In this document: positions 1-20,052 of the stretch, piece by piece
How positions within the stretch are numbered: the first letter of the stretch is position 1
Layout of the letters: the number at the start of each line of letters is the position of its first letter
IMG/VR virus record: IMGVR_UViG_2534681705_000013
Coordinates: 1 to 20,052 of that record
Direction: 5' to 3' (one strand)
Origin: a virus
Lineage: Duplodnaviria; Heunggongvirae; Uroviricota; Caudoviricetes
DNA: 20,052 bases
Translations under genes and position numbers: made by a program
The notes under the pieces: model-generated
What the model saw: only the letters and a program-made list of their open reading frames with translations
Databases searched by the model: none
Told to the model about the DNA's origin: nothing

Positions 1-2
1 AT

Positions 3-203
3 CTATCTGGAGAAAAAGCACCAATATTATCAATCGGATACGAATATATTGATGGTGATGACATTTTTGAAATCTCTCAAGATGAGTTAAGCAAAATATA
101 TTCAGAAGGAACATTTTATTTCGATGGCAAACCAGTCCTCAATTGGCAGTCGAAAGTTTACATTTACTTTTATGCATCAGAGTTCTGGAAAGGCCTAGAA
201 TGA
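3..203 (+). CDS. hypothetical protein, C-terminal end of an ORF entering from upstream of the window
   Basis: Frame-3 reading is open from the window edge to TGA at 201-203 (…DELSKIYSEGTFYFDGKPVLNWQSKVYIYFYASEFWKGLE*). No in-window start. Stop overlaps the ATG of the next gene (ATGA at 200-203). AT-rich. Confidence 0.4.
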   Translation, partial: LSGEKAPILSIGYEYIDGDDIFEISQDELSKIYSEGTFYFDGKPVLNWQSKVYIYFYASEFWKGLE

Positions 204-865
204 TGGATAATCAGAATAATTTTACGTTAGAATCGCTGAAGTCCGCAGCGTCATTCGATGAGAGCGCAGCACGCCTTTATCGAAGAATTACATGCAATTC
301 ATACGATAAATTTATTGAAATGTTTTATATTGACTTAGAAAAAACAATCAGATTGATTGAAAAAAATGCAAGCTTAATGCAAAACGATGGAGAAGACCGT
401 TTATCTATAGAAATAATTAATATACTAATTGGCTTCGGATATGATTCTGGTCATGATAATTATATAAATGGGCACTCAGACATTGTTGTAAGTTTCAAAA
501 ACTACACATGGATTGGAGAGGCTAAAATTCATAGCTCATACGACTATTTAATGGAAGGATTCCATCAATTATGCTCTCGTTACTCCACAGGAAGTGAAGA
601 TGATTGTCAAGGAGGATTAATAATTTATGTGAAAAGCAACAATGCATTAGATGTCGTAGAGAAATGGAAAAAAACATTAACCTCTAAAAAAGATGACTTT
701 GAAGATTTTTATTTATCCGATTGCAAAACAAGAGAAAAGTTGAGCTTTTACTCTAGCCACAAACACCCTAAATCTGGATTACCATACAAAGTAAGACATT
801 TCGCTGTAATATTGGGATTTGCACCTAAAGACAAAAGTGCGAGAACAGCAAAGTCCAGAAAATAA
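200..865 (+). CDS. hypothetical protein with PD-(D/E)xK-like nuclease motif
   Basis: ORF-track ORF 143..865; the likely true start is ATG at 200 (MMDNQ…), overlapping the upstream stop. Motif GHSDIVVSF-x7-IGEAKI resembles the D…(D/E)xK core of restriction-endonuclease-fold nucleases. AT-rich, convergent with the prophage Q gene. Confidence 0.55.
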   Translation: MMDNQNNFTLESLKSAASFDESAARLYRRITCNSYDKFIEMFYIDLEKTIRLIEKNASLMQNDGEDRLSIEIINILIGFGYDSGHDNYINGHSDIVVSFKNYTWIGEAKIHSSYDYLMEGFHQLCSRYSTGSEDDCQGGLIIYVKSNNALDVVEKWKKTLTSKKDDFEDFYLSDCKTREKLSFYSSHKHPKSGLPYKVRHFAVILGFAPKDKSARTAKSRK

Positions 866-895
866 TAAGTTTTATTATCTGGACCAAGGCTGTTT

Positions 896-1243
896 TTATC
901 TATTTAGAATACACATAATACCATCAATAAATCCAAGTGCAGTTTGCAACTCCTTTCTAATAGTTCCATCCGAGCATTTCCGCTTCTTTGCGATTGTACG
1001 GAGTGAAATCCCGATAACAAAGTGAGCAATGATCAGCTCATATTCTTCTGGTTTATATTTCCGCAACCGGGCCACACATCCATCAATCATAATTCCTTCA
1101 TCATCATCGCACTGGAGACGTGACTTTTTACCGTGTGGTAGAAGCCCCTTGAAACCAGCCGCTATCGGCTGCCAGTCGACACCACTATTTTCTGCTGCAG
1201 CCCAAGCCCCCCAACGATCTAAAACTTCGTACATATCACGCAT
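896..1243 (-). CDS. phage Q-type late-gene antiterminator
   Basis: 115 aa; N-terminus MRDMYEVLDRWGAWAA…IAAGFKGLL…CDDDEG…C and a CSDG motif match the pattern I recall for E. coli prophage Q antiterminators (QuuD/phage 82 Q type). Sits just downstream of the replication module. Confidence 0.6.
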   Translation of the reverse strand: MRDMYEVLDRWGAWAAAENSGVDWQPIAAGFKGLLPHGKKSRLQCDDDEGIMIDGCVARLRKYKPEEYELIIAHFVIGISLRTIAKKRKCSDGTIRKELQTALGFIDGIMCILNR

Positions 1244-1500
1244 CAGCGCAGTACCTCCTGCACCAGTTTTTCAAACTTTCCAACTTTGGTTTCCAGCTCC
1301 GCCACACAATCCACCAGCTCATCCACTGCTTTTTGTGCGCGATGTTTCGCCTGCATCAGTTCCCTGAGCGCTGGTACCATATCCCGACGAATGGCATCTT
1401 TTGTTACACCTGTTTTTTCCAGTTGTTCCGCCTGCCGCAACATTTCCTGTGCCTGTTTACGTAATTGCTCAGGGGTAAAAGTCATTGTCTGGTTGTTCAA
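1243..1500 (-). CDS. hypothetical small coiled-coil protein
   Basis: 85-aa ORF rich in charged helix-forming residues; start overlaps the helicase stop by 4 bp and its stop overlaps the Q start, indicating one operon. Confidence 0.45.
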   Translation of the reverse strand: MNNQTMTFTPEQLRKQAQEMLRQAEQLEKTGVTKDAIRRDMVPALRELMQAKHRAQKAVDELVDCVAELETKVGKFEKLVQEVLR

Positions 1501-2888
1501 AAGAAACGCTCCATCTTACTGCTGTCAGTTCGTTTGTTGCTGTATCTGCGCGGCTGGGGCTGTTGCATTGGGGTGGAAAGAACCTGTGCGCTTTCCTGAT
1601 CCACAGGCAGAAAATGTCCGTTATAAAAACGCCGGTAAACCGTCCCCAGAGAACCGTTACGCTGTTTCGTGATATTGATTTCTGCGATGCCCCTGGCCTG
1701 CGTATCCGGGTTGTACACTTCATCCCTGTAAAGCATCAGAATGATGTCTGCATCCGCCTCTATTTCTCCGGAATTTTTCAGGTCTGAGTTCATCGGACGT
1801 TTATTGGGTCTGGACTCCACACCGCGGGAGAGCTGACTCAGCGCAATCAACGGAAAACCACCGGATTTTGCCAGGCCTTTAAGCCCCTTTGAGATTTCAC
1901 CCACGGCAAGGTCATGACGCCCCGTGGTTCGGGTTTTTATCAGTCCGAGATAATCAACCACCACCAGCGCCGTTTCCGGATGTTTAATCAGGTGGTGTTT
2001 CGTTGTTGCGCATATCTCGTCAATGGTCAGGTTCGCCTGGTCCACCATCCAGATATTGCGCCCGGTCATCCGCCCCACTCCTTGTGAGAAACGTGCCCAG
2101 TCTTCGTCTTCAAAGTGAGTGACAGATTTCAGGCGTGATACCGGCATTCCTCCAGCCGCAGATACCATGCGCTCACCAATCTGGATGTTCGCCATTTCCA
2201 TTGTGAACAGAAGAACACCATGCCCCTGCTCAGTCACCTTGTCGATGATATCCAGCGCCAGTTCGGTTTTACCCATCGAAGGACGAGCCGCAATAAATAC
2301 CAGGTCGCCGGGTTCCATACCGCCTGTTTTTGCGTCCAGTTCATCAATACCGGTCATCAGCGTCCTGGATTTCTCCAGCCCCTGATTCCGGCATTCAACA
2401 CGTTCAACCACTTCCGGAAGCACATCATCAATATGTACCGGCTGAATAATACCCTTCCCCGTCGACAATGAGGCCATCATGTTCTGCGCATCCTTCAGAG
2501 CATCTTCAGCTGCTTCACAGGTATGCGCATCACGTAATTTCTGCAGCGCCTCATTCAGCGTTTTTTCTGCATCGCGCAATGCGGCATTGCGCCGCAACGC
2601 TGCAACATAGTGCTCCAGTGAAGACTTCACCCAGGTTTTGCGCCCGGTATCAGTAATCACCGGGGCAAGTTCCGGCATCTCATTACACAGCAGCACGGGG
2701 TCAATCACACCTGAAACACGGGCCTGTCTGCAGATACCTGTGTAGATATCCCGATACGCTCGCACAGAAAAAACGTCCGCCGACAGTGTGGCCAGAATAT
2801 CCATCACTTCATGATCTGCCCCACGCAGAAAGAACGCGCCAATGACAGCGCCTTCCAGGTCATCGTTACGCCAGACTGGTGTTGTCAT
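1497..2888 (-). CDS. replicative DNA helicase, DnaB family (phage-encoded)
   Basis: 463 aa; Walker A in FIAARPSMGKTELALD, DnaB C-terminal RecA-like domain features (VVDYLGLI, ALSQLSR). 4-bp overlap with the upstream loader gene. Confidence 0.9.
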   Translation of the reverse strand: MTTPVWRNDDLEGAVIGAFFLRGADHEVMDILATLSADVFSVRAYRDIYTGICRQARVSGVIDPVLLCNEMPELAPVITDTGRKTWVKSSLEHYVAALRRNAALRDAEKTLNEALQKLRDAHTCEAAEDALKDAQNMMASLSTGKGIIQPVHIDDVLPEVVERVECRNQGLEKSRTLMTGIDELDAKTGGMEPGDLVFIAARPSMGKTELALDIIDKVTEQGHGVLLFTMEMANIQIGERMVSAAGGMPVSRLKSVTHFEDEDWARFSQGVGRMTGRNIWMVDQANLTIDEICATTKHHLIKHPETALVVVDYLGLIKTRTTGRHDLAVGEISKGLKGLAKSGGFPLIALSQLSRGVESRPNKRPMNSDLKNSGEIEADADIILMLYRDEVYNPDTQARGIAEINITKQRNGSLGTVYRRFYNGHFLPVDQESAQVLSTPMQQPQPRRYSNKRTDSSKMERFF

Positions 2889-3772
2889 GCCGCCACACCT
2901 CTGATACGAGAACGGTAGCTGGGCCAGTTAAACGACAACCAGTTGCGCCCCCCGTCTGTGATCCTGTCGGCAATGCGGGGGCTGATGAACGCCCACAACT
3001 CTTCCGGTGAAAGGTTGCTGATCAGGATGGTGGGCAAGATACTTTCGTACCGGGCGTTAATAATTTCCTGCAAAATAGCCATTTCAGCTGCACTGCCAAA
3101 CTGAACGCCGACTTCGTCGATGATTAGCAAATCCATAGACGCATAATGCTCAATAACTTCATCCGCTGTTTTTTCGCTGTCATTCCGCCAGCAGTTTTTC
3201 ACAGCACGGGTAAGGCGCATCACGTCGGTGATCTCCACACTGGCCAGATGATTACGGATGATGTGTTTTGCCATTGATACCGCCAGATGATTTTTCCCGG
3301 TACCGCAACTGCCAGTCATAACAAGACTGGTGCCGTTCTCCAGCATATCTGGCCAGTTCTCCGCATAGCGGCGACAGGCTGCAAGATTTCTGGCTGCGTC
3401 AGGATTAACCTCCAGATAGTTATCAAACTCACAGTCCCGAAAACGCAGGGCAATTCCGGCGTTATCAGTCAGCTCTTCCGCCTTGAGGGACGACAGCTCC
3501 ATGATCAAATCGTTGGCCTCAGCGATCAAGCAGTCAGGGCAGCATGAAATTTTTTCTCTGTCCTCGCCATTGCGATCGCTCCACACCAGTATATGCGTAT
3601 GGTATTTACCGTGTTTTTCGCAATACCCGCGACCTTCACGCATCAGGCAGGAACGATAAGGCCATGGCTTTTCGCCCTTCTGAGCAAATGCAATCTCTGC
3701 CCGTAACTCATCCATTCGCGCCTGTAGTCTTGTTTGTTGTTCACGCAGGTTAAACGTCATCATCGCTGTCAC
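2885..3772 (-). CDS. DnaC/IstB-like AAA+ helicase loader
   Basis: 295 aa; Walker A LVMTGSCGTGKNHLA and Walker B LLIIDEVG; Cys/His cluster near the N-terminus; sits between the O-like initiator and the DnaB-like helicase. Confidence 0.8.
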   Translation of the reverse strand: MTAMMTFNLREQQTRLQARMDELRAEIAFAQKGEKPWPYRSCLMREGRGYCEKHGKYHTHILVWSDRNGEDREKISCCPDCLIAEANDLIMELSSLKAEELTDNAGIALRFRDCEFDNYLEVNPDAARNLAACRRYAENWPDMLENGTSLVMTGSCGTGKNHLAVSMAKHIIRNHLASVEITDVMRLTRAVKNCWRNDSEKTADEVIEHYASMDLLIIDEVGVQFGSAAEMAILQEIINARYESILPTILISNLSPEELWAFISPRIADRITDGGRNWLSFNWPSYRSRIRGVAA

Positions 3773-3773
3773 C

Positions 3774-4598
3774 TCAGAATGTCAATTTGTCACTGGATTT
3801 ACCGAATTTGTCAGACATGGCACCAAGGCCAGACAGGACATCGACCTGTCGCTGTCGCCCACCTCCGGGAGCGGCTGGCTGTTGCCAGAAATCTTCGAAG
3901 TGACGATCGGGTCCAAAGAACGTCGCAGCCTGCTTCACGAACTGTGTGCCGGTATTTCCTGTAGCACGTACCCAGGCGGCATACCGCTTCACACCATCAA
4001 GCATGGTCTCCGGTTTTATTCCCTCCCTGATACGGGCTTTCCAGGCTTTGAAGGCTGCTGACTTGGAATTGCCACCAGCACGTTTGGGATATTCCTGCCA
4101 GGCCTGTTCAAATTCTGATGAATATCCCTGTCGGGCAGAACGCGCTGGTGCAGACGCGTCAGCGGATGCGCCAATAGTTGATTCATTGACTGGTTCTTTG
4201 ACTGGTTCAAAAGAGTGACTGGTTCTGGGTGAATCTCCTGCACTACCCCCTGGTGCAACTCCTGCACCACCTGGTGAATTTGCTGCACTAGGTAGTGAAT
4301 TATTTGCACTACCACCTGGTGAATCTTTTGCACCATCAAGACGAAGAAGATAAATATTGCTCGAGTTCCCTTTTTCACCTTTCCGGGAAACTTTTTTTAC
4401 CAGTCCGGATTCACAAAGAGCCGTAATATGATTCATCACAGAACGTTTGCTAATCTCGCACTGATCAGCAATATGCTGATAGCTGGGCCAGCACTCGCCC
4501 TGATCGCTGGCATTATCAGCCAGCTTAATCAGAACCAGTTTTCGCAACGGATTTCCCACGCGAATTTTCATCGCTTTCACCATCAGCTCCATGCTCAT
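3774..4598 (-). CDS. phage replication initiation protein (lambda O-like, N-terminal HTH)
   Basis: 274 aa; N-terminal winged-helix/HTH-like region (LRKLVLIKLADNASDQGECWPSYQHIADQCEISKRSV), a low-complexity Gly/Ser/Pro/Ala linker encoded by the iteron repeats, then a C-terminal domain; immediately upstream of the loader and helicase. Confidence 0.7.
   Translation of the reverse strand: MSMELMVKAMKIRVGNPLRKLVLIKLADNASDQGECWPSYQHIADQCEISKRSVMNHITALCESGLVKKVSRKGEKGNSSNIYLLRLDGAKDSPGGSANNSLPSAANSPGGAGVAPGGSAGDSPRTSHSFEPVKEPVNESTIGASADASAPARSARQGYSSEFEQAWQEYPKRAGGNSKSAAFKAWKARIREGIKPETMLDGVKRYAAWVRATGNTGTQFVKQAATFFGPDRHFEDFWQQPAAPGGGRQRQVDVLSGLGAMSDKFGKSSDKLTF
4187..4336. repeat. candidate phage replication origin: iteron-like direct repeats inside the O-like gene
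   Basis: Three copies of TGACTGGTTC (4187, 4198, 4216) followed by four ~20-bp repeats with core GGTGAAT-N6-7-TGCAC (about 4228, 4272, 4293, 4316), then an AT-rich stretch (~4336-4365). Confidence 0.55.
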
Positions 4599-4819
4599 AA
4601 CACACCTCCCAGGCGTTTAAACATTTTTCCGGACTGAAACGCCATCAACGGATAGCTAATGGTGTAGTTACGCCCCAGTAATTCACACACAACTTTCTGG
4701 CTTTCGGTGCTGACCAGGCAAACCCGCAGAACGTGACCGTTGCTGGTGGTGAACCACTGCCCCACACAGGGGCAACGGTTGTATCGGTGATACAGGGAGT
4801 TAACGATGCGGCGAATCAT
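4595..4819 (-). CDS. hypothetical protein
   Basis: 74-aa ORF; 4-bp overlaps with both neighbouring minus-strand genes suggest translational coupling in the replication operon. Confidence 0.4.
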   Translation of the reverse strand: MIRRIVNSLYHRYNRCPCVGQWFTTSNGHVLRVCLVSTESQKVVCELLGRNYTISYPLMAFQSGKMFKRLGGVL

Positions 4820-5049
4820 GGATGTACCTCCTGCACATCAGCCATGAGCATTTTACTGGCTGTTTCCAGCGCCTGGTCGGCGCTAATTTGCATGACAGCC
4901 AGTGAATGAGGAACGAAAGTCCCGGCATATTCTGTTTCACTGGTGGCGTGCTTATGCGCCCTGTCTGCAATAACAGGGATGTCAATAAGCGCATCCATCA
5001 GAGTTTTAATTACCGTAACAGTGGTATCTGAATAATGGTTATTACACAT
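4816..5049 (-). CDS. hypothetical protein
   Basis: ORF-track ORF 4816..5121; preferred start is ATG at 5049 (MCNNHYSD…), preceded by GGGAGG and overlapping the stop of the upstream Rha-domain gene (ATGTGTAA). Confidence 0.4.
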   Translation of the reverse strand: MCNNHYSDTTVTVIKTLMDALIDIPVIADRAHKHATSETEYAGTFVPHSLAVMQISADQALETASKMLMADVQEVHP

Positions 5050-5407
5050 GACGCGCCTCCCGTTGATTACAGCGGAAAGCGGTGTGACTGAGACTGGTTT
5101 CAGTTTCATGGAATGCTTCAATGCAGCTCTCGTAGTACCGCATTGTGCGCAGACTTAACCCAAGCTGAAGCATCATCAGGCCATCAAGGGTGATGTAATA
5201 ACCACGCAGGGAGTCACCATAGATGTGATAAGTACCCGGTATGAAATTGCGGGTAAAAAACTCGCGTGAGCAGTTCAGATACTCGATTTTGTCGACGATG
5301 TTCTGGTGCATGCGCTTAAAGTGGCAGGCAACATGCAGGGAGAAAATAACGGCCTTGCCGTTGACAACTTCAATTTTCAGGTATGGGGAAGTTGGGACTG
5401 TAGCCAT
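5042..5407 (-). CDS. phage regulatory protein, Rha family
   Basis: C-terminal 122 aa of ORF 5042..5833: KAVIFSLHVACHFKRMHQNIVDKIEYLNCSREFFTRNF…GDSLRGYYITLDGLMMLQLG…IEAFHETE matches the Rha-family pattern. ATG at 5407 is preceded by GGAGG. The in-frame upstream extension to 5833 has a TTG start and low-complexity composition. Confidence 0.55.
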   Translation of the reverse strand: MATVPTSPYLKIEVVNGKAVIFSLHVACHFKRMHQNIVDKIEYLNCSREFFTRNFIPGTYHIYGDSLRGYYITLDGLMMLQLGLSLRTMRYYESCIEAFHETETSLSHTAFRCNQREARHV

Positions 5408-5794
5408 GATGGCAGCCTCCGTATGCAATGGATAACTTCCACCACCGGAGGTTCCAATCTCACTGGTGGTGAACTGGACAGGGTTGGAACTACCGGCGCA
5501 TACGGAAACCGGCGAGCCTTTCGGCTCCCCTGCCCAGCCCACCATAATTCTGGCGTGCGTGAGCGCGGACGATAAAAAAGACGCTGGCGCGTCGTATATC
5601 GCCGTATGCAATTCCGGGGTTCCAATCCCGGCACCCGCTTTATAAGGTGCAGGGACAGTGTAACGTCCCGAAATTGCAGAATCAATATTTAGGCTTGAAA
5701 CATTCATATGCTTACTGGTATTTTTACTAACGCAAATGTTCTTGGATGTTACTGGCTTACTTCTCAGTGAAGTTGCCTTTACCAACGTTGAGCG

Positions 5795-5822
5795 AGCCGG
5801 GTCACTACCCGGCTTTTTTTTC
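5795..5822 (+). terminator. plus-strand intrinsic terminator inside the minus-strand operon
   Basis: 8-bp stem AGCCGGGT/ACCCGGCT, loop CACT, followed by a run of eight T on the plus strand. On the minus strand the hairpin is preceded by the A-run, not followed by U, so it is not a terminator there. Confidence 0.55.
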
Positions 5823-6570
5823 ACCGCTGCCAACCAATAACCTGAAATAACCCCATTTTCGGGTGATACCAGCGAGTCCCTCGCGGTTCTGCTTCCTCCA
5901 TAACCCGATAAAAAGCAGCCATAAACGGTTCCACAGCAACAATTGCGCGACGTGACAACAATCCGTCCGGCGTCATGAACTCATGGGTGTCTGTAGGAAT
6001 TTGATAGGCGTTCACCAGATTGCGGCATTTATCATCTGACAAACCGGTTTTTGCTTTCAGTTGGCGATATCCGGCATAGCCCTCACGAATGGTACCCCTT
6101 TTGATTTGCTCAACTGTTTCGGCAACATGGCTGACTTTTTCTTCCACCTGAGTGATCCGTTTCTGCTGACGAACGGCTTCAAGAGCCATCGCAGCAACCA
6201 TTTCGATTTCGCTCATTGGCTTACGGATCTGTTCTTCCAGTTCGCGCCAGCGATCTACCAGGCGAGCAGTGAATTCAGGGCAGAGCTGTGCGACGACAAT
6301 GATGCTGTCGCGTTTACCTTGTTCGCCTTCGAAGATGTAAGCACCTACATTTCGTTTTAATCCTAAGTTGTTGATTATTTCGAAATTCGCCATTGGCGCA
6401 CTTCGAATAATCCCCTTATCCATGAGCCTTTCAATGCTGCGCTTAACATCTTTGTGTTGGCTACCCACCAACTCTGCGATCTCAACGCTGGTCATGGATG
6501 CTTTGTCGTTAAAAATTGCGGTGTTCACTGCCATCTCCTTACGGATAAATTCTTTTAAGATTCCGCACAT
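5821..6570 (-). CDS. phage regulatory protein, Rha/antirepressor-like DNA-binding domain
   Basis: 249-aa ORF; MTSVEIAELVGSQHKDVKRSIERL… fits the Rha-type motif. Start is ambiguous: ATG 6570, ATG 6534, or GTG 6528 (the last has AAGGAG at 6-nt spacing). Confidence 0.55.
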   Translation of the reverse strand: MCGILKEFIRKEMAVNTAIFNDKASMTSVEIAELVGSQHKDVKRSIERLMDKGIIRSAPMANFEIINNLGLKRNVGAYIFEGEQGKRDSIIVVAQLCPEFTARLVDRWRELEEQIRKPMSEIEMVAAMALEAVRQQKRITQVEEKVSHVAETVEQIKRGTIREGYAGYRQLKAKTGLSDDKCRNLVNAYQIPTDTHEFMTPDGLLSRRAIVAVEPFMAAFYRVMEEAEPRGTRWYHPKMGLFQVIGWQR

Positions 6571-6647
6571 TCGTACTTATTGGTGCCGAACCTTCCTTCA
6601 GTTATCCTTTTGATCCCTATAAACAAAAGAACCAAAGGAGGTTCGAC

Positions 6648-6899
6648 ATGTCACAAAAAAACGATATTCCTGTTTTTCCTATTACAGCCTGGCAGGCTGG
6701 ACCATTGCCCGGTTATGGTGCGCTAGCATTAAAATTCCAGTACCTAGCTTCTCCTATGCAACCACTGGATTCAGCACAAGAAACTCAGTTCTTCGCGCTT
6801 ACTCCCGAAATGGCTGAGACTTTGATATCCGATCTGCGCCGACATATTGAGACGCTGAAAAAATCCGGTATTCACAGCCCACAAGAAAACAGGCATTAA
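6648..6899 (+). CDS. hypothetical protein
   Basis: 83-aa ORF with a strong SD (AAAGGAGGT) 6 nt upstream of the ATG; opposite orientation to the flanking minus-strand operon. Confidence 0.55.
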   Translation: MSQKNDIPVFPITAWQAGPLPGYGALALKFQYLASPMQPLDSAQETQFFALTPEMAETLISDLRRHIETLKKSGIHSPQENRH

Positions 6900-6929
6900 T
6901 CGAAAAAACGGTTGCCACATAATTTCTTG

Positions 6930-6962
6930 AAAAGCGTCGCGCACTGGCGCTTTTCATTTCTC
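6930..6962. terminator. possible bidirectional terminator between convergent genes
   Basis: AAAAGCG…CGCTTTT symmetric hairpin with an A-run before and a T-run after, between 6648..6899 (+) and the cro-like gene (-). Confidence 0.35.
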
Positions 6963-6983
6963 TACGATCAACAAGCATGCACC

Positions 6984-7193
6984 TCACTTCTCCTCCCCCG
7001 TGTGCGCTAAGCTTGGGTGTGTATATGGAATGTTCGGATCCAGATGGCAGAGAATGGCAACATCCTCCGGAACGCCCCGCGTTTTCCACTTTCCAACTCC
7101 CTGACTACCACGAGGCTTTCCTTTCTTTGGAAACCTACGGCCAATAGCGGCATTGGTTTTAAATTGAGTTTTTAATATTTCATAAAGGGTCAT
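6984..7193 (-). CDS. Cro/DicC-like small DNA-binding regulator
   Basis: 69 aa, basic; N-terminus LYEILKTQFKTNAAIG resembles Cro/DicC-type repressors; divergent from the cI-like gene across an operator-bearing intergenic region; GAGG 7 nt upstream of the ATG. Confidence 0.5.
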   Translation of the reverse strand: MTLYEILKTQFKTNAAIGRRFPKKGKPRGSQGVGKWKTRGVPEDVAILCHLDPNIPYTHPSLAHTGEEK

Positions 7194-7304
7194 TCTTTAG
7201 CCTCACACCGGATACTCTGTTATCCAAGAATGTTAAACGCGAGAATCCAAAGTATCAAGAAATTCTGTTACTTTAGTATCAACAGCCATGAAAGGAGAAG
7301 AAAA
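7194..7304. promoter_or_regulatory. divergent promoter/operator region (OR-like) between cro-like and cI-like genes
   Basis: Repeated half-site GTATCAA at 7252 and 7276, GATAC at 7211; 12-mer CCAAAGTATCAA at 7247 recurs exactly at 7986 on the other side of cI. Confidence 0.5.
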
Positions 7305-7961
7305 ATGAAGTCTTTAGGTGAACGCCTCATCAACGCACGACAAAAAGCTGGGTTAACGCAAGATGCGTTGGCTAAAAAAGCAGGGGTCACCAGAGTTGCA
7401 ATCAGTAAAGCCGAGCAAGGCCTTACAAAAAGTTTCAACGGTGACACCCTTTTTAAAGTCGCAGCTGCACTGCAGTGTTCACCGCAGTGGCTTCAGAACG
7501 GAGATGAAAAAGATAAGCATTGGGAAAATAATGTTAAGAGCTGCCCACAGAGAGACACAGCACACTCTTACCCTGTAATTAACTGGGTTCAGGCAGGATT
7601 ATTCGCAACCGCTGGTGATGACTACAACATGTATGATCAGGATAATTGGAGGCATTCTGTAAAATACGCTGGTGAGAGGGGGTTCTGGCTAGAAGTGCAC
7701 GGAGACTCAATGACTTCGCCCGCAGGAATAACATTTCCTGAAGGAATGTCGATCCTTGTCAACCCAGATAAAGAAGTTTTTTCAGGGTGTTACGTCATCG
7801 CCAGAAAAAAATCTACCAATGAAGCAACATTCAAAAAATATATTTCTGAAATGGGAAAGGCGTTTCTAAAACCCCTTAATCCACAATATCCAATCATAGA
7901 AATGGACAATGATTGCGAAATAGTAGGTGTTGTGGTTGATGCCAGGTGGGATATTTTCTGA
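7305..7961 (+). CDS. CI-like prophage repressor (N-terminal HTH, C-terminal S24/LexA-like peptidase domain)
   Basis: ORF-track ORF 7230..7961; true start is ATG at 7305 (AAAGGAGAAG SD). HTH LTQDALAKKAGVTRVAISKAE; C-terminal GDSM motif and lysine-containing region typical of self-cleaving LexA/CI repressors. Confidence 0.85.
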   Translation: MKSLGERLINARQKAGLTQDALAKKAGVTRVAISKAEQGLTKSFNGDTLFKVAAALQCSPQWLQNGDEKDKHWENNVKSCPQRDTAHSYPVINWVQAGLFATAGDDYNMYDQDNWRHSVKYAGERGFWLEVHGDSMTSPAGITFPEGMSILVNPDKEVFSGCYVIARKKSTNEATFKKYISEMGKAFLKPLNPQYPIIEMDNDCEIVGVVVDARWDIF

Positions 7962-8064
7962 CCAGACACAAAACACAAAAAGAAACCAAAGTATCAAAAA
8001 TCACTTGCTACATCTTGATACCTTAGTTACCATAAAACAAAGTTCGTAACTGAGGTATCATCTC
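7962..8064. promoter_or_regulatory. OL-like operator/promoter region for the plus-strand early operon
   Basis: CCAAAGTATCAA at 7986-7997 and inverted TTGATAC at 8015-8021 (17-bp spacing) immediately upstream of the next plus-strand gene. Confidence 0.4.
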
Positions 8065-8568
8065 ATGATCAATAAAGCCACAACTCTTGACTGTCTCGAA
8101 GAACTGAAAAACCTCGGCAGCCTCATTACGCTAATAGCAAAAGCAACACCAGATGCTACGCTCTCTAGCGATATAGAGTCATGCGCAGGACTGGCATGGG
8201 ATATGACAAATAGCATATCCAGAAAGCTATCGTCAGCAATGCTTTTACAGAACAAAAATTCTGCAATCAACAACCGTCTTCGCACCCAACGCGAAGCCTG
8301 CGGCTTAACAACCGCCGAACTCGCCAGGCTGCTCGATCTCGATGAAGAAATCATCATCCAGTGGGAGAGCGGAGAGTATGAACCAACTATCAGTATGCTT
8401 ATCCCACTGGCAAATATTCTTGGCTGCGATCCGATGTGGCTGTTAACTGGCGAGGTTACTCCTCCGGAGCAACCAAAAAGTGAGGAGCAGCAACACCATG
8501 ACGCATCTCAACAAGTTTGCTCCTTATCTCGCGAAGCTCTTCTACGGAAGAACCAATACCAATGGTGA
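8065..8568 (+). CDS. XRE-family HTH protein with the HTH in the C-terminal half
   Basis: 167 aa; residues ~85-140 (LRTQREACGLTTAELARLLDLDEEIIIQWESGEYEPTISMLIPLANILGCDPMWLL) are a classic XRE/Cro-type HTH; the N-terminal ~80 aa are unassigned. First gene after the OL-like region. Confidence 0.6.
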   Translation: MINKATTLDCLEELKNLGSLITLIAKATPDATLSSDIESCAGLAWDMTNSISRKLSSAMLLQNKNSAINNRLRTQREACGLTTAELARLLDLDEEIIIQWESGEYEPTISMLIPLANILGCDPMWLLTGEVTPPEQPKSEEQQHHDASQQVCSLSREALLRKNQYQW

Positions 8569-8696
8569 CATAATCGCCGCTTCGCCCCTCAAGGTACATG
8601 CGAACATTTTTATCAATCATTGCGGAAACAGTCTCAATATGAAAACACTTCTGAGACTCGCTATATAGCAGAACATATAAGTCAGCTGAGGAAGCC

Positions 8697-9062
8697 ATGA
8701 AAAAGTTCGAAAACATAACTGTTCTCCATGTTGATGACTTTGATTATACAAACCCGGAACTTCTCCCGGAGGTTGTAAAGGCAATAGATGTTGCCGATAT
8801 AGTGATTAGAGGAAAGAGAATTGTCAAAAACAGGCTCGCATGCACTTCAGGAGCAATGACAGAAACAACCTCACAACAAGATGATTATGAAGGCATTTGT
8901 CTGGAGCCGGACTCATTTGCGGTAAATGTTTATCATTTATTGCATGCAACACAGGTATTACATATGTCCAGTAATCACGAAACAAAAACACTTGGCAGCG
9001 AAATTCTGAATTTTGCATGTGAATATGCAAAATCTGCTGCCGAAAAAGAATTAGCGCAATAA
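8697..9062 (+). CDS. hypothetical protein
   Basis: 121-aa ORF with a GAGGAA SD upstream of the ATG. Confidence 0.5.
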   Translation: MKKFENITVLHVDDFDYTNPELLPEVVKAIDVADIVIRGKRIVKNRLACTSGAMTETTSQQDDYEGICLEPDSFAVNVYHLLHATQVLHMSSNHETKTLGSEILNFACEYAKSAAEKELAQ

Positions 9063-9243
9063 CAATAAATATTCCCTGAATGTTTATTACGGTTTTATCG
9101 CCGGGGATTGTTGCAACCTTTATTCGCAGGAGATTATGTTATGACTTTCCTGAAACATAAGGCATCGTATAAAACTGCCTGCCTCATTGCACAACATGGA
9201 GATTCTTATCTTCATATAGCCAGCCTGTATTTGCGCAAAGCAT

Positions 9244-9447
9244 ATGGGAGATAAGTCAATGGAAGAAAAACAACAAAACATAACACATAAAAAAGTAAGA
9301 GTGTTGCTAACCATTGAAAATGGTGAAGTAATTTACTCAAAACATCTGTTGGATAATGAATTCGTTGGTTGCATGGATACATTTCTGTGGATGGCAAAAA
9401 GAGCTGGCTACACGATTATTCCACCAGCAAAGGAGCAAACATTATGA
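9244..9447 (+). CDS. hypothetical small protein
   Basis: 67-aa ORF (alternative start ATG 9259 with GGGAG SD); its stop overlaps the start of the next gene (ATGA at 9444-9447). Confidence 0.4.
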   Translation: MGDKSMEEKQQNITHKKVRVLLTIENGEVIYSKHLLDNEFVGCMDTFLWMAKRAGYTIIPPAKEQTL

Positions 9448-10025
9448 ATCATTCAGAGTTCCGACCAGAAGTAACGCCACATGGCATAAAAATTGGTAAT
9501 ACAACCATTGATTATATTGAGGCCGTACAGCGGCTTAATGATGGCGAATTCGATAATCCATACTGGCACGGTTTAAGAATCATGCAATGTCTTGCCGAAG
9601 CTGATGATGCCGGATTGCTGGGAAGATTTTCAGTCGATCTGAAGGTTGCTCAGTGGCGCTGGCTGTATGTGATGAAGTTTATCAGTGAAGAGGAAGACAA
9701 GAACGGCACTATTGATATCCCTAACGATAACGGGACGATAGATCGCGCAGTTATTTACAAGGGGAAACATGGTTGCATAAGTATATACCCAGGACCACTT
9801 CGCATTGCCCTGCAAAACCATGTCGAATGGGGATTTATTGAAAAATATGGCGAAACTGAAGGCATGGGGCGAGTTCTGTTTCTCTATCAAAAAATGCTCA
9901 TCGCAGATCCTGATAATGGTTTCATTCTCTCTGCTATGGGGCGCGAAGGGCTTAAACTCCTTCTGGATGAAATGATTAACGACCTGAATACTCATGGTAT
10001 GCCAGAAGCGCCTGTGACACATTAA
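9444..10025 (+). CDS. hypothetical protein
   Basis: ORF-track ORF 9369..10025; preferred start is ATG at 9444 (AAGGAG SD, MNHSEFRPE…), 193 aa; translationally coupled to the upstream small ORF. Confidence 0.55.
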   Translation: MNHSEFRPEVTPHGIKIGNTTIDYIEAVQRLNDGEFDNPYWHGLRIMQCLAEADDAGLLGRFSVDLKVAQWRWLYVMKFISEEEDKNGTIDIPNDNGTIDRAVIYKGKHGCISIYPGPLRIALQNHVEWGFIEKYGETEGMGRVLFLYQKMLIADPDNGFILSAMGREGLKLLLDEMINDLNTHGMPEAPVTH

Positions 10026-10201
10026 ATATTAAGAAGAAAATAATTCTTCCGTTTTTTACTAACCGTTTATATGAAAAGCAACCGTGAATTAAACAGAGTA
10101 AAACTGATTTTAATCCTTGCCACAGTACTGACACTAACTGAAATCATTATTCTCTTTATTGCGCTGTCAGTCGGTTAAAAATATCTGGATACCACAGACC
10201 A

Positions 10202-10390
10202 ATGAGACTGTATTTCACAATAGTAATTTTACTGGCAATTATCGCATGCATTTACGGATTACTCGTTCCGTTCCTTATATCCATGAAGGATACGATAGCA
10301 GTTATTTCTGGCTTTGCACTGGCGTTTCTGACTCCGCCCTGCATTTATGCCATTTACAAGGGGCTTTCTTTCACTAAGGATAAAAGATGA
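10202..10390 (+). CDS. small hydrophobic membrane protein (two predicted TM helices)
   Basis: 62 aa, mostly hydrophobic; stop overlaps the start of the SPFH gene (ATGA at 10387-10390). Confidence 0.45.
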   Translation: MRLYFTIVILLAIIACIYGLLVPFLISMKDTIAVISGFALAFLTPPCIYAIYKGLSFTKDKR

Positions 10391-11214
10391 AAAAAAATAT
10401 TTTTGCTTTAGCCATTGTTCTGCCGACTATTGGCCTTGTCGGTTGCGATCGCGTTGAACCAGGTAATGTTGGCATCAAGGTAAATAAACTGGGCGACGAC
10501 AAAGGCGTCGGTGAGGTGGTCGGTGTTGGTCGCTACTGGACTGGCTGGAATACTGAAGTTTATATCTTCCCCACCTTCAAACAAATGAAGACCTACGATG
10601 AACCGTTCAGTTTCCAGATGAGTGACGGTACAACCATCGGCTATCACATTGGCGTGGCCTACAAAGTTGATCCATCCAAAGTTACCACGGTGTTTCAGAC
10701 CTACCGCAAAGGCGTGGATGACATTACAGACACCGACCTGCGCCAGAAGATCGCCGACGCACTCAACCGACTGGCCAGCAAAATGACCACTGACAAATTT
10801 ATCGACGGCGGCAAGTCTGAGCTGCTGGATGAAGCTCTTAAAGACATTCAGGCAGAGATGACACCTATCGGTATTCAGGTAATGAGCCTCTCATATGTGG
10901 GTAAGCCGGAGTACCCGTCAACCGTTATCGACAGCATTAATGCCAAAGTCACGGCGAACCAGAAAACACTGCAGCGCGAGCAGGAAGTTAAACAGCGCGA
11001 AGCGGAAGCCAACATGTTGCGCGCGGAAGCTGCCGGACAGGCTGATGCGATTCGCACAAAAGCCCAGGCCGAAGCCGATGCTATTCGTTTACGCGGTGAA
11101 GCTCTGCGCCAGAACCCCGGCGTTATGGAGCTGGAAGCCATCAATAAATGGAACGGCACACTGCCGCAATACATGACTAGCGGTTCTAATACACCATTTA
11201 TCCAGGTTAAATAA
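10387..11214 (+). CDS. SPFH/band-7 (HflC/stomatin-like) domain lipoprotein
   Basis: 275 aa; signal peptide with lipobox LVGC; core resembling band-7/SPFH proteins; C-terminal Ala/Glu/Arg/Gln-rich coiled-coil typical of the family. Confidence 0.8.
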   Translation: MKKNIFALAIVLPTIGLVGCDRVEPGNVGIKVNKLGDDKGVGEVVGVGRYWTGWNTEVYIFPTFKQMKTYDEPFSFQMSDGTTIGYHIGVAYKVDPSKVTTVFQTYRKGVDDITDTDLRQKIADALNRLASKMTTDKFIDGGKSELLDEALKDIQAEMTPIGIQVMSLSYVGKPEYPSTVIDSINAKVTANQKTLQREQEVKQREAEANMLRAEAAGQADAIRTKAQAEADAIRLRGEALRQNPGVMELEAINKWNGTLPQYMTSGSNTPFIQVK

Positions 11215-11254
11215 CTTATATGCCCGGCAGAACGCCGGGCTAAGGAAAAAGCAG

Positions 11255-11614
11255 ATGAATACCCAGAATACTCAACCGCAAATAATGAACTATGACCCGA
11301 ATCTGACGTTGTGCGGACGCATGGCAAAACAAACCGTTCGATTAACTTTCGGGCTATGGGAATACCGCGAAACATTCGAAGTCACTGTCGGCGGCAATCT
11401 GACCGGACTGGATGTTATCAGTTGCGCTATTGAAAGCCTGTACGCAACGCTGCCTTATGAAGAAGTCGAGGATGAGCGCGATATCATAGCCACCATTAAT
11501 ATCGGCGGACTGGAATGCAAGGATGAAAACCTGTCCGGAGAGCTCTGGCTTGCCGGGATGCTTATCTCAGCAGAAATTATCAGTATTGAACCCGCTACAA
11601 ACATACGGCTCTGA
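11255..11614 (+). CDS. hypothetical protein
   Basis: 119-aa ORF with AAGGAAAAAG SD; preceded by a GC hairpin at ~11222-11240. Confidence 0.5.
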   Translation: MNTQNTQPQIMNYDPNLTLCGRMAKQTVRLTFGLWEYRETFEVTVGGNLTGLDVISCAIESLYATLPYEEVEDERDIIATINIGGLECKDENLSGELWLAGMLISAEIISIEPATNIRL

Positions 11615-11645
11615 AGTTCTCACTATTCAGAGAGCAGGAGAAAAA

Positions 11646-11888
11646 ATGTTCGCTTTGATTAATCAAGGGCAACTGTATACCGACAGTGCCGGTTACCCGG
11701 TAAAAATTATTCGCTGCATAAACAACACTGTGTTGTACAGAAGAATGGATGGGCGAACACAATCGGTAAAAATAAACGATTTTAATGAACTGTTTGAACG
11801 GATCGATCACCAGGAATACCGACAAATTCTGGCAGAAACAGAGCAGGAAGCTCATCTGAAAAAATTACGGGCCATGAAAAGGAAGTAA
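11646..11888 (+). CDS. hypothetical protein
   Basis: Internal ATG of ORF 11523..11888 with an AGGAG SD (MFALINQGQLY…), 80 aa. Confidence 0.45.
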   Translation: MFALINQGQLYTDSAGYPVKIIRCINNTVLYRRMDGRTQSVKINDFNELFERIDHQEYRQILAETEQEAHLKKLRAMKRK

Positions 11889-11891
11889 AGA

Positions 11892-12038
11892 ATGAATAAA
11901 GCGTTTGAGCTATGGGTACGCCAGCGTTACGGCAATCGCTATGACCTGACGCGAGATGTTGACGGCTTCTACTGTCGTGAAGTTGTGAAACGAATGTTTG
12001 AAGTGTGGTGCCACTGCCGTGGGCTGAATGTTGTATGA
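11892..12038 (+). CDS. hypothetical small protein
   Basis: 48-codon ORF (MNKAFELWVRQRYG…) with AAGGAAG SD; below the ORF-track size cutoff; tightly packed between neighbours. Confidence 0.3.
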   Translation: MNKAFELWVRQRYGNRYDLTRDVDGFYCREVVKRMFEVWCHCRGLNVV

Positions 12039-12046
12039 GGTGAACT

Positions 12047-12256
12047 GTGGGGCTGGATTGCGTGCCTATATCAACCTACTGCCGCGACGCGGGAGAAACG
12101 GTTGATGCCGTTAACAAACGGATACAAAGAGGAATATGGAAAGAAGGGGTTCATGTATTAAAAGTCGACGGAGTTAAAGAACGCTGGGTCGACTTAATAG
12201 AGGTTTCAAAATGGGCAAGAAAGAACAAGGATTATTATCTCTGCCAAGAGGAGTAA
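12047..12256 (+). CDS. putative excisionase (Xis-like DNA-binding protein)
   Basis: 69-aa ORF with GTG start and GAGGTG SD; overlaps the integrase start by 46 bp, the usual xis-int arrangement in lambdoid phages. Confidence 0.45.
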   Translation: MGLDCVPISTYCRDAGETVDAVNKRIQRGIWKEGVHVLKVDGVKERWVDLIEVSKWARKNKDYYLCQEE

Positions 12257-13395
12257 CTATTCGTAAGCATAAAACTGCTTCAACACTAGTTATCACTTTC
12301 ACATATAAAGGGGTTCTTTGCAGGGAGCCCCTGTCTCGGCTTGAGGCAAATACACGTGGTATTAAATATGCTGAGCGCCTGCTAGGGGAGATACAAAATC
12401 AGATCGCCAGCGGAACGTTTGAATATGCGAAATATTTCCCCAGTTCCAAAAAACTGGAGTTATTCGGTGTAGTAAAGAAAACCAAAAATATTAAGTCCTA
12501 TCTTGATGAATACCTGAAAATTTGCGTGAACCGCAATCTGTCGCCGTCAACCATTGGCGGTTACGAAAAATGTCTATCAGCACTATCAGAACTACATAAA
12601 CTACATGTAACAGAATTGACGCCTGCGGTACTAAAAAATTGGATAGCCAGCCGAAAAACTAAGCTGAAAACAATCAGGAACAACCTGTCATTTCTGCGCA
12701 GCGCCATTGATGAGGCTGTAACTGATGGCCTGTTGACTATTAACCCGGTAACTCTTGTCAGCGCCAGCCGGTATCACGTGGTCGACAGTAAACCGAACGC
12801 CGACGATTACGAAGTTGATCCGTTTGCGCCTGCGGAAACCAGTGCAATATATCAGCACTGCAAGTATCAGGAATGGCAGAATCTGTTCCGCTTCGCCTTC
12901 AATACAGGGCTACGCAGCTCTGAGCTATGCGCATTACGTTGGACCGATATCGACTTTATAGGTAATACAGCGCACATACAGGCAGCCAGTGTCGTAGGCG
13001 TATTGAAAGGCACCAAAACAAAAGCAGGCACCCGTAAAGTGGAATTAAACAGTGAGGCTCTGGCGGCTCTGCAAGCACAAAAGCAATTCACATTCATGAA
13101 AAGCGAGTTCATATTCAGTGACCCCAAAACGAAAGAGCCTTGGGCGAACGCTGATGCAATCCGCAAAAAAGCATGGGTTCCCACCCTTAAAAAAGCCGGT
13201 GTCCGTTACCGTAACCCCTACCAGACGCGACACACGTTCGCCACGCGGCACATCAGCCAAGGTGTAAATCTATTCTGGCTTGCTGGCCAGATGGGCCACA
13301 AAGGACCGGAAATGCTGTTCCGACATTATGGTCGCTACCTTTCGGCCTATGATGGCAAAACGTCACTTGATAGCCATGCACAACATTTTACGTGA
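12211..13395 (+). CDS. lambda-family tyrosine integrase
   Basis: 394 aa; lambda-Int-like N-terminus (MGKK…LPRGV.IRK), catalytic-domain signatures (TGLRSSELCALRW, HTFATRH, LAGQMGHK…RHYGRY). Confidence 0.9.
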   Translation: MGKKEQGLLSLPRGVTIRKHKTASTLVITFTYKGVLCREPLSRLEANTRGIKYAERLLGEIQNQIASGTFEYAKYFPSSKKLELFGVVKKTKNIKSYLDEYLKICVNRNLSPSTIGGYEKCLSALSELHKLHVTELTPAVLKNWIASRKTKLKTIRNNLSFLRSAIDEAVTDGLLTINPVTLVSASRYHVVDSKPNADDYEVDPFAPAETSAIYQHCKYQEWQNLFRFAFNTGLRSSELCALRWTDIDFIGNTAHIQAASVVGVLKGTKTKAGTRKVELNSEALAALQAQKQFTFMKSEFIFSDPKTKEPWANADAIRKKAWVPTLKKAGVRYRNPYQTRHTFATRHISQGVNLFWLAGQMGHKGPEMLFRHYGRYLSAYDGKTSLDSHAQHFT

Positions 13396-13760
13396 TCACC
13401 CTATGCGCGCGTTTCCAATCACAAACATAGCAAAACTGAAGACCACCTTGATTAAAAAAATAAGCTATCATCTATGTAATCAATAGGTAAAAAAACAGTG
13501 TAAACCACCAAATAAAACCTTAAAAATCATGATGTTACACATTAGCAAGAAATGATGCAAAAACATTTCACTTGACTTATTTTAATATTATGATTTTAAA
13601 GAAAAAATATTTTTTACAAGACAGTGTATGGACTGTGATAGTACTTGAAGAGTGGTAGTACAAGCTGTTATCCTTTGCTCCACGAATACAAGATTTTGTT
13701 GTTTTTTGATTTTCAATCACTTAGCGTATCAGCGGCGAAGCGCAATAACTGGAGTCCACT

Positions 13761-13799
13761 ATGAAAAAAACCCTAGCAGTAGGTTTTGGTGAAGGTTAA
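13761..13799 (+). other. 12-codon leader-like uORF (MKKTLAVGFGEG)
   Basis: ATG with GGAG SD at 6-nt spacing; lies 44 nt upstream of the 13844-13870 hairpin and the membrane-protein gene. Confidence 0.3.
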
Positions 13800-13843
13800 C
13801 TTCTGATCTTTACTATTTAAAAAATGCTCTCCATTAGCACAAC

Positions 13844-13870
13844 AAGACCTCCTCATGGAGGTCTTTTGTT
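13844..13870 (+). terminator. intrinsic-terminator-like hairpin 16 nt upstream of the 13886 start codon (possible attenuator)
   Basis: 9-bp stem AAGACCTCC/GGAGGTCTT, loop TCAT, followed by TTTTGTT; the stem pairs a GGAGG with CCTCC. Confidence 0.45.
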
Positions 13871-13885
13871 ATAGGAAACAAAGAG

Positions 13886-14809
13886 ATGGCAAGGATTATT
13901 GTCAACATCAGCGCAACAGTTTTCACCCTTATGCTCTTATTTAGGGCATTGTTCACTTACATTTATCCAGACACACTTCCTTTCGATATAGCTATCATCG
14001 ACTGGCTTGTCGTAGCTTCAGGTTCAGGTGCTGCCATTTCTTCTATCTTCTGCTTTATCAAAAAACGCTACCCCGATACAGCAGAATTTTTACCGATGTT
14101 CAGCACAATTTGTTATGTGATCGTGCTGATCGGATACGCAATATTAAGGTACACCCCCACATATCAAACCTCATTGTCAATAATGGTTACAGGGATGTTA
14201 GTTGGTATGGGATGGTGGATACAGTGCATTACTTCTGCAGCCAATACTCGCAGATCACATACCCTGAACATGATCATTAACACGCGAACCAGCCCGGAAT
14301 ACCAGAAACAATTAAGAAACAGCACCGCTTTCTATCGAGGTATGCGCTATGTACCACAAGAACTTTCAGAATGGCGATGCAACCCTGATAAAGACGAATA
14401 TAAGAATATGAAAGTACCGGAAGAATATCGCGACGCAATTAATGGGCTTCTATATATTCTTAACTACTTTGAGTTTCTTGCCCAAGGGATCAAATTCAAA
14501 GATTTAGATGACGGGTTACTAAAAGAATGTTTCTCAAGCTTCCTAAGAGGCATCGAGAGGCGAGGGTTTCACATGATCTTAGAGTCGCAAAAGCAAGACC
14601 CAGCAGCATTTGAAGGAATTATTTATCTTTCTAAAAAATGGAATGGTTCATCATTTGTAGAAACTCACCGATCAAACCCAAATACTGTTGAACTTGGTAT
14701 CCCTTATCCGTCAAACGAAATTGTTGAGAAAATGGTGAAGGGCATCCCCATCCTTGAGGAAGAACCAGCGCCAGAGTTACATCTTGCCTCCGAAACAGAG
14801 ACTCAGTAA
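13886..14809 (+). CDS. membrane protein of unknown function (about four N-terminal TM helices plus a ~190-aa soluble C-terminal domain)
   Basis: 307-aa ORF; hydrophobic segments in the first ~120 residues, charged C-terminal domain; AT-rich; between the prophage integrase and the tmRNA core fragment. Confidence 0.65.
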   Translation: MARIIVNISATVFTLMLLFRALFTYIYPDTLPFDIAIIDWLVVASGSGAAISSIFCFIKKRYPDTAEFLPMFSTICYVIVLIGYAILRYTPTYQTSLSIMVTGMLVGMGWWIQCITSAANTRRSHTLNMIINTRTSPEYQKQLRNSTAFYRGMRYVPQELSEWRCNPDKDEYKNMKVPEEYRDAINGLLYILNYFEFLAQGIKFKDLDDGLLKECFSSFLRGIERRGFHMILESQKQDPAAFEGIIYLSKKWNGSSFVETHRSNPNTVELGIPYPSNEIVEKMVKGIPILEEEPAPELHLASETETQ

Positions 14810-14895
14810 TGACACAAGAGGGATATCAATATGCACGTAAAATGCACTTAGCCAGTATCAAAACTTAATAACTAAATATATTCAATGAGTTATGC

Positions 14896-14934
14896 TATTT
14901 TCGGACACGGGTTCAACTCCCGCCAGCTCCACCA
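14896..14934 (+). other. ssrA: 3'-terminal fragment of tmRNA (ssrA): T-arm and acceptor 3' strand ending CCA; attachment-site core
   Basis: ATTTTCGGACACGGGTTCAACTCCCGCCAGCTCCACCA matches the 3' end of enterobacterial tmRNA as I recall it, with one mismatch in the T-stem; upstream sequence is protein-coding, so the tmRNA body is absent. Confidence 0.7.
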
Positions 14935-14980
14935 AAATTCTCCATCGGTGATTACCAGAGTCATCCGATGAAGTCCTAAG

Positions 14981-15014
14981 AGCCCGCACGGCGCAAGCCC
15001 TGCGGGCTTTTTTG
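14981..15014 (+). terminator. intrinsic terminator (native ssrA terminator)
   Basis: Stem AGCCCGCA…TGCGGGCT followed by TTTTTTG, downstream of the CCA end. Confidence 0.6.
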
Positions 15015-15068
15015 TGCCCTCAATTTGTCCCGCGAAGTCCGAAGAAAACTAATTAAATCCGATCCTTT

Positions 15069-15120
15069 TAGGCACCTTGTTAGGCACCTCATAAAGCTTT
15101 ATTGTTTTTTGAGGTGCCTA
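15069..15120. promoter_or_regulatory. repeat cluster upstream of the P4-type integrase gene
   Basis: TAGGCACCT at 15069 and 15081 (direct), perfect palindrome ATAAAGCTTTAT at 15091-15102, inverted copy AGGTGCCTA at 15112-15120; ends 20 bp before the integrase ATG. Confidence 0.45.
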
Positions 15121-15139
15121 AAACTATGGAAACCCGGCA

Positions 15140-16381
15140 ATGGCAAGACAAACCAAACCTCTATCCGTTAAAGAAATAGAATCAGCCAAACCCAAGGAGG
15201 CGGACTACGTTCTCTATGATGGCGATGGCCTTGAGCTACTCATTAAATCCAGCGGGAGTAAAATCTGGCAGTTTCGCTACATTCGCCCTGTCACCAAGAA
15301 ACGAGCAAAGAAGAGCATAGGCTCCTACCCGTCAGTTACCCTTGCCGATGCCAGAAACTACCGTGCAGAGTCCCGCTCACTACTGGCTAAACAGATCGAT
15401 CCGCAGGAACATCAGCAAGAACAATTGCGCAGTTCGCTGGAAGCCAAAACCAACACTTTCCAACTCGTAGCTGAACGTTGGTGGAATGTGAAGAAAGCCA
15501 GTGTGACAGAGGACTATGCGGAAGATATCTGGCGCTCTCTTGAAAGAGACGTCTTTCCTGCGATTGGCGACGTTAGCGTTACAGATATTAAAGCTCATAC
15601 ACTGGTTCAGGCCGTACAACCGGTTCAGGCCAGAGGAGCACTGGAAACTGTTCGTCGCCTGTGCCAACGTATTAATGAGGTCATGATCTATGCCCAGAAC
15701 ACAGGGCTGATTGATGCTGTTCCCAGCGTTAATATCGGTAAAGCCTTCGAGAAGCCTCAGAAAAAGAACATGCCCAGCATTCGACCGGATCAGCTACCTC
15801 AGTTAATGCAGACGATGCGAACAGCCAGCATTAGCCTTTCCACACGCTGCCTGTTCATGTGGCAACTTCTTACTATTACCCGCCCTGCCGAAGCGGCTGA
15901 AGCTCTCTGGGAAGAGGTAGACATAGAAGCGCGAGAGTGGAAGATTCCTGCAGCACGCATGAAAATGAACCGCGACCATACTGTTCCATTGTCAGATGAA
16001 GCAATTGCGATACTAGAGATGATGAAGCCGTTAAGTGGAAATCGAGAATTTATCTTTCCCAGCCGCATCAAGCCAAACCAGCCGATGAACAGTCAGACCG
16101 TAAACGCATCGCTAAAACGCGCAGGTTTTGGTGGGGTGCTCGTTTCACACGGCCTGCGATCTATCGCCAGTACAGCCCTTAATGAGCAGGGATTTCCACC
16201 TGATGTTATTGAGGCTGCACTTGCTCATGTGGATAAGAATGAGGTTCGTCGTGCGTATAACCGTAGTGATTATCTTGAGCAGCGACGGCCTATGATGCAG
16301 TGGTGGGCTGATTTTGTGATGGCTGCAGATCACGGTAGTATGATTGAAGGAGGGATAAAGGCAATGCGGTTAGTTGGATGA
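15140..16381 (+). CDS. intA: P4/CP4-57-type tyrosine integrase
   Basis: 413 aa; N-terminus MARQTKPL…KPKEADYVLYDGDGLELLIKSSGSKIWQFRY characteristic of P4-family integrases; sits ~200 bp downstream of the tmRNA 3' end as CP4-57 intA does in E. coli K-12. Confidence 0.9.
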   Translation: MARQTKPLSVKEIESAKPKEADYVLYDGDGLELLIKSSGSKIWQFRYIRPVTKKRAKKSIGSYPSVTLADARNYRAESRSLLAKQIDPQEHQQEQLRSSLEAKTNTFQLVAERWWNVKKASVTEDYAEDIWRSLERDVFPAIGDVSVTDIKAHTLVQAVQPVQARGALETVRRLCQRINEVMIYAQNTGLIDAVPSVNIGKAFEKPQKKNMPSIRPDQLPQLMQTMRTASISLSTRCLFMWQLLTITRPAEAAEALWEEVDIEAREWKIPAARMKMNRDHTVPLSDEAIAILEMMKPLSGNREFIFPSRIKPNQPMNSQTVNASLKRAGFGGVLVSHGLRSIASTALNEQGFPPDVIEAALAHVDKNEVRRAYNRSDYLEQRRPMMQWWADFVMAADHGSMIEGGIKAMRLVG

Positions 16382-16461
16382 CATGTCGTAGCTAAAACCC
16401 GTTCTGTTTTTGGGTAGATTAACCTGAAGGTCTGCAATTTTAAATGACGCTGAAAGAAGTT

Positions 16462-16486
16462 AAACCCTGCTCTTAAGCAGGGTTTT
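16462..16486. terminator. hairpin between convergent genes (likely bidirectional terminator)
   Basis: 10-bp stem AAACCCTGCT/AGCAGGGTTT, loop CTTA, T-rich on both sides; between the intA stop and the stop of the large minus-strand ORF. Confidence 0.45.
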
Positions 16487-16519
16487 TATGATTTATTCTA
16501 ATTTTGGTTTTGAATCTTT

Positions 16520-18807
16520 CTATTTTAAATCAGCCTTTGCGGCTCGAATATCTGCGTTTTTTGCTGAGTATTCCCATTCGTCAGCGATTCTAAATAGCAT
16601 TGCAGAAGTACGGACGCAGTGGGGCATTGAATTTGCCCATTCTCGGTACTGCTCAGCTAATATCCTTTCTTGGTTTCCACCTTCGTAACGCATACGAGCA
16701 AATACCCCCCTTTTATTGTACCTACCAATTTGTATACCTTGCTCTAACTCATCAGAAGATAATATTTCAATGATGTGCCGAATTGCTTCATGTGGCCAGG
16801 AATTATCTACTGAGCTATTAGGGGCATGTGCCAGAATTTTTCCTATTACATGATCAGTGATTTCTTGGCGATGATGCAATTTTGCTAAATGGCGTACATT
16901 CTCACACCAATCTTCAAGTTTATCTTGATCAATTTCATTGTCTATCTGCCCTGGTAGTATTCGTAATTTTTCAAGTAATCTGTATATAGAAGTAGCTCTT
17001 TTAACTTCCAACTCCGATGGTTCTGTTTGTTCATCTTCGTCACTACGATATACAATACATATTGCTTCTATAAAAACCTCTGGCTTTTTCATCATTAGAC
17101 GATGCAGGATAAGTGGCTCATCGCTATCCGGAAAACAAGGCAAGTAGGTCATTTCTTTAAATGCCAAATCTGTTTCAGAAACATCGTTACGTTGTTTGAG
17201 TTCATCAAAAACTTTTTTTACATAGTACGATAGCATTGTATCAAATTGGATATCCTGGCTATTTATTTCTTTAACGACTATATCTAGAAGATATAAAAGT
17301 GTTGTAGATGGAATCTCAGAAAGGCGTTGATTTGCTGATATAATAGCAGCAAGACCCCGGCCCCTTTCTATATATTTATCCATAAGAACAAATAAATCCG
17401 AAGTTTTACCCATCATTGCAATGGGTTGTTTTTGCAACCAATATTTTTCGTTGATGTTATCTTCAAACCCTTCAATAATGCTCCATATCTCTTGTGAGTC
17501 TCTTAACGATGCTAAGATTTTCCCAGCCCTATCAGGGGTAATTTTAAACTGTTTAAAATACACTTTTATTTTATTAAGCCATTCAGCACCAAAGCATTCA
17601 ACACCATATTGCATTAACAACCCACAAACTTCATCAATATTTTTTTTGTTGTTAATAAGCATTACAAACAAATCATTTAATTTTTCTTCATCCAACGAGA
17701 GTGCTGATATATGCCTTGCTGCAATAAAAACATTATTAACTTGTTGAAAAAGGTCTTTCACCCCAGACAAACCTAAAGTAAAGTATATTTCCCTAAGTTT
17801 TTCACTTCGCATTTCTTCGACAGAAGAAAAAATTCCGCCAGCATTTTCAATTGACTCTTCAATATCAGAATCCCAATCATTGAAAATCCATAAACTGGCT
17901 CTAACCATGTCAATTGGTTTATAATTATCAAGTATTTTCGCTATTTTTTCCATAGACTCAAATTTAAATGCCCAGTTCGCATCTGAATATTTTTTATGGC
18001 GAGAATACTCATGACGCAAAGCCTCCCATACGATGAACTGATCCTCTTCAGTTTGTTGAGAAAGGCAAAGTTCAAGATGAGAAAGTGTTTCATCTATTGC
18101 ATTCTCAGGGAATGAGCTTAAATGAGAGATTAGGATTTCCCATCTTGTTGGGAGTATACCTGCAAGTTTAATTGCTTCTTGGATAATAAAGATTTGCCCC
18201 TCCCAAACAACGCCCCACGTTAGTTTTTCTACATCTTTATCCGACTCTCTGAACTTCATTTTTTGGTTTTGATCAGAGGTATCATGGGAGCGAGGAAGGA
18301 GATTTTGTAACAAACTCCACCCAATACTAGGAACAATAGTGATAATTTTTTTTATAATTGCATTTCTAACTTTTACTGGTGCCCATGTATTAGGAGACCA
18401 TGCCAGAAAAATGGTTCTTAAACTATTAAGAGGGCGATCTGAGTAAGTTCCTCCGGGATCTATTACAGCGAGTTTTGCAAGACAGATTGCAGCGCGTAAT
18501 AGATATGTTTGTTCCCAAGCCAAGGCTTCCAATGCCCATTTTAATCCATGATAATGACTTCGAGGAGTTAACAGCCCTTTATCTTCATTGAATATTGGAG
18601 CAATCATTTCCCCATTGCCCTTAAGCAATTGCTCAAGGGCATCAAGGAAAGGGCCAGGGGCAGCTTCTGCCAGCAGCGGAAGTTGATCTCGCAAACTAAC
18701 AAATAGTCGATGGTCGTTAGCAAGTCCCGGAATACTCTGAACTATTTTGTTAACAAAATCTTGGGGTGTCATACCAGTAACCCGGAATTCGGCCTGTTCA
18801 TGTAATA
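16520..18807 (-). CDS. large alpha-helical protein of unknown function, adjacent to or 5'-interrupted by IS3
   Basis: ORF-track ORF 16520..18823 (767 aa); the first 5 codons including the TTG start lie inside the IS3 left inverted repeat. Strongly AT-rich; Leu/Glu/Lys/Trp-rich; no catalytic motif recognised by eye. Native start is either ATG at 18775 or beyond the IS. Confidence 0.65.
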
Positions 18808-18872
18808 TGATCTTACCCAGCAATAGTGGACACGCGGCTAAGTGAGTAAACTCTCAGTCAGAGGTGACTCAC

Positions 18873-19172
18873 ATGACAAAAACAGTATCAACCAGTAAAA
18901 AACCCCGTAAACAGCATTCGCCTGAATTTCGCAGTGAAGCCCTGAAGCTTGCTGAACGCATCGGTGTTACTGCCGCAGCCCGTGAACTCAGCCTGTATGA
19001 ATCACAGCTCTACAACTGGCGCAGTAAACAGCAAAATCAGCAGACGTCTTCTGAACGTGAACTGGAGATGTCTACCGAGATTGCACGTCTCAAACGCCAG
19101 CTGGCAGAACGGGATGAAGAGCTGGCTATCCTCCAAAAGGCCGCGACATACTTCGCGAAGCGCCTGAAATGA
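18873..19172 (+). CDS. insE: IS3 transposase OrfA (HTH subunit)
   Basis: [53 protein letters not shown]… matches IS3 InsE from memory; the ORF track starts 9 nt earlier at GTG. Confidence 0.85.
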
Positions 19173-20034
19173 AGTATGTCTTTATTGAAAAACATCAGGC
19201 TGAGTTCAGCATCAAAGCAATGTGCCGCGTGCTCCGGGTGGCCCGCAGCGGCTGGTATACGTGGTGTCAGCGGCGGACAAGGATAAGCACGCGTCAGCAG
19301 TTCCGCCAACACTGCGACAGCGTTGTCCTCGCGGCTTTTACCCGGTCAAAACAGCGTTACGGTGCCCCACGCCTGACGGATGAACTGCGTGCTCAGGGTT
19401 ACCCCTTTAACGTAAAAACCGTGGCGGCAAGCCTGCGCCGTCAGGGACTGAGGGCAAAGGCCTCCCGGAAGTTCAGCCCGGTCAGCTACCGCGCACACGG
19501 CCTGCCTGTGTCAGAAAATCTGTTGGAGCAGGATTTTTACGCCAGTGGCCCGAACCAGAGTGGGCAGGAGACATCACGTACTTACGTACAGATGAAGGCT
19601 GGCTGTATCTGGCAGTGGTCATTGACCTGTGGTCACGTGCCGTTATTGGCTGGTCAATGTCGCCACGCATGACGGCGCAACTGGCCTGCGATGCCCTGCA
19701 GATGGCGCTGTGGCGGCGTAAGAGGCCCCGGAACGTTATCGTTCACACGGACCGTGGAGGCCAGTACTGTTCAGCAGATTATCAGGCGCAACTGAAGCGG
19801 CATAATCTGCGTGGAAGTATGAGCGCAAAAGGTTGCTGCTACGATAATGCCTGCGTGGAAAGCTTCTTTCATTCGCTGAAAGTGGAATGTATCCATGGAG
19901 AACACTTTATCAGCCGGGAAATAATGCGGGCAACGGTGTTTAATTATATCGAATGTGATTACAATCGGTGGCGGCGGCACAGTTGGTGTGGCGGCCTCAG
20001 TCCGGAACAATTTGAAAACAAGAACCTCGCTTAG
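19169..20034 (+). pseudogene. insF: IS3 transposase OrfB (DDE catalytic subunit) carrying an internal frameshift
   Basis: ORF-track ORFs 19169..19672 and 19615..20034 are two frames of one protein; the frame breaks near 19557-19561 (…ASGPNQS|GQETSR… instead of …NQKWAGDITY…), just before the conserved W-x-x-D-I-T-Y segment. Confidence 0.75.
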
Positions 20035-20052
20035 GCCTGTGTCCATATTACG

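What the first reader, a model, noticed from the sequence alone, without database searches (positions are those of the whole stretch)
4187..4365. Candidate replication origin: iterons embedded in the O-like initiator gene
Seen in sequence: TGACTGGTTC three times (4187, 4198, 4216) and four ~20-bp direct repeats with core GGTGAAT-N6-7-TGCAC (about 4228, 4272, 4293, 4316), followed by an AT-rich stretch. The repeats encode the Gly/Ser/Pro/Ala linker of the O-like protein. Established knowledge: ori-lambda lies inside gene O as four iterons plus an AT-rich region, encoding the interdomain linker. The spurious minus-strand ORF 4016..4378, with its repetitive HQVVVQ translation, is a side effect of these repeats.
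Basis: partly seen in the sequence, partly recalled or inferred. Interest (0 to 1): 0.45.

Follow-up and report, generated by a model that had tools for sequence, protein, structure and literature searches.

The report
Phage replication origin inside initiator gene
The repeats are real DNA signals, most likely the prophage's replication origin sitting inside its own initiator gene as in phage lambda, and next to them is a 38-base DNA box that stays almost unchanged in related prophages across many bacterial genera.

Summary
The repeats exist, with corrections. There are five (not four) 15-bp dyad-symmetric units, GTG(A/C)A-N5-TGCAC, at 4229-4333, and three exact TGACTGGTTC at 4187, 4199 and 4216. 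All lie in the linker of a minus-strand gene (3774-4598). That gene encodes a winged-helix (Pfam HTH_36) initiator upstream of DnaC-like and DnaB-like genes. It is not a detectable homolog of lambda O or P22 gp18.

In 57 close homologs the repeat region varies at codon positions 1+2 but hardly at position 3. In 43 of 72 distant loci at least one repeat is read in another frame. Repeat half-sites co-vary with the recognition helix.

So these are initiator-binding iterons, and the lambda/P22-style origin reading is supported by comparison, not by experiment.

The TGACTGGTTC copies belong to a 38-nt box abutting the last iteron. It is conserved at synonymous sites in 72 of 80 prophages from Pseudomonas to Shewanella. 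It is independent of iteron type and marks the junction with eight unrelated C-terminal domains. I infer it is the unwinding or loading element.

The parts
3774..4598 (-). Initiator gene, 274 aa. It comprises an N-terminal winged-helix domain, an iteron-encoded disordered linker, the box peptide and a C-terminal domain.
   Evidence: ORF list and translation. Pfam HTH_36 scores 43.6 bits against a cut-off of 25. PHROG 270 and 8540 are named 'replication initiation (O-like)'.
4335..4598 (-). N-terminal winged helix-turn-helix domain (aa 1-88). The recognition helix is about aa 51-64 and the beta-hairpin wing is aa 67-85.
   Evidence: AlphaFold model: pLDDT is 86-95 over most of aa 1-70 and 73-81 over the wing. 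Elements are H3-11, H17-29, H40-47, H51-64, E67-73, E79-85. Best PDB matches are generic wHTH folds, including the DnaD N-domain 2v79.
4319..4333 (-). Iteron 1 (nearest the N-domain); core GTGCAAAAGATTCAC in gene orientation.
4295..4309 (-). Iteron 2; core GTGCAAATAATTCAC in gene orientation.
4274..4288 (-). Iteron 3; core GTGCAGCAAATTCAC in gene orientation.
4253..4267 (.). Iteron 4; perfect palindrome GTGCAGGAGTTGCAC.
   Evidence: matches on both strands, inverted repeats I1 and I2.
4229..4243 (-). Iteron 5; core GTGCAGGAGATTCAC. Its last base is the first base of the box.
   Evidence: In 72 related loci the last iteron always abuts the box.
4180..4229 (-). Conserved box: CCCA-GAACCAGTCA-CTCTTTT-GAACCAGTCA-AA-GAACCAGTCA-ATGAATC. 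There are three 10-mers here, at 4216-4225, 4199-4208 and 4187-4196; most relatives have two (38 nt). It is the candidate unwinding, loading or second-binding element, and it marks the mosaic junction.
   Evidence: The 12 box codons use one codon in 95-100% of 68 distinct sequences.
4338..4400 (.). It encodes the wing of the wHTH and is probably a composition by-product rather than the unwinding element.
   Evidence: It is not kept in hosts above 55% GC.
3774..4178 (-). C-terminal domain (aa about 141-274). It is an exchangeable module, presumably the adaptor to the helicase and loader encoded downstream.
   Evidence: The same domain (87% identity) is fused to an unrelated N-module in phage Stx1_499. 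Eight unrelated C-terminal families follow the box in 67 loci. PHROG 1701 is named 'DnaD-like helicase loader'.
2885..3772 (-). DnaC/IstB-like AAA+ helicase loader gene, immediately downstream of the initiator gene.
   Evidence: Pfam IstB_IS21 at 2.1e-15; PHROG 50; NCBIfam DnaC below its cut-off.
1497..2888 (-). DnaB-family replicative helicase gene.
   Evidence: Pfam DnaB_C at 5.6e-73; PHROG 19.
4016..4378 (-). Alternative-frame ORF through the iterons and box (…VVQEIHPEPVTLLNQS…). It is a by-product in this window.
   Evidence: The same frame forms the tails of frameshifted initiators in databases.

Best explanation
Window 4180-4333 is most likely the prophage's replication origin, embedded in the linker-coding part of its own initiator gene.

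Shown by comparison:
- Five dyad-symmetric 15-bp iterons, spaced about two helical turns apart, are constrained as DNA.
- Their half-site sequence is matched to the recognition helix of the winged-helix N-domain encoded just upstream.
- The last iteron abuts a nearly invariant box with two to four GAACCAGTCA 10-mers.

Inferred mechanism:
- Dimers of the N-domain bind the iterons and build an O-some-like nucleoprotein complex.
- The box, with the low-GC DNA just beyond it, is where the duplex opens. It may be held as single strand by the conserved part of the initiator.
- The exchangeable C-terminal domain recruits the phage DnaC-like loader and DnaB-like helicase to that spot.
- The encoded peptide (aa 89-139) is a disordered passenger.
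- The identical 38-nt box also provides a homology patch at which N-modules (origin plus origin-binding domain) and C-modules (helicase adaptor) are reshuffled among phages.
For: Repeats far beyond chance:
- The repeats occur only at this locus in the 20-kb window.

DNA-level constraint in 57 close homologs:
- In the iteron region, variable sites are 23/74 at codon positions 1+2 but 5/37 at position 3. In the N-domain they are 12/174 and 41/87 (Fisher p = 3e-7).
- Position-3 diversity is about 0 over window 4328-4194.

Distant homologs retrieved through N-domain peptides only (80 prophages in Pseudomonas, Enterobacterales, Aeromonas, Shewanella, Marinomonas and others):
- 72 loci have an array of 1-7 dyad units (mode 5).
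- Spacings are almost only 21, 22, 23 or 24 nt, and the last array always abuts the box.
- 43 of 72 loci have 22/23-nt spacings, so the same DNA unit is read in two frames (GSAGDSP versus VVQEIHQ).

Specificity covariation:
- S[KR]RSV[MI]NH goes with TGCAC/TTCAC (53 loci).
- ..MRH goes with GTCAC.
- [ST]RTTAINH goes with TACAC.
- DRSTVRKH goes with TAGGC..AAGCA.
- phi24B SRSTVKSH goes with GGGCA..TGCCC.

Copy-number variation typical of iterons:
- Arrays range from 3 to 8 copies; cdtI has a 66-bp duplication.

The box:
- 72 of 80 loci match at 29 or more of 38 nt, and 76 of 80 have at least two 10-mers.
- All 12 box codons use one codon in at least 95% of sequences, against 0 of 40 conserved N-domain codons (p = 5e-12).
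- Shewanella variants with a 2-nt shorter spacer read the first 10-mer in another frame.
- One locus changed both 10-mers identically.
- The box is the local GC minimum in hosts above 55% GC.

Geometry and context:
- The order N-domain, iterons, conserved element, C-domain is the same as in lambda and in the annotated P22 rep_origin.
- Helicase-loader and helicase genes follow directly.
- The linker is predicted disordered (pLDDT about 42).
Against: - No experiment bears on this family. I found no paper that maps an origin for it, and the two papers I read on Stx-phage replication regions do not describe one.
- The box is not AT-rich (44% GC in this window). No pronounced low-stability region exists in this gene: the least stable 30-mers are 4424-4453, 4347-4376 and 4173-4202, all about -35 kcal against a mean of -41.
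- There are no DnaA boxes and no promoter-like sites at the locus.
- What recognises the 10-mers is unknown.
- Binding sites inside a gene could also serve autoregulation or copy control.
- Conservation alone cannot separate a DNA function from an RNA function for the box.
Confidence: 0.72

Rival explanations
1. The repeats are initiator-binding sites but not the origin. They would act as an intragenic operator or roadblock for autoregulation, or as copy-control ('handcuffing') sites, with the true origin elsewhere in the prophage.
For: The covariation with the recognition helix proves only binding specificity, not origin function. No strong unwinding region adjoins the array in this window. 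Plasmid Rep proteins commonly autoregulate through their own binding sites (general knowledge).
Against: No further copy of either motif exists anywhere else in the 20-kb window, including upstream promoter regions, even with one mismatch allowed. The mid-gene position, two-turn phasing and adjacent conserved element copy the lambda and P22 origin layout. The array plus box travels as one module with the DNA-binding domain across eight different C-terminal and helicase systems.
Confidence: 0.1
2. The repeats are only a coding repeat: a low-complexity Gly/Ser/Pro/Ala linker that expanded by slippage, with no DNA-level function.
For: The region encodes a disordered linker, and the copy number varies.
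Against: Synonymous sites are frozen while amino acids vary. Identical DNA units are read in two frames inside one gene in 43 of 72 loci. Each unit is dyad-symmetric, and its half-site tracks the recognition helix.
Confidence: 0.02
3. The 38-nt box is conserved for a reason other than replication. Candidates are a second reading frame (dual coding of …HPEPVTLLNQS…), an mRNA-level signal, or a dedicated recombination site for exchanging C-terminal modules.
For: Four variable box positions (13, 19, 20, 25) are nonsynonymous in the initiator frame but synonymous in the +1 frame (my reading). Many database proteins end in that frame. The box sits exactly at the mosaic junction.
Against: The +1 frame is closed by TAG in at least 14 of 80 loci (TTT>TTA and AAT>ATA variants). 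The two frameshifted genome loci look like truncated pseudogenes (L224, L253). The variable positions are equally well described as the tolerated positions of a repeated 10-mer, GAAYCAGTMA. One locus changed both 10-mers in concert. There is no Rfam match and no secondary structure. The box keeps a fixed register to the last iteron. A passive recombination joint would not be held invariant between Pseudomonas, Vibrio and Escherichia phages whose flanking synonymous sites are saturated.
Confidence: 0.15

Closest known systems
ori-lambda inside gene O (phage lambda and lambda-type Stx phages)
   Same: The origin lies in the middle of the initiator gene. It has four to six dyad-symmetric iterons at 20-24-bp spacing that encode an interdomain linker. 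An N-terminal origin-binding domain is followed by an exchangeable C-terminal domain that recruits the helicase loader. A conserved element lies immediately downstream of the last iteron (PMC7466680).
   Different: The initiator is not a detectable homolog: there is no Pfam Phage_rep_O hit and no BLASTP similarity. The iteron sequence is unrelated. The flanking element is a 44-47% GC box of GAACCAGTCA 10-mers rather than the about 80% AT ACAAAAGA-type tract. The partners are DnaC-like and DnaB-like proteins rather than lambda P plus the host DnaB.
P22 origin inside gene 18 (and phage L gene 18)
   Same: A rep_origin is annotated within the initiator gene. It has four ~20-bp repeats followed downstream by a conserved tract, and a phage DnaB-type helicase gene comes next (bioRxiv 10.1101/2020.10.05.325894).
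   Different: There is no detectable protein similarity to gp18. The repeats are different (ATCGGTAAAAC type), and the AT-rich tract is shared with lambda rather than with this family.
Iteron plasmid origins (RK2/TrfA, F/RepE, pPS10/RepA) with repeated 13-mers in the unwinding element
   Same: Winged-helix initiators bind directly repeated iterons. An adjacent element with short direct repeats is opened, and its single strand is bound sequence-specifically by the initiator (PMC4081077, PMC10602881). This is the model I borrow for the 10-mer box.
   Different: In plasmids the origin is intergenic, the Rep proteins have two WH domains (Rep_3 and similar families, not hit here), DnaA boxes are usual (none here) and the unwinding element is AT-rich.
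HTH_36 'HTH domain proteins' of the Eru5, Eru6, Eru8, Eru11 and Eru13 replication regions of Stx phages
   Same: This is the same protein family. Stx2a_WGPS2, the Eru6 reference phage, carries an 83%-identical gene with the same iterons and box (PMC8951638).
   Different: Those papers classify gene content only. No origin, repeats or function are described for these proteins.
DnaD-like initiators and primosome proteins of Firmicutes and their phages
   Same: There is a winged-helix N-domain. Pfam DnaD_N gives a sub-threshold hit, and the DnaD N-domain 2v79 is among the fold matches. Some PHROG relatives of the C-terminal domain are labelled 'DnaD-like helicase loader'.
   Different: The hit is below the Pfam cut-off (24.3 against 27 bits). 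The fold match is generic wHTH (rank 31, TM about 0.43-0.5). DnaD is not known to me to be encoded around its own iteron array.

Membership tests
lambda-type origin (ori-lambda / gene O) | Initiator is a homolog of lambda O (Pfam Phage_rep_O N-terminal domain) | tested here: not met
   Pfam lists HTH_36, DnaD_N, B-block_TFIIIC and HTH_20 only. The best BLASTP alignment to lambda O has E = 0.066 over 26 aa, in a non-equivalent region.
lambda-type origin (ori-lambda / gene O) | Array of at least 4 dyad-symmetric iterons, about two helical turns apart, in the linker-coding middle of the initiator gene | tested here: met
   Five units at 4229-4333 with spacing 24/21/21/24. The same layout is seen in 72 related loci. 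The lambda layout was read for comparison.
lambda-type origin (ori-lambda / gene O) | Strongly AT-rich tract (ACAAAAGA-type) immediately downstream of the last iteron | tested here: not met
   Downstream of the last iteron lies the 44% GC box, followed by GC-rich DNA. Some low-GC relatives do have A-runs after the box.
lambda-type origin (ori-lambda / gene O) | Initiator binds the iterons and replication starts there | not testable with these tools
   There is only indirect support: covariation of recognition helix with half-site and DNA-level constraint.
P22 gene 18 origin | Initiator homologous to gp18 | tested here: not met
   BLASTP best E = 5.4.
Pfam HTH_36 (PF13730) winged-helix proteins | Score above the curated gathering threshold; wHTH fold | tested here: met
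   43.6 bits against a cut-off of 25, over aa 17-67. The model shows three helices, a recognition helix and a beta-hairpin wing. PDB matches are wHTH folds.
DnaD family (DnaD_N, PF21984) | Score above the gathering threshold | tested here: not met
   24.3 bits against a cut-off of 27. The fold match to 2v79 is no better than to generic MarR, ArsR or TFE winged helices.
Iteron-plasmid origin (Rep_3-type) | Rep with tandem WH1-WH2 domains; DnaA boxes; AT-rich DUE with 13-mers | tested here: not met
   No Rep family hit. No DnaA box within 500 bp; the window total of 2 is at chance. The direct 10-mer repeats next to the iterons are present but not AT-rich.
The family defined here (MSMxLM…KLADNA…GECWPSY wHTH initiator with iterons and box) | Conserved N-terminal 48 aa, then an iteron array, then CCCAGAACCAGTCACTCTTTTGAACCAGTCAATGAACC abutting the last iteron | tested here: met
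   The window has all three features. 72 of 80 independently retrieved loci match the box at 29 or more of 38 nt.

The most novel reading that the evidence does not exclude
The GAACCAGTCA box would be a previously undescribed, family-wide cis element of phage replication origins. It would be a sequence-specific opening or helicase-loading site, not a merely AT-rich one, recognised on double or single strand by the invariant N-terminal part of the winged-helix initiator. That would be comparable to DnaA-trios or to Rep binding of DUE 13-mers. Because it is identical in phages of many genera, it would also serve as the universal recombination joint that lets any 'origin plus binding domain' module pair with any helicase-recruiting module.
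Probability: 0.35. Interest if true: 0.7.

Novelty: new variant of a known kind. Interest (0 to 1): 0.55.

Why it matters
This gene is found in 1230 of 5426 complete E. coli genomes, where RefSeq calls it only 'helix-turn-helix domain-containing protein'. It also occurs in Shiga-toxin phages whose replication modules (the Eru types with HTH_36 proteins) have no described origin (PMC8951638), although those authors link phage replication to EHEC virulence.

The analysis yields four things:
- A base-level origin prediction for this module.
- A simple rule for finding the origin in a family spread across Gammaproteobacteria: wHTH gene, then dyad repeats, then the box.
- A first recognition-helix to half-site table for predicting replication specificity and incompatibility between co-resident prophages.
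- An unusually clean example of a non-coding signal frozen inside a coding sequence, read in two frames and kept in genomes from about 40% to 65% GC.

If the box is a sequence-specific opening or loading site, it differs from the AT-rich elements of the textbook phage and plasmid origins.

Tried and rejected
- Homology to lambda O and P22 gp18: none by BLASTP or Pfam. 'O-like' is therefore an analogy only.
- PDB sequence search: nothing relevant.
I rejected it as the primary candidate. It remains one of three weak stability minima.
- Hairpin or ssi/PAS-type structure in the box: none, with z-scores of +0.56 and -0.32.
- Known RNA family: none.
- Promoter or terminator at the locus: none.
- DnaA boxes: none nearby.
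- Dual coding of the box: considered because several variable positions are synonymous in the +1 frame. I rejected it as the main cause because TAG stops close that frame in at least 14 loci.
- Literature search for the 10-mer itself, and for iterons or origins of HTH_36 phage initiators: only primer hits and no description. Older subscription papers could not be searched.
- The protein database search returned mostly short or partial proteins. It was useful only for building the structure alignment and for spotting frameshifted genes.
- Plasmid search: about 40-kb 'plasmid' records carry the gene, but none has origin annotation that would settle function.
Full report
**What is in the sequence.**
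The finding lies inside ORF 3774..4598 on the minus strand (274 aa). On the plus strand, TGACTGGTTC occurs exactly at 4187, 4199 and 4216 and nowhere else in the window, even with one mismatch allowed. The ~21-24-bp units number five, not four. Their cores GTG(A/C)A-N5-TGCAC lie at 4229, 4253, 4274, 4295 and 4319 (6 hits against 0.08 expected, 0 of 100 shuffles). Relaxing the pattern by one mismatch adds no site elsewhere in the 20 kb. The units encode aa 88-125, the Gly/Ser/Pro/Ala stretch. The 'AT-rich stretch' at 4338-4400 is 36.5% GC, against 45% for the window. ORF 4016..4378(-) is the +1 frame of the same strand.

**The gene and its neighbours.**
- The product has a Pfam HTH_36 domain (43.6 bits, cut-off 25) and a sub-threshold DnaD_N hit. 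It has no Phage_rep_O hit.
- PHROGs place it in 'replication initiation (O-like)' families.
- BLASTP finds no similarity to lambda O or P22 gp18.
- A model built from 27 sequences gives a confident winged helix for aa 1-88 and a disordered aa 91-131. PDB matches are generic winged helices, including the DnaD N-domain.
- Directly downstream on the same strand are a DnaC/IstB-like ATPase gene (2885-3772) and a DnaB-family helicase gene (1497-2888).
- The gene occurs in 1230 of 5426 complete E. coli genomes, annotated only as 'helix-turn-helix domain-containing protein'.
- It also occurs in many Stx phages, SfV, mEp460 and cdtI.

I aligned 57 distinct genes at 82-98% protein identity.
- In the N-domain, variable sites are 12/174 at codon positions 1+2 and 41/87 at position 3, the normal coding pattern.
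- In the iteron region the pattern is inverted: 23/74 at positions 1+2 and 5/37 at position 3 (Fisher p = 3e-7).
- Position-3 diversity is essentially zero from window 4328 to 4194.

Amino acids change (P/L, S/G, A/V) while the DNA arms stay fixed. This is the opposite of 'conserved as protein with synonymous variation'.

**Distant homologs.**
I retrieved 80 prophage loci from one-genome-per-species contigs. Only two N-domain peptide patterns were used, so the retrieval could not favour any DNA downstream. Hosts include Pseudomonas, Enterobacter, Proteus, Xenorhabdus, Aeromonas, Shewanella, Marinomonas, Vreelandella and Microbulbifer.
- In 72 loci an array of dyad units (5-N5-5; 1-7 copies, mode 5) fills the same place.
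- Spacings are almost only 21, 22, 23 or 24 nt (91, 42, 40 and 76 instances), and the array always ends at the same downstream box.
- In 43 of 72 loci a 23+22 pair puts one unit in another codon phase. The same DNA, GTGCAGGAGATTCACCAGG, is then read as GSAGDSPG in one unit and VVQEIHQG in the next.
- Phage and viral-contig relatives show at least eight other unit sequences in the same place. Examples are GGGGCAGGAGCTGCCC in phi24B, GTGACAAAATGTCAC in Vibrio phage D160, GTGTAAAAATTACAC and TATGCCACCAGATGGCA.
- Copy number reaches 8, through a 66-bp duplication in cdtI.

**Covariation with the recognition helix.**

| Recognition helix | Half-site |
|---|---|
| S[KR]RSV[MI]NH (53 loci) | TGCAC/TTCAC |
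| SKRSVMRH, and DKRTAMRH of D160 | GTCAC |
| [ST]RTTAINH | TACAC |
| DRSTVRKH | TAGGC…AAGCA |
| SRSTVKSH / GRSTVKVH | GGGCA…TGCCC |

Together these results show that the repeats are DNA sites matched to the protein encoded around them. That is what iterons are.

**The box.**
The three TGACTGGTTC copies are the minus-strand 10-mers GAACCAGTCA of an element that starts at the last base of the last iteron. In most relatives it reads CCCAGAACCAGTCACTCTTTTGAACCAGTCAATGAACC (38 nt). In this window it is 50 nt (4180-4229), because a 12-nt unit is present once more.
- In the unbiased set, 72 of 80 loci match at 29 or more of 38 nt, and 76 of 80 have at least two 10-mers.
- Among 68 distinct sequences, each of the 12 box codons uses a single codon in 95-100% of cases. 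These include AGA, AGT, TCT and CCA, also in hosts above 55% GC. The 13th codon is free.
- None of 40 conserved N-domain codons exceeds 84% for its commonest codon (12/12 against 0/40, p = 5e-12).
- Variation falls at a few fixed positions and is mostly nonsynonymous (T/I, H/N, F/L/S/P, P/S).
- Shewanella and Parashewanella variants have a 2-nt shorter spacer, so the first 10-mer is translated as EPVT instead of RTSH.
- One Shewanella locus carries GAATCTATCA in both copies.
- More distant initiators keep a degenerate version: mEp554, LESphi3 with four GAACC units, and Vibrio D171.
- The box has no predicted secondary structure, no Rfam match and no promoter-like or DnaA-box sites.

**Modularity.**
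Protein similarity to other phages breaks at aa about 126-140. Some phages share only aa 1-138 and others only aa 126-274.
- Phage Stx1_499 joins an unrelated N-module, with repeats of its own, to this window's C-domain right after the box position.
- In 67 loci, eight mutually unrelated C-terminal families follow the box.

The unit that travels together is therefore N-domain plus iterons plus box. The box is a 38-bp identity patch at which recombination can exchange the helicase-adaptor half. The last step is an inference.

**Comparison with lambda and P22.**
I read both records.
- Lambda has four annotated iterons (39034-39118) followed at once by ACACAAAAGACACTATTACAAAAGAAAAAAG.
- P22 has a rep_origin annotated inside gene 18, with four repeats followed by ACACAAAAGACAATATACAAAAGAC.

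In both, a conserved element lies downstream of variable iterons in gene orientation, between the origin-binding and partner-binding halves of the initiator. The present locus has the same order, but with an unrelated protein, unrelated iterons and a different, non-AT-rich element.

**Where the DNA opens.**
This is not settled.
- In hosts above 55% GC, the box is the local GC minimum (0.45-0.48 against 0.55-0.65).
- In low-GC hosts, the minimum lies at the 3' end of the box and just after it. Several lineages have A-runs there.
- In this window, the stability minima on either side of the array are weak and similar.

I therefore favour the box side, by analogy with lambda, P22 and the repeated 13-mers of plasmid unwinding elements that Rep proteins bind as single strands (PMC4081077, PMC10602881). 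My confidence in that sub-claim is about 0.4.

**Rivals.**
- A pure coding repeat is excluded by the frame and synonymous-site data.
- Autoregulatory or copy-control sites with the origin elsewhere cannot be excluded without an experiment. However, there is no second site in the window, and the layout is that of known origins.
- For the box, dual coding was considered because positions 13, 19, 20 and 25 vary synonymously in the +1 frame. That frame carries TAG in at least 14 loci, and the pattern fits a repeated 10-mer, GAAYCAGTMA, equally well.

**Novelty and limits.**
An origin made of iterons inside the initiator gene is textbook for lambda and P22. Here it is found in a different, very widespread initiator family.
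- The papers I could search describe only gene content for this family. These are the Eru types of Stx phages with HTH_36 proteins, with the origin, repeats and function not discussed.
- No paper in the library contains the 10-mer in a phage context.
- Older subscription literature was not searchable, so an earlier mention cannot be ruled out.
- All functional statements rest on comparative sequence evidence. Binding, unwinding and origin activity remain to be tested.

Noticed in passing
window 4016-4378 (-); proteins P0013, P0026, P0028, P0037, P0039, P0056, P0061, P0070; loci L224, L253: Many database proteins of 99-156 aa are initiators frameshifted inside the iteron array. They end …VVQEIHPEPVTLLNQS(K/M)NQ*, which is the box read in the +1 frame, the same frame as the window's 120-aa alternative ORF. 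They are probably decayed prophage genes or slippage or sequencing errors in the repeats. A deliberate N-domain-only product was not excluded.
   Followed up: partly
L083 1766-1936 (phage cdtI); L093; L210: Iteron copy number varies by whole-unit duplications. cdtI has an exact 66-bp (three-unit) duplication giving 8 iterons, and L093 and L210 have 7. The number of 12-nt GAACCAGTCAAx units also varies from 2 to 4 (L057, L118 and L160 against the window's 3).
   Followed up: partly
L289 748-1656 (Stx1a-converting phage Stx1_499): Its 'replication protein O' has an unrelated N-terminal module (MRPSDLLLDFGHP…) with its own repeat-encoded linker (…ENTTEITSENTTES…). This is fused to the same C-terminal domain as the window protein (87% identity from TIGASADAS onward). 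The fusion shows module exchange at the position just after the box.
   Followed up: partly
L084 3900-3925 (P22 gene 18 origin): The fourth P22 repeat reads GAATCAGTCAAAC. It fits the 10-mer pattern GAAYCAGTMA of the box and sits between the other repeats and the AT-rich tract. It may be chance resemblance (P22 repeats are ATCGGTAAAAC-like).
   Followed up: no
L263 (Shewanella profunda), about 385-420 nt into the gene: Both 10-mers of the box read GAATCTATCA. The same two-base change in both copies is as expected if one factor reads both.
   Followed up: no
window 5042-5833 (-) and 5821-6570 (-): Two adjacent Rha/Ash-type (antirepressor-like) genes lie upstream of the replication genes. Small ORFs 4595-4819 and 4816-5121 match PHROGs of unknown function.
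   Followed up: no
plasmid records H93, H94, H96, H102-H107: Several 28-54-kb records deposited as plasmids carry this initiator N-domain, including six from Arsenophonus nasoniae. Others come from Klebsiella, Salmonella, Microbulbifer and Pasteurella. They could be phage-plasmids or circular phage genomes replicating from this kind of origin.
   Followed up: no
window 3774-4598; E. coli genomes: The gene is present in 1230 of 5426 complete E. coli genomes, with up to 4 copies per genome. Co-resident prophages with the same iteron type could interfere with each other's replication.
   Followed up: no

What the first reader, a model, noticed from the sequence alone, without database searches (positions are those of the whole stretch)
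5407..5833. Plus-strand intrinsic terminator and repeated segment inside the minus-strand early operon: possible antisense small RNA near the Rha genes
Seen in sequence: a strong plus-strand terminator at 5795-5822 (8-bp GC-rich stem plus eight T) at the junction of two minus-strand Rha-family genes; on the minus strand it cannot terminate (A-run precedes the hairpin). A weak sigma70-like promoter candidate (TTGAAA 5695-5700, ~17-18 nt spacer, TATTTT ~5719-5724) would give a ~90-nt plus-strand RNA. The segment also has internal direct repeats (CCGTATGCAAT at ~5420 and ~5604; GGTTCCAATC at ~5447 and ~5617). The minus-strand frame stays open across the segment but only with a TTG start and Ser/Pro/Gly/Ala/Thr-rich composition. 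Established knowledge: lambdoid phages use short antisense RNAs with intrinsic terminators (lambda OOP, P22 sar). Inference: this may be an analogous riboregulator of the downstream Rha gene.
Basis: partly seen in the sequence, partly recalled or inferred. Interest (0 to 1): 0.5.

Follow-up and report, generated by a model that had tools for sequence, protein, structure and literature searches.

The report
Phage C4/IsrK antisense-RNA antirepressor switch
The segment is a well-known type of prophage RNA switch, with two small RNAs on the same strand as the operon controlling translation of an antirepressor-like gene.

Summary
The interpretation points at the wrong strand.

**What the segment is.** Window 5408-5707 holds a P1/P7 c4-type (P4 CI, Gifsy-1 IsrK) RNA cassette on the minus strand.
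- IsrK lies at 5574-5650 (Rfam 63.6 bits) with its own promoter and terminator.
- A C4-like RNA lies at 5462-5549 (84.3 bits).

**What the repeats are.** The two "direct repeats" are the C4 target sites a1/b1, inside IsrK, and a2/b2, over the ribosome-binding site of the AUG at 5407.
- Across relatives, 7 a-alleles and 10 b-alleles change together at all three positions.
- All 540 C4 stem cells pair in 20 distinct relatives.

**The reading frame.** The frame in phase with the downstream Rha-N gene stays open from AUG 5707 (Pfam "Ash") in all 40 variants. It evolves like RNA, not like protein. The stretch 5708-5833, including the TTG start, is not conserved as coding.

**The plus-strand features.** The hairpin plus T8 at 5794-5822 is real and conserved. 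It lies in the Rha-Ash spacer, outside the cassette. A conserved extended -10 promoter candidate could produce a ~92-nt RNA, but nothing shows that it is expressed. It would cover no ribosome-binding site.

**Verdict.** Known kind, low novelty.

The parts
5821..6528 (-). Upstream Rha-family gene (235 aa). Its TGA stop is at 5821-5823.
   Evidence: Pfam Phage_pRha and PHROG 'anti-repressor Ant'. PGAP calls the identical DNA 'Rha family transcriptional regulator'.
5794..5822 (+). Plus-strand intrinsic-terminator-like hairpin. Arms 5795-5802 and 5807-5814, followed by T8 at 5815-5822, abutting the Rha stop codon.
   Evidence: It is conserved in all relatives of this Rha gene, with a T-run of 6-8. 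PhiP27-type relatives carry a different hairpin in the same orientation.
5695..5724 (+). Candidate extended -10 promoter on the plus strand: TTGAAA, 18 nt, TGgTATTTT. Hypothetical.
   Evidence: 9 of 12 plus TG. The -35, TG and -10 (TATTTT or TATCTT) are kept in spacer variants A, B and C. The site overlaps the minus-strand AUG at 5707 and its upstream region, which is a rival reason for the conservation.
5731..5822 (+). Hypothetical ~92-nt plus-strand RNA, running from the predicted start to the end of the T-run.
   Evidence: Folds at -31.4 kcal/mol, z = -3.8, while the opposite strand gives z = -2.8. The block TTCTTGGAT is conserved and the middle is variable. No Rfam family matches. No expression data are available.
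5657..5685 (-). isrK promoter: -35 TTGATT at 5685..5680, a 17-nt spacer, -10 TACACT at 5662..5657, with the start at about 5650.
   Evidence: Read from the sequence. It is nearly invariant in relatives. The start coincides with position 1 of the Rfam isrK match. In Gifsy-1 this promoter drives isrK-orf45-anrP (PMC4825925).
5574..5650 (-). IsrK small RNA. It carries a1 (5618-5627) and b1 (5602-5612), and ends with the terminator hairpin 5580-5593 plus U6 at 5574-5579.
   Evidence: Rfam RF01394, 63.6 bits against a gathering score of 50, full length. It overlaps a sub-threshold RF03163 c4-a1b1 match. The terminator was found.
5462..5549 (-). C4-like antisense RNA. The b' loop CCGUAUGC is at 5498-5505 and the a' junction GUUCCAA at 5484-5490.
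   Evidence: Rfam RF01695, 84.3 bits against a gathering score of 45, full length. Folds at -49 kcal/mol, z = -5.8. In 20 distinct relatives 100% of 540 stem cells pair and 8 pairs change on both sides, against 30-49% for slid controls.
5416..5459 (-). Target sites a2 (5450-5459) and b2 (5419-5429). b2 overlaps the Shine-Dalgarno GGAGG (5416-5420) of the AUG at 5405-5407.
   Evidence: The b'-b2 duplex of 12-13 bp covers the Shine-Dalgarno sequence, at -20.5 kcal/mol.
5042..5707 (-). 'Ash-Rha' open reading frame (221 aa from AUG 5707). It has internal in-phase AUGs at 5545 (orf45-like) and at 5407 (121-aa Rha-N protein with a strong Shine-Dalgarno).
   Evidence: PGAP 'ash family protein'. Pfam Phage_ASH covers nt 5384-5662 and Phage_pRha lies downstream. 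PHROG 995 matches the full length. The frame is open in all 40 variants, with lengths of 297, 300 or 303 nt and distinct stops of 0/16/14 by frame. Variable columns are 41/40/33 by codon position, against 9/5/20 in the Rha-N part.

Best explanation
Window 5408-5707 is a minus-strand antisense-RNA control cassette of the P1/P7 c4, P4 CI and Gifsy-1 IsrK kind. It sits at the head of an antirepressor-like 'Ash-Rha' gene, which in turn heads the replication genes of a lambdoid prophage.

**Proposed working.**
1. A promoter at 5657-5685 starts transcription at about 5650.
2. Most transcripts stop at the hairpin plus U6 at 5574-5593, giving the 77-nt IsrK.
3. Read-through transcripts, and transcripts arriving from the early promoter through Rha, carry the 88-nt C4-like RNA. 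In P1 and Gifsy-1 this RNA is cut out of the precursor.
4. The C4 b' loop and a' junction pair with b2 and a2 just upstream of the AUG at 5407. This covers its Shine-Dalgarno sequence and blocks translation of the Rha-N protein.
5. By polarity, this probably also lowers expression of the genes downstream.
6. IsrK carries the same two sites (a1/b1). It therefore competes for C4, or sequesters it in cis, and so relieves the block.

**What is shown.** RNA family membership, structure, strand, the positions of the sites, and their three-way co-variation.

**What is inferred.** Processing of the C4-like RNA, the direction of regulation, and polarity on downstream genes. These come from the P1 and Gifsy-1 experiments.

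**The reading frame and the hairpin.** The reading frame through the cassette is kept open, so ribosomes can read through it. Its sequence nevertheless evolves under RNA constraints, not protein constraints. The plus-strand hairpin plus T8 at 5794-5822 is a separate feature of the Rha-Ash junction. It most likely stops transcription running antisense into Rha, whether or not a dedicated small RNA is made.
For: **Family and structure.**
- Rfam gives C4 at 84.3 bits and isrK at 63.6 bits. Both are full length, on the minus strand, and above their gathering scores.
- The C4 fold has z = -5.8.
- All stem cells pair in 20 distinct relatives, with 8 doubly changed pairs. Several G.U pairs are possible only on the minus strand.

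**Pairing sites.**
- The exact repeats and their complements are confirmed.
- There are 7 a' and 10 b' alleles in shuffled combinations. Each matches its own a1/a2 or b1/b2, with cognate duplexes of 6.7-9.8 bp against about 4.3 bp for non-cognate pairs.
- The b'-b2 duplex covers GGAGG.

**Transcription signals.** The promoter is nearly invariant and its start coincides with model position 1. The IsrK terminator was found.

**The same arrangement elsewhere.**
- Gifsy-1: isrK, orf45/STnc1160, anrP. The authors note homology to P4 seqA and CI (PMC4825925).
- APSE phages (PMC7313666).
- P1 immI (PMC8198154).

**Operon context.** O-like, DnaC-like, DnaB and Q genes lie downstream.
Against: - There is no transcript, processing or reporter data for this locus.
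- The published Gifsy-1 model is phrased in terms of orf45 ribosome-binding-site sequestration and alternative folds, not a2/b2 occlusion, so the exact logic here may differ.
- The frame through the RNAs is under selection to stay open. Translation from AUG 5707 or 5545 may therefore matter in ways the RNA-only model ignores.
- The c4-a1b1 Rfam match is below its gathering score (23.8 against 46.7).
Confidence: 0.85

Rival explanations
1. A plus-strand promoter at 5695-5724 and the terminator at 5794-5822 make a discrete ~92-nt antisense RNA, in the manner of OOP or sar. This RNA regulates a neighbouring Rha-family gene, for example by pairing with read-through mRNA in the Rha-Ash spacer and triggering cleavage.
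For: - The terminator is strong and oriented for the plus strand.
- The -35, the TG and the -10 are kept in three spacer variants whose middle parts differ by indels not divisible by three.
- The candidate promoter matches consensus better (9 of 12 plus TG) than the isrK promoter does (8 of 12).
- Two independent stem variants are G.U on the plus strand and C.A on the minus strand.
- PhiP27-type relatives carry an unrelated hairpin in the same orientation at the same junction.
- The position matches that of lambda OOP, between the cII-position gene and the replication genes.
Against: - No Rfam family matches. The best plus-strand matches have E 0.37-0.72 and are terminator-only.
- The count of promoter-like sites is at chance level.
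- There are only three independent spacer variants.
- The conserved letters overlap the minus-strand AUG at 5707 and its upstream region.
- The RNA would overlap only the Rha stop codon and no ribosome-binding site.
- There is no convincing similarity to lambda oop.
- No significant trans target was found in the window.
- Distant Rha homologues have no such hairpin.
Confidence: 0.3
2. The hairpin plus T-run is only an insulator or a junction relic. It stops stray plus-strand transcription, from the back of the isrK promoter region or from the replication genes, before it runs antisense through Rha towards the immunity region. No dedicated functional RNA is made.
For: - The orientation and strength of the hairpin.
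- It is tied to the Rha-side module. Homology of the isrK cassette in other contexts stops near 5688, and cassettes behind ymfL or DUF4222 have no spacer and no hairpin.
- Two unrelated hairpins sit at the same junction.
Against: It does not explain the conservation of the -35, TG, -10 and TTCTTGGAT blocks across spacer variants. The minus-strand start region of the Ash frame could explain that conservation instead.
Confidence: 0.45
3. The segment is simply the N-terminal coding part (the 'Ash domain') of one protein, and the repeats are coding repeats. Any RNA structure is incidental.
For: - Pfam Phage_ASH at 5.9e-17, and PGAP and PHROG annotations.
- The in-phase frame has 0 stops against 16 and 14 distinct stop sites in the other frames.
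- All indels are multiples of three.
- In other contexts the frame starts by ATGA overlap with the upstream gene.
Against: - Variable columns fall evenly over the codon positions (41/40/33). In the adjacent Rha-N coding part they are 9/5/20.
- Changes are compensatory in RNA stems and co-vary across three distant sites.
- In P1-like phages and in APSE no frame spans the RNAs, and in VT2-Sakai only a small separate one does.
- The stretch 5708-5833 has in-frame stops and T-run length changes in relatives, so the 263-aa TTG frame is not conserved.
Confidence: 0.05
4. The hairpin acts on the minus-strand mRNA, as a 3' stabiliser or processing site of the Rha message, or as a weak terminator in the sense direction.
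For: It sits directly after the Rha stop codon. The same hairpin also forms in the minus-strand RNA at -17.5 kcal/mol, z = -3.1.
Against: - No U-run follows it on the minus strand.
- The two known stem variants break pairing on the minus strand.
- The homopolymer is on the wrong side of the hairpin.
Confidence: 0.12

Closest known systems
Gifsy-1 isrK-orf45(STnc1160)-anrP locus of Salmonella (Hershko-Shalev et al. 2016, PMC4825925)
   Same: - The same two Rfam families in the same order, upstream of an antirepressor-like gene.
- IsrK has its own promoter and a leaky terminator.
- An AUG is conserved at about +106 of the transcript (5545 here), inside the C4-like RNA.
- The short RNA shares its sequence with the 5' part of the long mRNA.
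   Different: - Here the upstream frame is fused in phase with the downstream gene rather than ending before it.
- The frame is open back to an AUG (5707) upstream of the isrK promoter.
- The cassette lies between a Rha gene and the replication genes, not downstream of antQ.
P1/P7 immI operon: c4 antisense RNA, icd, ant (Citron and Schuster 1990; summarised in PMC8198154)
   Same: - An RNA of the C4 family with a' and b' elements.
- Two target pairs, one upstream (a1/b1) and one downstream (a2/b2). The downstream pair lies over the ribosome-binding site of the next gene.
- Allelic a and b specificities, as between P1 and P7.
   Different: - The downstream gene is a Rha-N protein, not icd/ant.
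- The a1/b1 element is an independently terminated small RNA (IsrK).
- A reading frame runs through the RNAs. None does in the P1-like phage examined.
P4 CI RNA with seqA/seqB/seqC
   Same: - The Rfam C4 and isrK models detect CI and seqA relatives.
- The RNA is encoded inside a Bro-network ('Ash') gene (PMC10111431).
- It sits upstream of replication genes.
   Different: P4 acts through premature transcription termination. Whether that happens here was not tested.
Lambda OOP and P22 sar cis-antisense RNAs
   Same: This comparison concerns only the hypothetical plus-strand unit.
- It would be a short RNA on the opposite strand with a strong intrinsic terminator.
- It lies between the cII-position gene and the replication or antirepressor genes.
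   Different: - No sequence or family similarity.
- It overlaps only a stop codon, whereas OOP overlaps the 3' part of cII (about 55 nt from my own recollection, not checked here) and sar covers the ant ribosome-binding site.
- Expression is unknown.

Membership tests
Rfam RF01695 C4 antisense RNA | Covariance-model score above the curated gathering score over the full model | tested here: met
   84.3 bits against 45, model positions 1-87 of 87, minus strand 5462-5549.
Rfam RF01695 C4 antisense RNA | A long closing stem with two internal hairpins, supported by compensatory change | tested here: met
   All 540 cells pair in 20 distinct relatives. Eight pairs change on both sides. Slid controls pair at 30-49%.
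P1/P7 c4-type immunity system | a' and b' elements complementary to one site pair upstream (a1/b1) and one downstream (a2/b2), with the downstream pair at the ribosome-binding site of the next gene | tested here: met
   Exact complements were found. There is three-way co-variation over 7 a and 10 b alleles. The b'-b2 duplex covers GGAGG, 8 nt before the AUG at 5407.
P1/P7 c4-type immunity system | The mature RNA is released from the operon transcript by RNase P and represses antirepressor synthesis | not testable with these tools
   The only observation is that CC directly after the closing stem is invariant in relatives. No cleavage or reporter data exist.
Rfam RF01394 isrK | Covariance-model score above the gathering score, with its own promoter and intrinsic terminator | tested here: met
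   63.6 bits against 50, model positions 1-77 of 77. The promoter TTGATT-17-TACACT ends 7 nt before position 1. The hairpin plus U6 was found.
Rfam RF01394 isrK | Hfq binding and trans-activation of the downstream antirepressor gene | not testable with these tools
   Known only for Gifsy-1 (PMC4825925).
Rfam RF03163 c4-a1b1 | Score above the gathering score | tested here: not met
   23.8 bits against 46.7 at 5611-5663. The same DNA is claimed by isrK.
Pfam PF10554 Phage_ASH (as a protein domain) | Profile match above the cut-off | tested here: met
   62.5 bits against 26, covering residues that map to nt 5384-5662.
Pfam PF10554 Phage_ASH (as a protein domain) | Sequence evolving under protein-level purifying selection | tested here: not met
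   Variable columns are 41/40/33 by codon position, against 9/5/20 in the adjacent Rha-N part. Only the openness of the frame is conserved.
Cis-antisense small RNA of the lambda OOP or P22 sar type (plus-strand unit) | Intrinsic terminator on the strand opposite to the operon | tested here: met
   The pattern is conserved.
Cis-antisense small RNA of the lambda OOP or P22 sar type (plus-strand unit) | A functional promoter on that strand | tested here: inconclusive
   A 9-of-12 match plus TG is kept in three spacer variants. However, such sites occur at chance frequency, and this one overlaps the minus-strand AUG at 5707.
Cis-antisense small RNA of the lambda OOP or P22 sar type (plus-strand unit) | Overlap with the coding end or ribosome-binding site of the regulated gene | tested here: not met
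   The predicted RNA at 5731-5822 overlaps only 2 nt of the Rha stop codon. It ends 11 nt or more short of the region before the AUG at 5707.
Cis-antisense small RNA of the lambda OOP or P22 sar type (plus-strand unit) | Sequence or structure similarity to the known RNAs | tested here: not met
   No Rfam match has E below 0.37 on the plus strand. The alignment with the lambda oop strand shows no convincing similarity.

The most novel reading that the evidence does not exclude
The Rha-Ash junction carries a third RNA gene. This would be a ~92-nt plus-strand RNA made from an extended -10 promoter placed back to back with the isrK promoter and ended by the T8 terminator. It would pair with early-operon read-through transcripts in the spacer and uncouple, or destabilise, Rha and Ash-Rha expression. 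In position it would be an OOP analogue, layered on top of a C4/IsrK switch.
Probability: 0.3. Interest if true: 0.45.

Novelty: already known. Interest (0 to 1): 0.22.

Why it matters
- **Annotation.** Pipelines label this DNA only as an "ash family protein". In fact it encodes two regulatory RNAs that probably gate an antirepressor-like protein and sit ahead of the prophage replication genes. DNA similar to 5380-5860 is found in 1028 of 5426 complete E. coli genomes.
- **Specificity.** The combinatorial a/b alleles look like a set of immunity specificities. These could decide which co-resident prophages cross-regulate each other.
- **Gene prediction.** This is a clear case where a Pfam "domain" is mostly the translation of structured RNA.
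- **The plus-strand unit.** It would be a modest addition to knowledge only if it is expressed.

Tried and rejected
- **tRNA-like genes.** GGTTCCAATC resembles a T-loop, but ARAGORN found none.
- **Known plus-strand RNA families.** Only terminator-level matches appeared, at E 0.37-0.72. Nothing was found at the phiP27 junction except a chance-level match at E 0.12.
- **Homology to lambda oop.** The alignment is unconvincing.
- **A general link between Rha genes and antisense hairpins.** Thirteen Rha homologues from other species have overlapping or adjacent next genes and no hairpin.
- **More spacer diversity.** A further 109 viral loci and several E. coli loci gave only the same three spacer types plus the phiP27 type.
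- **Trans targets of the hypothetical plus RNA.** The conserved block's complement, ATCCAAGAAT, occurs at 7222-7231, next to an upstream ATG of the CI frame. That is chance level: 3 matches against 1.4 expected, and 18 of 100 shuffles reach it. Duplex scanning gave nothing beyond the expected extremes.
- **The 263-aa TTG frame as one protein.** Rejected for the stretch 5708-5833.
Full report
**Setting.** The window is the early region of a lambdoid prophage of E. coli.
- DNA identical to 5380-5860 occurs in strain 52F4.
- The minus strand carries the rightward early operon in this order: a Cro-like gene (6984-7193), a Rha-family gene (5821-6528), the segment in question, a Rha-N gene ending at 5042, two small genes, an O-like replication gene (3774-4598), a DnaC-like gene (2885-3772), DnaB (1497-2888) and Q (896-1243).
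- The CI repressor (7305-7961) and an integrase lie on the plus strand.

**Check of the observation.**
- The hairpin (arms 5795-5802 and 5807-5814) followed by T8 at 5815-5822 is a textbook plus-strand terminator pattern. On the minus strand an A-run precedes it and no U-run follows.
- The promoter-like site is TTGAAA (5695-5700), 18 nt, TG, TATTTT (5719-5724), matching 9 of 12. Such sites occur at chance frequency in this region.
- The two direct repeats are exact: 5419-5429 with 5602-5612, and 5450-5459 with 5618-5627.
- The 263-aa TTG frame exists.

**What the segment is.**
- Rfam finds two families above their curated thresholds, both on the minus strand. These are a C4 antisense RNA at 5462-5549 (84.3 bits, full model) and isrK at 5574-5650 (63.6 bits, full model).
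- A sub-threshold match to the 'a1, b1 targets of C4' family overlaps isrK. ARAGORN finds no tRNA.
- The C4 sequence folds at -49 kcal/mol, z = -5.8.
- In 20 distinct relatives every one of 540 stem cells forms a pair, and 8 pairs change on both sides. Pairing falls to 30-49% when partners are slid by one to three columns.
- Several invariant G.U pairs fix the strand as minus.
- A promoter (TTGATT 5685..5680, 17 nt, TACACT 5662..5657) ends 7 nt before position 1 of the isrK match and is almost invariant in relatives.
- IsrK ends with a hairpin plus U6 at 5593..5574.

**What the repeats are.**
- In P1 and P7, C4 RNA carries two elements, a' and b'. They pair with one site pair upstream of c4 and one downstream, at the ribosome-binding site of the next gene (background: Citron and Schuster 1990, as summarised in PMC8198154 and PMC7313666).
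a1 and b1 lie inside IsrK. a2 and b2 lie just before the AUG at 5407.
- The complementary a' (5484-5490) and b' (5498-5505) lie in the junction and the second loop of the C4 fold.
- The b'-b2 duplex of 12-13 bp covers the GGAGG that sits 8 nt before the AUG.
- Among relatives fetched through the neighbouring Rha protein there are 7 a' and 10 b' alleles in shuffled combinations.
- In every case a1 and a2, or b1 and b2, carry the matching change. Cognate duplexes are 6.7-9.8 bp and non-cognate ones about 4.3 bp.
- This three-way co-variation is strong comparative evidence that the pairings are functional. It suggests a set of distinct specificities.

**Mechanism.**
- The arrangement is the one studied in Gifsy-1. 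There the isrK promoter drives isrK-orf45-anrP, and short IsrK ends at a leaky terminator.
- In Gifsy-1 the read-through mRNA is translationally silent until short IsrK binds it, and a stable RNA (STnc1160) is processed from the region downstream of IsrK. The authors note the homology to P4 seqA and CI RNA (PMC4825925).
- Combining this with the P1 model, the most likely working here is as follows. The C4-like RNA occludes a2/b2, and with them the ribosome-binding site of the 121-aa Rha-N protein. IsrK carries identical sites and so titrates or sequesters C4, relieving the block.
- The cassette heads a tightly packed operon with overlapping stops and starts down to the replication genes. A translation block could therefore also reduce their transcription by polarity, as in P1 and P4.
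- The RNA identities, the strand, the site positions and the co-variation are shown. Processing, direction of control and polarity are inferred.

**The open frame.**
- PGAP annotates the identical DNA as an 'ash family protein' starting at the AUG at 5707.
- Pfam Phage_ASH matches residues that map to nt 5384-5662, which is precisely the RNA cassette.
- In 40 distinct variants the frame in phase with the AUG at 5407 has no stop between 5707 and 5408. The segment length is always 297, 300 or 303 nt. The other two frames carry 16 and 14 distinct stop sites. By chance an open frame of this length and composition is expected about 3% of the time.
- In phiP27 and e14-like contexts the same frame begins by overlapping the stop of the upstream gene. 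So the frame is maintained.
- Variable columns nevertheless fall evenly on codon positions (41/40/33). In the adjacent Rha-N coding part they fall 9/5/20.
- In P1-like RCS47 and in APSE-7 no frame spans the RNAs. In VT2-Sakai there is only a small separate frame, as with Gifsy-1 orf45.
- The RNAs are therefore the universal core. In this lineage ribosomes can read through them, but the 'domain' evolves as RNA. That immunity RNAs can lie inside Bro-network genes has been noted before (PMC10111431).
- The upstream stretch 5708-5833 is not coding. Relatives have in-frame stops there, indels not divisible by three, and T-runs of 6-8.

**The plus-strand unit.**
- The hairpin and the candidate promoter lie in the 114-nt spacer between the Rha stop and the AUG at 5707, outside the cassette.
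- Homology of the cassette in other genomic contexts stops near 5688, so this unit travels with the Rha gene.
- Among 109 viral contigs and several genomes only three spacer types occur.
- All three keep TTGAAA, the TG, TATTTT or TATCTT, a block TTCTTGGAT, and the terminator. The middle differs and in each type forms a different small hairpin.
- PhiP27-type relatives carry an unrelated hairpin, again followed by a T-rich run on the antisense strand. It lies between Rha and a Bro-N antirepressor gene, with isrK and C4 further downstream.
- Two single-base stem variants, one in each hairpin type, give G.U on the antisense strand and C.A on the operon strand.
- These points favour a plus-strand function.
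- Against a dedicated regulator:
  - No family match.
  - No similarity to lambda oop.
  - No overlap with any ribosome-binding site.
  - Only three independent variants.
  - Overlap of the conserved letters with the start region of the Ash frame.
  - Absence of the hairpin from Rha homologues in other species.
A plain insulating terminator is at least as likely.

**Novelty and verdict.**
- The main content of the segment is a member of well-described families. Similar DNA is present in about a fifth of complete E. coli genomes.
- The finding is ordinary. The only open element is the untested plus-strand unit.

Noticed in passing
window 6648-6956: An 83-aa gene lies on the plus strand between the Cro-like gene and Rha. 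It has a strong ribosome-binding site (AAGGAGG) and its own terminator at 6928-6956. In other words, it is a moron-like insert antisense to the early operon. It matches PHROG 10846, of unknown function.
   Followed up: partly
L002 2869-3420: One relative carries two tandem isrK-C4 cassettes. isrK is at 2869-2945 and 3238-3313, and C4 at 2970-3057 and 3330-3420.
   Followed up: no
L031 2700-3824 (phage phiP27): A Bro-N antirepressor gene lies between Rha and the isrK-C4 cassette. An unrelated antisense-oriented hairpin plus T-rich run lies at 2713-2733. A weak promoter-like site (TTGATT, 18 nt, TGaTATTGT) lies inside the start of the antirepressor gene on the antisense strand. This layout recalls P22 sar.
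   Followed up: partly
window 5607-5618 and 5667-5678: A 12-nt inverted repeat (92%) links the spacer of the isrK promoter with the a1-b1 linker of IsrK. It could form only in transcripts that arrive from upstream, and it might change the IsrK fold in early-operon read-through RNA.
   Followed up: no
window 5380-5860 versus 6540 onwards; L001: The strain with a 100% match over the segment has a different Cro/CI module upstream of Rha. The window is therefore a mosaic with respect to that genome.
   Followed up: partly
window 12211-13395 and 15140-16381: Two tyrosine integrase genes lie 1.7 kb apart on the plus strand, which suggests two adjacent integrated elements. A 767-aa frame at 16520-18823 (minus strand) has no Pfam match.
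   Followed up: no
window 7222-7231: ATCCAAGAAT is the near-complement of the conserved TTCTTGGAT block of the hypothetical plus RNA. It lies at an upstream in-frame ATG of the CI reading frame. By count this is chance level.
   Followed up: partly

Follow-up and report, generated by a model that had tools for sequence, protein, structure and literature searches.

Why should a phage genome encode an SPFH lipoprotein? A 2026 paper describes the reason as still unclear (PMC13239085), and the same question is raised by a locus in the stretch of viral DNA analysed here (20,052 nucleotides in full, referred to below as the window). The window represents a lambdoid, phiP27-like prophage, a setting borne out by 98.4% nucleotide identity to phage phiP27. 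The locus is found in the early-left arm of the prophage between the genes for a CI-like repressor (7230-7961) and the integrase (12211-13395), all on one strand, and its neighbours are DUF5406/DUF4222 genes. A preliminary description of this DNA had proposed a prophage-borne SPFH lipoprotein with one or more small membrane partners, and a role in lysogeny through FtsH and CII. The identity to phiP27 and the family matches described below bear out the first proposal, and the second is weighed in the last section.

Genes of the module

All three previously described open reading frames were located at their given positions (10071-10178, 10202-10390 and 10387-11214). The features of the locus are as follows.

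10071..10178, + strand: 35-codon hydrophobic ORF, probably no gene (no Shine-Dalgarno sequence, dN/dS, distribution)
10202..10390, + strand: gene for the 62-aa two-TM hairpin partner (PHROG 1130, dN/dS, synteny)
10387..11214, + strand: gene for the 275-aa SPFH/Band 7 lipoprotein (PF01145, PHROG 200, AlphaFold2, Foldseek)
10387..10449, + strand: signal peptide (residues 1-19), lipobox LVGC (10435-10446) and Asp +2 (10447-10449) (sequence)
10435..11181, + strand: DNA-level conserved block encoding the mature SPFH protein (megablast)
10918..11145, + strand: long C-terminal helices, residues 178-253 (AlphaFold2, Foldseek)
11222..11240, + strand: perfect 7-bp GC-rich hairpin GCCCGGC-AGAAC-GCCGGGC (RNA fold)

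The stop codon of the 62-aa gene and the start codon of the 275-aa gene overlap as ATGA, which is read directly from the sequence and agrees with the earlier description. A crude dN/dS analysis, in which the reading frame is compared with the two off frames, gave 0.06 for the SPFH gene (4.96 and 2.80 off frame) and 0.23 for the 62-aa gene (1.07 and 3.28 off frame). Because these values are low in frame compared with the off frames, both ORFs are genuine coding genes, and both the SPFH gene and the partner gene are under purifying selection.

The 35-codon ORF had been put forward as a possible further membrane partner, and here the earlier description stands only for the 62-aa protein. The ORF has a dN/dS of 0.73, equal to that of one off frame. 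Inspection of the sequence revealed no Shine-Dalgarno sequence, and searches of Pfam, PADLOC, PHROG and NCBIfam returned no family match. In addition, the ORF is absent from the versions in P2-like (P88) and P1-like (RCS47) phages and from about 30 loci in which the module is otherwise intact but the upstream sequence differs. On its distribution and substitution pattern we rejected it as a third component.

The hairpin at 11222-11240 begins 8 nt past the SPFH stop codon and is not followed by a U tract. Its predicted RNA fold has an energy of -17.1 kcal/mol (z = -3.3 compared with shuffles), but it was not called by the terminator scan; it could be a stabiliser of the mRNA 3' end or a weak terminator. 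The promoter and terminator scan, which bears on expression timing and on whether the module is a moron (an autonomous transcription unit in a prophage, with a promoter and terminator of its own), found such sites around the module no more often than in shuffled sequence.

The SPFH lipoprotein and its hairpin partner

The 275-aa protein matches Pfam Band_7 (PF01145) over residues 22-208 with an E value of 8.8e-31 (107.7 bits, against a cutoff of 23.6 bits), and PHROG 200, annotated as 'lipoprotein', with an E value of 6.7e-113. Its N-terminus reads MKKNIFALAIVLPTIGLVG followed by CDRVEPG. We tested for a lipoprotein with the lipobox pattern [LVI][ASTVI][GAS]C plus an aspartate at position +2, the latter being the rule for Lol avoidance in Enterobacterales. 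The protein satisfies this pattern (MKK, a hydrophobic stretch, LVG and then CD), and the lipobox L-V-G-C noted previously is canonical. Cys20 and Asp21 are each conserved in at least 90% of 37 enterobacterial homologues. An aspartate at +2 is the classical signal for Lol avoidance and retention in the inner membrane in E. coli. Since this residue follows the lipid-modified cysteine, the protein is predicted to be lipidated and kept in the inner membrane. Members from outside the enterobacteria often have serine, threonine or glycine at +2, and under E. coli rules these proteins would be expected in the outer membrane.

The AlphaFold2 model of the SPFH protein has a mean pLDDT of 75.5, with values of 80-93 in the SPFH core. 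Two helices follow this core, one of about 65 residues (178-242), which corresponds to the coiled coil expected from the earlier reading, and a shorter one (244-253). Confidence is low for the last 30 residues of the modelled monomer, as expected of a segment that folds only in an oligomer. In Foldseek searches the best matches are HflC/HflK (7vhq), prohibitin (8rrh, 9o9z) and erlin (9vvg, 9o9u), with E values of 1e-13 to 1e-14 over about 280 columns, and the match probability is 1.00 to HflK/C, prohibitin, erlin, stomatin, flotillin and QmcA. Helices 178-253 match the helical wall in the chains of HflK/C, prohibitin and erlin, and in the model they appear equivalent to the coiled-coil wall of SPFH cages. 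Assembly into a cage is accordingly a prediction from the fold similarity of a monomer at 14-18% identity.

The 62-aa protein matches PHROG 1130 ('membrane protein') with an E value of 2.5e-23. A Pfam scan of this protein, its diverged counterparts and the N-terminal extensions of fused proteins returned nothing but Band_7; judged by its sequence, the partner is not an NfeD protein and falls in no Pfam family. A search of 5.8 billion proteins with a partner profile, whose reach was limited by its word index and which did not recover the fusions detected with SPFH queries, gave 74 matches, none with a precomputed Pfam domain. Standalone proteins of 51-76 aa make up 71 of them; the remaining three have lengths of 37 aa (two) and 134 aa (one).

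The partner consists of two predicted transmembrane helices joined by a turn that carries the conserved motif P-x-L-I-S-x-x-D/S...V..G, present in the window as VPFLISMKDTIAVISG. The P, S and G of the motif are each conserved in at least 90% of 71 distinct partners, and the most conserved residues of the protein are found in this turn, predicted to be periplasmic, rather than in the helices. In the same 71 partners the mean number of lysine and arginine residues is 1.9 at the N-terminus, 0.5 in the loop and 3.6 at the C-terminus, and the predicted topology has both termini in the cytoplasm.

Relatives in which the two proteins are fused show the order TM1, motif, TM2, basic linker, TM3 with a lipobox-like cysteine, and SPFH domain. 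The segment that matches the signal peptide and lipobox is thus a third transmembrane helix leading into the SPFH domain, and with this architecture only a periplasmic SPFH domain fits. The AlphaFold2 model of one natural fusion (P0037) shows three N-terminal transmembrane helices at a low confidence (pLDDT 43-60) at which the packing of the partner is not readable.

Pairing, distribution and mosaic structure

The preliminary description had suggested surveying how regularly the small membrane-protein gene accompanies the SPFH gene, and the survey was strongly positive. The 62-aa gene is upstream of the SPFH gene in all 83 of the 83 related loci that include upstream sequence, and a homologous two-TM gene is found directly 5' of the SPFH gene in P2-like (P88) and P1-like (RCS47) coliphages. 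Two viral scans returned near-identical loci only. A further scan seeded with diverged proteins identified the partner in 72 of 80 viral contigs; across these 80 loci it is the only recurring neighbour at position -1, other gene clusters each occurring in at most 13. No lysis genes recur beside the pair in the 80 viral loci, and we rejected an association with lysis cassettes on this ground.

Among 80 genomes from several phyla, about 45 carry the two-TM partner. A profile search identified it in 20 genome loci, in every case directly upstream of the SPFH gene and on the same strand. When three different partner proteins were used as queries, a Band_7 gene immediately followed in 10 of the 10 places listed. 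Of the top 150 cluster representatives, about 20 have partner and SPFH protein fused into a single chain, and one natural fusion, P0037, comes from E. coli. A Bacteroidota/Cytophagales subgroup has an SPFH gene with no recognisable partner. From these sequence comparisons we regard the SPFH and two-TM genes as an obligate pair, genetically locked by their translational overlap.

The module is present in 569 of 5426 complete E. coli genomes, about one in ten, and always as mobile cargo. Its carriers in E. coli are lambdoid phages (including Stx2-converting ones), P2-like phages and P1-like phages, and in these three unrelated temperate families it occupies early-type or accessory regions; the P1-like phage-plasmids carry it in a variable region. 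Stx2-converting phages and pathogenic E. coli commonly have it. Environmental phages also carry the pair in abundance, as do free-living bacteria that have no animal host. In large viral contigs it is found beside genes for ribonucleotide reductase, thymidylate synthase, PhoH, MazG and a homing endonuclease (SegE), a gene content typical of virulent phages. In distant taxa it is located among chromosomal housekeeping genes, and we saw no sign of defence islands around it in the chromosomes of distant bacteria.

It had been allowed that the pair might be a captured chromosomal paralog with no phage-specific conservation. This is not the case: although distant taxa have the pair in their chromosomes, it is strongly conserved within phages as well.

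The mature SPFH protein is 95-98% identical among the three coliphage families, whereas identity among their partners is only 24-46%. Megablast alignments to P88, RCS47 and other P1-like phages begin at positions 376-381 and end at about 1118-1122 of the query (10060-11220), so that DNA similarity among the lambdoid, P2-like and P1-like versions starts at the lipobox. This breakpoint is seen again in genomes and plasmids of E. coli. Conflict genes often show such a pattern of a constant component joined to a variable one; here the two meet precisely at the lipobox.

Relation to known SPFH systems and possible functions

HflK and HflC, prohibitin and erlin are SPFH proteins with domains that face away from the cytoplasm. 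HflK/HflC is the sole sequence match in the PDB other than a fragment of prohibitin-2, shows the same succession of an SPFH domain and long helices (fold matches 7vhq, 7wi3 and 9cz2, E values of 1e-12 to 1e-14), and the SPFH domain of the module is likewise predicted on the periplasmic side of the inner membrane. However, the two share only 14-18% identity and the module protein falls far under the HflK/HflC family cutoffs. HflK/C is a tandem pair with N-terminal transmembrane helices and has no two-TM partner, whereas the module has a single SPFH gene with a lipid anchor, has such a partner, and is phage-borne, outside the hfq-hflX-hflK-hflC operon.

The SPFH-NfeD operons (QmcA-YbbJ, YqiK-YqiJ, PH1511-PH1510) similarly unite an SPFH gene and a gene for a small membrane protein, with fusions and co-occurrence that suggest a stoichiometric complex, and the fold matches of the module include the structure of QmcA-YbbJ (8z5g). 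However, the module partner has only two transmembrane helices and no NfeD domain or soluble OB-fold; at 62 aa, these helices leave no room for a soluble beta-barrel. The gene order differs too, as the partner gene precedes the SPFH gene in the module and follows it in the NfeD operons, and the SPFH domain is predicted to be periplasmic while that of QmcA faces the cytoplasm (PMC2636767). The prohibitin and erlin cages are top-ranked fold matches over the full length, and they too are SPFH proteins on a non-cytoplasmic membrane face that all form rings or cages (PMC12624060). Unlike the module they are eukaryotic and hetero-oligomeric, with an N-terminal transmembrane anchor and no small hairpin partner.

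Taken together, we give about an even chance to the interpretation that the pair forms a two-component inner-membrane scaffold, a cage-forming SPFH lipoprotein with a two-TM adaptor, carried as prophage accessory cargo. The SPFH protein would be exported, lipidated and held in the inner membrane by its Asp +2, with the SPFH domain in the periplasm, and would use its long C-terminal helices to self-assemble into a ring or cage, as do HflK/C, prohibitin and erlin. The hairpin partner, with both ends in the cytoplasm, would present its conserved P-x-L-I-S-A-x-S turn to the periplasmic leaflet and provide the transmembrane rim that the lipid-anchored SPFH subunit is missing. Together the two may enclose an area of the inner membrane, with the effect that proteins or lipids of that membrane are sequestered or regulated. 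The benefit to the phage is most likely a general change in the envelope of the infected or lysogenic cell, given the presence of the module in three unrelated temperate families and in large virulent-like phages. Among the papers searched there was no functional study of this family. Among roles, we rank exclusion of competing phages or stabilisation of the membrane first, interference with FtsH-type proteolysis second, and control of lysogeny lower.

Superinfection exclusion, or another membrane-based anti-phage defence, is possible but improbable. The cage and hairpin would block DNA entry or membrane steps of a competitor, with the variable partner as specificity element and the SPFH protein as constant scaffold. 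The mobile carriage of the module in E. coli, its placement in accessory and early regions of three phage families and in the variable region of phage-plasmids, and the mosaic break at the lipobox are consistent with this, and its predicted site would be the membrane face crossed by incoming phage DNA. T4 Imm and Sp, P22 SieA and HK97 gp15 are small inner-membrane accessory proteins of phages that act in superinfection exclusion; Imm is small with two transmembrane segments, and Sp acts in the periplasm. The module may resemble them in its accessory inner-membrane location only, as they have no SPFH domain and we found no sequence or family relation. Additionally, no PADLOC-DB v2 model matches the SPFH protein, the 62-aa protein, the 35-aa ORF or the flanking small genes, the only PADLOC matches near the module being to the HTH parts of RmrA, capH and control-protein models in two regulator ORFs. 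Transmembrane segments diverge fast regardless of specificity, and within one partner type selection is purifying rather than diversifying. The housekeeping context of the pair in distant bacteria also argues against defence, and our literature search found no paper tying SPFH proteins to it.

Similar weighing makes an HflK/C-like modulator of FtsH unlikely. On this view the cage made by the phage would capture FtsH or compete for it, altering the turnover of a CII-like regulator or of membrane substrates and shifting the balance of lysis and lysogeny. HflK/HflC in complexes with FtsH are the closest solved structures by both sequence and fold, and the predicted periplasmic orientation is the same. 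Indeed, the nearest structural relatives (HflK/C, prohibitin and erlin) all act with membrane proteolysis or degradation machinery (PMC12048511, PMC12624060), and a like analogy has been put forward for a satellite-borne SPFH protein (PMC4936722). However, the earlier proposal of this role drew on family resemblance, and that resemblance is distant: sequence similarity to HflK is marginal (E value of 1e-3), and the protein scores 24.7 bits against a cutoff of 134.4 for hflC (TIGR01932) and 23.3 against 159.4 for hflK (TIGR01933) among the NCBIfam equivalogs. One lipid-anchored SPFH protein with a two-TM partner is also not the K/C heterodimer. None of five small ORFs tested from the immunity and replication region matches the Pfam CII families, and ftsH, hflX and hfq are absent among the ten flanking genes scanned in five distant genomes. 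The lysis/lysogeny switches of P2-like and P1-like phages, which also carry the module, are not known to use an FtsH-labile CII. A role specific to lysogeny is itself unlikely, since the pair is found in P1- and P2-type phages, in chromosomal housekeeping contexts and in large virulent-like phages, the last of which have no lysogeny decision to make.

Two further explanations have less in their favour. The two-TM protein could be a small membrane effector, resembling a class II holin or pinholin in size and topology and restrained or positioned by the SPFH cage, with an effect on lysis timing or abortive infection. Its 62 aa, two helices, charged C-terminus and predicted topology would suit such a protein, as would its tight 1:1 genetic coupling to the scaffold, and elsewhere SPFH proteins regulate channels and membrane-active peptides (YqfA note, PMC2636767). 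We nonetheless consider it improbable: the pair is far from any lysis cassette in the window, the strongest conservation is in the periplasmic turn and not in the helices, and covalent fusions to SPFH and chromosomal housekeeping contexts are hard to square with a lethal effector. Least probable, to a degree that makes it a very weak candidate, is a surface or vesicle lipoprotein of lysogenic conversion that acts on an animal host, for instance by TLR2 stimulation. Pasteurella multocida PM0222, to which the module protein is likened by description only, is reported to be an SPFH-superfamily protein of a prophage island that is released in outer-membrane vesicles and activates TLR1/2 (PMC9872710), and the frequency of the module in Stx2-converting phages and pathogenic E. 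coli would be in keeping with such a role. However, Asp +2 predicts retention in the inner membrane, any triacylated lipoprotein is able to stimulate TLR2, and the pair abounds where there is no animal host.

Beyond the general scaffold that we favour, a more specific possibility, which we hold to be doubtful, is that the module is a widespread membrane conflict system spread between hosts by phages. A constant periplasmic SPFH cage and an exchangeable two-TM specificity subunit would exclude competing phages at the inner membrane or take over FtsH-type proteostasis. If true, this would be the first defined function of a phage-encoded SPFH protein and would establish a new class of SPFH partner distinct from NfeD.

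Structural work on SPFH cages (HflK/C, prohibitin, stomatin, flotillin, erlin) is active, and the clients and physiological roles of most bacterial members have yet to be clarified. The module is compact and genetically tractable, consisting of one SPFH subunit and one 62-aa hairpin, sometimes joined in one natural fused chain. Should the pair have no phenotype, it would be an ordinary conserved hypothetical pair. If it alters phage entry, membrane proteolysis or envelope stability, this would explain a very common phage accessory gene and provide a new type of SPFH partner.

The two genes and their prophage setting

The module consists of a gene for a 62-aa protein with two hydrophobic stretches (10202-10390, plus strand), here called the partner, and a gene for a 275-aa SPFH/Band 7 lipoprotein (10387-11214, plus strand), whose ATG overlaps the TGA of the partner. 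A 35-codon ORF (10071-10178, plus strand) lies upstream, and all three ORFs were found at the coordinates assigned in the preliminary description. The 275-aa product is clearly an SPFH/Band 7 protein (Pfam E 8.8e-31; PHROG 200 'lipoprotein', E 6.7e-113). Its N-terminus, MKKNIFALAIVLPTIGLVG followed by CDRVEPG from the lipobox cysteine onward, has a positively charged n-region, a hydrophobic core, the lipobox LVGC and an aspartate at +2. The partner matches PHROG 1130 'membrane protein' (E 2.5e-23).

In a comparison of 84 related loci, the 62-aa ORF and the same overlap are kept in every locus with upstream sequence. Both the SPFH gene and the 62-aa gene are real genes, because a crude tally of synonymous and non-synonymous differences gives in-frame dN/dS values of 0.06 and 0.23, respectively, versus approximately 1 to 5 in the off frames. 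The 35-codon ORF, which had been proposed as a further small partner, was rejected as part of the module: its dN/dS of 0.73 is the same as that of one off frame, no Shine-Dalgarno sequence or family match was found for it, and it is missing from approximately 30 loci with otherwise intact modules as well as from the P2-like and P1-like versions. The earlier observation thus stands for the lipoprotein and its two-transmembrane (2-TM) partner, but not for this ORF.

The window is a lambdoid prophage of the phiP27/Stx2-phage type. Over 10060-11220, phage phiP27 is 98.4% identical at the nucleotide level and several Stx2a- and Stx2d-converting phages are approximately 93% identical, and the 3 kb around the pair share 95-98% identity with prophages in E. 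coli chromosomes. The pair was described as lying in the repressor-to-integrase arm, and this is where it is found, on the plus strand between a CI-like repressor and an integrase.

Features of the window around the pair
minus strand: replication genes (DnaB-like, IstB/DnaC-like, HTH/DnaD-like initiator)
minus strand: Ash/Rha-type regulators
7230-7961, plus: CI-like repressor, 5' of the pair
8065-8568, plus: HTH protein, 5' of the pair
plus strand: several small ORFs, 5' of the pair
11255-11614: DUF5406 gene, directly after the pair in all close E. coli relatives
from ~11646 as annotated in a homologous prophage (longest ORF 11523-11888): DUF4222 gene, after the pair in all close E. coli relatives
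12211-13395, plus: tyrosine integrase, 3' of the pair after DUF5406, DUF4222 and small ORFs
13886-14809: DUF4760 protein, putative second element
15140-16381: second tyrosine integrase, P4-type, putative second element
16520-18823, minus: 767-aa protein with no Pfam match, putative second element
19169-19672: HTH_21 transposase-like fragment, putative second element

DUF5406 and DUF4222 were not seen beside the pair in P2-like, P1-like or environmental phages. A perfect 7-bp GC hairpin lacking a U tract (11222-11240; -17.1 kcal/mol, z -3.3) begins 8 nt past the SPFH stop, and the DUF5406 start is 15 nt downstream of it. In the immunity region, an 83-aa ORF (6648-6899, plus strand) matches the BssS family of biofilm regulators (PF13991, E 1.3e-15) and may be a prophage-borne accessory gene. 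The region just past the prophage integrase (13886-20052) looks like a second integrative element. No tRNA genes were found by ARAGORN anywhere in the window.

Pairing, fusion and exchange of the partner

The SPFH genes of the P2-like phage P88 and the P1-like phage RCS47 match the window at the DNA level only from the lipobox onward. Directly upstream, each carries a small 2-TM ORF: in P88 one of 67 aa, annotated 'membrane protein', with an ATGA overlap, and in RCS47 an unannotated one of 78 aa with a 20-nt overlap. The motif LLP-x-M/L-I-S-x-x-S/D...G is common to the three partners and lies between the hydrophobic segments. The RCS47 partner gene (2731-2967 of the locus analyzed, NC_042128 77292-77528) is unannotated in the RefSeq record, and the 62-aa partner likewise lacks annotation in the phiP27 record (NC_003356).

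When 1.84 billion cluster representatives were searched exhaustively with HMMER, 3015 SPFH relatives were found at an E-value of 1e-3 or lower, 226 of them at 1e-30. Among the best 150 of the 3015, the N-terminus is lipobox-like in 94 and a plain TM anchor in 38, while approximately 20 are 320-390 aa long owing to an N-terminal extension. This extension is the partner itself, and the order in these fusions is TM1, P-x-L-I-S motif, TM2, basic linker, third hydrophobic segment, lipobox-like cysteine and SPFH domain. One E. coli protein of 347 aa (P0037; 8 member sequences) is a natural in-frame fusion of an RCS47-type partner to its SPFH protein; as the separate RCS47 genes overlap by 20 nt, it is plausible that this fusion arose by a small indel. 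Such fusions provide Rosetta-stone evidence that the partner and the SPFH protein would form a physical complex.

The co-occurrence survey suggested in the preliminary description gave a strongly positive result. In 20 of 80 loci, taken from one-genome-per-species contigs, a profile built from 22 partner sequences gives a hit at E < 1e-6, immediately upstream of the SPFH gene and in the same orientation, with two exceptions. Both exceptions (L085 and L086, from Shigella flexneri SFBU1023 and E. coli ECMA0423) have a ~770-bp insertion at the partner/SPFH junction. It occupies ~4230-5000, exactly between the last partner codons and the SPFH start codon, so that the genes are uncoupled, and contains ORFs that we take to resemble InsA of IS1. 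Adding a hydropathy criterion to the profile brings the number of loci with the partner to approximately 45 of 80 (an adjacent 2-TM ORF in 38, a profile match alone in a few more, a fusion in 4 and the interrupted arrangement in 2), including loci from Sphingomonas, Acidobacteriota, Hymenobacter, Saprospirales and a Saccharibacteria MAG. Within this 80-locus set, the partner is absent by profile and hydropathy from a Cytophagales/Bacteroidia subgroup with 30-35% identity. In diverged viral contigs the partner lies upstream in 72 of 80 (the profile identifies 65 of these, and hydropathy together with a visible motif the other 7), and clustering of neighboring ORFs shows it, at position -1, to be the sole neighbor recurring across the set; every other cluster occurs in at most 13 of the 80 loci. 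In the reverse direction, starting from three different partner proteins that a profile search had found, a Band_7 gene came next in all ten places shown, beginning at or a few bases from the partner stop codon. These comparisons of sequence show that the lipoprotein and 2-TM hairpin genes are passed on and translated as a unit and are sometimes joined in a single gene.

Among the window, P88 and RCS47 versions, identity is 95-98% for the mature SPFH proteins, 32-58% for the signal peptides and only 24-46% for the partners. The divergence among these three partners matches that between the window partner and its counterparts in Xenorhabdus or Sutterella. DNA similarity among the three versions extends from the lipobox (window ~10435) to about ten codons before the stop, and the same breakpoints occur in hundreds of genomes and plasmids. 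This sharp and recurrent junction shows that different partner-plus-signal-peptide cassettes have been joined by recombination to a near-identical mature SPFH block. Selection within one partner type is purifying. The pattern may reflect a constant scaffold combined with an exchangeable membrane subunit, but transmembrane segments also tolerate rapid change. The shared block (10435-11181) has 86-91% nucleotide identity to the P88 and RCS47 loci; upstream of it, the DNA of the partner gene and signal peptide is unrelated between the lambdoid, P2-like and P1-like versions.

Predicted topology and fold

The proline, serine and downstream glycine of the motif are at least 90% conserved in 71 distinct partners, whose mean lysine plus arginine content is 1.9 at the N-terminus, 0.5 in the loop and 3.6 at the C-terminus. 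By the positive-inside rule, this distribution predicts that both ends are cytoplasmic and the conserved motif is at the periplasmic turn. In 37 enterobacterial homologues of the SPFH protein, the lipobox cysteine and the following aspartate are at least 90% conserved. Aspartate at +2 is the classical Lol-avoidance signal, and the mature protein should thus remain in the inner membrane, on its outer leaflet. The fused relatives, by their architecture, require this orientation of the SPFH domain as well.

An AlphaFold2 model (mean pLDDT 75.5, core 80-93) consists of the SPFH domain, a helix at 178-242, a short helix at 244-253 and a low-confidence tail. The best Foldseek matches in the PDB, over ~280 columns with E 1e-13 to 1e-14, are HflC/HflK in the HflK/C-FtsH complex, the human prohibitin complex and the erlin1/2 complex, followed by stomatin, flotillin, QmcA-YbbJ and major vault protein. 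All of these form rings or cages, and in HflK/C, prohibitin and erlin the SPFH domains face away from the cytoplasm (PMC12048511, PMC12624060). The predicted fold thus resembles that of cage-forming SPFH proteins. Sequence-only detection was limited to HflK (E 1e-3) and a prohibitin-2 fragment, and NCBIfam scores are far below the family cutoffs (HflC, 24.7 versus 134.4 bits; HflK, 23.3 versus 159.4 bits). The protein therefore has the build of an HflK/C-type subunit without being an HflK or HflC orthologue. An NfeD identity for the partner was rejected, as standalone partners and fusion extensions match no Pfam family; the pair differs in this respect from SPFH-NfeD systems.

Distribution and candidate roles

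Of 5426 complete E. coli genomes, 569 have a match to the SPFH gene, and 218 of these carry the window-type pair at 80% query coverage or more. On plasmids, 239 matches were counted, nearly all on non-mobilizable replicons of ~90-120 kb that are, by size and typing, P1-like phage-plasmids. Homologues with 75-87% protein identity occur in Salmonella, Klebsiella, Enterobacter, Citrobacter, Kosakonia and Raoultella and in Erwinia and Klebsiella phages. In bacteria less closely related, the genes around the pair are ordinary chromosomal ones (an MFS transporter and LysR regulator; an AddA-like helicase and thioesterase; MetH; ABC1 kinase; HMG-CoA reductase), and one Sutterella locus is phage-like in appearance. 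The diverged viral contigs with the pair are 40-370 kb long, and its neighbors there include ribonucleotide reductase subunits, thymidylate synthase, nicotinamide phosphoribosyltransferase, MazG, PhoH, RNA ligase and SegE-type homing endonucleases, a gene content typical of large virulent phages.

Existing catalogs already list both gene families, as PHROG 200 and 1130, and their annotations read SPFH, lipoprotein or membrane protein. A 2009 classification of prokaryotic SPFH proteins describes only NfeD-type partners and has small subfamilies, 6-12, without documented members (PMC2636767), and according to a 2026 phage paper it 'remains unclear' why a phage should carry such a gene (PMC13239085). 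Neither a functional study of the pair nor an account of its obligate pairing, its fusions, its mosaic junction or its predicted periplasmic inner-membrane topology was found in the literature searched.

The preliminary description was correct in proposing a paired lipoprotein. It further proposed that a prophage SPFH protein could act on FtsH, and so on CII stability and the lysis/lysogeny decision, or in superinfection exclusion. The analogy with HflK/C and CII has been drawn before for mobile-element SPFH genes, without a test (PMC4936722). The FtsH/lysogeny mechanism found no support and is less likely than a general membrane role. A function specific to CII and lysogeny is disfavored because the pair occurs in virulent-type phages and chromosomes, the HflK/C membership tests failed, and no Pfam CII match was found among the immunity-region ORFs scanned. 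We rank it below modulation of FtsH, which is itself second to a general envelope function.

The pair is an SPFH scaffold plus membrane partner. The lipoprotein would reside in the inner membrane facing the periplasm and oligomerise into a ring or cage, with the hairpin partner as its transmembrane rim, and together these would fence off a patch of membrane. Given its chromosomal and virulent-type phage settings, the module is an old bacterial cassette carried by many kinds of phage, with no tie to lysogeny. The role that we favor is a general one in the envelope, of use in lytic and lysogenic settings alike; within it, excluding other phages or stabilising the membrane is most plausible.

What the first reader, a model, noticed from the sequence alone, without database searches (positions are those of the whole stretch)
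13886..14809. Membrane protein moron at the att-proximal end of the prophage
Seen in sequence: a 307-aa AT-rich ORF with about four N-terminal TM helices and a ~190-aa charged C-terminal domain, located between the integrase and the tmRNA core, behind the leader/hairpin above. Inference: att-adjacent morons with membrane anchors are often lysogenic-conversion, exclusion or abortive-infection effectors; this one has no domain I recognise.
Basis: inference. Interest (0 to 1): 0.6.

Follow-up and report, generated by a model that had tools for sequence, protein, structure and literature searches.

The report
Phage membrane gene with conserved leader peptide
The ORF is a real, strongly conserved prophage accessory gene for an inner-membrane protein of the uncharacterised DUF4760 family. 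It sits between the integrase and the ssrA attachment core, and in every relative examined it is preceded by a tiny Gly-rich leader ORF plus a terminator hairpin, which suggests conditional expression and makes it a testable candidate phage-conflict module.

Summary
ORF 13886-14809 encodes a 307-aa protein with four N-terminal TM helices (predicted N-in/C-in), a 175-aa all-helical cytoplasmic domain and a disordered acidic tail. It lies between a lambdoid integrase and the single 36-nt ssrA 3' core.

It is identical to WP_000101041.1. The function is unknown, and there is no match to PADLOC, NCBIfam or any solved structure by sequence.

It behaves as a moron:
- It is AT-richer than its flanks.
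- It has its own conserved promoter.
- It is under strong purifying selection.
- It recurs as the last gene at prophage/chromosome junctions in enterics, Cronobacter, Pseudomonas and Stutzerimonas.

New finding: all 42 distinct homologous loci with upstream DNA (22-100% protein identity) carry an SD plus a 7-20-codon mini-ORF, most ending in G-x-G-x-G/S-stop (here MKKTLAVGFGEG*). An intrinsic terminator follows, and it sits too close to the DUF4760 start for an internal promoter. Rfam does not cover this element.

An exclusion or abortive-infection role remains plausible but untested.

The parts
12211..13395 (+). Prophage tyrosine integrase (394 aa), directly upstream of the module.
   Evidence: Pfam Arm-DNA-bind_2, Phage_integrase and SAM-like domains. 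In all enterobacterial homolog loci of at least 82% identity that carry an intact prophage, an integrase 69-100% identical lies directly upstream of the DUF4760 gene.
13645..13674 (+). Conserved sigma-70-like promoter of the module: -35 TTGAAG (13645-13650), TG-extended -10 TGtTATCCT (13666-13674).
   Evidence: The block TTGA(a/t)(g/c)-N17/18-TGnTAT(c/g)(c/a)T is conserved in all enteric-type loci, although the surrounding spacer is barely alignable. It scores 8/12 and was missed by the consensus scan. Function is inferred.
13751..13799 (+). Leader: SD GGAG (13751-13754) and a 12-codon mini-ORF at 13761-13799, MKKTLAVGFGEG-stop.
   Evidence: An equivalent mini-ORF is present in all 42 distinct homolog loci with upstream DNA, most ending in G-x-G-x-G/S-stop. 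All polymorphisms within the GFGEG codons of 13 enteric/Stutzerimonas variants are synonymous third-position changes.
13844..13869 (+). Intrinsic terminator/attenuator hairpin AAGACCTCC-TCAT-GGAGGTCTT plus TTTTG. It lies 44 nt after the leader stop and 20 nt before the DUF4760 ATG.
   Evidence: 9 pairs, 5 GC. The hairpin is present with different, compensating arm sequences in every locus. It is the only consensus structure found by RNAalifold, with 3 of 6 pairs showing double changes.
13886..14809 (+). DUF4760-family membrane protein gene (307 aa plus stop), identical to WP_000101041.1.
13892..14239 (+). Four-TM region (aa 3-118). Conserved polar residues lie in the TM helices (R20, D39; GMGWWIQ in TM4).
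   Evidence: Hydropathy, the AlphaFold model and invariant columns in the 46-sequence alignment.
14237..14761 (+). Cytoplasmic all-alpha domain (aa 118-292), the DUF4760 core. Conserved motifs: RRxHTLN..RTSxEYQ, LNYFEFLAQGI, DLDxxLLxECF, ERRGF..E.QK and W252.
   Evidence: Pfam match to aa 106-252. Model pLDDT 93.6, pTM 0.88. Conservation. The best structural neighbours are the EDS1-family EP domains, at borderline scores.
14762..14806 (+). Variable acidic C-terminal tail (aa 293-307), predicted disordered.
   Evidence: pLDDT below 50 for residues 292-307. Not conserved in the alignment.
14899..14935 (+). att core: a copy of the last 36-37 nt of ssrA (tmRNA), marking the right end of the prophage.
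   Evidence: 97% identity to tmRNA positions 332-367 of L010. Sub-threshold Rfam tmRNA hit. It is the only copy in the window.
14995..15017 (+). Native ssrA terminator. It is the first terminator-like site downstream of the DUF4760 stop and probably ends the moron transcript (inference).
   Evidence: Terminator scan. No terminator-like site lies between 14810 and 14994.
15140..16381 (+). P4/CP4-57-type integrase of a second integrative element, in tandem at ssrA (context only).
   Evidence: Pfam Arm-DNA-bind_3, Phage_int_M and Phage_integrase. The same arrangement occurs in O26:H11 11368 and phi467.

Best explanation
This is a self-contained phage accessory (moron) cassette with five parts: its own promoter, an SD plus 12-codon leader ORF (MKKTLAVGFGEG-stop), an intrinsic terminator, the gene for a DUF4760 inner-membrane protein (4 TM, helical domain in the cytoplasm), and then the prophage end.

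Shown:
- the anatomy of the cassette;
- its conservation from 100% down to 22% protein identity;
- purifying selection on the gene;
- a recurrent position as the outermost gene of prophages;
- no room for a promoter between the hairpin and the gene, so transcription must read through the hairpin.

Inferred: translation of the leader decides how much transcription passes the terminator, so the membrane protein is made at a low or conditional level in the lysogen. C-terminal Gly is the residue released most slowly by release factors, so a ribosome probably lingers at the leader's stop codon.

Further inferred (the least certain step): the protein acts at the inner membrane in phage-host or phage-phage conflict, through superinfection exclusion or abortive infection. 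Its cytoplasmic helical domain would be the sensing or partner-binding part. Perturbed translation, or the leader peptide itself, would be the signal.

The confidence given is for the whole statement. The descriptive part (a conserved moron cassette with leader, terminator and DUF4760 membrane protein) I hold at about 0.9. The conflict role I hold at about 0.35.
For: Family and structure:
- Family membership and architecture.
- 531 family clusters, mostly 2-4 TM plus DUF4760.

Genomic position:
- Enterics: Int -> leader -> DUF4760 -> att(ssrA) in every locus with an intact prophage, and in 87 of 5426 complete E. coli genomes, including O26:H11, O103, O55:H7 and SF O157.
- Cronobacter: Int -> DUF4760 -> core genes at another att site.
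- P. aeruginosa: queA-tRNA | DUF4760 | phage lysis/tail genes. The gene is also the terminal gene of the isolated phage Riah.
- P. putida and S. stutzeri: same position, at the prophage junction.
- Acinetobacter phage TRS1: a moron slot between the tail chaperone and the tape measure.
- 19 of 37 viral contigs of at least 20 kb have the gene within 2.5 kb of an end, against 5.1 expected.

Leader and terminator:
- Found in 42 of 42 distinct loci with upstream DNA. The background rate of G.G.G-stop is 0.054 per kb per strand. Leader-stop-to-hairpin distance is 9-44 nt. Hairpin-to-start distance is 3-34 nt in 39 of 42 loci.
- Only synonymous variation occurs in the GFGEG codons.

Composition and selection:
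- GC 41% against 46-50% in the flanks.
- pN 0.07-0.23 against pS about 0.8-0.96.

Literature:
- Gly at position -1 gives the slowest peptide release (PMC10802582, citing Pierson 2016).
- Precedent for a mini-ORF plus ribosome-controlled intrinsic terminator ahead of downstream genes: mccA (PMC4231749).
Against: - There is no functional evidence at all.
- No family member matches PADLOC defence models convincingly (best E 6.7e-4 to 1e-2, scattered).
- The PHROG families matched have no assigned function.
- No recurrent neighbour or partner gene was found.
- No conserved antiterminator pairing was found between leader, spacer and terminator arm. The coupling mechanism and its direction are therefore unknown.
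- In enterics the stop-to-hairpin distance (about 40-44 nt) is too long for simple steric masking by a terminating ribosome.
- Leader C-termini differ between clades (GVEG, IGCEE, GDGYA, TGDI). This fits co-evolution with the protein at least as well as a universal ribosome-arrest motif.
- The gene could equally give the lysogen a benefit unrelated to phages.
Confidence: 0.4

Rival explanations
1. Peptide-plus-receptor (toxin/antitoxin-like or mcc-like) pair. The mini-ORF peptide is itself a product, made in excess from the short terminated transcript. It binds the cytoplasmic DUF4760 domain as inhibitor, ligand or cargo. Loss of the short-lived peptide when translation is shut off would activate the membrane protein.
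For: The peptide C-terminus is conserved at the amino-acid level but varies between DUF4760 clades: VGFGEG, IGYGEG, GVGAG, DGYGIS, DGIGLG and GVEG. This is as expected for co-evolution with a partner. A terminator between an upstream small ORF and a downstream gene gives the peptide-over-protein stoichiometry seen in mccA/mccB (PMC4231749). The soluble domain is a helical, non-enzyme-like fold with many invariant polar residues.
Against: There is no direct evidence for a stable peptide. Peptides of 7-12 aa without a signal sequence are usually degraded quickly. The layout is equally typical of cis-acting attenuators. No complex prediction could be run.
Confidence: 0.2
2. Lysogenic-conversion stress protein. 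The cassette is induced by ribosome-targeting antibiotics, bacteriocins or termination inhibitors, as with the leader-peptide-controlled cat, cmlA, erm and ABC-F genes. It protects the lysogen's envelope or translation rather than acting on phages.
For: A short leader ORF plus terminator is the classic design of inducible resistance genes, for example msrD and bmrCD (titles listed). The gene is carried by prophages of pathogens such as EHEC O26/O103/O55 and P. aeruginosa.
Against: There is no similarity to any transporter, resistance or enzyme family. Four TM helices plus a helical domain is not a known efflux architecture. Family members also sit in strictly phage-internal moron slots.
Confidence: 0.15
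3. The protein serves the phage's own life cycle, for example control of lysis timing, of DNA entry or exit, or of integration and excision. On this view it is not an accessory gene.
For: It is adjacent to int/att in enterics and to the lysis cassette in Pseudomonas phages.
Against: It is linked to different functional modules in different phages (int, lysis, tail). It is transcribed from its own promoter, often convergent with phage genes. It is present in only 87 of 5426 E. coli genomes, and decayed copies exist. Its composition differs from its neighbours. These are the hallmarks of a dispensable moron.
Confidence: 0.08
4. Chance ORF or decaying remnant with no function.
For: Pseudogenised or truncated copies exist in Enterobacter sp. 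EA-1 and in O145:H28.
Against: The protein is conserved over 531 clusters. pN is far below pS. The fold is predicted with high confidence. The regulatory leader is conserved.
Confidence: 0.01

Closest known systems
Pfam PF15956 (DUF4760), RefSeq 'DUF4760 domain-containing protein' (WP_000101041.1)
   Same: Direct member: 55.7 bits against a cut-off of 25. The match covers TM4 plus the helical domain. All 140 diverse relatives tested match the family.
   Different: The family has no described function. This subfamily adds three further N-terminal TM helices and an acidic tail. The conserved leader ORF and terminator found here are not in Rfam. In the full-text library searched, the family name occurs in one unrelated paper, and one search on leader-peptide attenuation in prophages turned up nothing matching; the peptide motif itself was not searched.
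Prophage morons and lysogenic-conversion genes at int-att junctions (e.g. P22 gtrABC; lambda rexAB/sieB as membrane-linked exclusion genes). From general knowledge.
   Same: Position at the prophage end, own promoter, deviating GC content, patchy distribution, membrane localisation.
   Different: No sequence relationship to any of them was detected. Function is untested. Unlike RexAB, it is one polypeptide (a 4-TM part fused to the soluble part) plus a mini-ORF.
Ribosome-mediated transcription attenuators and the mccA-mccB ribosome-controlled terminator (PMC4231749)
   Same: An SD plus a very short ORF, followed by an intrinsic terminator that transcription must pass to reach the downstream gene.
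   Different: There are no runs of one regulatory codon, and no conserved antiterminator was detected. The conserved feature is a Gly-rich C-terminus directly before the stop. The thr leader peptide also ends in GNGAG-stop (from memory, not tested).
EP domain of plant EDS1/PAD4/SAG101 (PF18117)

Membership tests
Pfam DUF4760 (PF15956) | HMM match above the curated gathering score. | tested here: met
   E 7.9e-15, 55.7 bits against a cut-off of 25, aa 106-252 on profile positions 8-141 of 141.
Pfam DUF4760 (PF15956) | A TM helix followed by a helical soluble domain with the conserved N-[YF]-[YF]-E-F and DLD motifs. | tested here: met
   G109, R134, N193, E196, F197, D208 and W252 are at least 90% conserved over 140 diverse members. 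Structural models.
Prophage moron | Extra gene at a module boundary or prophage end, present in some related phages and absent from others. | tested here: met
   It is the outermost gene in enteric, Cronobacter, Pseudomonas and Stutzerimonas prophages. It is present in 87 of 5426 E. coli genomes. Contig-end enrichment is 19 observed against 5.1 expected.
Prophage moron | Own promoter and terminator. | tested here: inconclusive
   A conserved TTGA..-N17/18-TGnTATnnT block lies upstream. The first downstream terminator is the ssrA terminator. No transcript data are available.
Prophage moron | Nucleotide composition different from neighbouring phage genes. | tested here: met
   GC 41.3% against 46.5% (int) and 49.5% (intA).
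Prophage moron | Expressed from the repressed prophage. | not testable with these tools
   Needs RNA-seq or Northern blots of a lysogen.
Known anti-phage defence / Abi systems (PADLOC-DB 2.0) | Significant match to a defence-protein HMM. | tested here: not met
   Query: only DrmMII at E 0.01. Among 140 family members there are only scattered single hits, E 6.7e-4 or weaker.
Leader-peptide transcription attenuator | An SD plus short translated ORF upstream of the regulated gene. | tested here: met
   GGAG lies 6 nt before the ATG, followed by 12 codons. The element is conserved in 42 of 42 loci, with only synonymous variation in the motif codons.
Leader-peptide transcription attenuator | An intrinsic terminator between leader and gene, with no promoter downstream of it. 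| tested here: met
   A hairpin plus T-run is present in every locus, with compensatory arm changes. The gene start lies 3-34 nt after the hairpin in 39 of 42 loci.
Leader-peptide transcription attenuator | An alternative (antiterminator) RNA structure controlled by ribosome position. | tested here: inconclusive
   Duplex energies for leader-end:spacer, leader-end:5' arm and spacer:5' arm are not consistently better than shuffles. RNAalifold finds only the terminator.
Leader-peptide transcription attenuator | Read-through responds to ribosome stalling or translation of the leader. | not testable with these tools
   Needs reporter fusions and toeprinting.
EDS1-family EP domain (PF18117) | Sequence-profile match. 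| tested here: not met
   No PF18117 hit in the query or in 140 relatives at E up to 1. No PDB sequence hit.
EDS1-family EP domain (PF18117) | Shared fold. | tested here: inconclusive
EDS1-family EP domain (PF18117) | Fusion to a lipase-like domain and action downstream of TIR enzymes. | tested here: not met
   The N-terminus is a 4-TM module. Only 1 of 150 neighbouring ORFs matched TIR models.

The most novel reading that the evidence does not exclude
The mini-ORF peptide and the DUF4760 protein form a previously undescribed two-part, translation-sensing phage-defence switch. The cytoplasmic domain would be a distant prokaryotic/phage relative of the plant EDS1/PAD4 EP domain, which has been thought to have no structural relatives. 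It would act as the ligand- or peptide-binding receptor that gates the 4-TM module to stop an infection.
Probability: 0.1. Interest if true: 0.85.

Novelty: new variant of a known kind. Interest (0 to 1): 0.62.

Why it matters
DUF4760 proteins are carried by temperate phages of EHEC (O26, O103, O55:H7), Klebsiella, Cronobacter, Pseudomonas aeruginosa and Acinetobacter, yet nothing is known about their function.

- The leader/terminator signature (a Gly-rich C-terminus before the stop, then a terminator) runs across the whole family and appears undescribed. It gives a concrete experimental handle: it predicts conditional expression tied to translation, and it can be tested with simple reporter fusions.
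- If the cassette is an exclusion or abortive-infection module, it would add a compact, single-gene, translation-sensing defence type to the catalogue. It would also explain a recurrent cargo at prophage ends.
- If the EP-like fold is real, it would give the plant EDS1 signalling domain its first relative outside plants.

Tried and rejected
1. NCBIfam gave no hit, PADLOC no convincing hit, and the PHROGs matched have no assigned function.
2. Sequence search of all PDB chains with a 140-sequence profile returned only TM-helix noise.
3. Foldseek of the full-length model against PDB found nothing significant. The afdb50 library was unavailable.
4. A second homologous-protein run with the diverse profile returned almost only the close relatives already known.
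5. A search for a conserved antiterminator or alternative pairing in 20 leaders gave no consistent signal. RNAalifold found only the terminator.
6. Rfam, at both gathering and permissive thresholds, has no family for the leader. The weak Phe_leader hit (22.5 against 55 bits) is just the terminator.
7. A survey of 150 ORFs flanking the gene in about 50 distinct contexts looked for a recurrent partner gene or defence-island context. Only integrases recur (11 ORFs). There were single hits to AbiTii, a TIR effector and PDC-S35, which I did not localise.
8. A second ssrA core between int and the gene would have made the cassette a separate islet. None was found.
9. The first megablast count of 8 E. 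coli genomes was an undercount. A sensitive search with the leader region gives 87.
10. Housekeeping transporter or enzyme: rejected. The weak MFS and 4HB_MCP matches (E 0.2-0.25) are hydrophobic noise.
Full report
**1.

The ORF at 13886-14809 (+) starts with ATG and encodes 307 aa. A 19-residue hydropathy scan gives four hydrophobic segments at about aa 3-25, 35-58, 67-88 and 97-118. Basic residues lie at the N-terminus, in loop 2 (KKR) and just after TM4 (RR..R), and loop 1 is acidic. The positive-inside rule therefore predicts N-in/C-in, with the 189-aa C-terminal part (24 K+R, 28 D+E) in the cytoplasm.

The gene has 41.3% GC. The integrase gene upstream has 46.5%, the integrase downstream 49.5%, and the upstream spacer 33.7%.

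The upstream neighbour at 12211-13395 is a tyrosine integrase. Ninety bases after the stop codon lies a 36-nt copy of the 3' end of tmRNA at 14899-14934, 97% identical to a complete tmRNA (sub-threshold Rfam hit). No complete tmRNA or tRNA is in the window. This is the only core copy in the window. The gene is therefore the last gene inside a lambdoid prophage; a CI-like repressor lies at 7230-7961. A second element with a P4/CP4-57-type integrase (15140-16381) follows in tandem.

**2. What the protein is**

The protein is 100% identical to the RefSeq CDS WP_000101041.1, 'DUF4760 domain-containing protein', which sits in the same position in E. coli E300082.

- NCBIfam has no model for it.
- PADLOC gives only a chance-level hit.
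- The four PHROG families that match are all of unknown function.
- The name DUF4760 occurs in one paper of the full-text library, in a gene list.

A word-indexed search found 53 relatives of about 300-320 aa in Enterobacteriaceae, Shewanella, Pseudomonas, Stutzerimonas, Halomonas and Cronobacter, at 47-93% identity. An exhaustive profile search found 531 clusters at E up to 1e-3. Most have 2-4 N-terminal TM helices followed by the DUF4760 domain. All 140 tested match PF15956 and no other real domain.

Within the close subfamily, conserved positions include:
- polar residues inside the membrane (R20, D39, and GMGWWIQ in TM4);
- a juxtamembrane RRxHTLN..RTSxEYQ motif;
- LNYFEFLAQGI, DLDxxLLxECF and ERRGF..E.QK.

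Across the whole family G109, R134, N193, E196, F197, D208 and W252 are at least 90% conserved. Against enterobacterial homologs pN is 0.07-0.23, while synonymous sites are saturated (pS 0.79-0.96). This indicates strong purifying selection.

**3. Structure**

AlphaFold2 with the 46-sequence alignment gives a confident all-helical model (pLDDT 83.8). It has four TM helices, TM4 running on into a long helix, a helical bundle and a disordered tail from residue 292. The soluble domain alone (aa 118-292) gives pLDDT 93.6 and pTM 0.88.

No solved structure is related by sequence. By fold, the best matches are the EP domains of the plant immune proteins:
- Foldseek: 9 of the top 15 hits are EDS1 or PAD4 chains, but with E 0.9-4.3 and TM 0.29-0.43.

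The two methods agree, yet the scores are borderline for an all-alpha domain. No PF18117 sequence signal exists in the family. The EP domain is said to have no structural relatives outside the EDS1 family (PMC6377607). I therefore record this as a lead, not a classification.

**4. Context in other genomes**

- *Enterics.* In all enterobacterial loci of at least 82% identity that carry an intact prophage, a 69-100% identical integrase lies directly upstream and the ssrA core or a P4-type integrase downstream.
- *E. coli.* A sensitive search with the leader region finds the cassette in 87 of 5426 complete genomes: 8 with this allele and 79 with an allele about 78% identical in DNA. Once per genome, e.g. 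Int -> DUF4760 -> intA in O26:H11 11368. The initial megablast count of 8 was an undercount.
- *Cronobacter.* The arrangement is Int -> DUF4760 -> core genes at a different att site.
- *P. aeruginosa.* The gene lies between queA plus a tRNA and the lysis/tail end of a prophage. It is the terminal gene (43439-44392 of 44821) of the sequenced phage Riah.
- *P. putida and S. stutzeri.* The same junction position.
- *Halomonas and a MAG.* A tRNA-Pro lies about 2 kb upstream.
- *Acinetobacter phage TRS1.* A 242-aa homolog (26% identity) occupies a classic moron slot between the tail chaperone and the tape-measure genes.
- *Viral contigs.* Of 37 contigs of at least 20 kb, 19 have the gene within 2.5 kb of a contig end, against 5.1 expected.
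- *Decayed copies.* Enterobacter sp. EA-1 has a frameshifted copy, and O145:H28 retains only the last 164 nt.
- *Neighbours.* Among 150 ORFs flanking the gene in about 50 distinct contexts, only integrase domains recur (11 ORFs). There is no recurrent partner. Known defence hits are single cases: AbiTii, a TIR effector and PDC-S35.

**5. The leader**

Upstream of the ORF lie an SD (GGAG, 13751-54), a 12-codon ORF (13761-13799, MKKTLAVGFGEG-stop) and a 9-bp GC hairpin with a T-run (13844-13869). The hairpin ends 20 nt before the DUF4760 start.

Every homologous locus that has upstream DNA shows the same layout: 42 distinct leader/hairpin combinations. The 8 loci without it have little or no sequence upstream of the gene.

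Leader lengths range from 7 to about 20 codons and the N-terminal parts are unrelated. Most C-termini follow G-x-G-x-G/S-stop:
- VGFGEG (enterics, Shewanella, S. stutzeri);
- IGYGEG, GVGEG, GVGAG, GTGAG (Pseudomonas and relatives);
- DGYGGG, HGSGCG, [DE]GIGLG;
- DGYGI[GS] (Acinetobacter phages).

GVEG and EGWGG are also Gly-rich with a terminal Gly. A few leaders are outliers: IGCEE, SGCNE, GDGYA and TGDI.

The background frequency of G.G.G-stop in the 2.4 Mb of held sequence is 0.054 per kb per strand, true cases included. Among 13 GFGEG variants all polymorphic sites are synonymous third positions, so the peptide, not the RNA, is under selection.

The hairpin arms differ between clades but stay complementary: GACCTCC/GGAGGTC, GGCTTCC/GGAAGCC, GGCCC/GGGCC, ACTCCTC/GAGGAGT, GCACCCAC/GTGGGTGC and GCATCC/GGGTGC. 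It is the only consensus structure found by RNAalifold.

The gene start follows the hairpin by 3-34 nt in 39 of 42 loci. This leaves no room for a promoter, so the gene can only be transcribed by read-through. A conserved TTGA..-N17/18-TGnTATnnT block (13645-13674) is the likely promoter. Rfam has no family for this element.

**6. How it probably works**

*Shown:* a cassette of promoter, translated mini-ORF, intrinsic terminator and membrane-protein gene, conserved as a unit through the whole family.

*Inferred:* leader translation controls terminator read-through. Gly is the C-terminal residue with the slowest release-factor-catalysed release (PMC10802582, citing Pierson 2016). A ribosome is therefore expected to dwell at the leader's stop codon. 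In clades where the stop lies only 9-16 nt from the stem, that ribosome would abut the hairpin.

I could not find a conserved antiterminator. In enterics the spacing is 40-44 nt. The coupling mechanism and its direction therefore remain open. The mccA-mccB system shows that a ribosome on a 7-codon ORF can itself control an adjacent intrinsic terminator, and there the peptide is also the substrate of the downstream gene products (PMC4231749). The clade-specific variation of the leader C-terminus fits an additional trans-acting role of the peptide, as ligand or inhibitor of the cytoplasmic domain. I keep this as the main rival.

*Least certain:* the biological role. No database or experiment supports this directly.

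**7. Verdict**

- The moron interpretation is supported.
- The 'no recognisable domain' statement is corrected to DUF4760.
- The function is still unknown.

What is new is the family-wide Gly-rich leader peptide plus terminator and the borderline EP-like fold. I rate it a new variant of a known kind: a phage moron under leader-peptide control, in a catalogued but uncharacterised family. Interest is moderate to high.

Noticed in passing
window 5462-5650 (-), with ORFs 5042-5833 and 5821-6570 (-): Rfam C4 antisense RNA (84.3 bits) and isrK (63.6 bits) lie next to Ash/Rha-family ORFs. This is a P1/P7-type C4-antirepressor immunity module inside a lambdoid prophage that also has a CI-like repressor at 7230-7961. 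A C4 RNA also occurs in the unrelated DUF4760-carrying viral contig L099.
   Followed up: no
window 16520-18823 (-): A 767-aa ORF in a very AT-rich stretch (GC 0.32-0.39), just downstream of the P4-type integrase of the second island. It has no Pfam or PADLOC match. It is a possible uncharacterised cargo or defence gene.
   Followed up: partly
window 143-865 (+) and 9369-10025 (+): Two further ORFs (240 aa, GC about 0.33; and 218 aa) have no Pfam or PADLOC hit.
   Followed up: partly
window 10387-11214 (+): An SPFH/Band-7 membrane-scaffold protein is encoded in the prophage early-left region, upstream of DUF5406/DUF4222-type small genes and int.
   Followed up: no
window 13465-13486: An inverted-repeat-like block (CTATCA-N10-CAATAG here; a perfect CTATCA-N10-TGATAG in related loci) is conserved just downstream of the integrase stop, in an otherwise poorly alignable spacer. 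It may be an operator or protein-binding site.
   Followed up: no
window 13567-13642: Two additional promoter-like sites were found by the scan. One contains a TTGACT (13572-13577) whose TTGAC is conserved across enteric loci. It lies upstream of the promoter proposed for the cassette, and its role is unknown.
   Followed up: no
window 14899-16381: Two integrative elements sit in tandem at ssrA: the lambdoid prophage ends at the 36-nt core, and a CP4-57-like intA island follows immediately. In strain E300082 the same prophage end is followed instead by ypjA.
   Followed up: partly
L010 7014-8766 (Enterobacter sp. EA-1); E. coli O145:H28 RM12761/RM13516: Decayed copies. In EA-1 the leader and the DUF4760 ORF are frameshifted and lie directly after an intact tmRNA. 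In O145:H28 only the last 164 nt of the gene plus the att core remain, at 100% identity.
   Followed up: partly
neighbour ORFs of distant homologs (alignment A5): One of 150 flanking ORFs matched TIR effector/PycTIR models, one matched AbiTii and one matched PDC-S35. I did not determine which loci. The TIR neighbour would be relevant to the EP-like fold lead.
   Followed up: no
P0004 (425 aa, Logan assembly): One database protein joins an arginase-family domain (PF00491) to DUF4760 at 93% identity to the query. It is probably a gene-call or assembly fusion.
   Followed up: no
leader 13761-13799: From memory, the E. coli thr operon leader peptide also ends in G-N-G-A-G-stop just before its attenuator. 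Whether a Gly-x-Gly-x-Gly-stop ending has a general role in attenuators was not examined.
   Followed up: no

What the first reader, a model, noticed from the sequence alone, without database searches (positions are those of the whole stretch)
14896..15014. tmRNA 3'-core fragment with native terminator: tandem integration at ssrA
Seen in sequence: only the last ~39 nt of tmRNA (T-arm and acceptor 3' strand to CCA) are present, with one T-stem mismatch (ACGGG/CCCGC), followed by a canonical terminator and then the P4-type integrase. The upstream flank is prophage coding sequence. Established knowledge: integration at the 3' end of ssrA yields attR as phage arm + core + original downstream sequence, and CP4-57-type islands sit directly downstream of ssrA. 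Inference: the lambdoid prophage inserted into ssrA upstream of an already resident IntA island; the mismatch marks the phage-derived side of the crossover.
Basis: partly seen in the sequence, partly recalled or inferred. Interest (0 to 1): 0.4.

Follow-up and report, generated by a model that had tools for sequence, protein, structure and literature searches.

The report
Prophage attR scar at ssrA
This is the right-hand attachment site of a prophage inserted in the tmRNA gene (a 36-base copy of the gene's end), sitting directly against a CP4-57-type island that uses the same site; it is an ordinary, well-documented arrangement.

Summary
Window 14899-14934 is the last 36 nt of E. coli ssrA (35/36 identical; A for G at 14907, the first T-stem pair). 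There is no intact tmRNA gene in the window. A strong hairpin/U-run terminator follows (14978-15013), then a P4/CP4-57-type integrase (15140-16381, 85% identical to K-12 IntA). Upstream lies a phiP27-like lambdoid early region ending in xis, int and a DUF4760 gene.

The interpretation, attR of an ssrA-integrated prophage abutting an IntA island, is supported:
- An isolated phage with a 90%-identical integrase (LMessi) carries the same core in its attP, including the A.
- Related lysogens (C311, E300082, MS 115-1) have intact ssrA, with G, at the far end of a 41-45 kb prophage.
- Phage-linked sequence stops at 14934 in four different downstream contexts.
- PhiNP, whose integrase is 68% identical, has been shown experimentally to integrate into this 25-bp core in MG1655.

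Two corrections are needed. The terminator belongs to the IntA island's left arm and is not chromosomal "native" sequence. The order of arrival (island first) is the parsimonious reading but cannot be proved from topology.

This is a known phenomenon and of low interest.

The parts
12047..12256 (+). Prophage excisionase (69 aa)
   Evidence: phrog_2917 excisionase, E 2.5e-41. The same-position gene in C311 is annotated as excisionase.
12211..13395 (+). Prophage tyrosine integrase (394 aa), transcribed towards the att site
   Evidence: Pfam Arm-DNA-bind_2 + Phage_integrase. It is 90% identical to the Int of isolated phage LMessi and 68% identical to the Int of PhiNP, which targets ssrA (PMC6456863).
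13886..14809 (+). DUF4760 gene (307 aa), a moron inserted between int and the att arm
   Evidence: Pfam DUF4760, E 7.9e-15. LMessi and MS 115-1 lack it: in LMessi int lies about 135 bp from the core. The exact protein is recorded in 385 blocks of the collection, always in the xis-int-DUF4760 module in the 10 places read. No PADLOC hit.
14830..14848 (+). Two direct (T/A)ATGCAC repeats 11 bp apart in the P arm; putative Int arm-type sites (inference)
   Evidence: The repeats are conserved (one C311 copy has a single substitution, ATACAC) in the P arms of LMessi, phi467, PhiR12_5 and C311 despite divergent surrounding sequence. An inverted pair, AAATGCACGTGCATTT, lies in the P' arm of C311 attL.
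14899..14934 (+). ssrA 3' fragment, the att core region of the prophage attR: 5' T-stem strand, T-loop, 3' T-stem strand, and acceptor 3' strand to CCA
   Evidence: 35/36 identical to MG1655 ssrA. Rfam tmRNA truncated hit. 14910-14934 equals the 25-bp PhiNP attP/attB core. 14920-14934 equals the 15-bp CP4-57 core.
14907..14907 (+). A in place of G (first T-stem pair): the phage-derived side of the crossover
   Evidence: A in LMessi attP. Non-G in every attR examined (A in most; L005 has GGATACGGG and L010 GGACTCGGG). G in attL of C311 and E300082.
14935..15139 (+). Left arm of the IntA-type island: hairpin 14943-14970, intrinsic terminator 14978-15013, and TTAGGCACC repeats at 15068, 15080 and 15113(-)
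   Evidence: Collinear with ssrA-intA in thousands of E. coli genomes and lying inside the annotated CP4-57 in MG1655. Fold z = -5.8. The repeats co-vary with the integrase variant: TAGGCCCA / TGGGCCTA in K-12.
15140..16381 (+). P4/CP4-57-type integrase (413 aa)
   Evidence: Pfam Arm-DNA-bind_3 + Phage_int_M + Phage_integrase. NCBIfam PRK09692, 931 bits. 85% identical to K-12 IntA.
16520..18823 (-). Island cargo ORF of unknown function (767 aa from a TTG start; called as 750 aa in CP057645.1)
   Evidence: No Pfam, NCBIfam, PADLOC or PDB hit. Matches positions 488-1255 of the 1258-position phrog_18693.
18809..20052 (+). IS3-family element interrupting the island and running off the window
   Evidence: HTH_Tnp_1, HTH_21 and rve domains. 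99.7% identical to IS3 copies in E300082 and C311. Collinearity with CP057645.1 stops at 18808.

Best explanation
Window 14899-14934 is the core of attR of a temperate phage that integrated by tyrosine-recombinase site-specific recombination into the 3' end of ssrA. The phage has a phiP27-like lambdoid early region and an xis-int-DUF4760 right end.

The phage attP carries a copy of the ssrA T-arm and acceptor 3' strand, with an A at the outermost T-stem position. Recombination within the 27-bp perfect identity (14908-14934; by analogy most likely in the T-loop) had two products. One is an intact ssrA at the distant attL, whose 3' end and downstream terminator are phage-supplied. The other is the displaced former 3' end of ssrA at attR, still joined to whatever followed it.

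Here what followed is the left arm of a CP4-57-type island: its own ssrA terminator, its arm repeats and its P4-type integrase. That island uses a nested 15-bp core of the same site. The result is a tandem array, ssrA-prophage-fragment-island.

Shown: the anatomy, the phage origin of the A, the breakpoints, and the full arrangement in relatives.
Inferred: that the window's own genome has intact ssrA at the far end, that the island was there first, and the exact crossover position.
For: - Fragment identity and uniqueness.
- No tmRNA gene in the window.
- Int and Xis next to the site.
- attP of isolated phage LMessi (Int 90% identical) reads TTCGGACACGGGTTCAACTCCCGCCAGCTCCACCA followed by CTTTTGATAGGACTGC. 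That following sequence is exactly what follows intact ssrA at attL in the C311 and E300082 lysogens.
- Intact ssrA at the far end of 41-45 kb prophages in C311, E300082 and MS 115-1.
- The phage arm ends at 14934 in four downstream contexts.
- The same tandem junction is 99.3% identical over window 8696-18808 in CP057645.1. It is present in 8 of 5,426 complete E. coli genomes and in Kosakonia quasisacchari.
- PhiNP (Int 68% identical) has been shown experimentally to integrate into this 25-bp core in MG1655, which carries CP4-57 downstream: PMC6456863.
- ssrA is an established hot spot for tandem elements: Williams 2003, J Bacteriol 185:1059, cited in PMC10107115.
Against: - The window does not reach attL, so intact ssrA in this genome is inferred from relatives.
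- One near relative (PSS-15) has an IS-mediated rearrangement of this region, and the window itself ends in an IS3. The far end could therefore be rearranged here too.
- No excision or activity data exist for this prophage.
Confidence: 0.9

Rival explanations
1. Same tandem array but the reverse order. The phage lysogenised an island-free ssrA first. The IntA-type island then integrated into the phage-made ssrA fragment at attR, used as a secondary attB, rather than into the intact gene.
For: - The fragment contains the complete 15-bp CP4-57-type core, CCGCCAGCTCCACCA (14920-14934).
- Prophage-only chromosomes exist: E300082, L010 and L017.
- Both orders give an identical map.
Against: - ssrA followed directly by this IntA arm is the common state: 4,249 of 5,426 genomes match it, and 202 records match at >=99% identity. 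The phage arm joined to it is rare, 8 genomes.
- The same phage module sits in front of several unrelated downstream contexts. That is what a late arrival into intact ssrA predicts.
- PhiNP does exactly this in MG1655.
Confidence: 0.12
2. The fragment is not a site-specific recombination product. It is what remained of ssrA after a deletion or an IS-mediated rearrangement fused unrelated prophage DNA to a truncated ssrA-IntA locus.
For: - IS elements and rearrangements are frequent at this locus (PSS-15).
- An IS3 lies at window 18809 onwards.
Against: - The boundary coincides to the base with the attP identity block of a free phage, including the phage-specific A.
- It is reproduced in many independent genomes and in another genus.
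- int and xis are intact and adjacent.
Confidence: 0.03
3. Chance resemblance to tmRNA, or a functional small tRNA-like gene in its own right.
For: None beyond the sequence match itself.
Against: - 35/36 identity, with a 25-mer expected 0 times by chance.
- No acceptor 5' strand and no tRNA/tmRNA call.
- No promoter-like site immediately upstream.
Confidence: 0.01

Closest known systems
PhiNP lysogens of E. coli K-12 (Citrobacter rodentium phage NP; PMC6456863)
   Same: The integrase is from the same family (68% aa identity). The 25-bp core GGTTCAACTCCCGCCAGCTCCACCA at the ssrA 3' end is identical. Integration duplicates the core and regenerates ssrA. In MG1655 the duplicate abuts CP4-57, which is the same tandem layout.
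   Different: The window's phage has a longer identity block (36 bp with one mismatch), a phiP27-like early region, and a DUF4760 gene between int and the att arm. Its integration has not been tested experimentally.
CP4-57 cryptic prophage at ssrA of E. coli K-12 (IntA; Kirby 1994, Wang 2009, cited in PMC10107115)
   Same: The downstream element has an IntA-type integrase (85% identical). It follows the ssrA CCA with the same hairpin and terminator, nearly identical over 14935-15065.
   Different: It is a variant integrase with different arm repeats (TTAGGCACC versus TAGGCCCA) and different cargo (a 750/767-aa unknown ORF, then an IS3). It lacks yfjH-alpA-yfjI. Here it adjoins an ssrA fragment rather than the intact gene.
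[quoted passage not shown]
   Same: Several elements with different integrase families use nested sublocations of the ssrA 3' end. They leave displaced 3' fragments between elements, and each element supplies the 3' end and terminator.
   Different: Nothing essential differs. This is another instance, with a specific pair of elements.
Isolated phage LMessi (PP925823) and prophages phi467 and PhiR12_1-5
   Same: The Int is 90-96% identical. The attP/attR core, including the A/non-G variant, and the ATGCAC P-arm repeats are the same.
   Different: The genes between int and att differ: none in LMessi, three small reverse ORFs in PhiR12_5, and a DUF4760 homologue in phi467. The rest of the genome also differs.

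Membership tests
tmRNA gene (Rfam RF00023 / ARAGORN tmRNA) | Complete tRNA-like domain (both acceptor strands), tag reading frame and pseudoknots, scoring above the family threshold | tested here: not met
   ARAGORN finds 0 genes. No hit at gathering threshold. In E-value mode the hit is 35.5 bits against a 47-bit cut-off, and only the last ~37 model positions are aligned confidently. This is a 3' fragment, not a gene.
Prophage attR at a tRNA/tmRNA gene | Block of identity to the 3' end of the target gene, at the boundary between phage DNA and non-phage DNA | tested here: met
   14899-14934 is 35/36 identical to ssrA. The phage arm ends at 14934 in four downstream contexts, and the ssrA/island arm starts at 14899.
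Prophage attR at a tRNA/tmRNA gene | The same block is present in attP of the free phage | tested here: met
   LMessi (isolated phage, Int 90% identical) carries the core between int and the tail-fibre end, with the A variant.
Prophage attR at a tRNA/tmRNA gene | A second copy of the core inside the intact target gene at the other prophage end (attL) | not testable with these tools
   It lies outside the window. It is met in relatives: C311, E300082 and MS 115-1.
Prophage attR at a tRNA/tmRNA gene | Cognate integrase and excisionase adjacent to the site | tested here: met
   int at 12211-13395 and xis at 12047-12256.
Prophage attR at a tRNA/tmRNA gene | Int/Xis-dependent excision that regenerates attB and attP | not testable with these tools
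   This needs induction and PCR. There is experimental precedent only for the related PhiNP.
P4 / CP4-57 IntA-type integrase | Arm-DNA-bind_3 (DUF4102) N-terminal domain, central Phage_int_M domain and tyrosine recombinase catalytic domain | tested here: met
   PF13356, PF22022 and PF00589 are all above their cut-offs. PRK09692 scores 931 bits. 85% identity to K-12 IntA.
P4 / CP4-57 IntA-type integrase | Gene located directly downstream of its att core at the ssrA 3' end | tested here: met
   The core CCGCCAGCTCCACCA is at 14920-14934 and int starts at 15140. The spacing is the same as in MG1655.
Intrinsic (Rho-independent) terminator | GC-rich hairpin followed by a U-run | tested here: met
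   Scan hit at 14995-15009. The full hairpin is 14978-15011 with six T at 15008-15013. The fold has z = -5.8. Termination activity was not tested.
Lambdoid / phiP27-like temperate phage | Divergent repressor/cro-type switch, replication and Q antiterminator genes, with int at the end of the leftward (pL-type) operon | tested here: met
   95.8% identity to phiP27 over 63% of window 1-14900. Collinear relatives are annotated with a LexA-family repressor, Rha/Ant, replicative helicase, Q antiterminator, excisionase and integrase. The late genes are outside the window and differ among relatives.

The most novel reading that the evidence does not exclude
The displaced ssrA fragment may be more than a scar. 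It keeps complete cores for both integrase families. It could therefore act as a phage-made secondary attB through which the IntA-type island entered after the phage, or through which it could later swap partners or be co-mobilised with the prophage. On this reading ssrA arrays would grow from internal fragments as well as from the intact gene.
Probability: 0.1. Interest if true: 0.3.

Novelty: already known. Interest (0 to 1): 0.1.

Why it matters
The main value is for annotation.
- It marks the exact right boundary of the prophage (14934) and the left boundary of the IntA island.
- It shows that the window contains no functional tmRNA gene.
- It predicts that clean excision would restore wild-type ssrA: G in the T-stem and a perfect 3' end. 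CP4-57 excision, by contrast, deletes T357 and cripples tmRNA (PMC10107115).
- It illustrates that each element landing in ssrA brings its own terminator, so the 'ssrA terminator' familiar from K-12 is island DNA.

None of this is new biology.

Tried and rejected
(1) Extended ssrA homology in the phage arm upstream of 14899, suggested by the Rfam alignment of ACUAAAUAUAUU to ACUAAGCAUGUA. Local and anchored global alignments are no better than shuffles (131/2000 and 213/2000). Rejected.

That interval holds only a terminator-like hairpin and promoter-like sites ahead of DUF4760. Phage collinearity continues to 14934. Rejected.

(3) PSS-15 as a model of the full array. It turned out to be rearranged by IS elements, so MS 115-1, C311 and E300082 were used instead.

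(4) Finding the window's own genome. No complete RefSeq E. coli genome covers >=80% of the window. The best junction-spanning match is GenBank CP057645.1, at 99.3% over 8696-18808, which is not retrievable as an annotated record.

(5) Williams 2003 could not be read. It is cited from memory and through PMC10107115.

(6) PADLOC and PDB searches on the DUF4760 protein and the 767-aa ORF gave nothing.

(7) The partial Rfam IsrM hit at 14925-15013 is only the shared terminator (32 bits against a 376-bit gathering score). It is not an IsrM gene.

Full report
**Observation**

Window 14899-14934 reads TTTCGGACACGGGTTCAACTCCCGCCAGCTCCACCA. MG1655 ssrA ends TTTCGGACGCGGGTTCAACTCCCGCCAGCTCCACCA. That is 35 of 36 identical, with the one difference (A14907 for G) converting the outermost T-stem pair G-C into A-C.

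- The 25-mer 14910-14934 is unique in the window and never occurs in shuffles.
- Rfam's tmRNA model finds only a 5'-truncated, sub-threshold match (35.5 against 47 bits), whose confident part is this stretch.
- ARAGORN finds no tmRNA or tRNA anywhere in the window.
- Similarity to ssrA does not extend upstream of 14899.

After the CCA come a hairpin (14943-14970) and a strong intrinsic terminator (hairpin 14978-15011, T-run 15008-13). The fold has z = -5.8. Next is a 413-aa integrase with the P4-type architecture. It scores PRK09692 931 bits and is 85% identical to K-12 IntA.

**What lies upstream**

Window 1-12041 is the early region of a phiP27-like lambdoid prophage: 95.8% identity over 63% of the query. 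Collinear E. coli prophages are annotated with a Q antiterminator, a replicative helicase, Rha/Ant proteins and a LexA-family repressor.

The rightward operon ends with three genes:
- an excisionase at 12047-12256 (phrog_2917);
- a tyrosine integrase at 12211-13395 (Arm-DNA-bind_2 + Phage_integrase);
- a DUF4760 gene at 13886-14809.

In isolated phage LMessi and in the MS 115-1 prophage the integrase lies close to the core with no DUF4760 gene in between (about 135 bp in LMessi). DUF4760 is therefore a moron inserted at the int-att junction.

**Is it an attR?**

Four lines of evidence agree.

(i) Breakpoints. In other loci carrying the same xis-int-DUF4760 module, collinearity with the window stops at 14934/5, the CCA. 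What follows is a 409-aa P4-type integrase island (L002, L009, L011, L015, L016 and L018, which include C311, O55:H7 CB9615 and O157:H7 493/89), a third island (L012), or no island, with ypjA-proximal sequence directly after (L001/L013 = E300082, L010, L017). In CP057645.1 the match instead runs on to 18808. Conversely, more than 4,000 E. coli genomes align with the window only from 14899 onwards, usually with ssrA annotated there. The 36-bp overlap is the att core.

(ii) attP. LMessi is an isolated phage whose Int is 90% identical. Its attP reads ...TTCGGACACGGGTTCAACTCCCGCCAGCTCCACCA|CTTTTGATAGGACTGCAACC....

(iii) attL. In the C311 and E300082 lysogens, intact ssrA (with G) sits 43-45 kb away at the tail-fibre end. 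It is followed by that same CTTTTGATAGGACTGC arm.

(iv) Experiment. PhiNP has an Int 68% identical to this one. It was shown to integrate into exactly this 25-bp sequence of ssrA in MG1655, duplicating it and regenerating ssrA (PMC6456863).

**The mismatch**

Every attR examined has a non-G base at the 14907-equivalent position: mostly A, with L005 reading GGATACGGG and L010 GGACTCGGG. The free-phage attP has A. Both attL sites examined have G. The base is therefore phage-borne, and strand exchange lies to its right, within 14908-14934.

By analogy with T-loop-targeting tyrosine integrases, the 7-nt T-loop flanked by the inverted T-stem arms is the likely overlap region. This is inference.

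Conserved ATGCAC direct repeats at 14830-14848 are shared by otherwise diverged P arms. An inverted pair lies in the P' arm. These are probably arm-type Int sites (inference).

**Correction on the 'native' terminator**

- MG1655 annotates CP4-57 as beginning 15 nt inside ssrA (core CCGCCAGCTCCACCA, window 14920-14934). Its attR (psaA) is followed by ATCATGATTGGACGG....
- That same sequence follows the phage attR directly in island-free E300082.
- Genomes whose ssrA-adjacent island has a different P4-type integrase carry a different, roughly 80%-similar terminator.

Hence 14935-15139, terminator included, is the left arm of the IntA island and not chromosomal sequence. Each incoming element supplies ssrA with its own terminator, and the phage does so as well: there is a hairpin about 150 nt into the P' arm.

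The TTAGGCACC repeats at 15068, 15080 and 15113(-) change in concert to TAGGCCCA in K-12, together with the integrase variant.

**Tandem array and order of arrival**

MS 115-1 shows the complete predicted map: smpB-ssrA, a 41-kb lambdoid prophage, int, the fragment, then intA-alpA-yfjI.

- The window's own junction is 99.3% identical to CP057645.1 across 8696-18808.
- It recurs in 8 of 5,426 complete E. coli genomes.
- It also occurs in Kosakonia quasisacchari.

The island-only state is far commoner than the tandem state, and the phage module appears in front of several unrelated contexts. 'Island first, phage second' is therefore the parsimonious order, and PhiNP does exactly this in MG1655. 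However, the fragment retains a full IntA core, so the reverse order would give the same map. I put that at about 0.1.

The attL of this particular genome was not seen. PSS-15 shows that IS elements can rearrange the locus, and the window ends in an IS3.

**Comparison and verdict**

This is a textbook attR at a tmRNA gene and a textbook ssrA tandem array. The precedents are Williams 2003 (from memory; cited in PMC10107115) and ssrA as a listed prophage site in STEC (PMC8112680 and PMC7067040). Nothing departs from the known mechanism.

Novelty: already known. Interest: low.

Noticed in passing
window 5462-5549 (-) and 5574-5650 (-): Full-length Rfam hits to C4 antisense RNA (84.3 bits) and the isrK Hfq-binding RNA (63.6 bits) lie side by side in the prophage immunity region, next to Rha/Ant-type genes. 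This looks like a P1/P7-style C4-ant antirepressor control module inside a phiP27-like lambdoid phage.
   Followed up: no
window 13886-14809 (+), with terminator-like hairpin 13844-13865 and promoter-like sites 13567-13642 upstream: A DUF4760 gene sits as an apparently independent cassette between int and the att arm. The identical protein is recorded in 385 blocks of the collection, always in the xis-int-DUF4760 module in the 10 places read. It has no PADLOC hit and only one literature mention of the domain. It is a candidate lysogenic-conversion or defence moron of unknown function.
   Followed up: partly
window 16520-18823 (-): A 767-aa ORF (750 aa from the ATG) is the first cargo gene of the IntA island. 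It has no Pfam, NCBIfam, PADLOC or PDB match. It aligns only to positions 488-1255 of the 1258-position phrog_18693, so it may be an N-terminally truncated or split version of a larger protein.
   Followed up: partly
window 18809-20052: An IS3 copy (99.7% identical to IS3 in other strains) is inserted in the island exactly where collinearity with CP057645.1 ends. Its orfB reads as two overlapping ORFs in different frames (19169-19672 and 19615-20034), which suggests a frameshifted transposase.
   Followed up: partly
window 15068-15121; MG1655 L008 1090-1150: Three copies of TTAGGCACC (two direct, one inverted) lie upstream of the IntA-type gene. In K-12 all three are replaced in concert by TAGGCCCA / TGGGCCTA, alongside a 15% diverged integrase. 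This looks like co-evolving arm-type binding sites.
   Followed up: partly
window 14925-15013; L002 30297-30360: Rfam's Salmonella IsrM model matches only at its two ends: the ssrA 3' tail and the terminator. The terminator consensus in the IsrM model is closest to the one carried by the 409-aa-integrase islands. This suggests IsrM's 3' end derives from an ssrA-att arm of such an island.
   Followed up: no
L001 27476-27640; L008 22987-23140: The 'empty-site' sequence after the ssrA core in island-free E. coli is ATCATGATTGGACGG...CAATAAAAACAGGAAG...GACCAGACGGTGA. It resembles the P' arm of the LMessi/C311 phage family (CTTTTGATAGGACTGC...CAATAAAAACAGCCAG...GACCAGACAGTGA). It may therefore itself be the remnant arm of an older phage of this family.
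   Followed up: no
L020 (E. coli PSS-15, NZ_AP027709.1 1185000-1226000): In the relative with the highest summed match score to the whole window (75% covered at 95.8%), the prophage is truncated after the lysis genes by a cluster of IS3, IS21 and IS629 elements. The gab-ypjA side lies inverted next to it, so there has been an IS-mediated inversion across the ssrA array.
   Followed up: no
L019 (Kosakonia quasisacchari NZ_SJOP01000007.1) 1-2830: The same phage-core (A variant) to IntA-island junction occurs in another genus. IntA is 88% identical at the nucleotide level, the TTAGGCACC repeats are the same, and the related phage integrase lies directly next to the core without DUF4760.
   Followed up: partly

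What the first reader, a model, noticed from the sequence alone, without database searches (positions are those of the whole stretch)
16520..18823. Large AT-rich gene of unknown function as first cargo of the P4-type integrase island, with IS3 at its 5' boundary
Seen in sequence: a >750-aa minus-strand ORF, strongly AT-rich, convergent with the integrase across a hairpin terminator; its reading frame runs right up to the IS3 left inverted repeat at 18808, and the ORF-track start (TTG at 18823) lies inside the IS. The protein looks all-helical with no nucleotide-binding or catalytic motif I can recognise. Established knowledge: the cargo region next to P4-like integrases is a documented hotspot for anti-phage defense systems. 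Inference: a candidate defense or accessory gene whose 5' end or promoter has been truncated or rewired by IS3.
Basis: partly seen in the sequence, partly recalled or inferred. Interest (0 to 1): 0.7.

Follow-up and report, generated by a model that had tools for sequence, protein, structure and literature searches.

The report
IS3-truncated remnant of Avs8-like immune receptor
The long AT-rich ORF is the back 61% (the helical "sensor" part) of a 1,248-residue anti-phage-receptor-like gene that an IS3 element cut in two, so this copy is most likely a dead gene, but its intact form belongs to a very large, unannotated family distantly related to the known capsid-sensing defence protein Avs8.

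Summary
A 767-codon minus-strand ORF (16520-18823, about 36% GC) abuts the IS3 left end at 18808, and its TTG start lies inside the IS.

In other E. coli genomes the frame continues beyond IS3 (3-bp duplication ATA). Removing this IS3, and a second one seen in strain GE3, restores a clean 1,248-aa ORF. This ORF is identical to an uninterrupted gene (WP_000871158.1) in E. coli O104:H4 and others. The window keeps only codons 487-1248.

Profile-profile comparison shows end-to-end remote homology to Avs8A (PD-lambda-4A; 93.5%, controls 7% or less). Avs8A is the divergent neighbour of the intact gene.

Best reading: an inactivated Avs8-like pattern-recognition nuclease. It may correspond to the 'KpAvs8' with degenerate Walker motifs mentioned in a 2026 Nature paper; I could not test that.

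The parts
16520..18807 (-). 3' fragment (codons 487-1248 plus stop) of a 1,248-codon Avs8-like gene. It encodes only the alpha-solenoid sensor region.
   Evidence: Splicing out two IS3 copies in strain GE3 gives a clean 3,747-nt ORF. That ORF is identical to the uninterrupted WP_000871158.1 in O104:H4. AF2 model: pLDDT 89.8, all helical. Only generic HEAT/helical-repeat matches in PDB.
18770..18772 (-). First in-frame ATG of the truncated ORF, used by PGAP as the start of a 750-aa 'hypothetical protein'. It corresponds to internal Met499 of the intact protein.
   Evidence: Translation, annotation of the identical locus, reconstructed protein.
18805..18807 (.). Left copy of the 3-bp IS3 target-site duplication (ATA).
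   Evidence: In GE3 the same ATA follows the IS3 right end.
18808..20052 (+). IS3, 1,245 of 1,258 bp; the window ends 13 bp before the right end. The left inverted repeat is at 18808. orfA lies at about 18864-19172. orfB is split by a 1-nt deletion at about 19559/19560.
   Evidence: Alignment to the GE3 IS3 copy shows one deletion at IS position 752 and one substitution. ORFs 19169-19672 and 19615-20034 replace a single orfB. Annotated as an IS3-like element in identical loci.
16462..16485 (.). Bidirectional hairpin terminator between the convergent integrase and the Avs8-like gene.
   Evidence: 10-pair stem with 5 GC pairs, scored on both strands.
15140..16381 (+). P4-type tyrosine integrase of the ssrA island.
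   Evidence: Pfam Arm-DNA-bind_3, Phage_int_M and Phage_integrase. It lies directly after ssrA in GE3 and O104:H4.
14899..14934 (+). Copy of the last 36 nt of ssrA (1 mismatch). It marks the boundary between an upstream prophage and the integrase island.
   Evidence: Exact or near-exact match to the ssrA 3' end of GE3.

Best explanation
The window ORF is the 3' 61% of a gene that was split by IS3 insertion at codon 487.

The intact gene (1,248 aa; WP_000871158.1) encodes a single-chain immune receptor of the Avs/NLR type with three parts:
- residues 1-160: a PD-(D/E)xK (Mrr/FokI-like) nuclease effector;
- residues about 170-450: a STAND-like oligomerisation module whose P-loop has been replaced by a conserved acidic motif (A-D-S-P-D-E-V);
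- residues about 470-1248: an alpha-solenoid sensor.

By analogy with its remote homologue and genomic neighbour Avs8A, the sensor probably wraps a conserved phage protein, possibly the HK97-fold major capsid protein. Binding would drive oligomerisation, probably without ATP hydrolysis, and switch on the nuclease to destroy DNA and abort infection.

In this window the effector and the STAND-like module are gone, so the copy is almost certainly non-functional as a defence gene.

Shown: the truncation, the domain folds, the loss of the P-loop, the effector swaps and the homology to Avs8A. Inferred: the anti-phage function, the trigger and ATP independence.
For: Truncation:
- IS3 boundaries and target duplications ATA and CAT, and a clean 1,248-aa ORF after removing the IS copies.
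- An uninterrupted, 100%-identical allele in O104:H4 and others.
- 75 of 185 carriers have the intact insertion site and 110 are split there.

Folds:
- N-terminal model with pLDDT 90.7 and pTM 0.87.
- The C-terminal model is all-helical.

Motifs:
- D54, G55, W73, E74 and K84 are invariant in 40 diverse sequences.
- 0 of 219 relatives have a Walker A at the P-loop position, against 118 of 120 Avs8A sequences.

Modularity:
- A PNP_UDP_1 domain replaces exactly HMM positions 1-160 in P0458.
- A pAgo-type SIR2 (PADLOC E = 8e-88) replaces positions 1-361 in P0202.
- HTH domains are added N-terminally in others.

Homology to Avs8A (hhalign):
- Full length: probability 93.5%, E = 2.4e-7, 1,077 colinear columns.
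- Sensor: 94.7%. Sensor N-lobe: 96.5%.
- Reversed-template control: 0.6% or less.
- Block-shuffled controls: 7% or less for the full length, up to 28% for sub-regions, with scores of 38 or less against 73.

Context:
- The intact gene lies between the ssrA integrase and the published Avs8A/B (WP_000963924.1 and WP_000443183.1).
- Elsewhere it is a standalone gene in integrase/IS-rich islands next to Hachiman, RT-UvrD-OLD, SoFic and Gop-beta-cII-type genes.
Against: - No experiment bears on this family as far as I could find.
- PADLOC, Pfam and NCBIfam do not recognise it.
- The STAND-like module alone shows no significant profile similarity to the Avs8A NTPase. The STAND assignment rests on fold matches of moderate Z (7-8).
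- The canonical Lys of the (D/E)xK motif is a Gly (G76), so nuclease activity depends on K84 substituting for it, which is untested.
- N-terminal sequence similarity to Avs8A rests mostly on one 26-column block.
- About 72% of E. coli carriers have disrupted alleles. This could mean the gene is dispensable or costly.
- The trigger is pure analogy.
Confidence: 0.75

Rival explanations
1. The truncated ORF is still a working gene. A free sensor domain, translated from ATG 18772 and transcribed from an IS3-derived or internal promoter, would act on its own. It might act as a decoy or sponge for a phage protein, or as a modulator of the neighbouring Avs8.
For: The 750-codon frame is intact and 100% conserved in about 110 genomes with the same junction. 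The sensor is homologous to that of Avs8A, which lies in the same island.
Against: All alleles are at least 99% identical, so conservation reflects recency, not selection. Many genomes show further decay: a second IS3, deletions and frameshifts. No convincing promoter or outward-reading IS3 signal lies at the junction; the only match is 9/12 and lies inside the ORF. Met499 is an internal residue with no obvious ribosome-binding site.
Confidence: 0.07
2. The family is not an immune receptor. It would be a DNA-binding regulator or a housekeeping nuclease/scaffold; some members are named 'XRE family transcriptional regulator' or 'addiction module antidote'.
For: Several relatives carry N-terminal HTH, LexA or MerR domains. 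Some sources use such names. No defence HMM hits.
Against: The HTH is an add-on to the complete 1,250-aa architecture. Replacement of the nuclease by SIR2 or PNP effectors, patchy distribution in integrase/IS islands beside known defence systems, and homology to Avs8A are all typical of defence receptors.
Confidence: 0.1
3. The intact protein is an Avs-like receptor, but it senses something other than the major capsid protein. It may work as a pair with the adjacent canonical Avs8A/B, in the manner of sensor/helper NLR pairs.
For: Sensor identity to Avs8A is only about 15-16%. The divergent adjacency with Avs8A/B is kept in E. coli and in an 83%-identical relative. The P-loop is lost, as in some helper-dependent receptors.
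Against: Outside Enterobacteriaceae the gene stands alone, with no Avs8A- or Avs8B-like neighbour.
Confidence: 0.2

Closest known systems
Avs8 / PD-lambda-4 (Avs8A, WP_000963924.1): Mrr nuclease, P-loop STAND NTPase and repeat sensor. It senses HK97-fold major capsid protein and then degrades DNA (bioRxiv 10.1101/2025.07.02.662641; Nature 2026, PMC13581612).
   Same: The order and sizes of the domains are the same (1,248 vs 1,283 aa). The profile-profile alignment is colinear over 1,077 columns (93.5%; sensor N-lobe 96.5%). Both have an N-terminal restriction-endonuclease-fold domain. Both lie in the same ssrA island, immediately adjacent and divergent.
   Different: Identity is only about 15-16% and the PADLOC PD-Lambda-4_A HMMs do not hit. 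Walker A is absent in all 219 relatives, against presence in 118 of 120 Avs8A. No Avs8B-like partner gene is present. The nuclease motif is D...E-x-G...K rather than D...Q-x-K. The Nature paper mentions a 'KpAvs8' with degenerate Walker motifs. That may be this family, but no sequence was available to test it.
Avs1-5 and other antiviral STAND (AVAST) receptors, e.g. Avs4 (8dgf) and EfAvs5 SIR2-STAND (9jap).
   Different: No detectable sequence similarity. The P-loop is degenerate, so ATP-driven assembly as shown for Avs3/4/7 is unlikely to apply as such.
IS3 (IS3 family insertion sequence of E. coli, 1,258 bp, 3-bp target duplication).
   Same: Terminal repeats, length, orfA/orfB organisation and 3-bp duplications.
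   Different: The window's copy has a 1-nt deletion that breaks orfB.

Membership tests
Avs (antiviral STAND) receptors | Tripartite architecture: N-terminal effector, central NOD (NBD-HD-WHD), C-terminal repeat sensor | tested here: met
Avs (antiviral STAND) receptors | Functional P-loop NTPase (Walker A GxxxxGK[ST]) | tested here: not met
   0 of 219 relatives have it at the P-loop position. A conserved A-[DE]-S-x-[DE]-E motif sits between beta1 (216-220) and alpha1 (224-236).
Avs (antiviral STAND) receptors | Phage-protein-triggered oligomerisation and anti-phage activity | not testable with these tools
   No experimental data found.
Avs8 / PD-lambda-4 | Recognised by the PADLOC PD-Lambda-4_A model | tested here: not met
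   No hit for the reconstructed protein or for P0001. Only the SIR2 variant P0202 gave a marginal hit (E = 0.0018).
Avs8 / PD-lambda-4 | Homology of the sensor, or of the whole protein, to Avs8A | tested here: met
   hhalign of a 162-sequence family profile against 25 Avs8A sequences: 93.5% full length, 94.7% sensor, 96.5% sensor N-lobe. Reversed control 0.6% or less; block-shuffled controls 28% or less.
Avs8 / PD-lambda-4 | Two-gene operon with Avs8B | tested here: not met
   tblastn with Avs8B finds it only next to the true Avs8A (L001-L003), not next to family members in L004-L013.
Avs8 / PD-lambda-4 | Activation by HK97-fold major capsid protein | not testable with these tools
   Known for Avs8A. 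No complex prediction tool was available.
PD-(D/E)xK nucleases (Mrr/FokI-like) | Restriction-endonuclease core fold | tested here: met
PD-(D/E)xK nucleases (Mrr/FokI-like) | Catalytic D...(D/E)-x-K triad | tested here: inconclusive
   D54 and E74 are invariant, but the +2 position is G76. An invariant K84 lies in the next helix and could substitute.
IS3 | IS3 terminal repeats, about 1,258 bp, 3-bp target duplication, orfA/orfB with programmed frameshift | tested here: met
   The right end and the second duplication copy lie outside the window and were read in GE3.
P4-type integrase island at ssrA | Arm-DNA-bind_3 tyrosine integrase adjacent to the ssrA 3' end | tested here: met
   Pfam hits. 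The ssrA 3' copy lies at 14899-14934. The island follows ssrA directly in GE3 and O104:H4.
DSR1/DSR2-type SIR2-helical-repeat defence proteins (considered) | N-terminal SIR2 plus sequence match to DSR models | tested here: not met
   The E. coli protein has no SIR2 and no PADLOC hit. The SIR2 variant P0202 matches pAgo-associated SIR2 models, not DSR.

The most novel reading that the evidence does not exclude
The family is a previously undescribed, very large clade: about 4,900 clusters at 50% identity match the sensor. Its members would be STAND-derived immune receptors that have given up nucleotide binding altogether. The P-loop is replaced by a strictly conserved acidic motif, so the proteins would assemble or fire by an ATP-independent mechanism. 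They would be distinct from the published Avs8/KpAvs8 and might have their own phage trigger.
Probability: 0.25. Interest if true: 0.7.

Novelty: new variant of a known kind. Interest (0 to 1): 0.42.

Why it matters
For this window the result is mundane: the ORF is the leftover of a defence gene killed by an insertion sequence. Such events show how quickly immune genes decay in E. coli islands; about 72% of carriers have broken alleles.

The parent family is more interesting. It is abundant across Proteobacteria and is invisible to Pfam, PADLOC and NCBIfam. It has the full layout of an Avs/NLR-type receptor but has lost the ATP-binding loop that is thought to drive assembly of these receptors.

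If intact members protect against phage, they would be a natural test case for how STAND-like receptors can signal without nucleotide exchange. Defence annotation pipelines would also gain thousands of loci.

Tried and rejected
- Pfam, PADLOC and NCBIfam on the window ORF and on the reconstructed protein: nothing.
- Profile search of PDB sequences: nothing, E = 0.78 at best.
- The first hhalign runs against Avs8A, with a shallow family alignment, gave only 11-15% probability. A 162-sequence profile was needed.
- The STAND-like module alone against the Avs8A NTPase region: not significant.
- The afdb50 fold library was not available.
The inter-domain arrangement is therefore unknown.
- Supplementary tables of the Nature/bioRxiv Avs paper are not held, so the identity of 'KpAvs8' could not be checked.
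- A literature search for WP_000871158 found nothing.
- A DSR-like reading (SIR2 plus helical repeats) was considered and dropped.
- The idea that the gene is a third component of PD-lambda-4 was dropped, because distant homologues stand alone.

Full report
**1. What is in the window**

The window is E. coli DNA. Positions 16400-18900 match about 185 complete E. coli genomes at 100% identity.

- The minus-strand ORF 16520-18823 (767 codons from TTG) is real.
- It is AT-rich: GC 0.32-0.39 against about 0.5 elsewhere.
- It is convergent with a P4-type integrase at 15140-16381, which has Arm-DNA-bind_3, Phage_int_M and Phage_integrase domains.
- A hairpin at 16462-16485, scored as a terminator on both strands, lies between the two genes.
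- The IS3 left end (TGATCTTACCC...) starts at 18808, so the first 16 nt of the ORF, including the TTG, are IS sequence.
- The first in-frame ATG is at 18772. PGAP annotates a 750-aa hypothetical protein from it in identical loci.

**2. The ORF is the 3' part of a longer gene**

In strain GE3 the locus extends beyond the window (locus L001).

- IS3 ends at ...GGGTAGGATCA and is followed by ATA, the same triplet that precedes the left end. This is a 3-bp target duplication.
- The reading frame continues for 422 more codons. It then meets a second IS3 in inverted orientation with its own duplication, CAT.
- A further 65 codons lead to an ATG.
- Removing both IS3 copies and one copy of each duplication gives a 3,747-nt ORF with a single terminal stop, encoding 1,248 aa.
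- This is not just a construct. E. coli O104:H4 and other strains carry exactly this sequence uninterrupted, annotated as WP_000871158.1.

At the window's IS3 site, 75 of 185 carriers are intact and 110 are split. In an even sample of 60 of the 204 carriers:

| Allele state | Rows (of 60) |
|---|---|
| Full-length, uninterrupted | 17 |
| Two IS3 copies | 13 |
| Only the window's 3' piece | 14 |
| Other truncations | remainder |

All alleles are at least 99% identical. The window therefore holds codons 487-1248 of a recently acquired gene that is decaying through IS3 activity.

**3. What the intact protein is**

Sequence libraries are silent. Pfam, PADLOC and NCBIfam give nothing, and PDB sequences give nothing. 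The protein nevertheless belongs to a well-conserved family of about 1,250-aa proteins in Proteobacteria and beyond. phmmer of the window ORF against 1.84 billion cluster representatives finds 4,947 proteins at E of 1e-3 or better and 2,169 at 1e-30 or better. Most are 1,245-1,280 aa, with the match at about 500-1250.

AlphaFold2 with family alignments gave confident models.

- C-terminal model: 751 residues of the window ORF, pLDDT 89.8. It is an all-helical solenoid with only generic HEAT/importin/designed-repeat neighbours in PDB.
- N-terminal model: residues 1-559 of an 83%-identical orthologue, pLDDT 90.7, pTM 0.87.

The layout is therefore effector, then NOD, then repeat sensor, as in Avs/NLR-type receptors.

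**4. Two distinctive features**

First, the nuclease-like domain has invariant D54, G55, W73, E74 and K84 in 40 diverse sequences. The canonical Lys two residues after E74 is a Gly.

Second, the P-loop is gone.

- The typical 'GRE...L' lead-in is present (LLAGRE.Q).
- Between beta1 (216-220) and alpha1 (224-236) the sequence is A-D-S-P-D-E-V, conserved as A-[DE]-S-x-[DE]-E.
- None of the 219 relatives has a Walker A at this position, whereas 118 of 120 Avs8A sequences do.

**5. Modularity**

A family HMM matched against architectural variants shows three patterns.

- P0458 carries a PNP_UDP_1 (nucleoside phosphorylase) domain in place of exactly HMM positions 1-160.
- P0202 carries a SIR2 domain in place of positions 1-361. 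This SIR2 matches the Argonaute-associated SIR2 models of PADLOC at E = 8e-88.
- Several relatives add an N-terminal XRE, LexA or MerR HTH to the complete architecture.

Swapping nuclease, SIR2 and PNP effectors on a constant sensor is characteristic of defence receptors. It identifies residues 1-160 as the effector and the window's part as the sensor.

**6. Relationship to Avs8**

In the intact island the gene is flanked by the ssrA integrase on one side. On the other side, divergently, lie a 1,283-aa and a 248-aa gene that match PADLOC PD-Lambda-4_A and PD-Lambda-4_B end to end. Their accessions (WP_000963924.1, WP_000443183.1) are the very proteins characterised as Avs8A and Avs8B. Avs8A is a Mrr nuclease plus P-loop STAND that binds HK97-fold major capsid proteins and then degrades DNA.

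Shallow profile comparisons hinted at similarity. With a 162-sequence family profile (Neff 5.6), hhalign against 25 Avs8A sequences gave the following.

| Region | Probability | E-value | Note |
|---|---|---|---|
| Full length | 93.5% | 2.4e-7 | 1,077 colinear columns (5-1245 vs 7-1281) |
| Sensor | 94.7% | 5.6e-8 | |
| Sensor N-lobe | 96.5% | 7.9e-10 | |
| Reversed template (control) | 0.6% or less | | |
| 25-column block shuffles (control) | 28% or less | | score 38 or less against 73 |

N-terminal similarity is weaker (60-69%) and rests largely on one 26-column block. The NOD alone is not significant.

I conclude that the family is a remote homologue of Avs8A, at about 15-16% identity, that has lost its P-loop and has no Avs8B-like partner.

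**7. Genomic context elsewhere**

An 83% orthologue sits in the same arrangement with Avs8A/B and an integrase. More distant members are standalone genes with no conserved neighbour. They lie in integrase- or IS-rich variable regions near the following:

- Hachiman;
- an RT-UvrD-OLD cluster;
- SoFic, HigB and Gop-beta-cII-type genes;
- transposases;
- a P4-type integrase.

This supports a self-contained, single-gene defence function.

**8. Mechanism proposed**

Shown: truncation by IS3, the domain folds, P-loop loss, effector swaps and homology to Avs8A.

Inferred: the intact protein recognises a conserved phage protein through the solenoid. By homology to the Avs8A sensor this may be the major capsid protein, which I rate at about 40%. 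It then oligomerises through the STAND-like module without a canonical ATP switch and activates the Mrr-like nuclease, aborting infection.

The window copy lacks both the effector and the NOD, so it is most likely a pseudogene fragment. A residual role for a free sensor (decoy or modulator) cannot be excluded, but there is no promoter evidence for it.

**9. Known or new**

The Nature 2026 Avs paper notes in a figure legend that 'KpAvs8' has degenerate Walker A/B motifs, suggesting lack of ATPase activity. A Klebsiella fragment 94% identical to the window ORF exists (P0122), so KpAvs8 may be a member of this family. No sequence or accession is held, so this could not be tested.

Either way the family is best filed as a P-loop-less variant of the Avs8 kind. 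It fails the strict Avs criterion of a functional NTPase and the PADLOC Avs8 model, but it works, as far as can be inferred, like an Avs.

**10. Verdict**

The window feature itself is an IS3-inactivated gene remnant and is ordinary. The parent family is a large Avs8-like clade absent from the annotation libraries searched (Pfam, PADLOC, NCBIfam) and is of moderate interest.

Noticed in passing
window 1-14934: The first roughly 14.9 kb is the right part of a lambdoid-type prophage. It carries a DnaB-like helicase (1497-2888), a DnaC/IstB-like ATPase, a replication protein, Rha, a CI-like S24 repressor (7230-7961), an SPFH/Band7 protein (10387-11214), a tyrosine integrase (12211-13395) and a DUF4760 gene (13886-14809). 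It ends at a 36-nt copy of the ssrA 3' end (14899-14934). Prophage and integrase island therefore sit in tandem at ssrA. Only 2 of 5,426 genomes hold at least 80% of this stretch.
   Followed up: partly
window 19559/19560 (IS3 position 752): The window's IS3 copy lacks one A relative to the GE3 copies. This splits orfB into 19169-19672 and 19615-20034, so this copy probably cannot make transposase, unless it is a sequencing error.
   Followed up: partly
L001 24936-26193 (outside the window): A second IS3, inverted, with target duplication CAT, interrupts the same gene after codon 65 in many genomes. The two inverted IS3 copies bracket 1.27 kb of the gene. Other genomes show deletions of the bracketed or upstream pieces, consistent with IS3-mediated rearrangement.
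   Followed up: partly
L001 26857-31500 / L002 6890-11533 (outside the window): The divergent neighbours of the intact gene are the experimentally characterised Avs8A and Avs8B (PD-lambda-4). Two remotely homologous receptors, one with and one without a P-loop, sit head to head.
   Followed up: yes
window 13886-14809: A DUF4760 gene lies between the prophage integrase and the attachment-site copy. This position is typical of prophage accessory (moron) genes. Its function was not examined.
   Followed up: no
P0002 (911 aa, 2,059 member sequences): Another common E. coli allele spans the window's IS3 site intact but starts at residue about 338 of the full protein. This indicates a different upstream disruption in that lineage.
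   Followed up: no
L001 32044-33620 (outside the window): Further along the island lie an unannotated 256-aa gene, an HTH regulator, a truncated GTPase gene, another IS3-family element and YpjA/ypjCB remnants. The island is heavily eroded.
   Followed up: no
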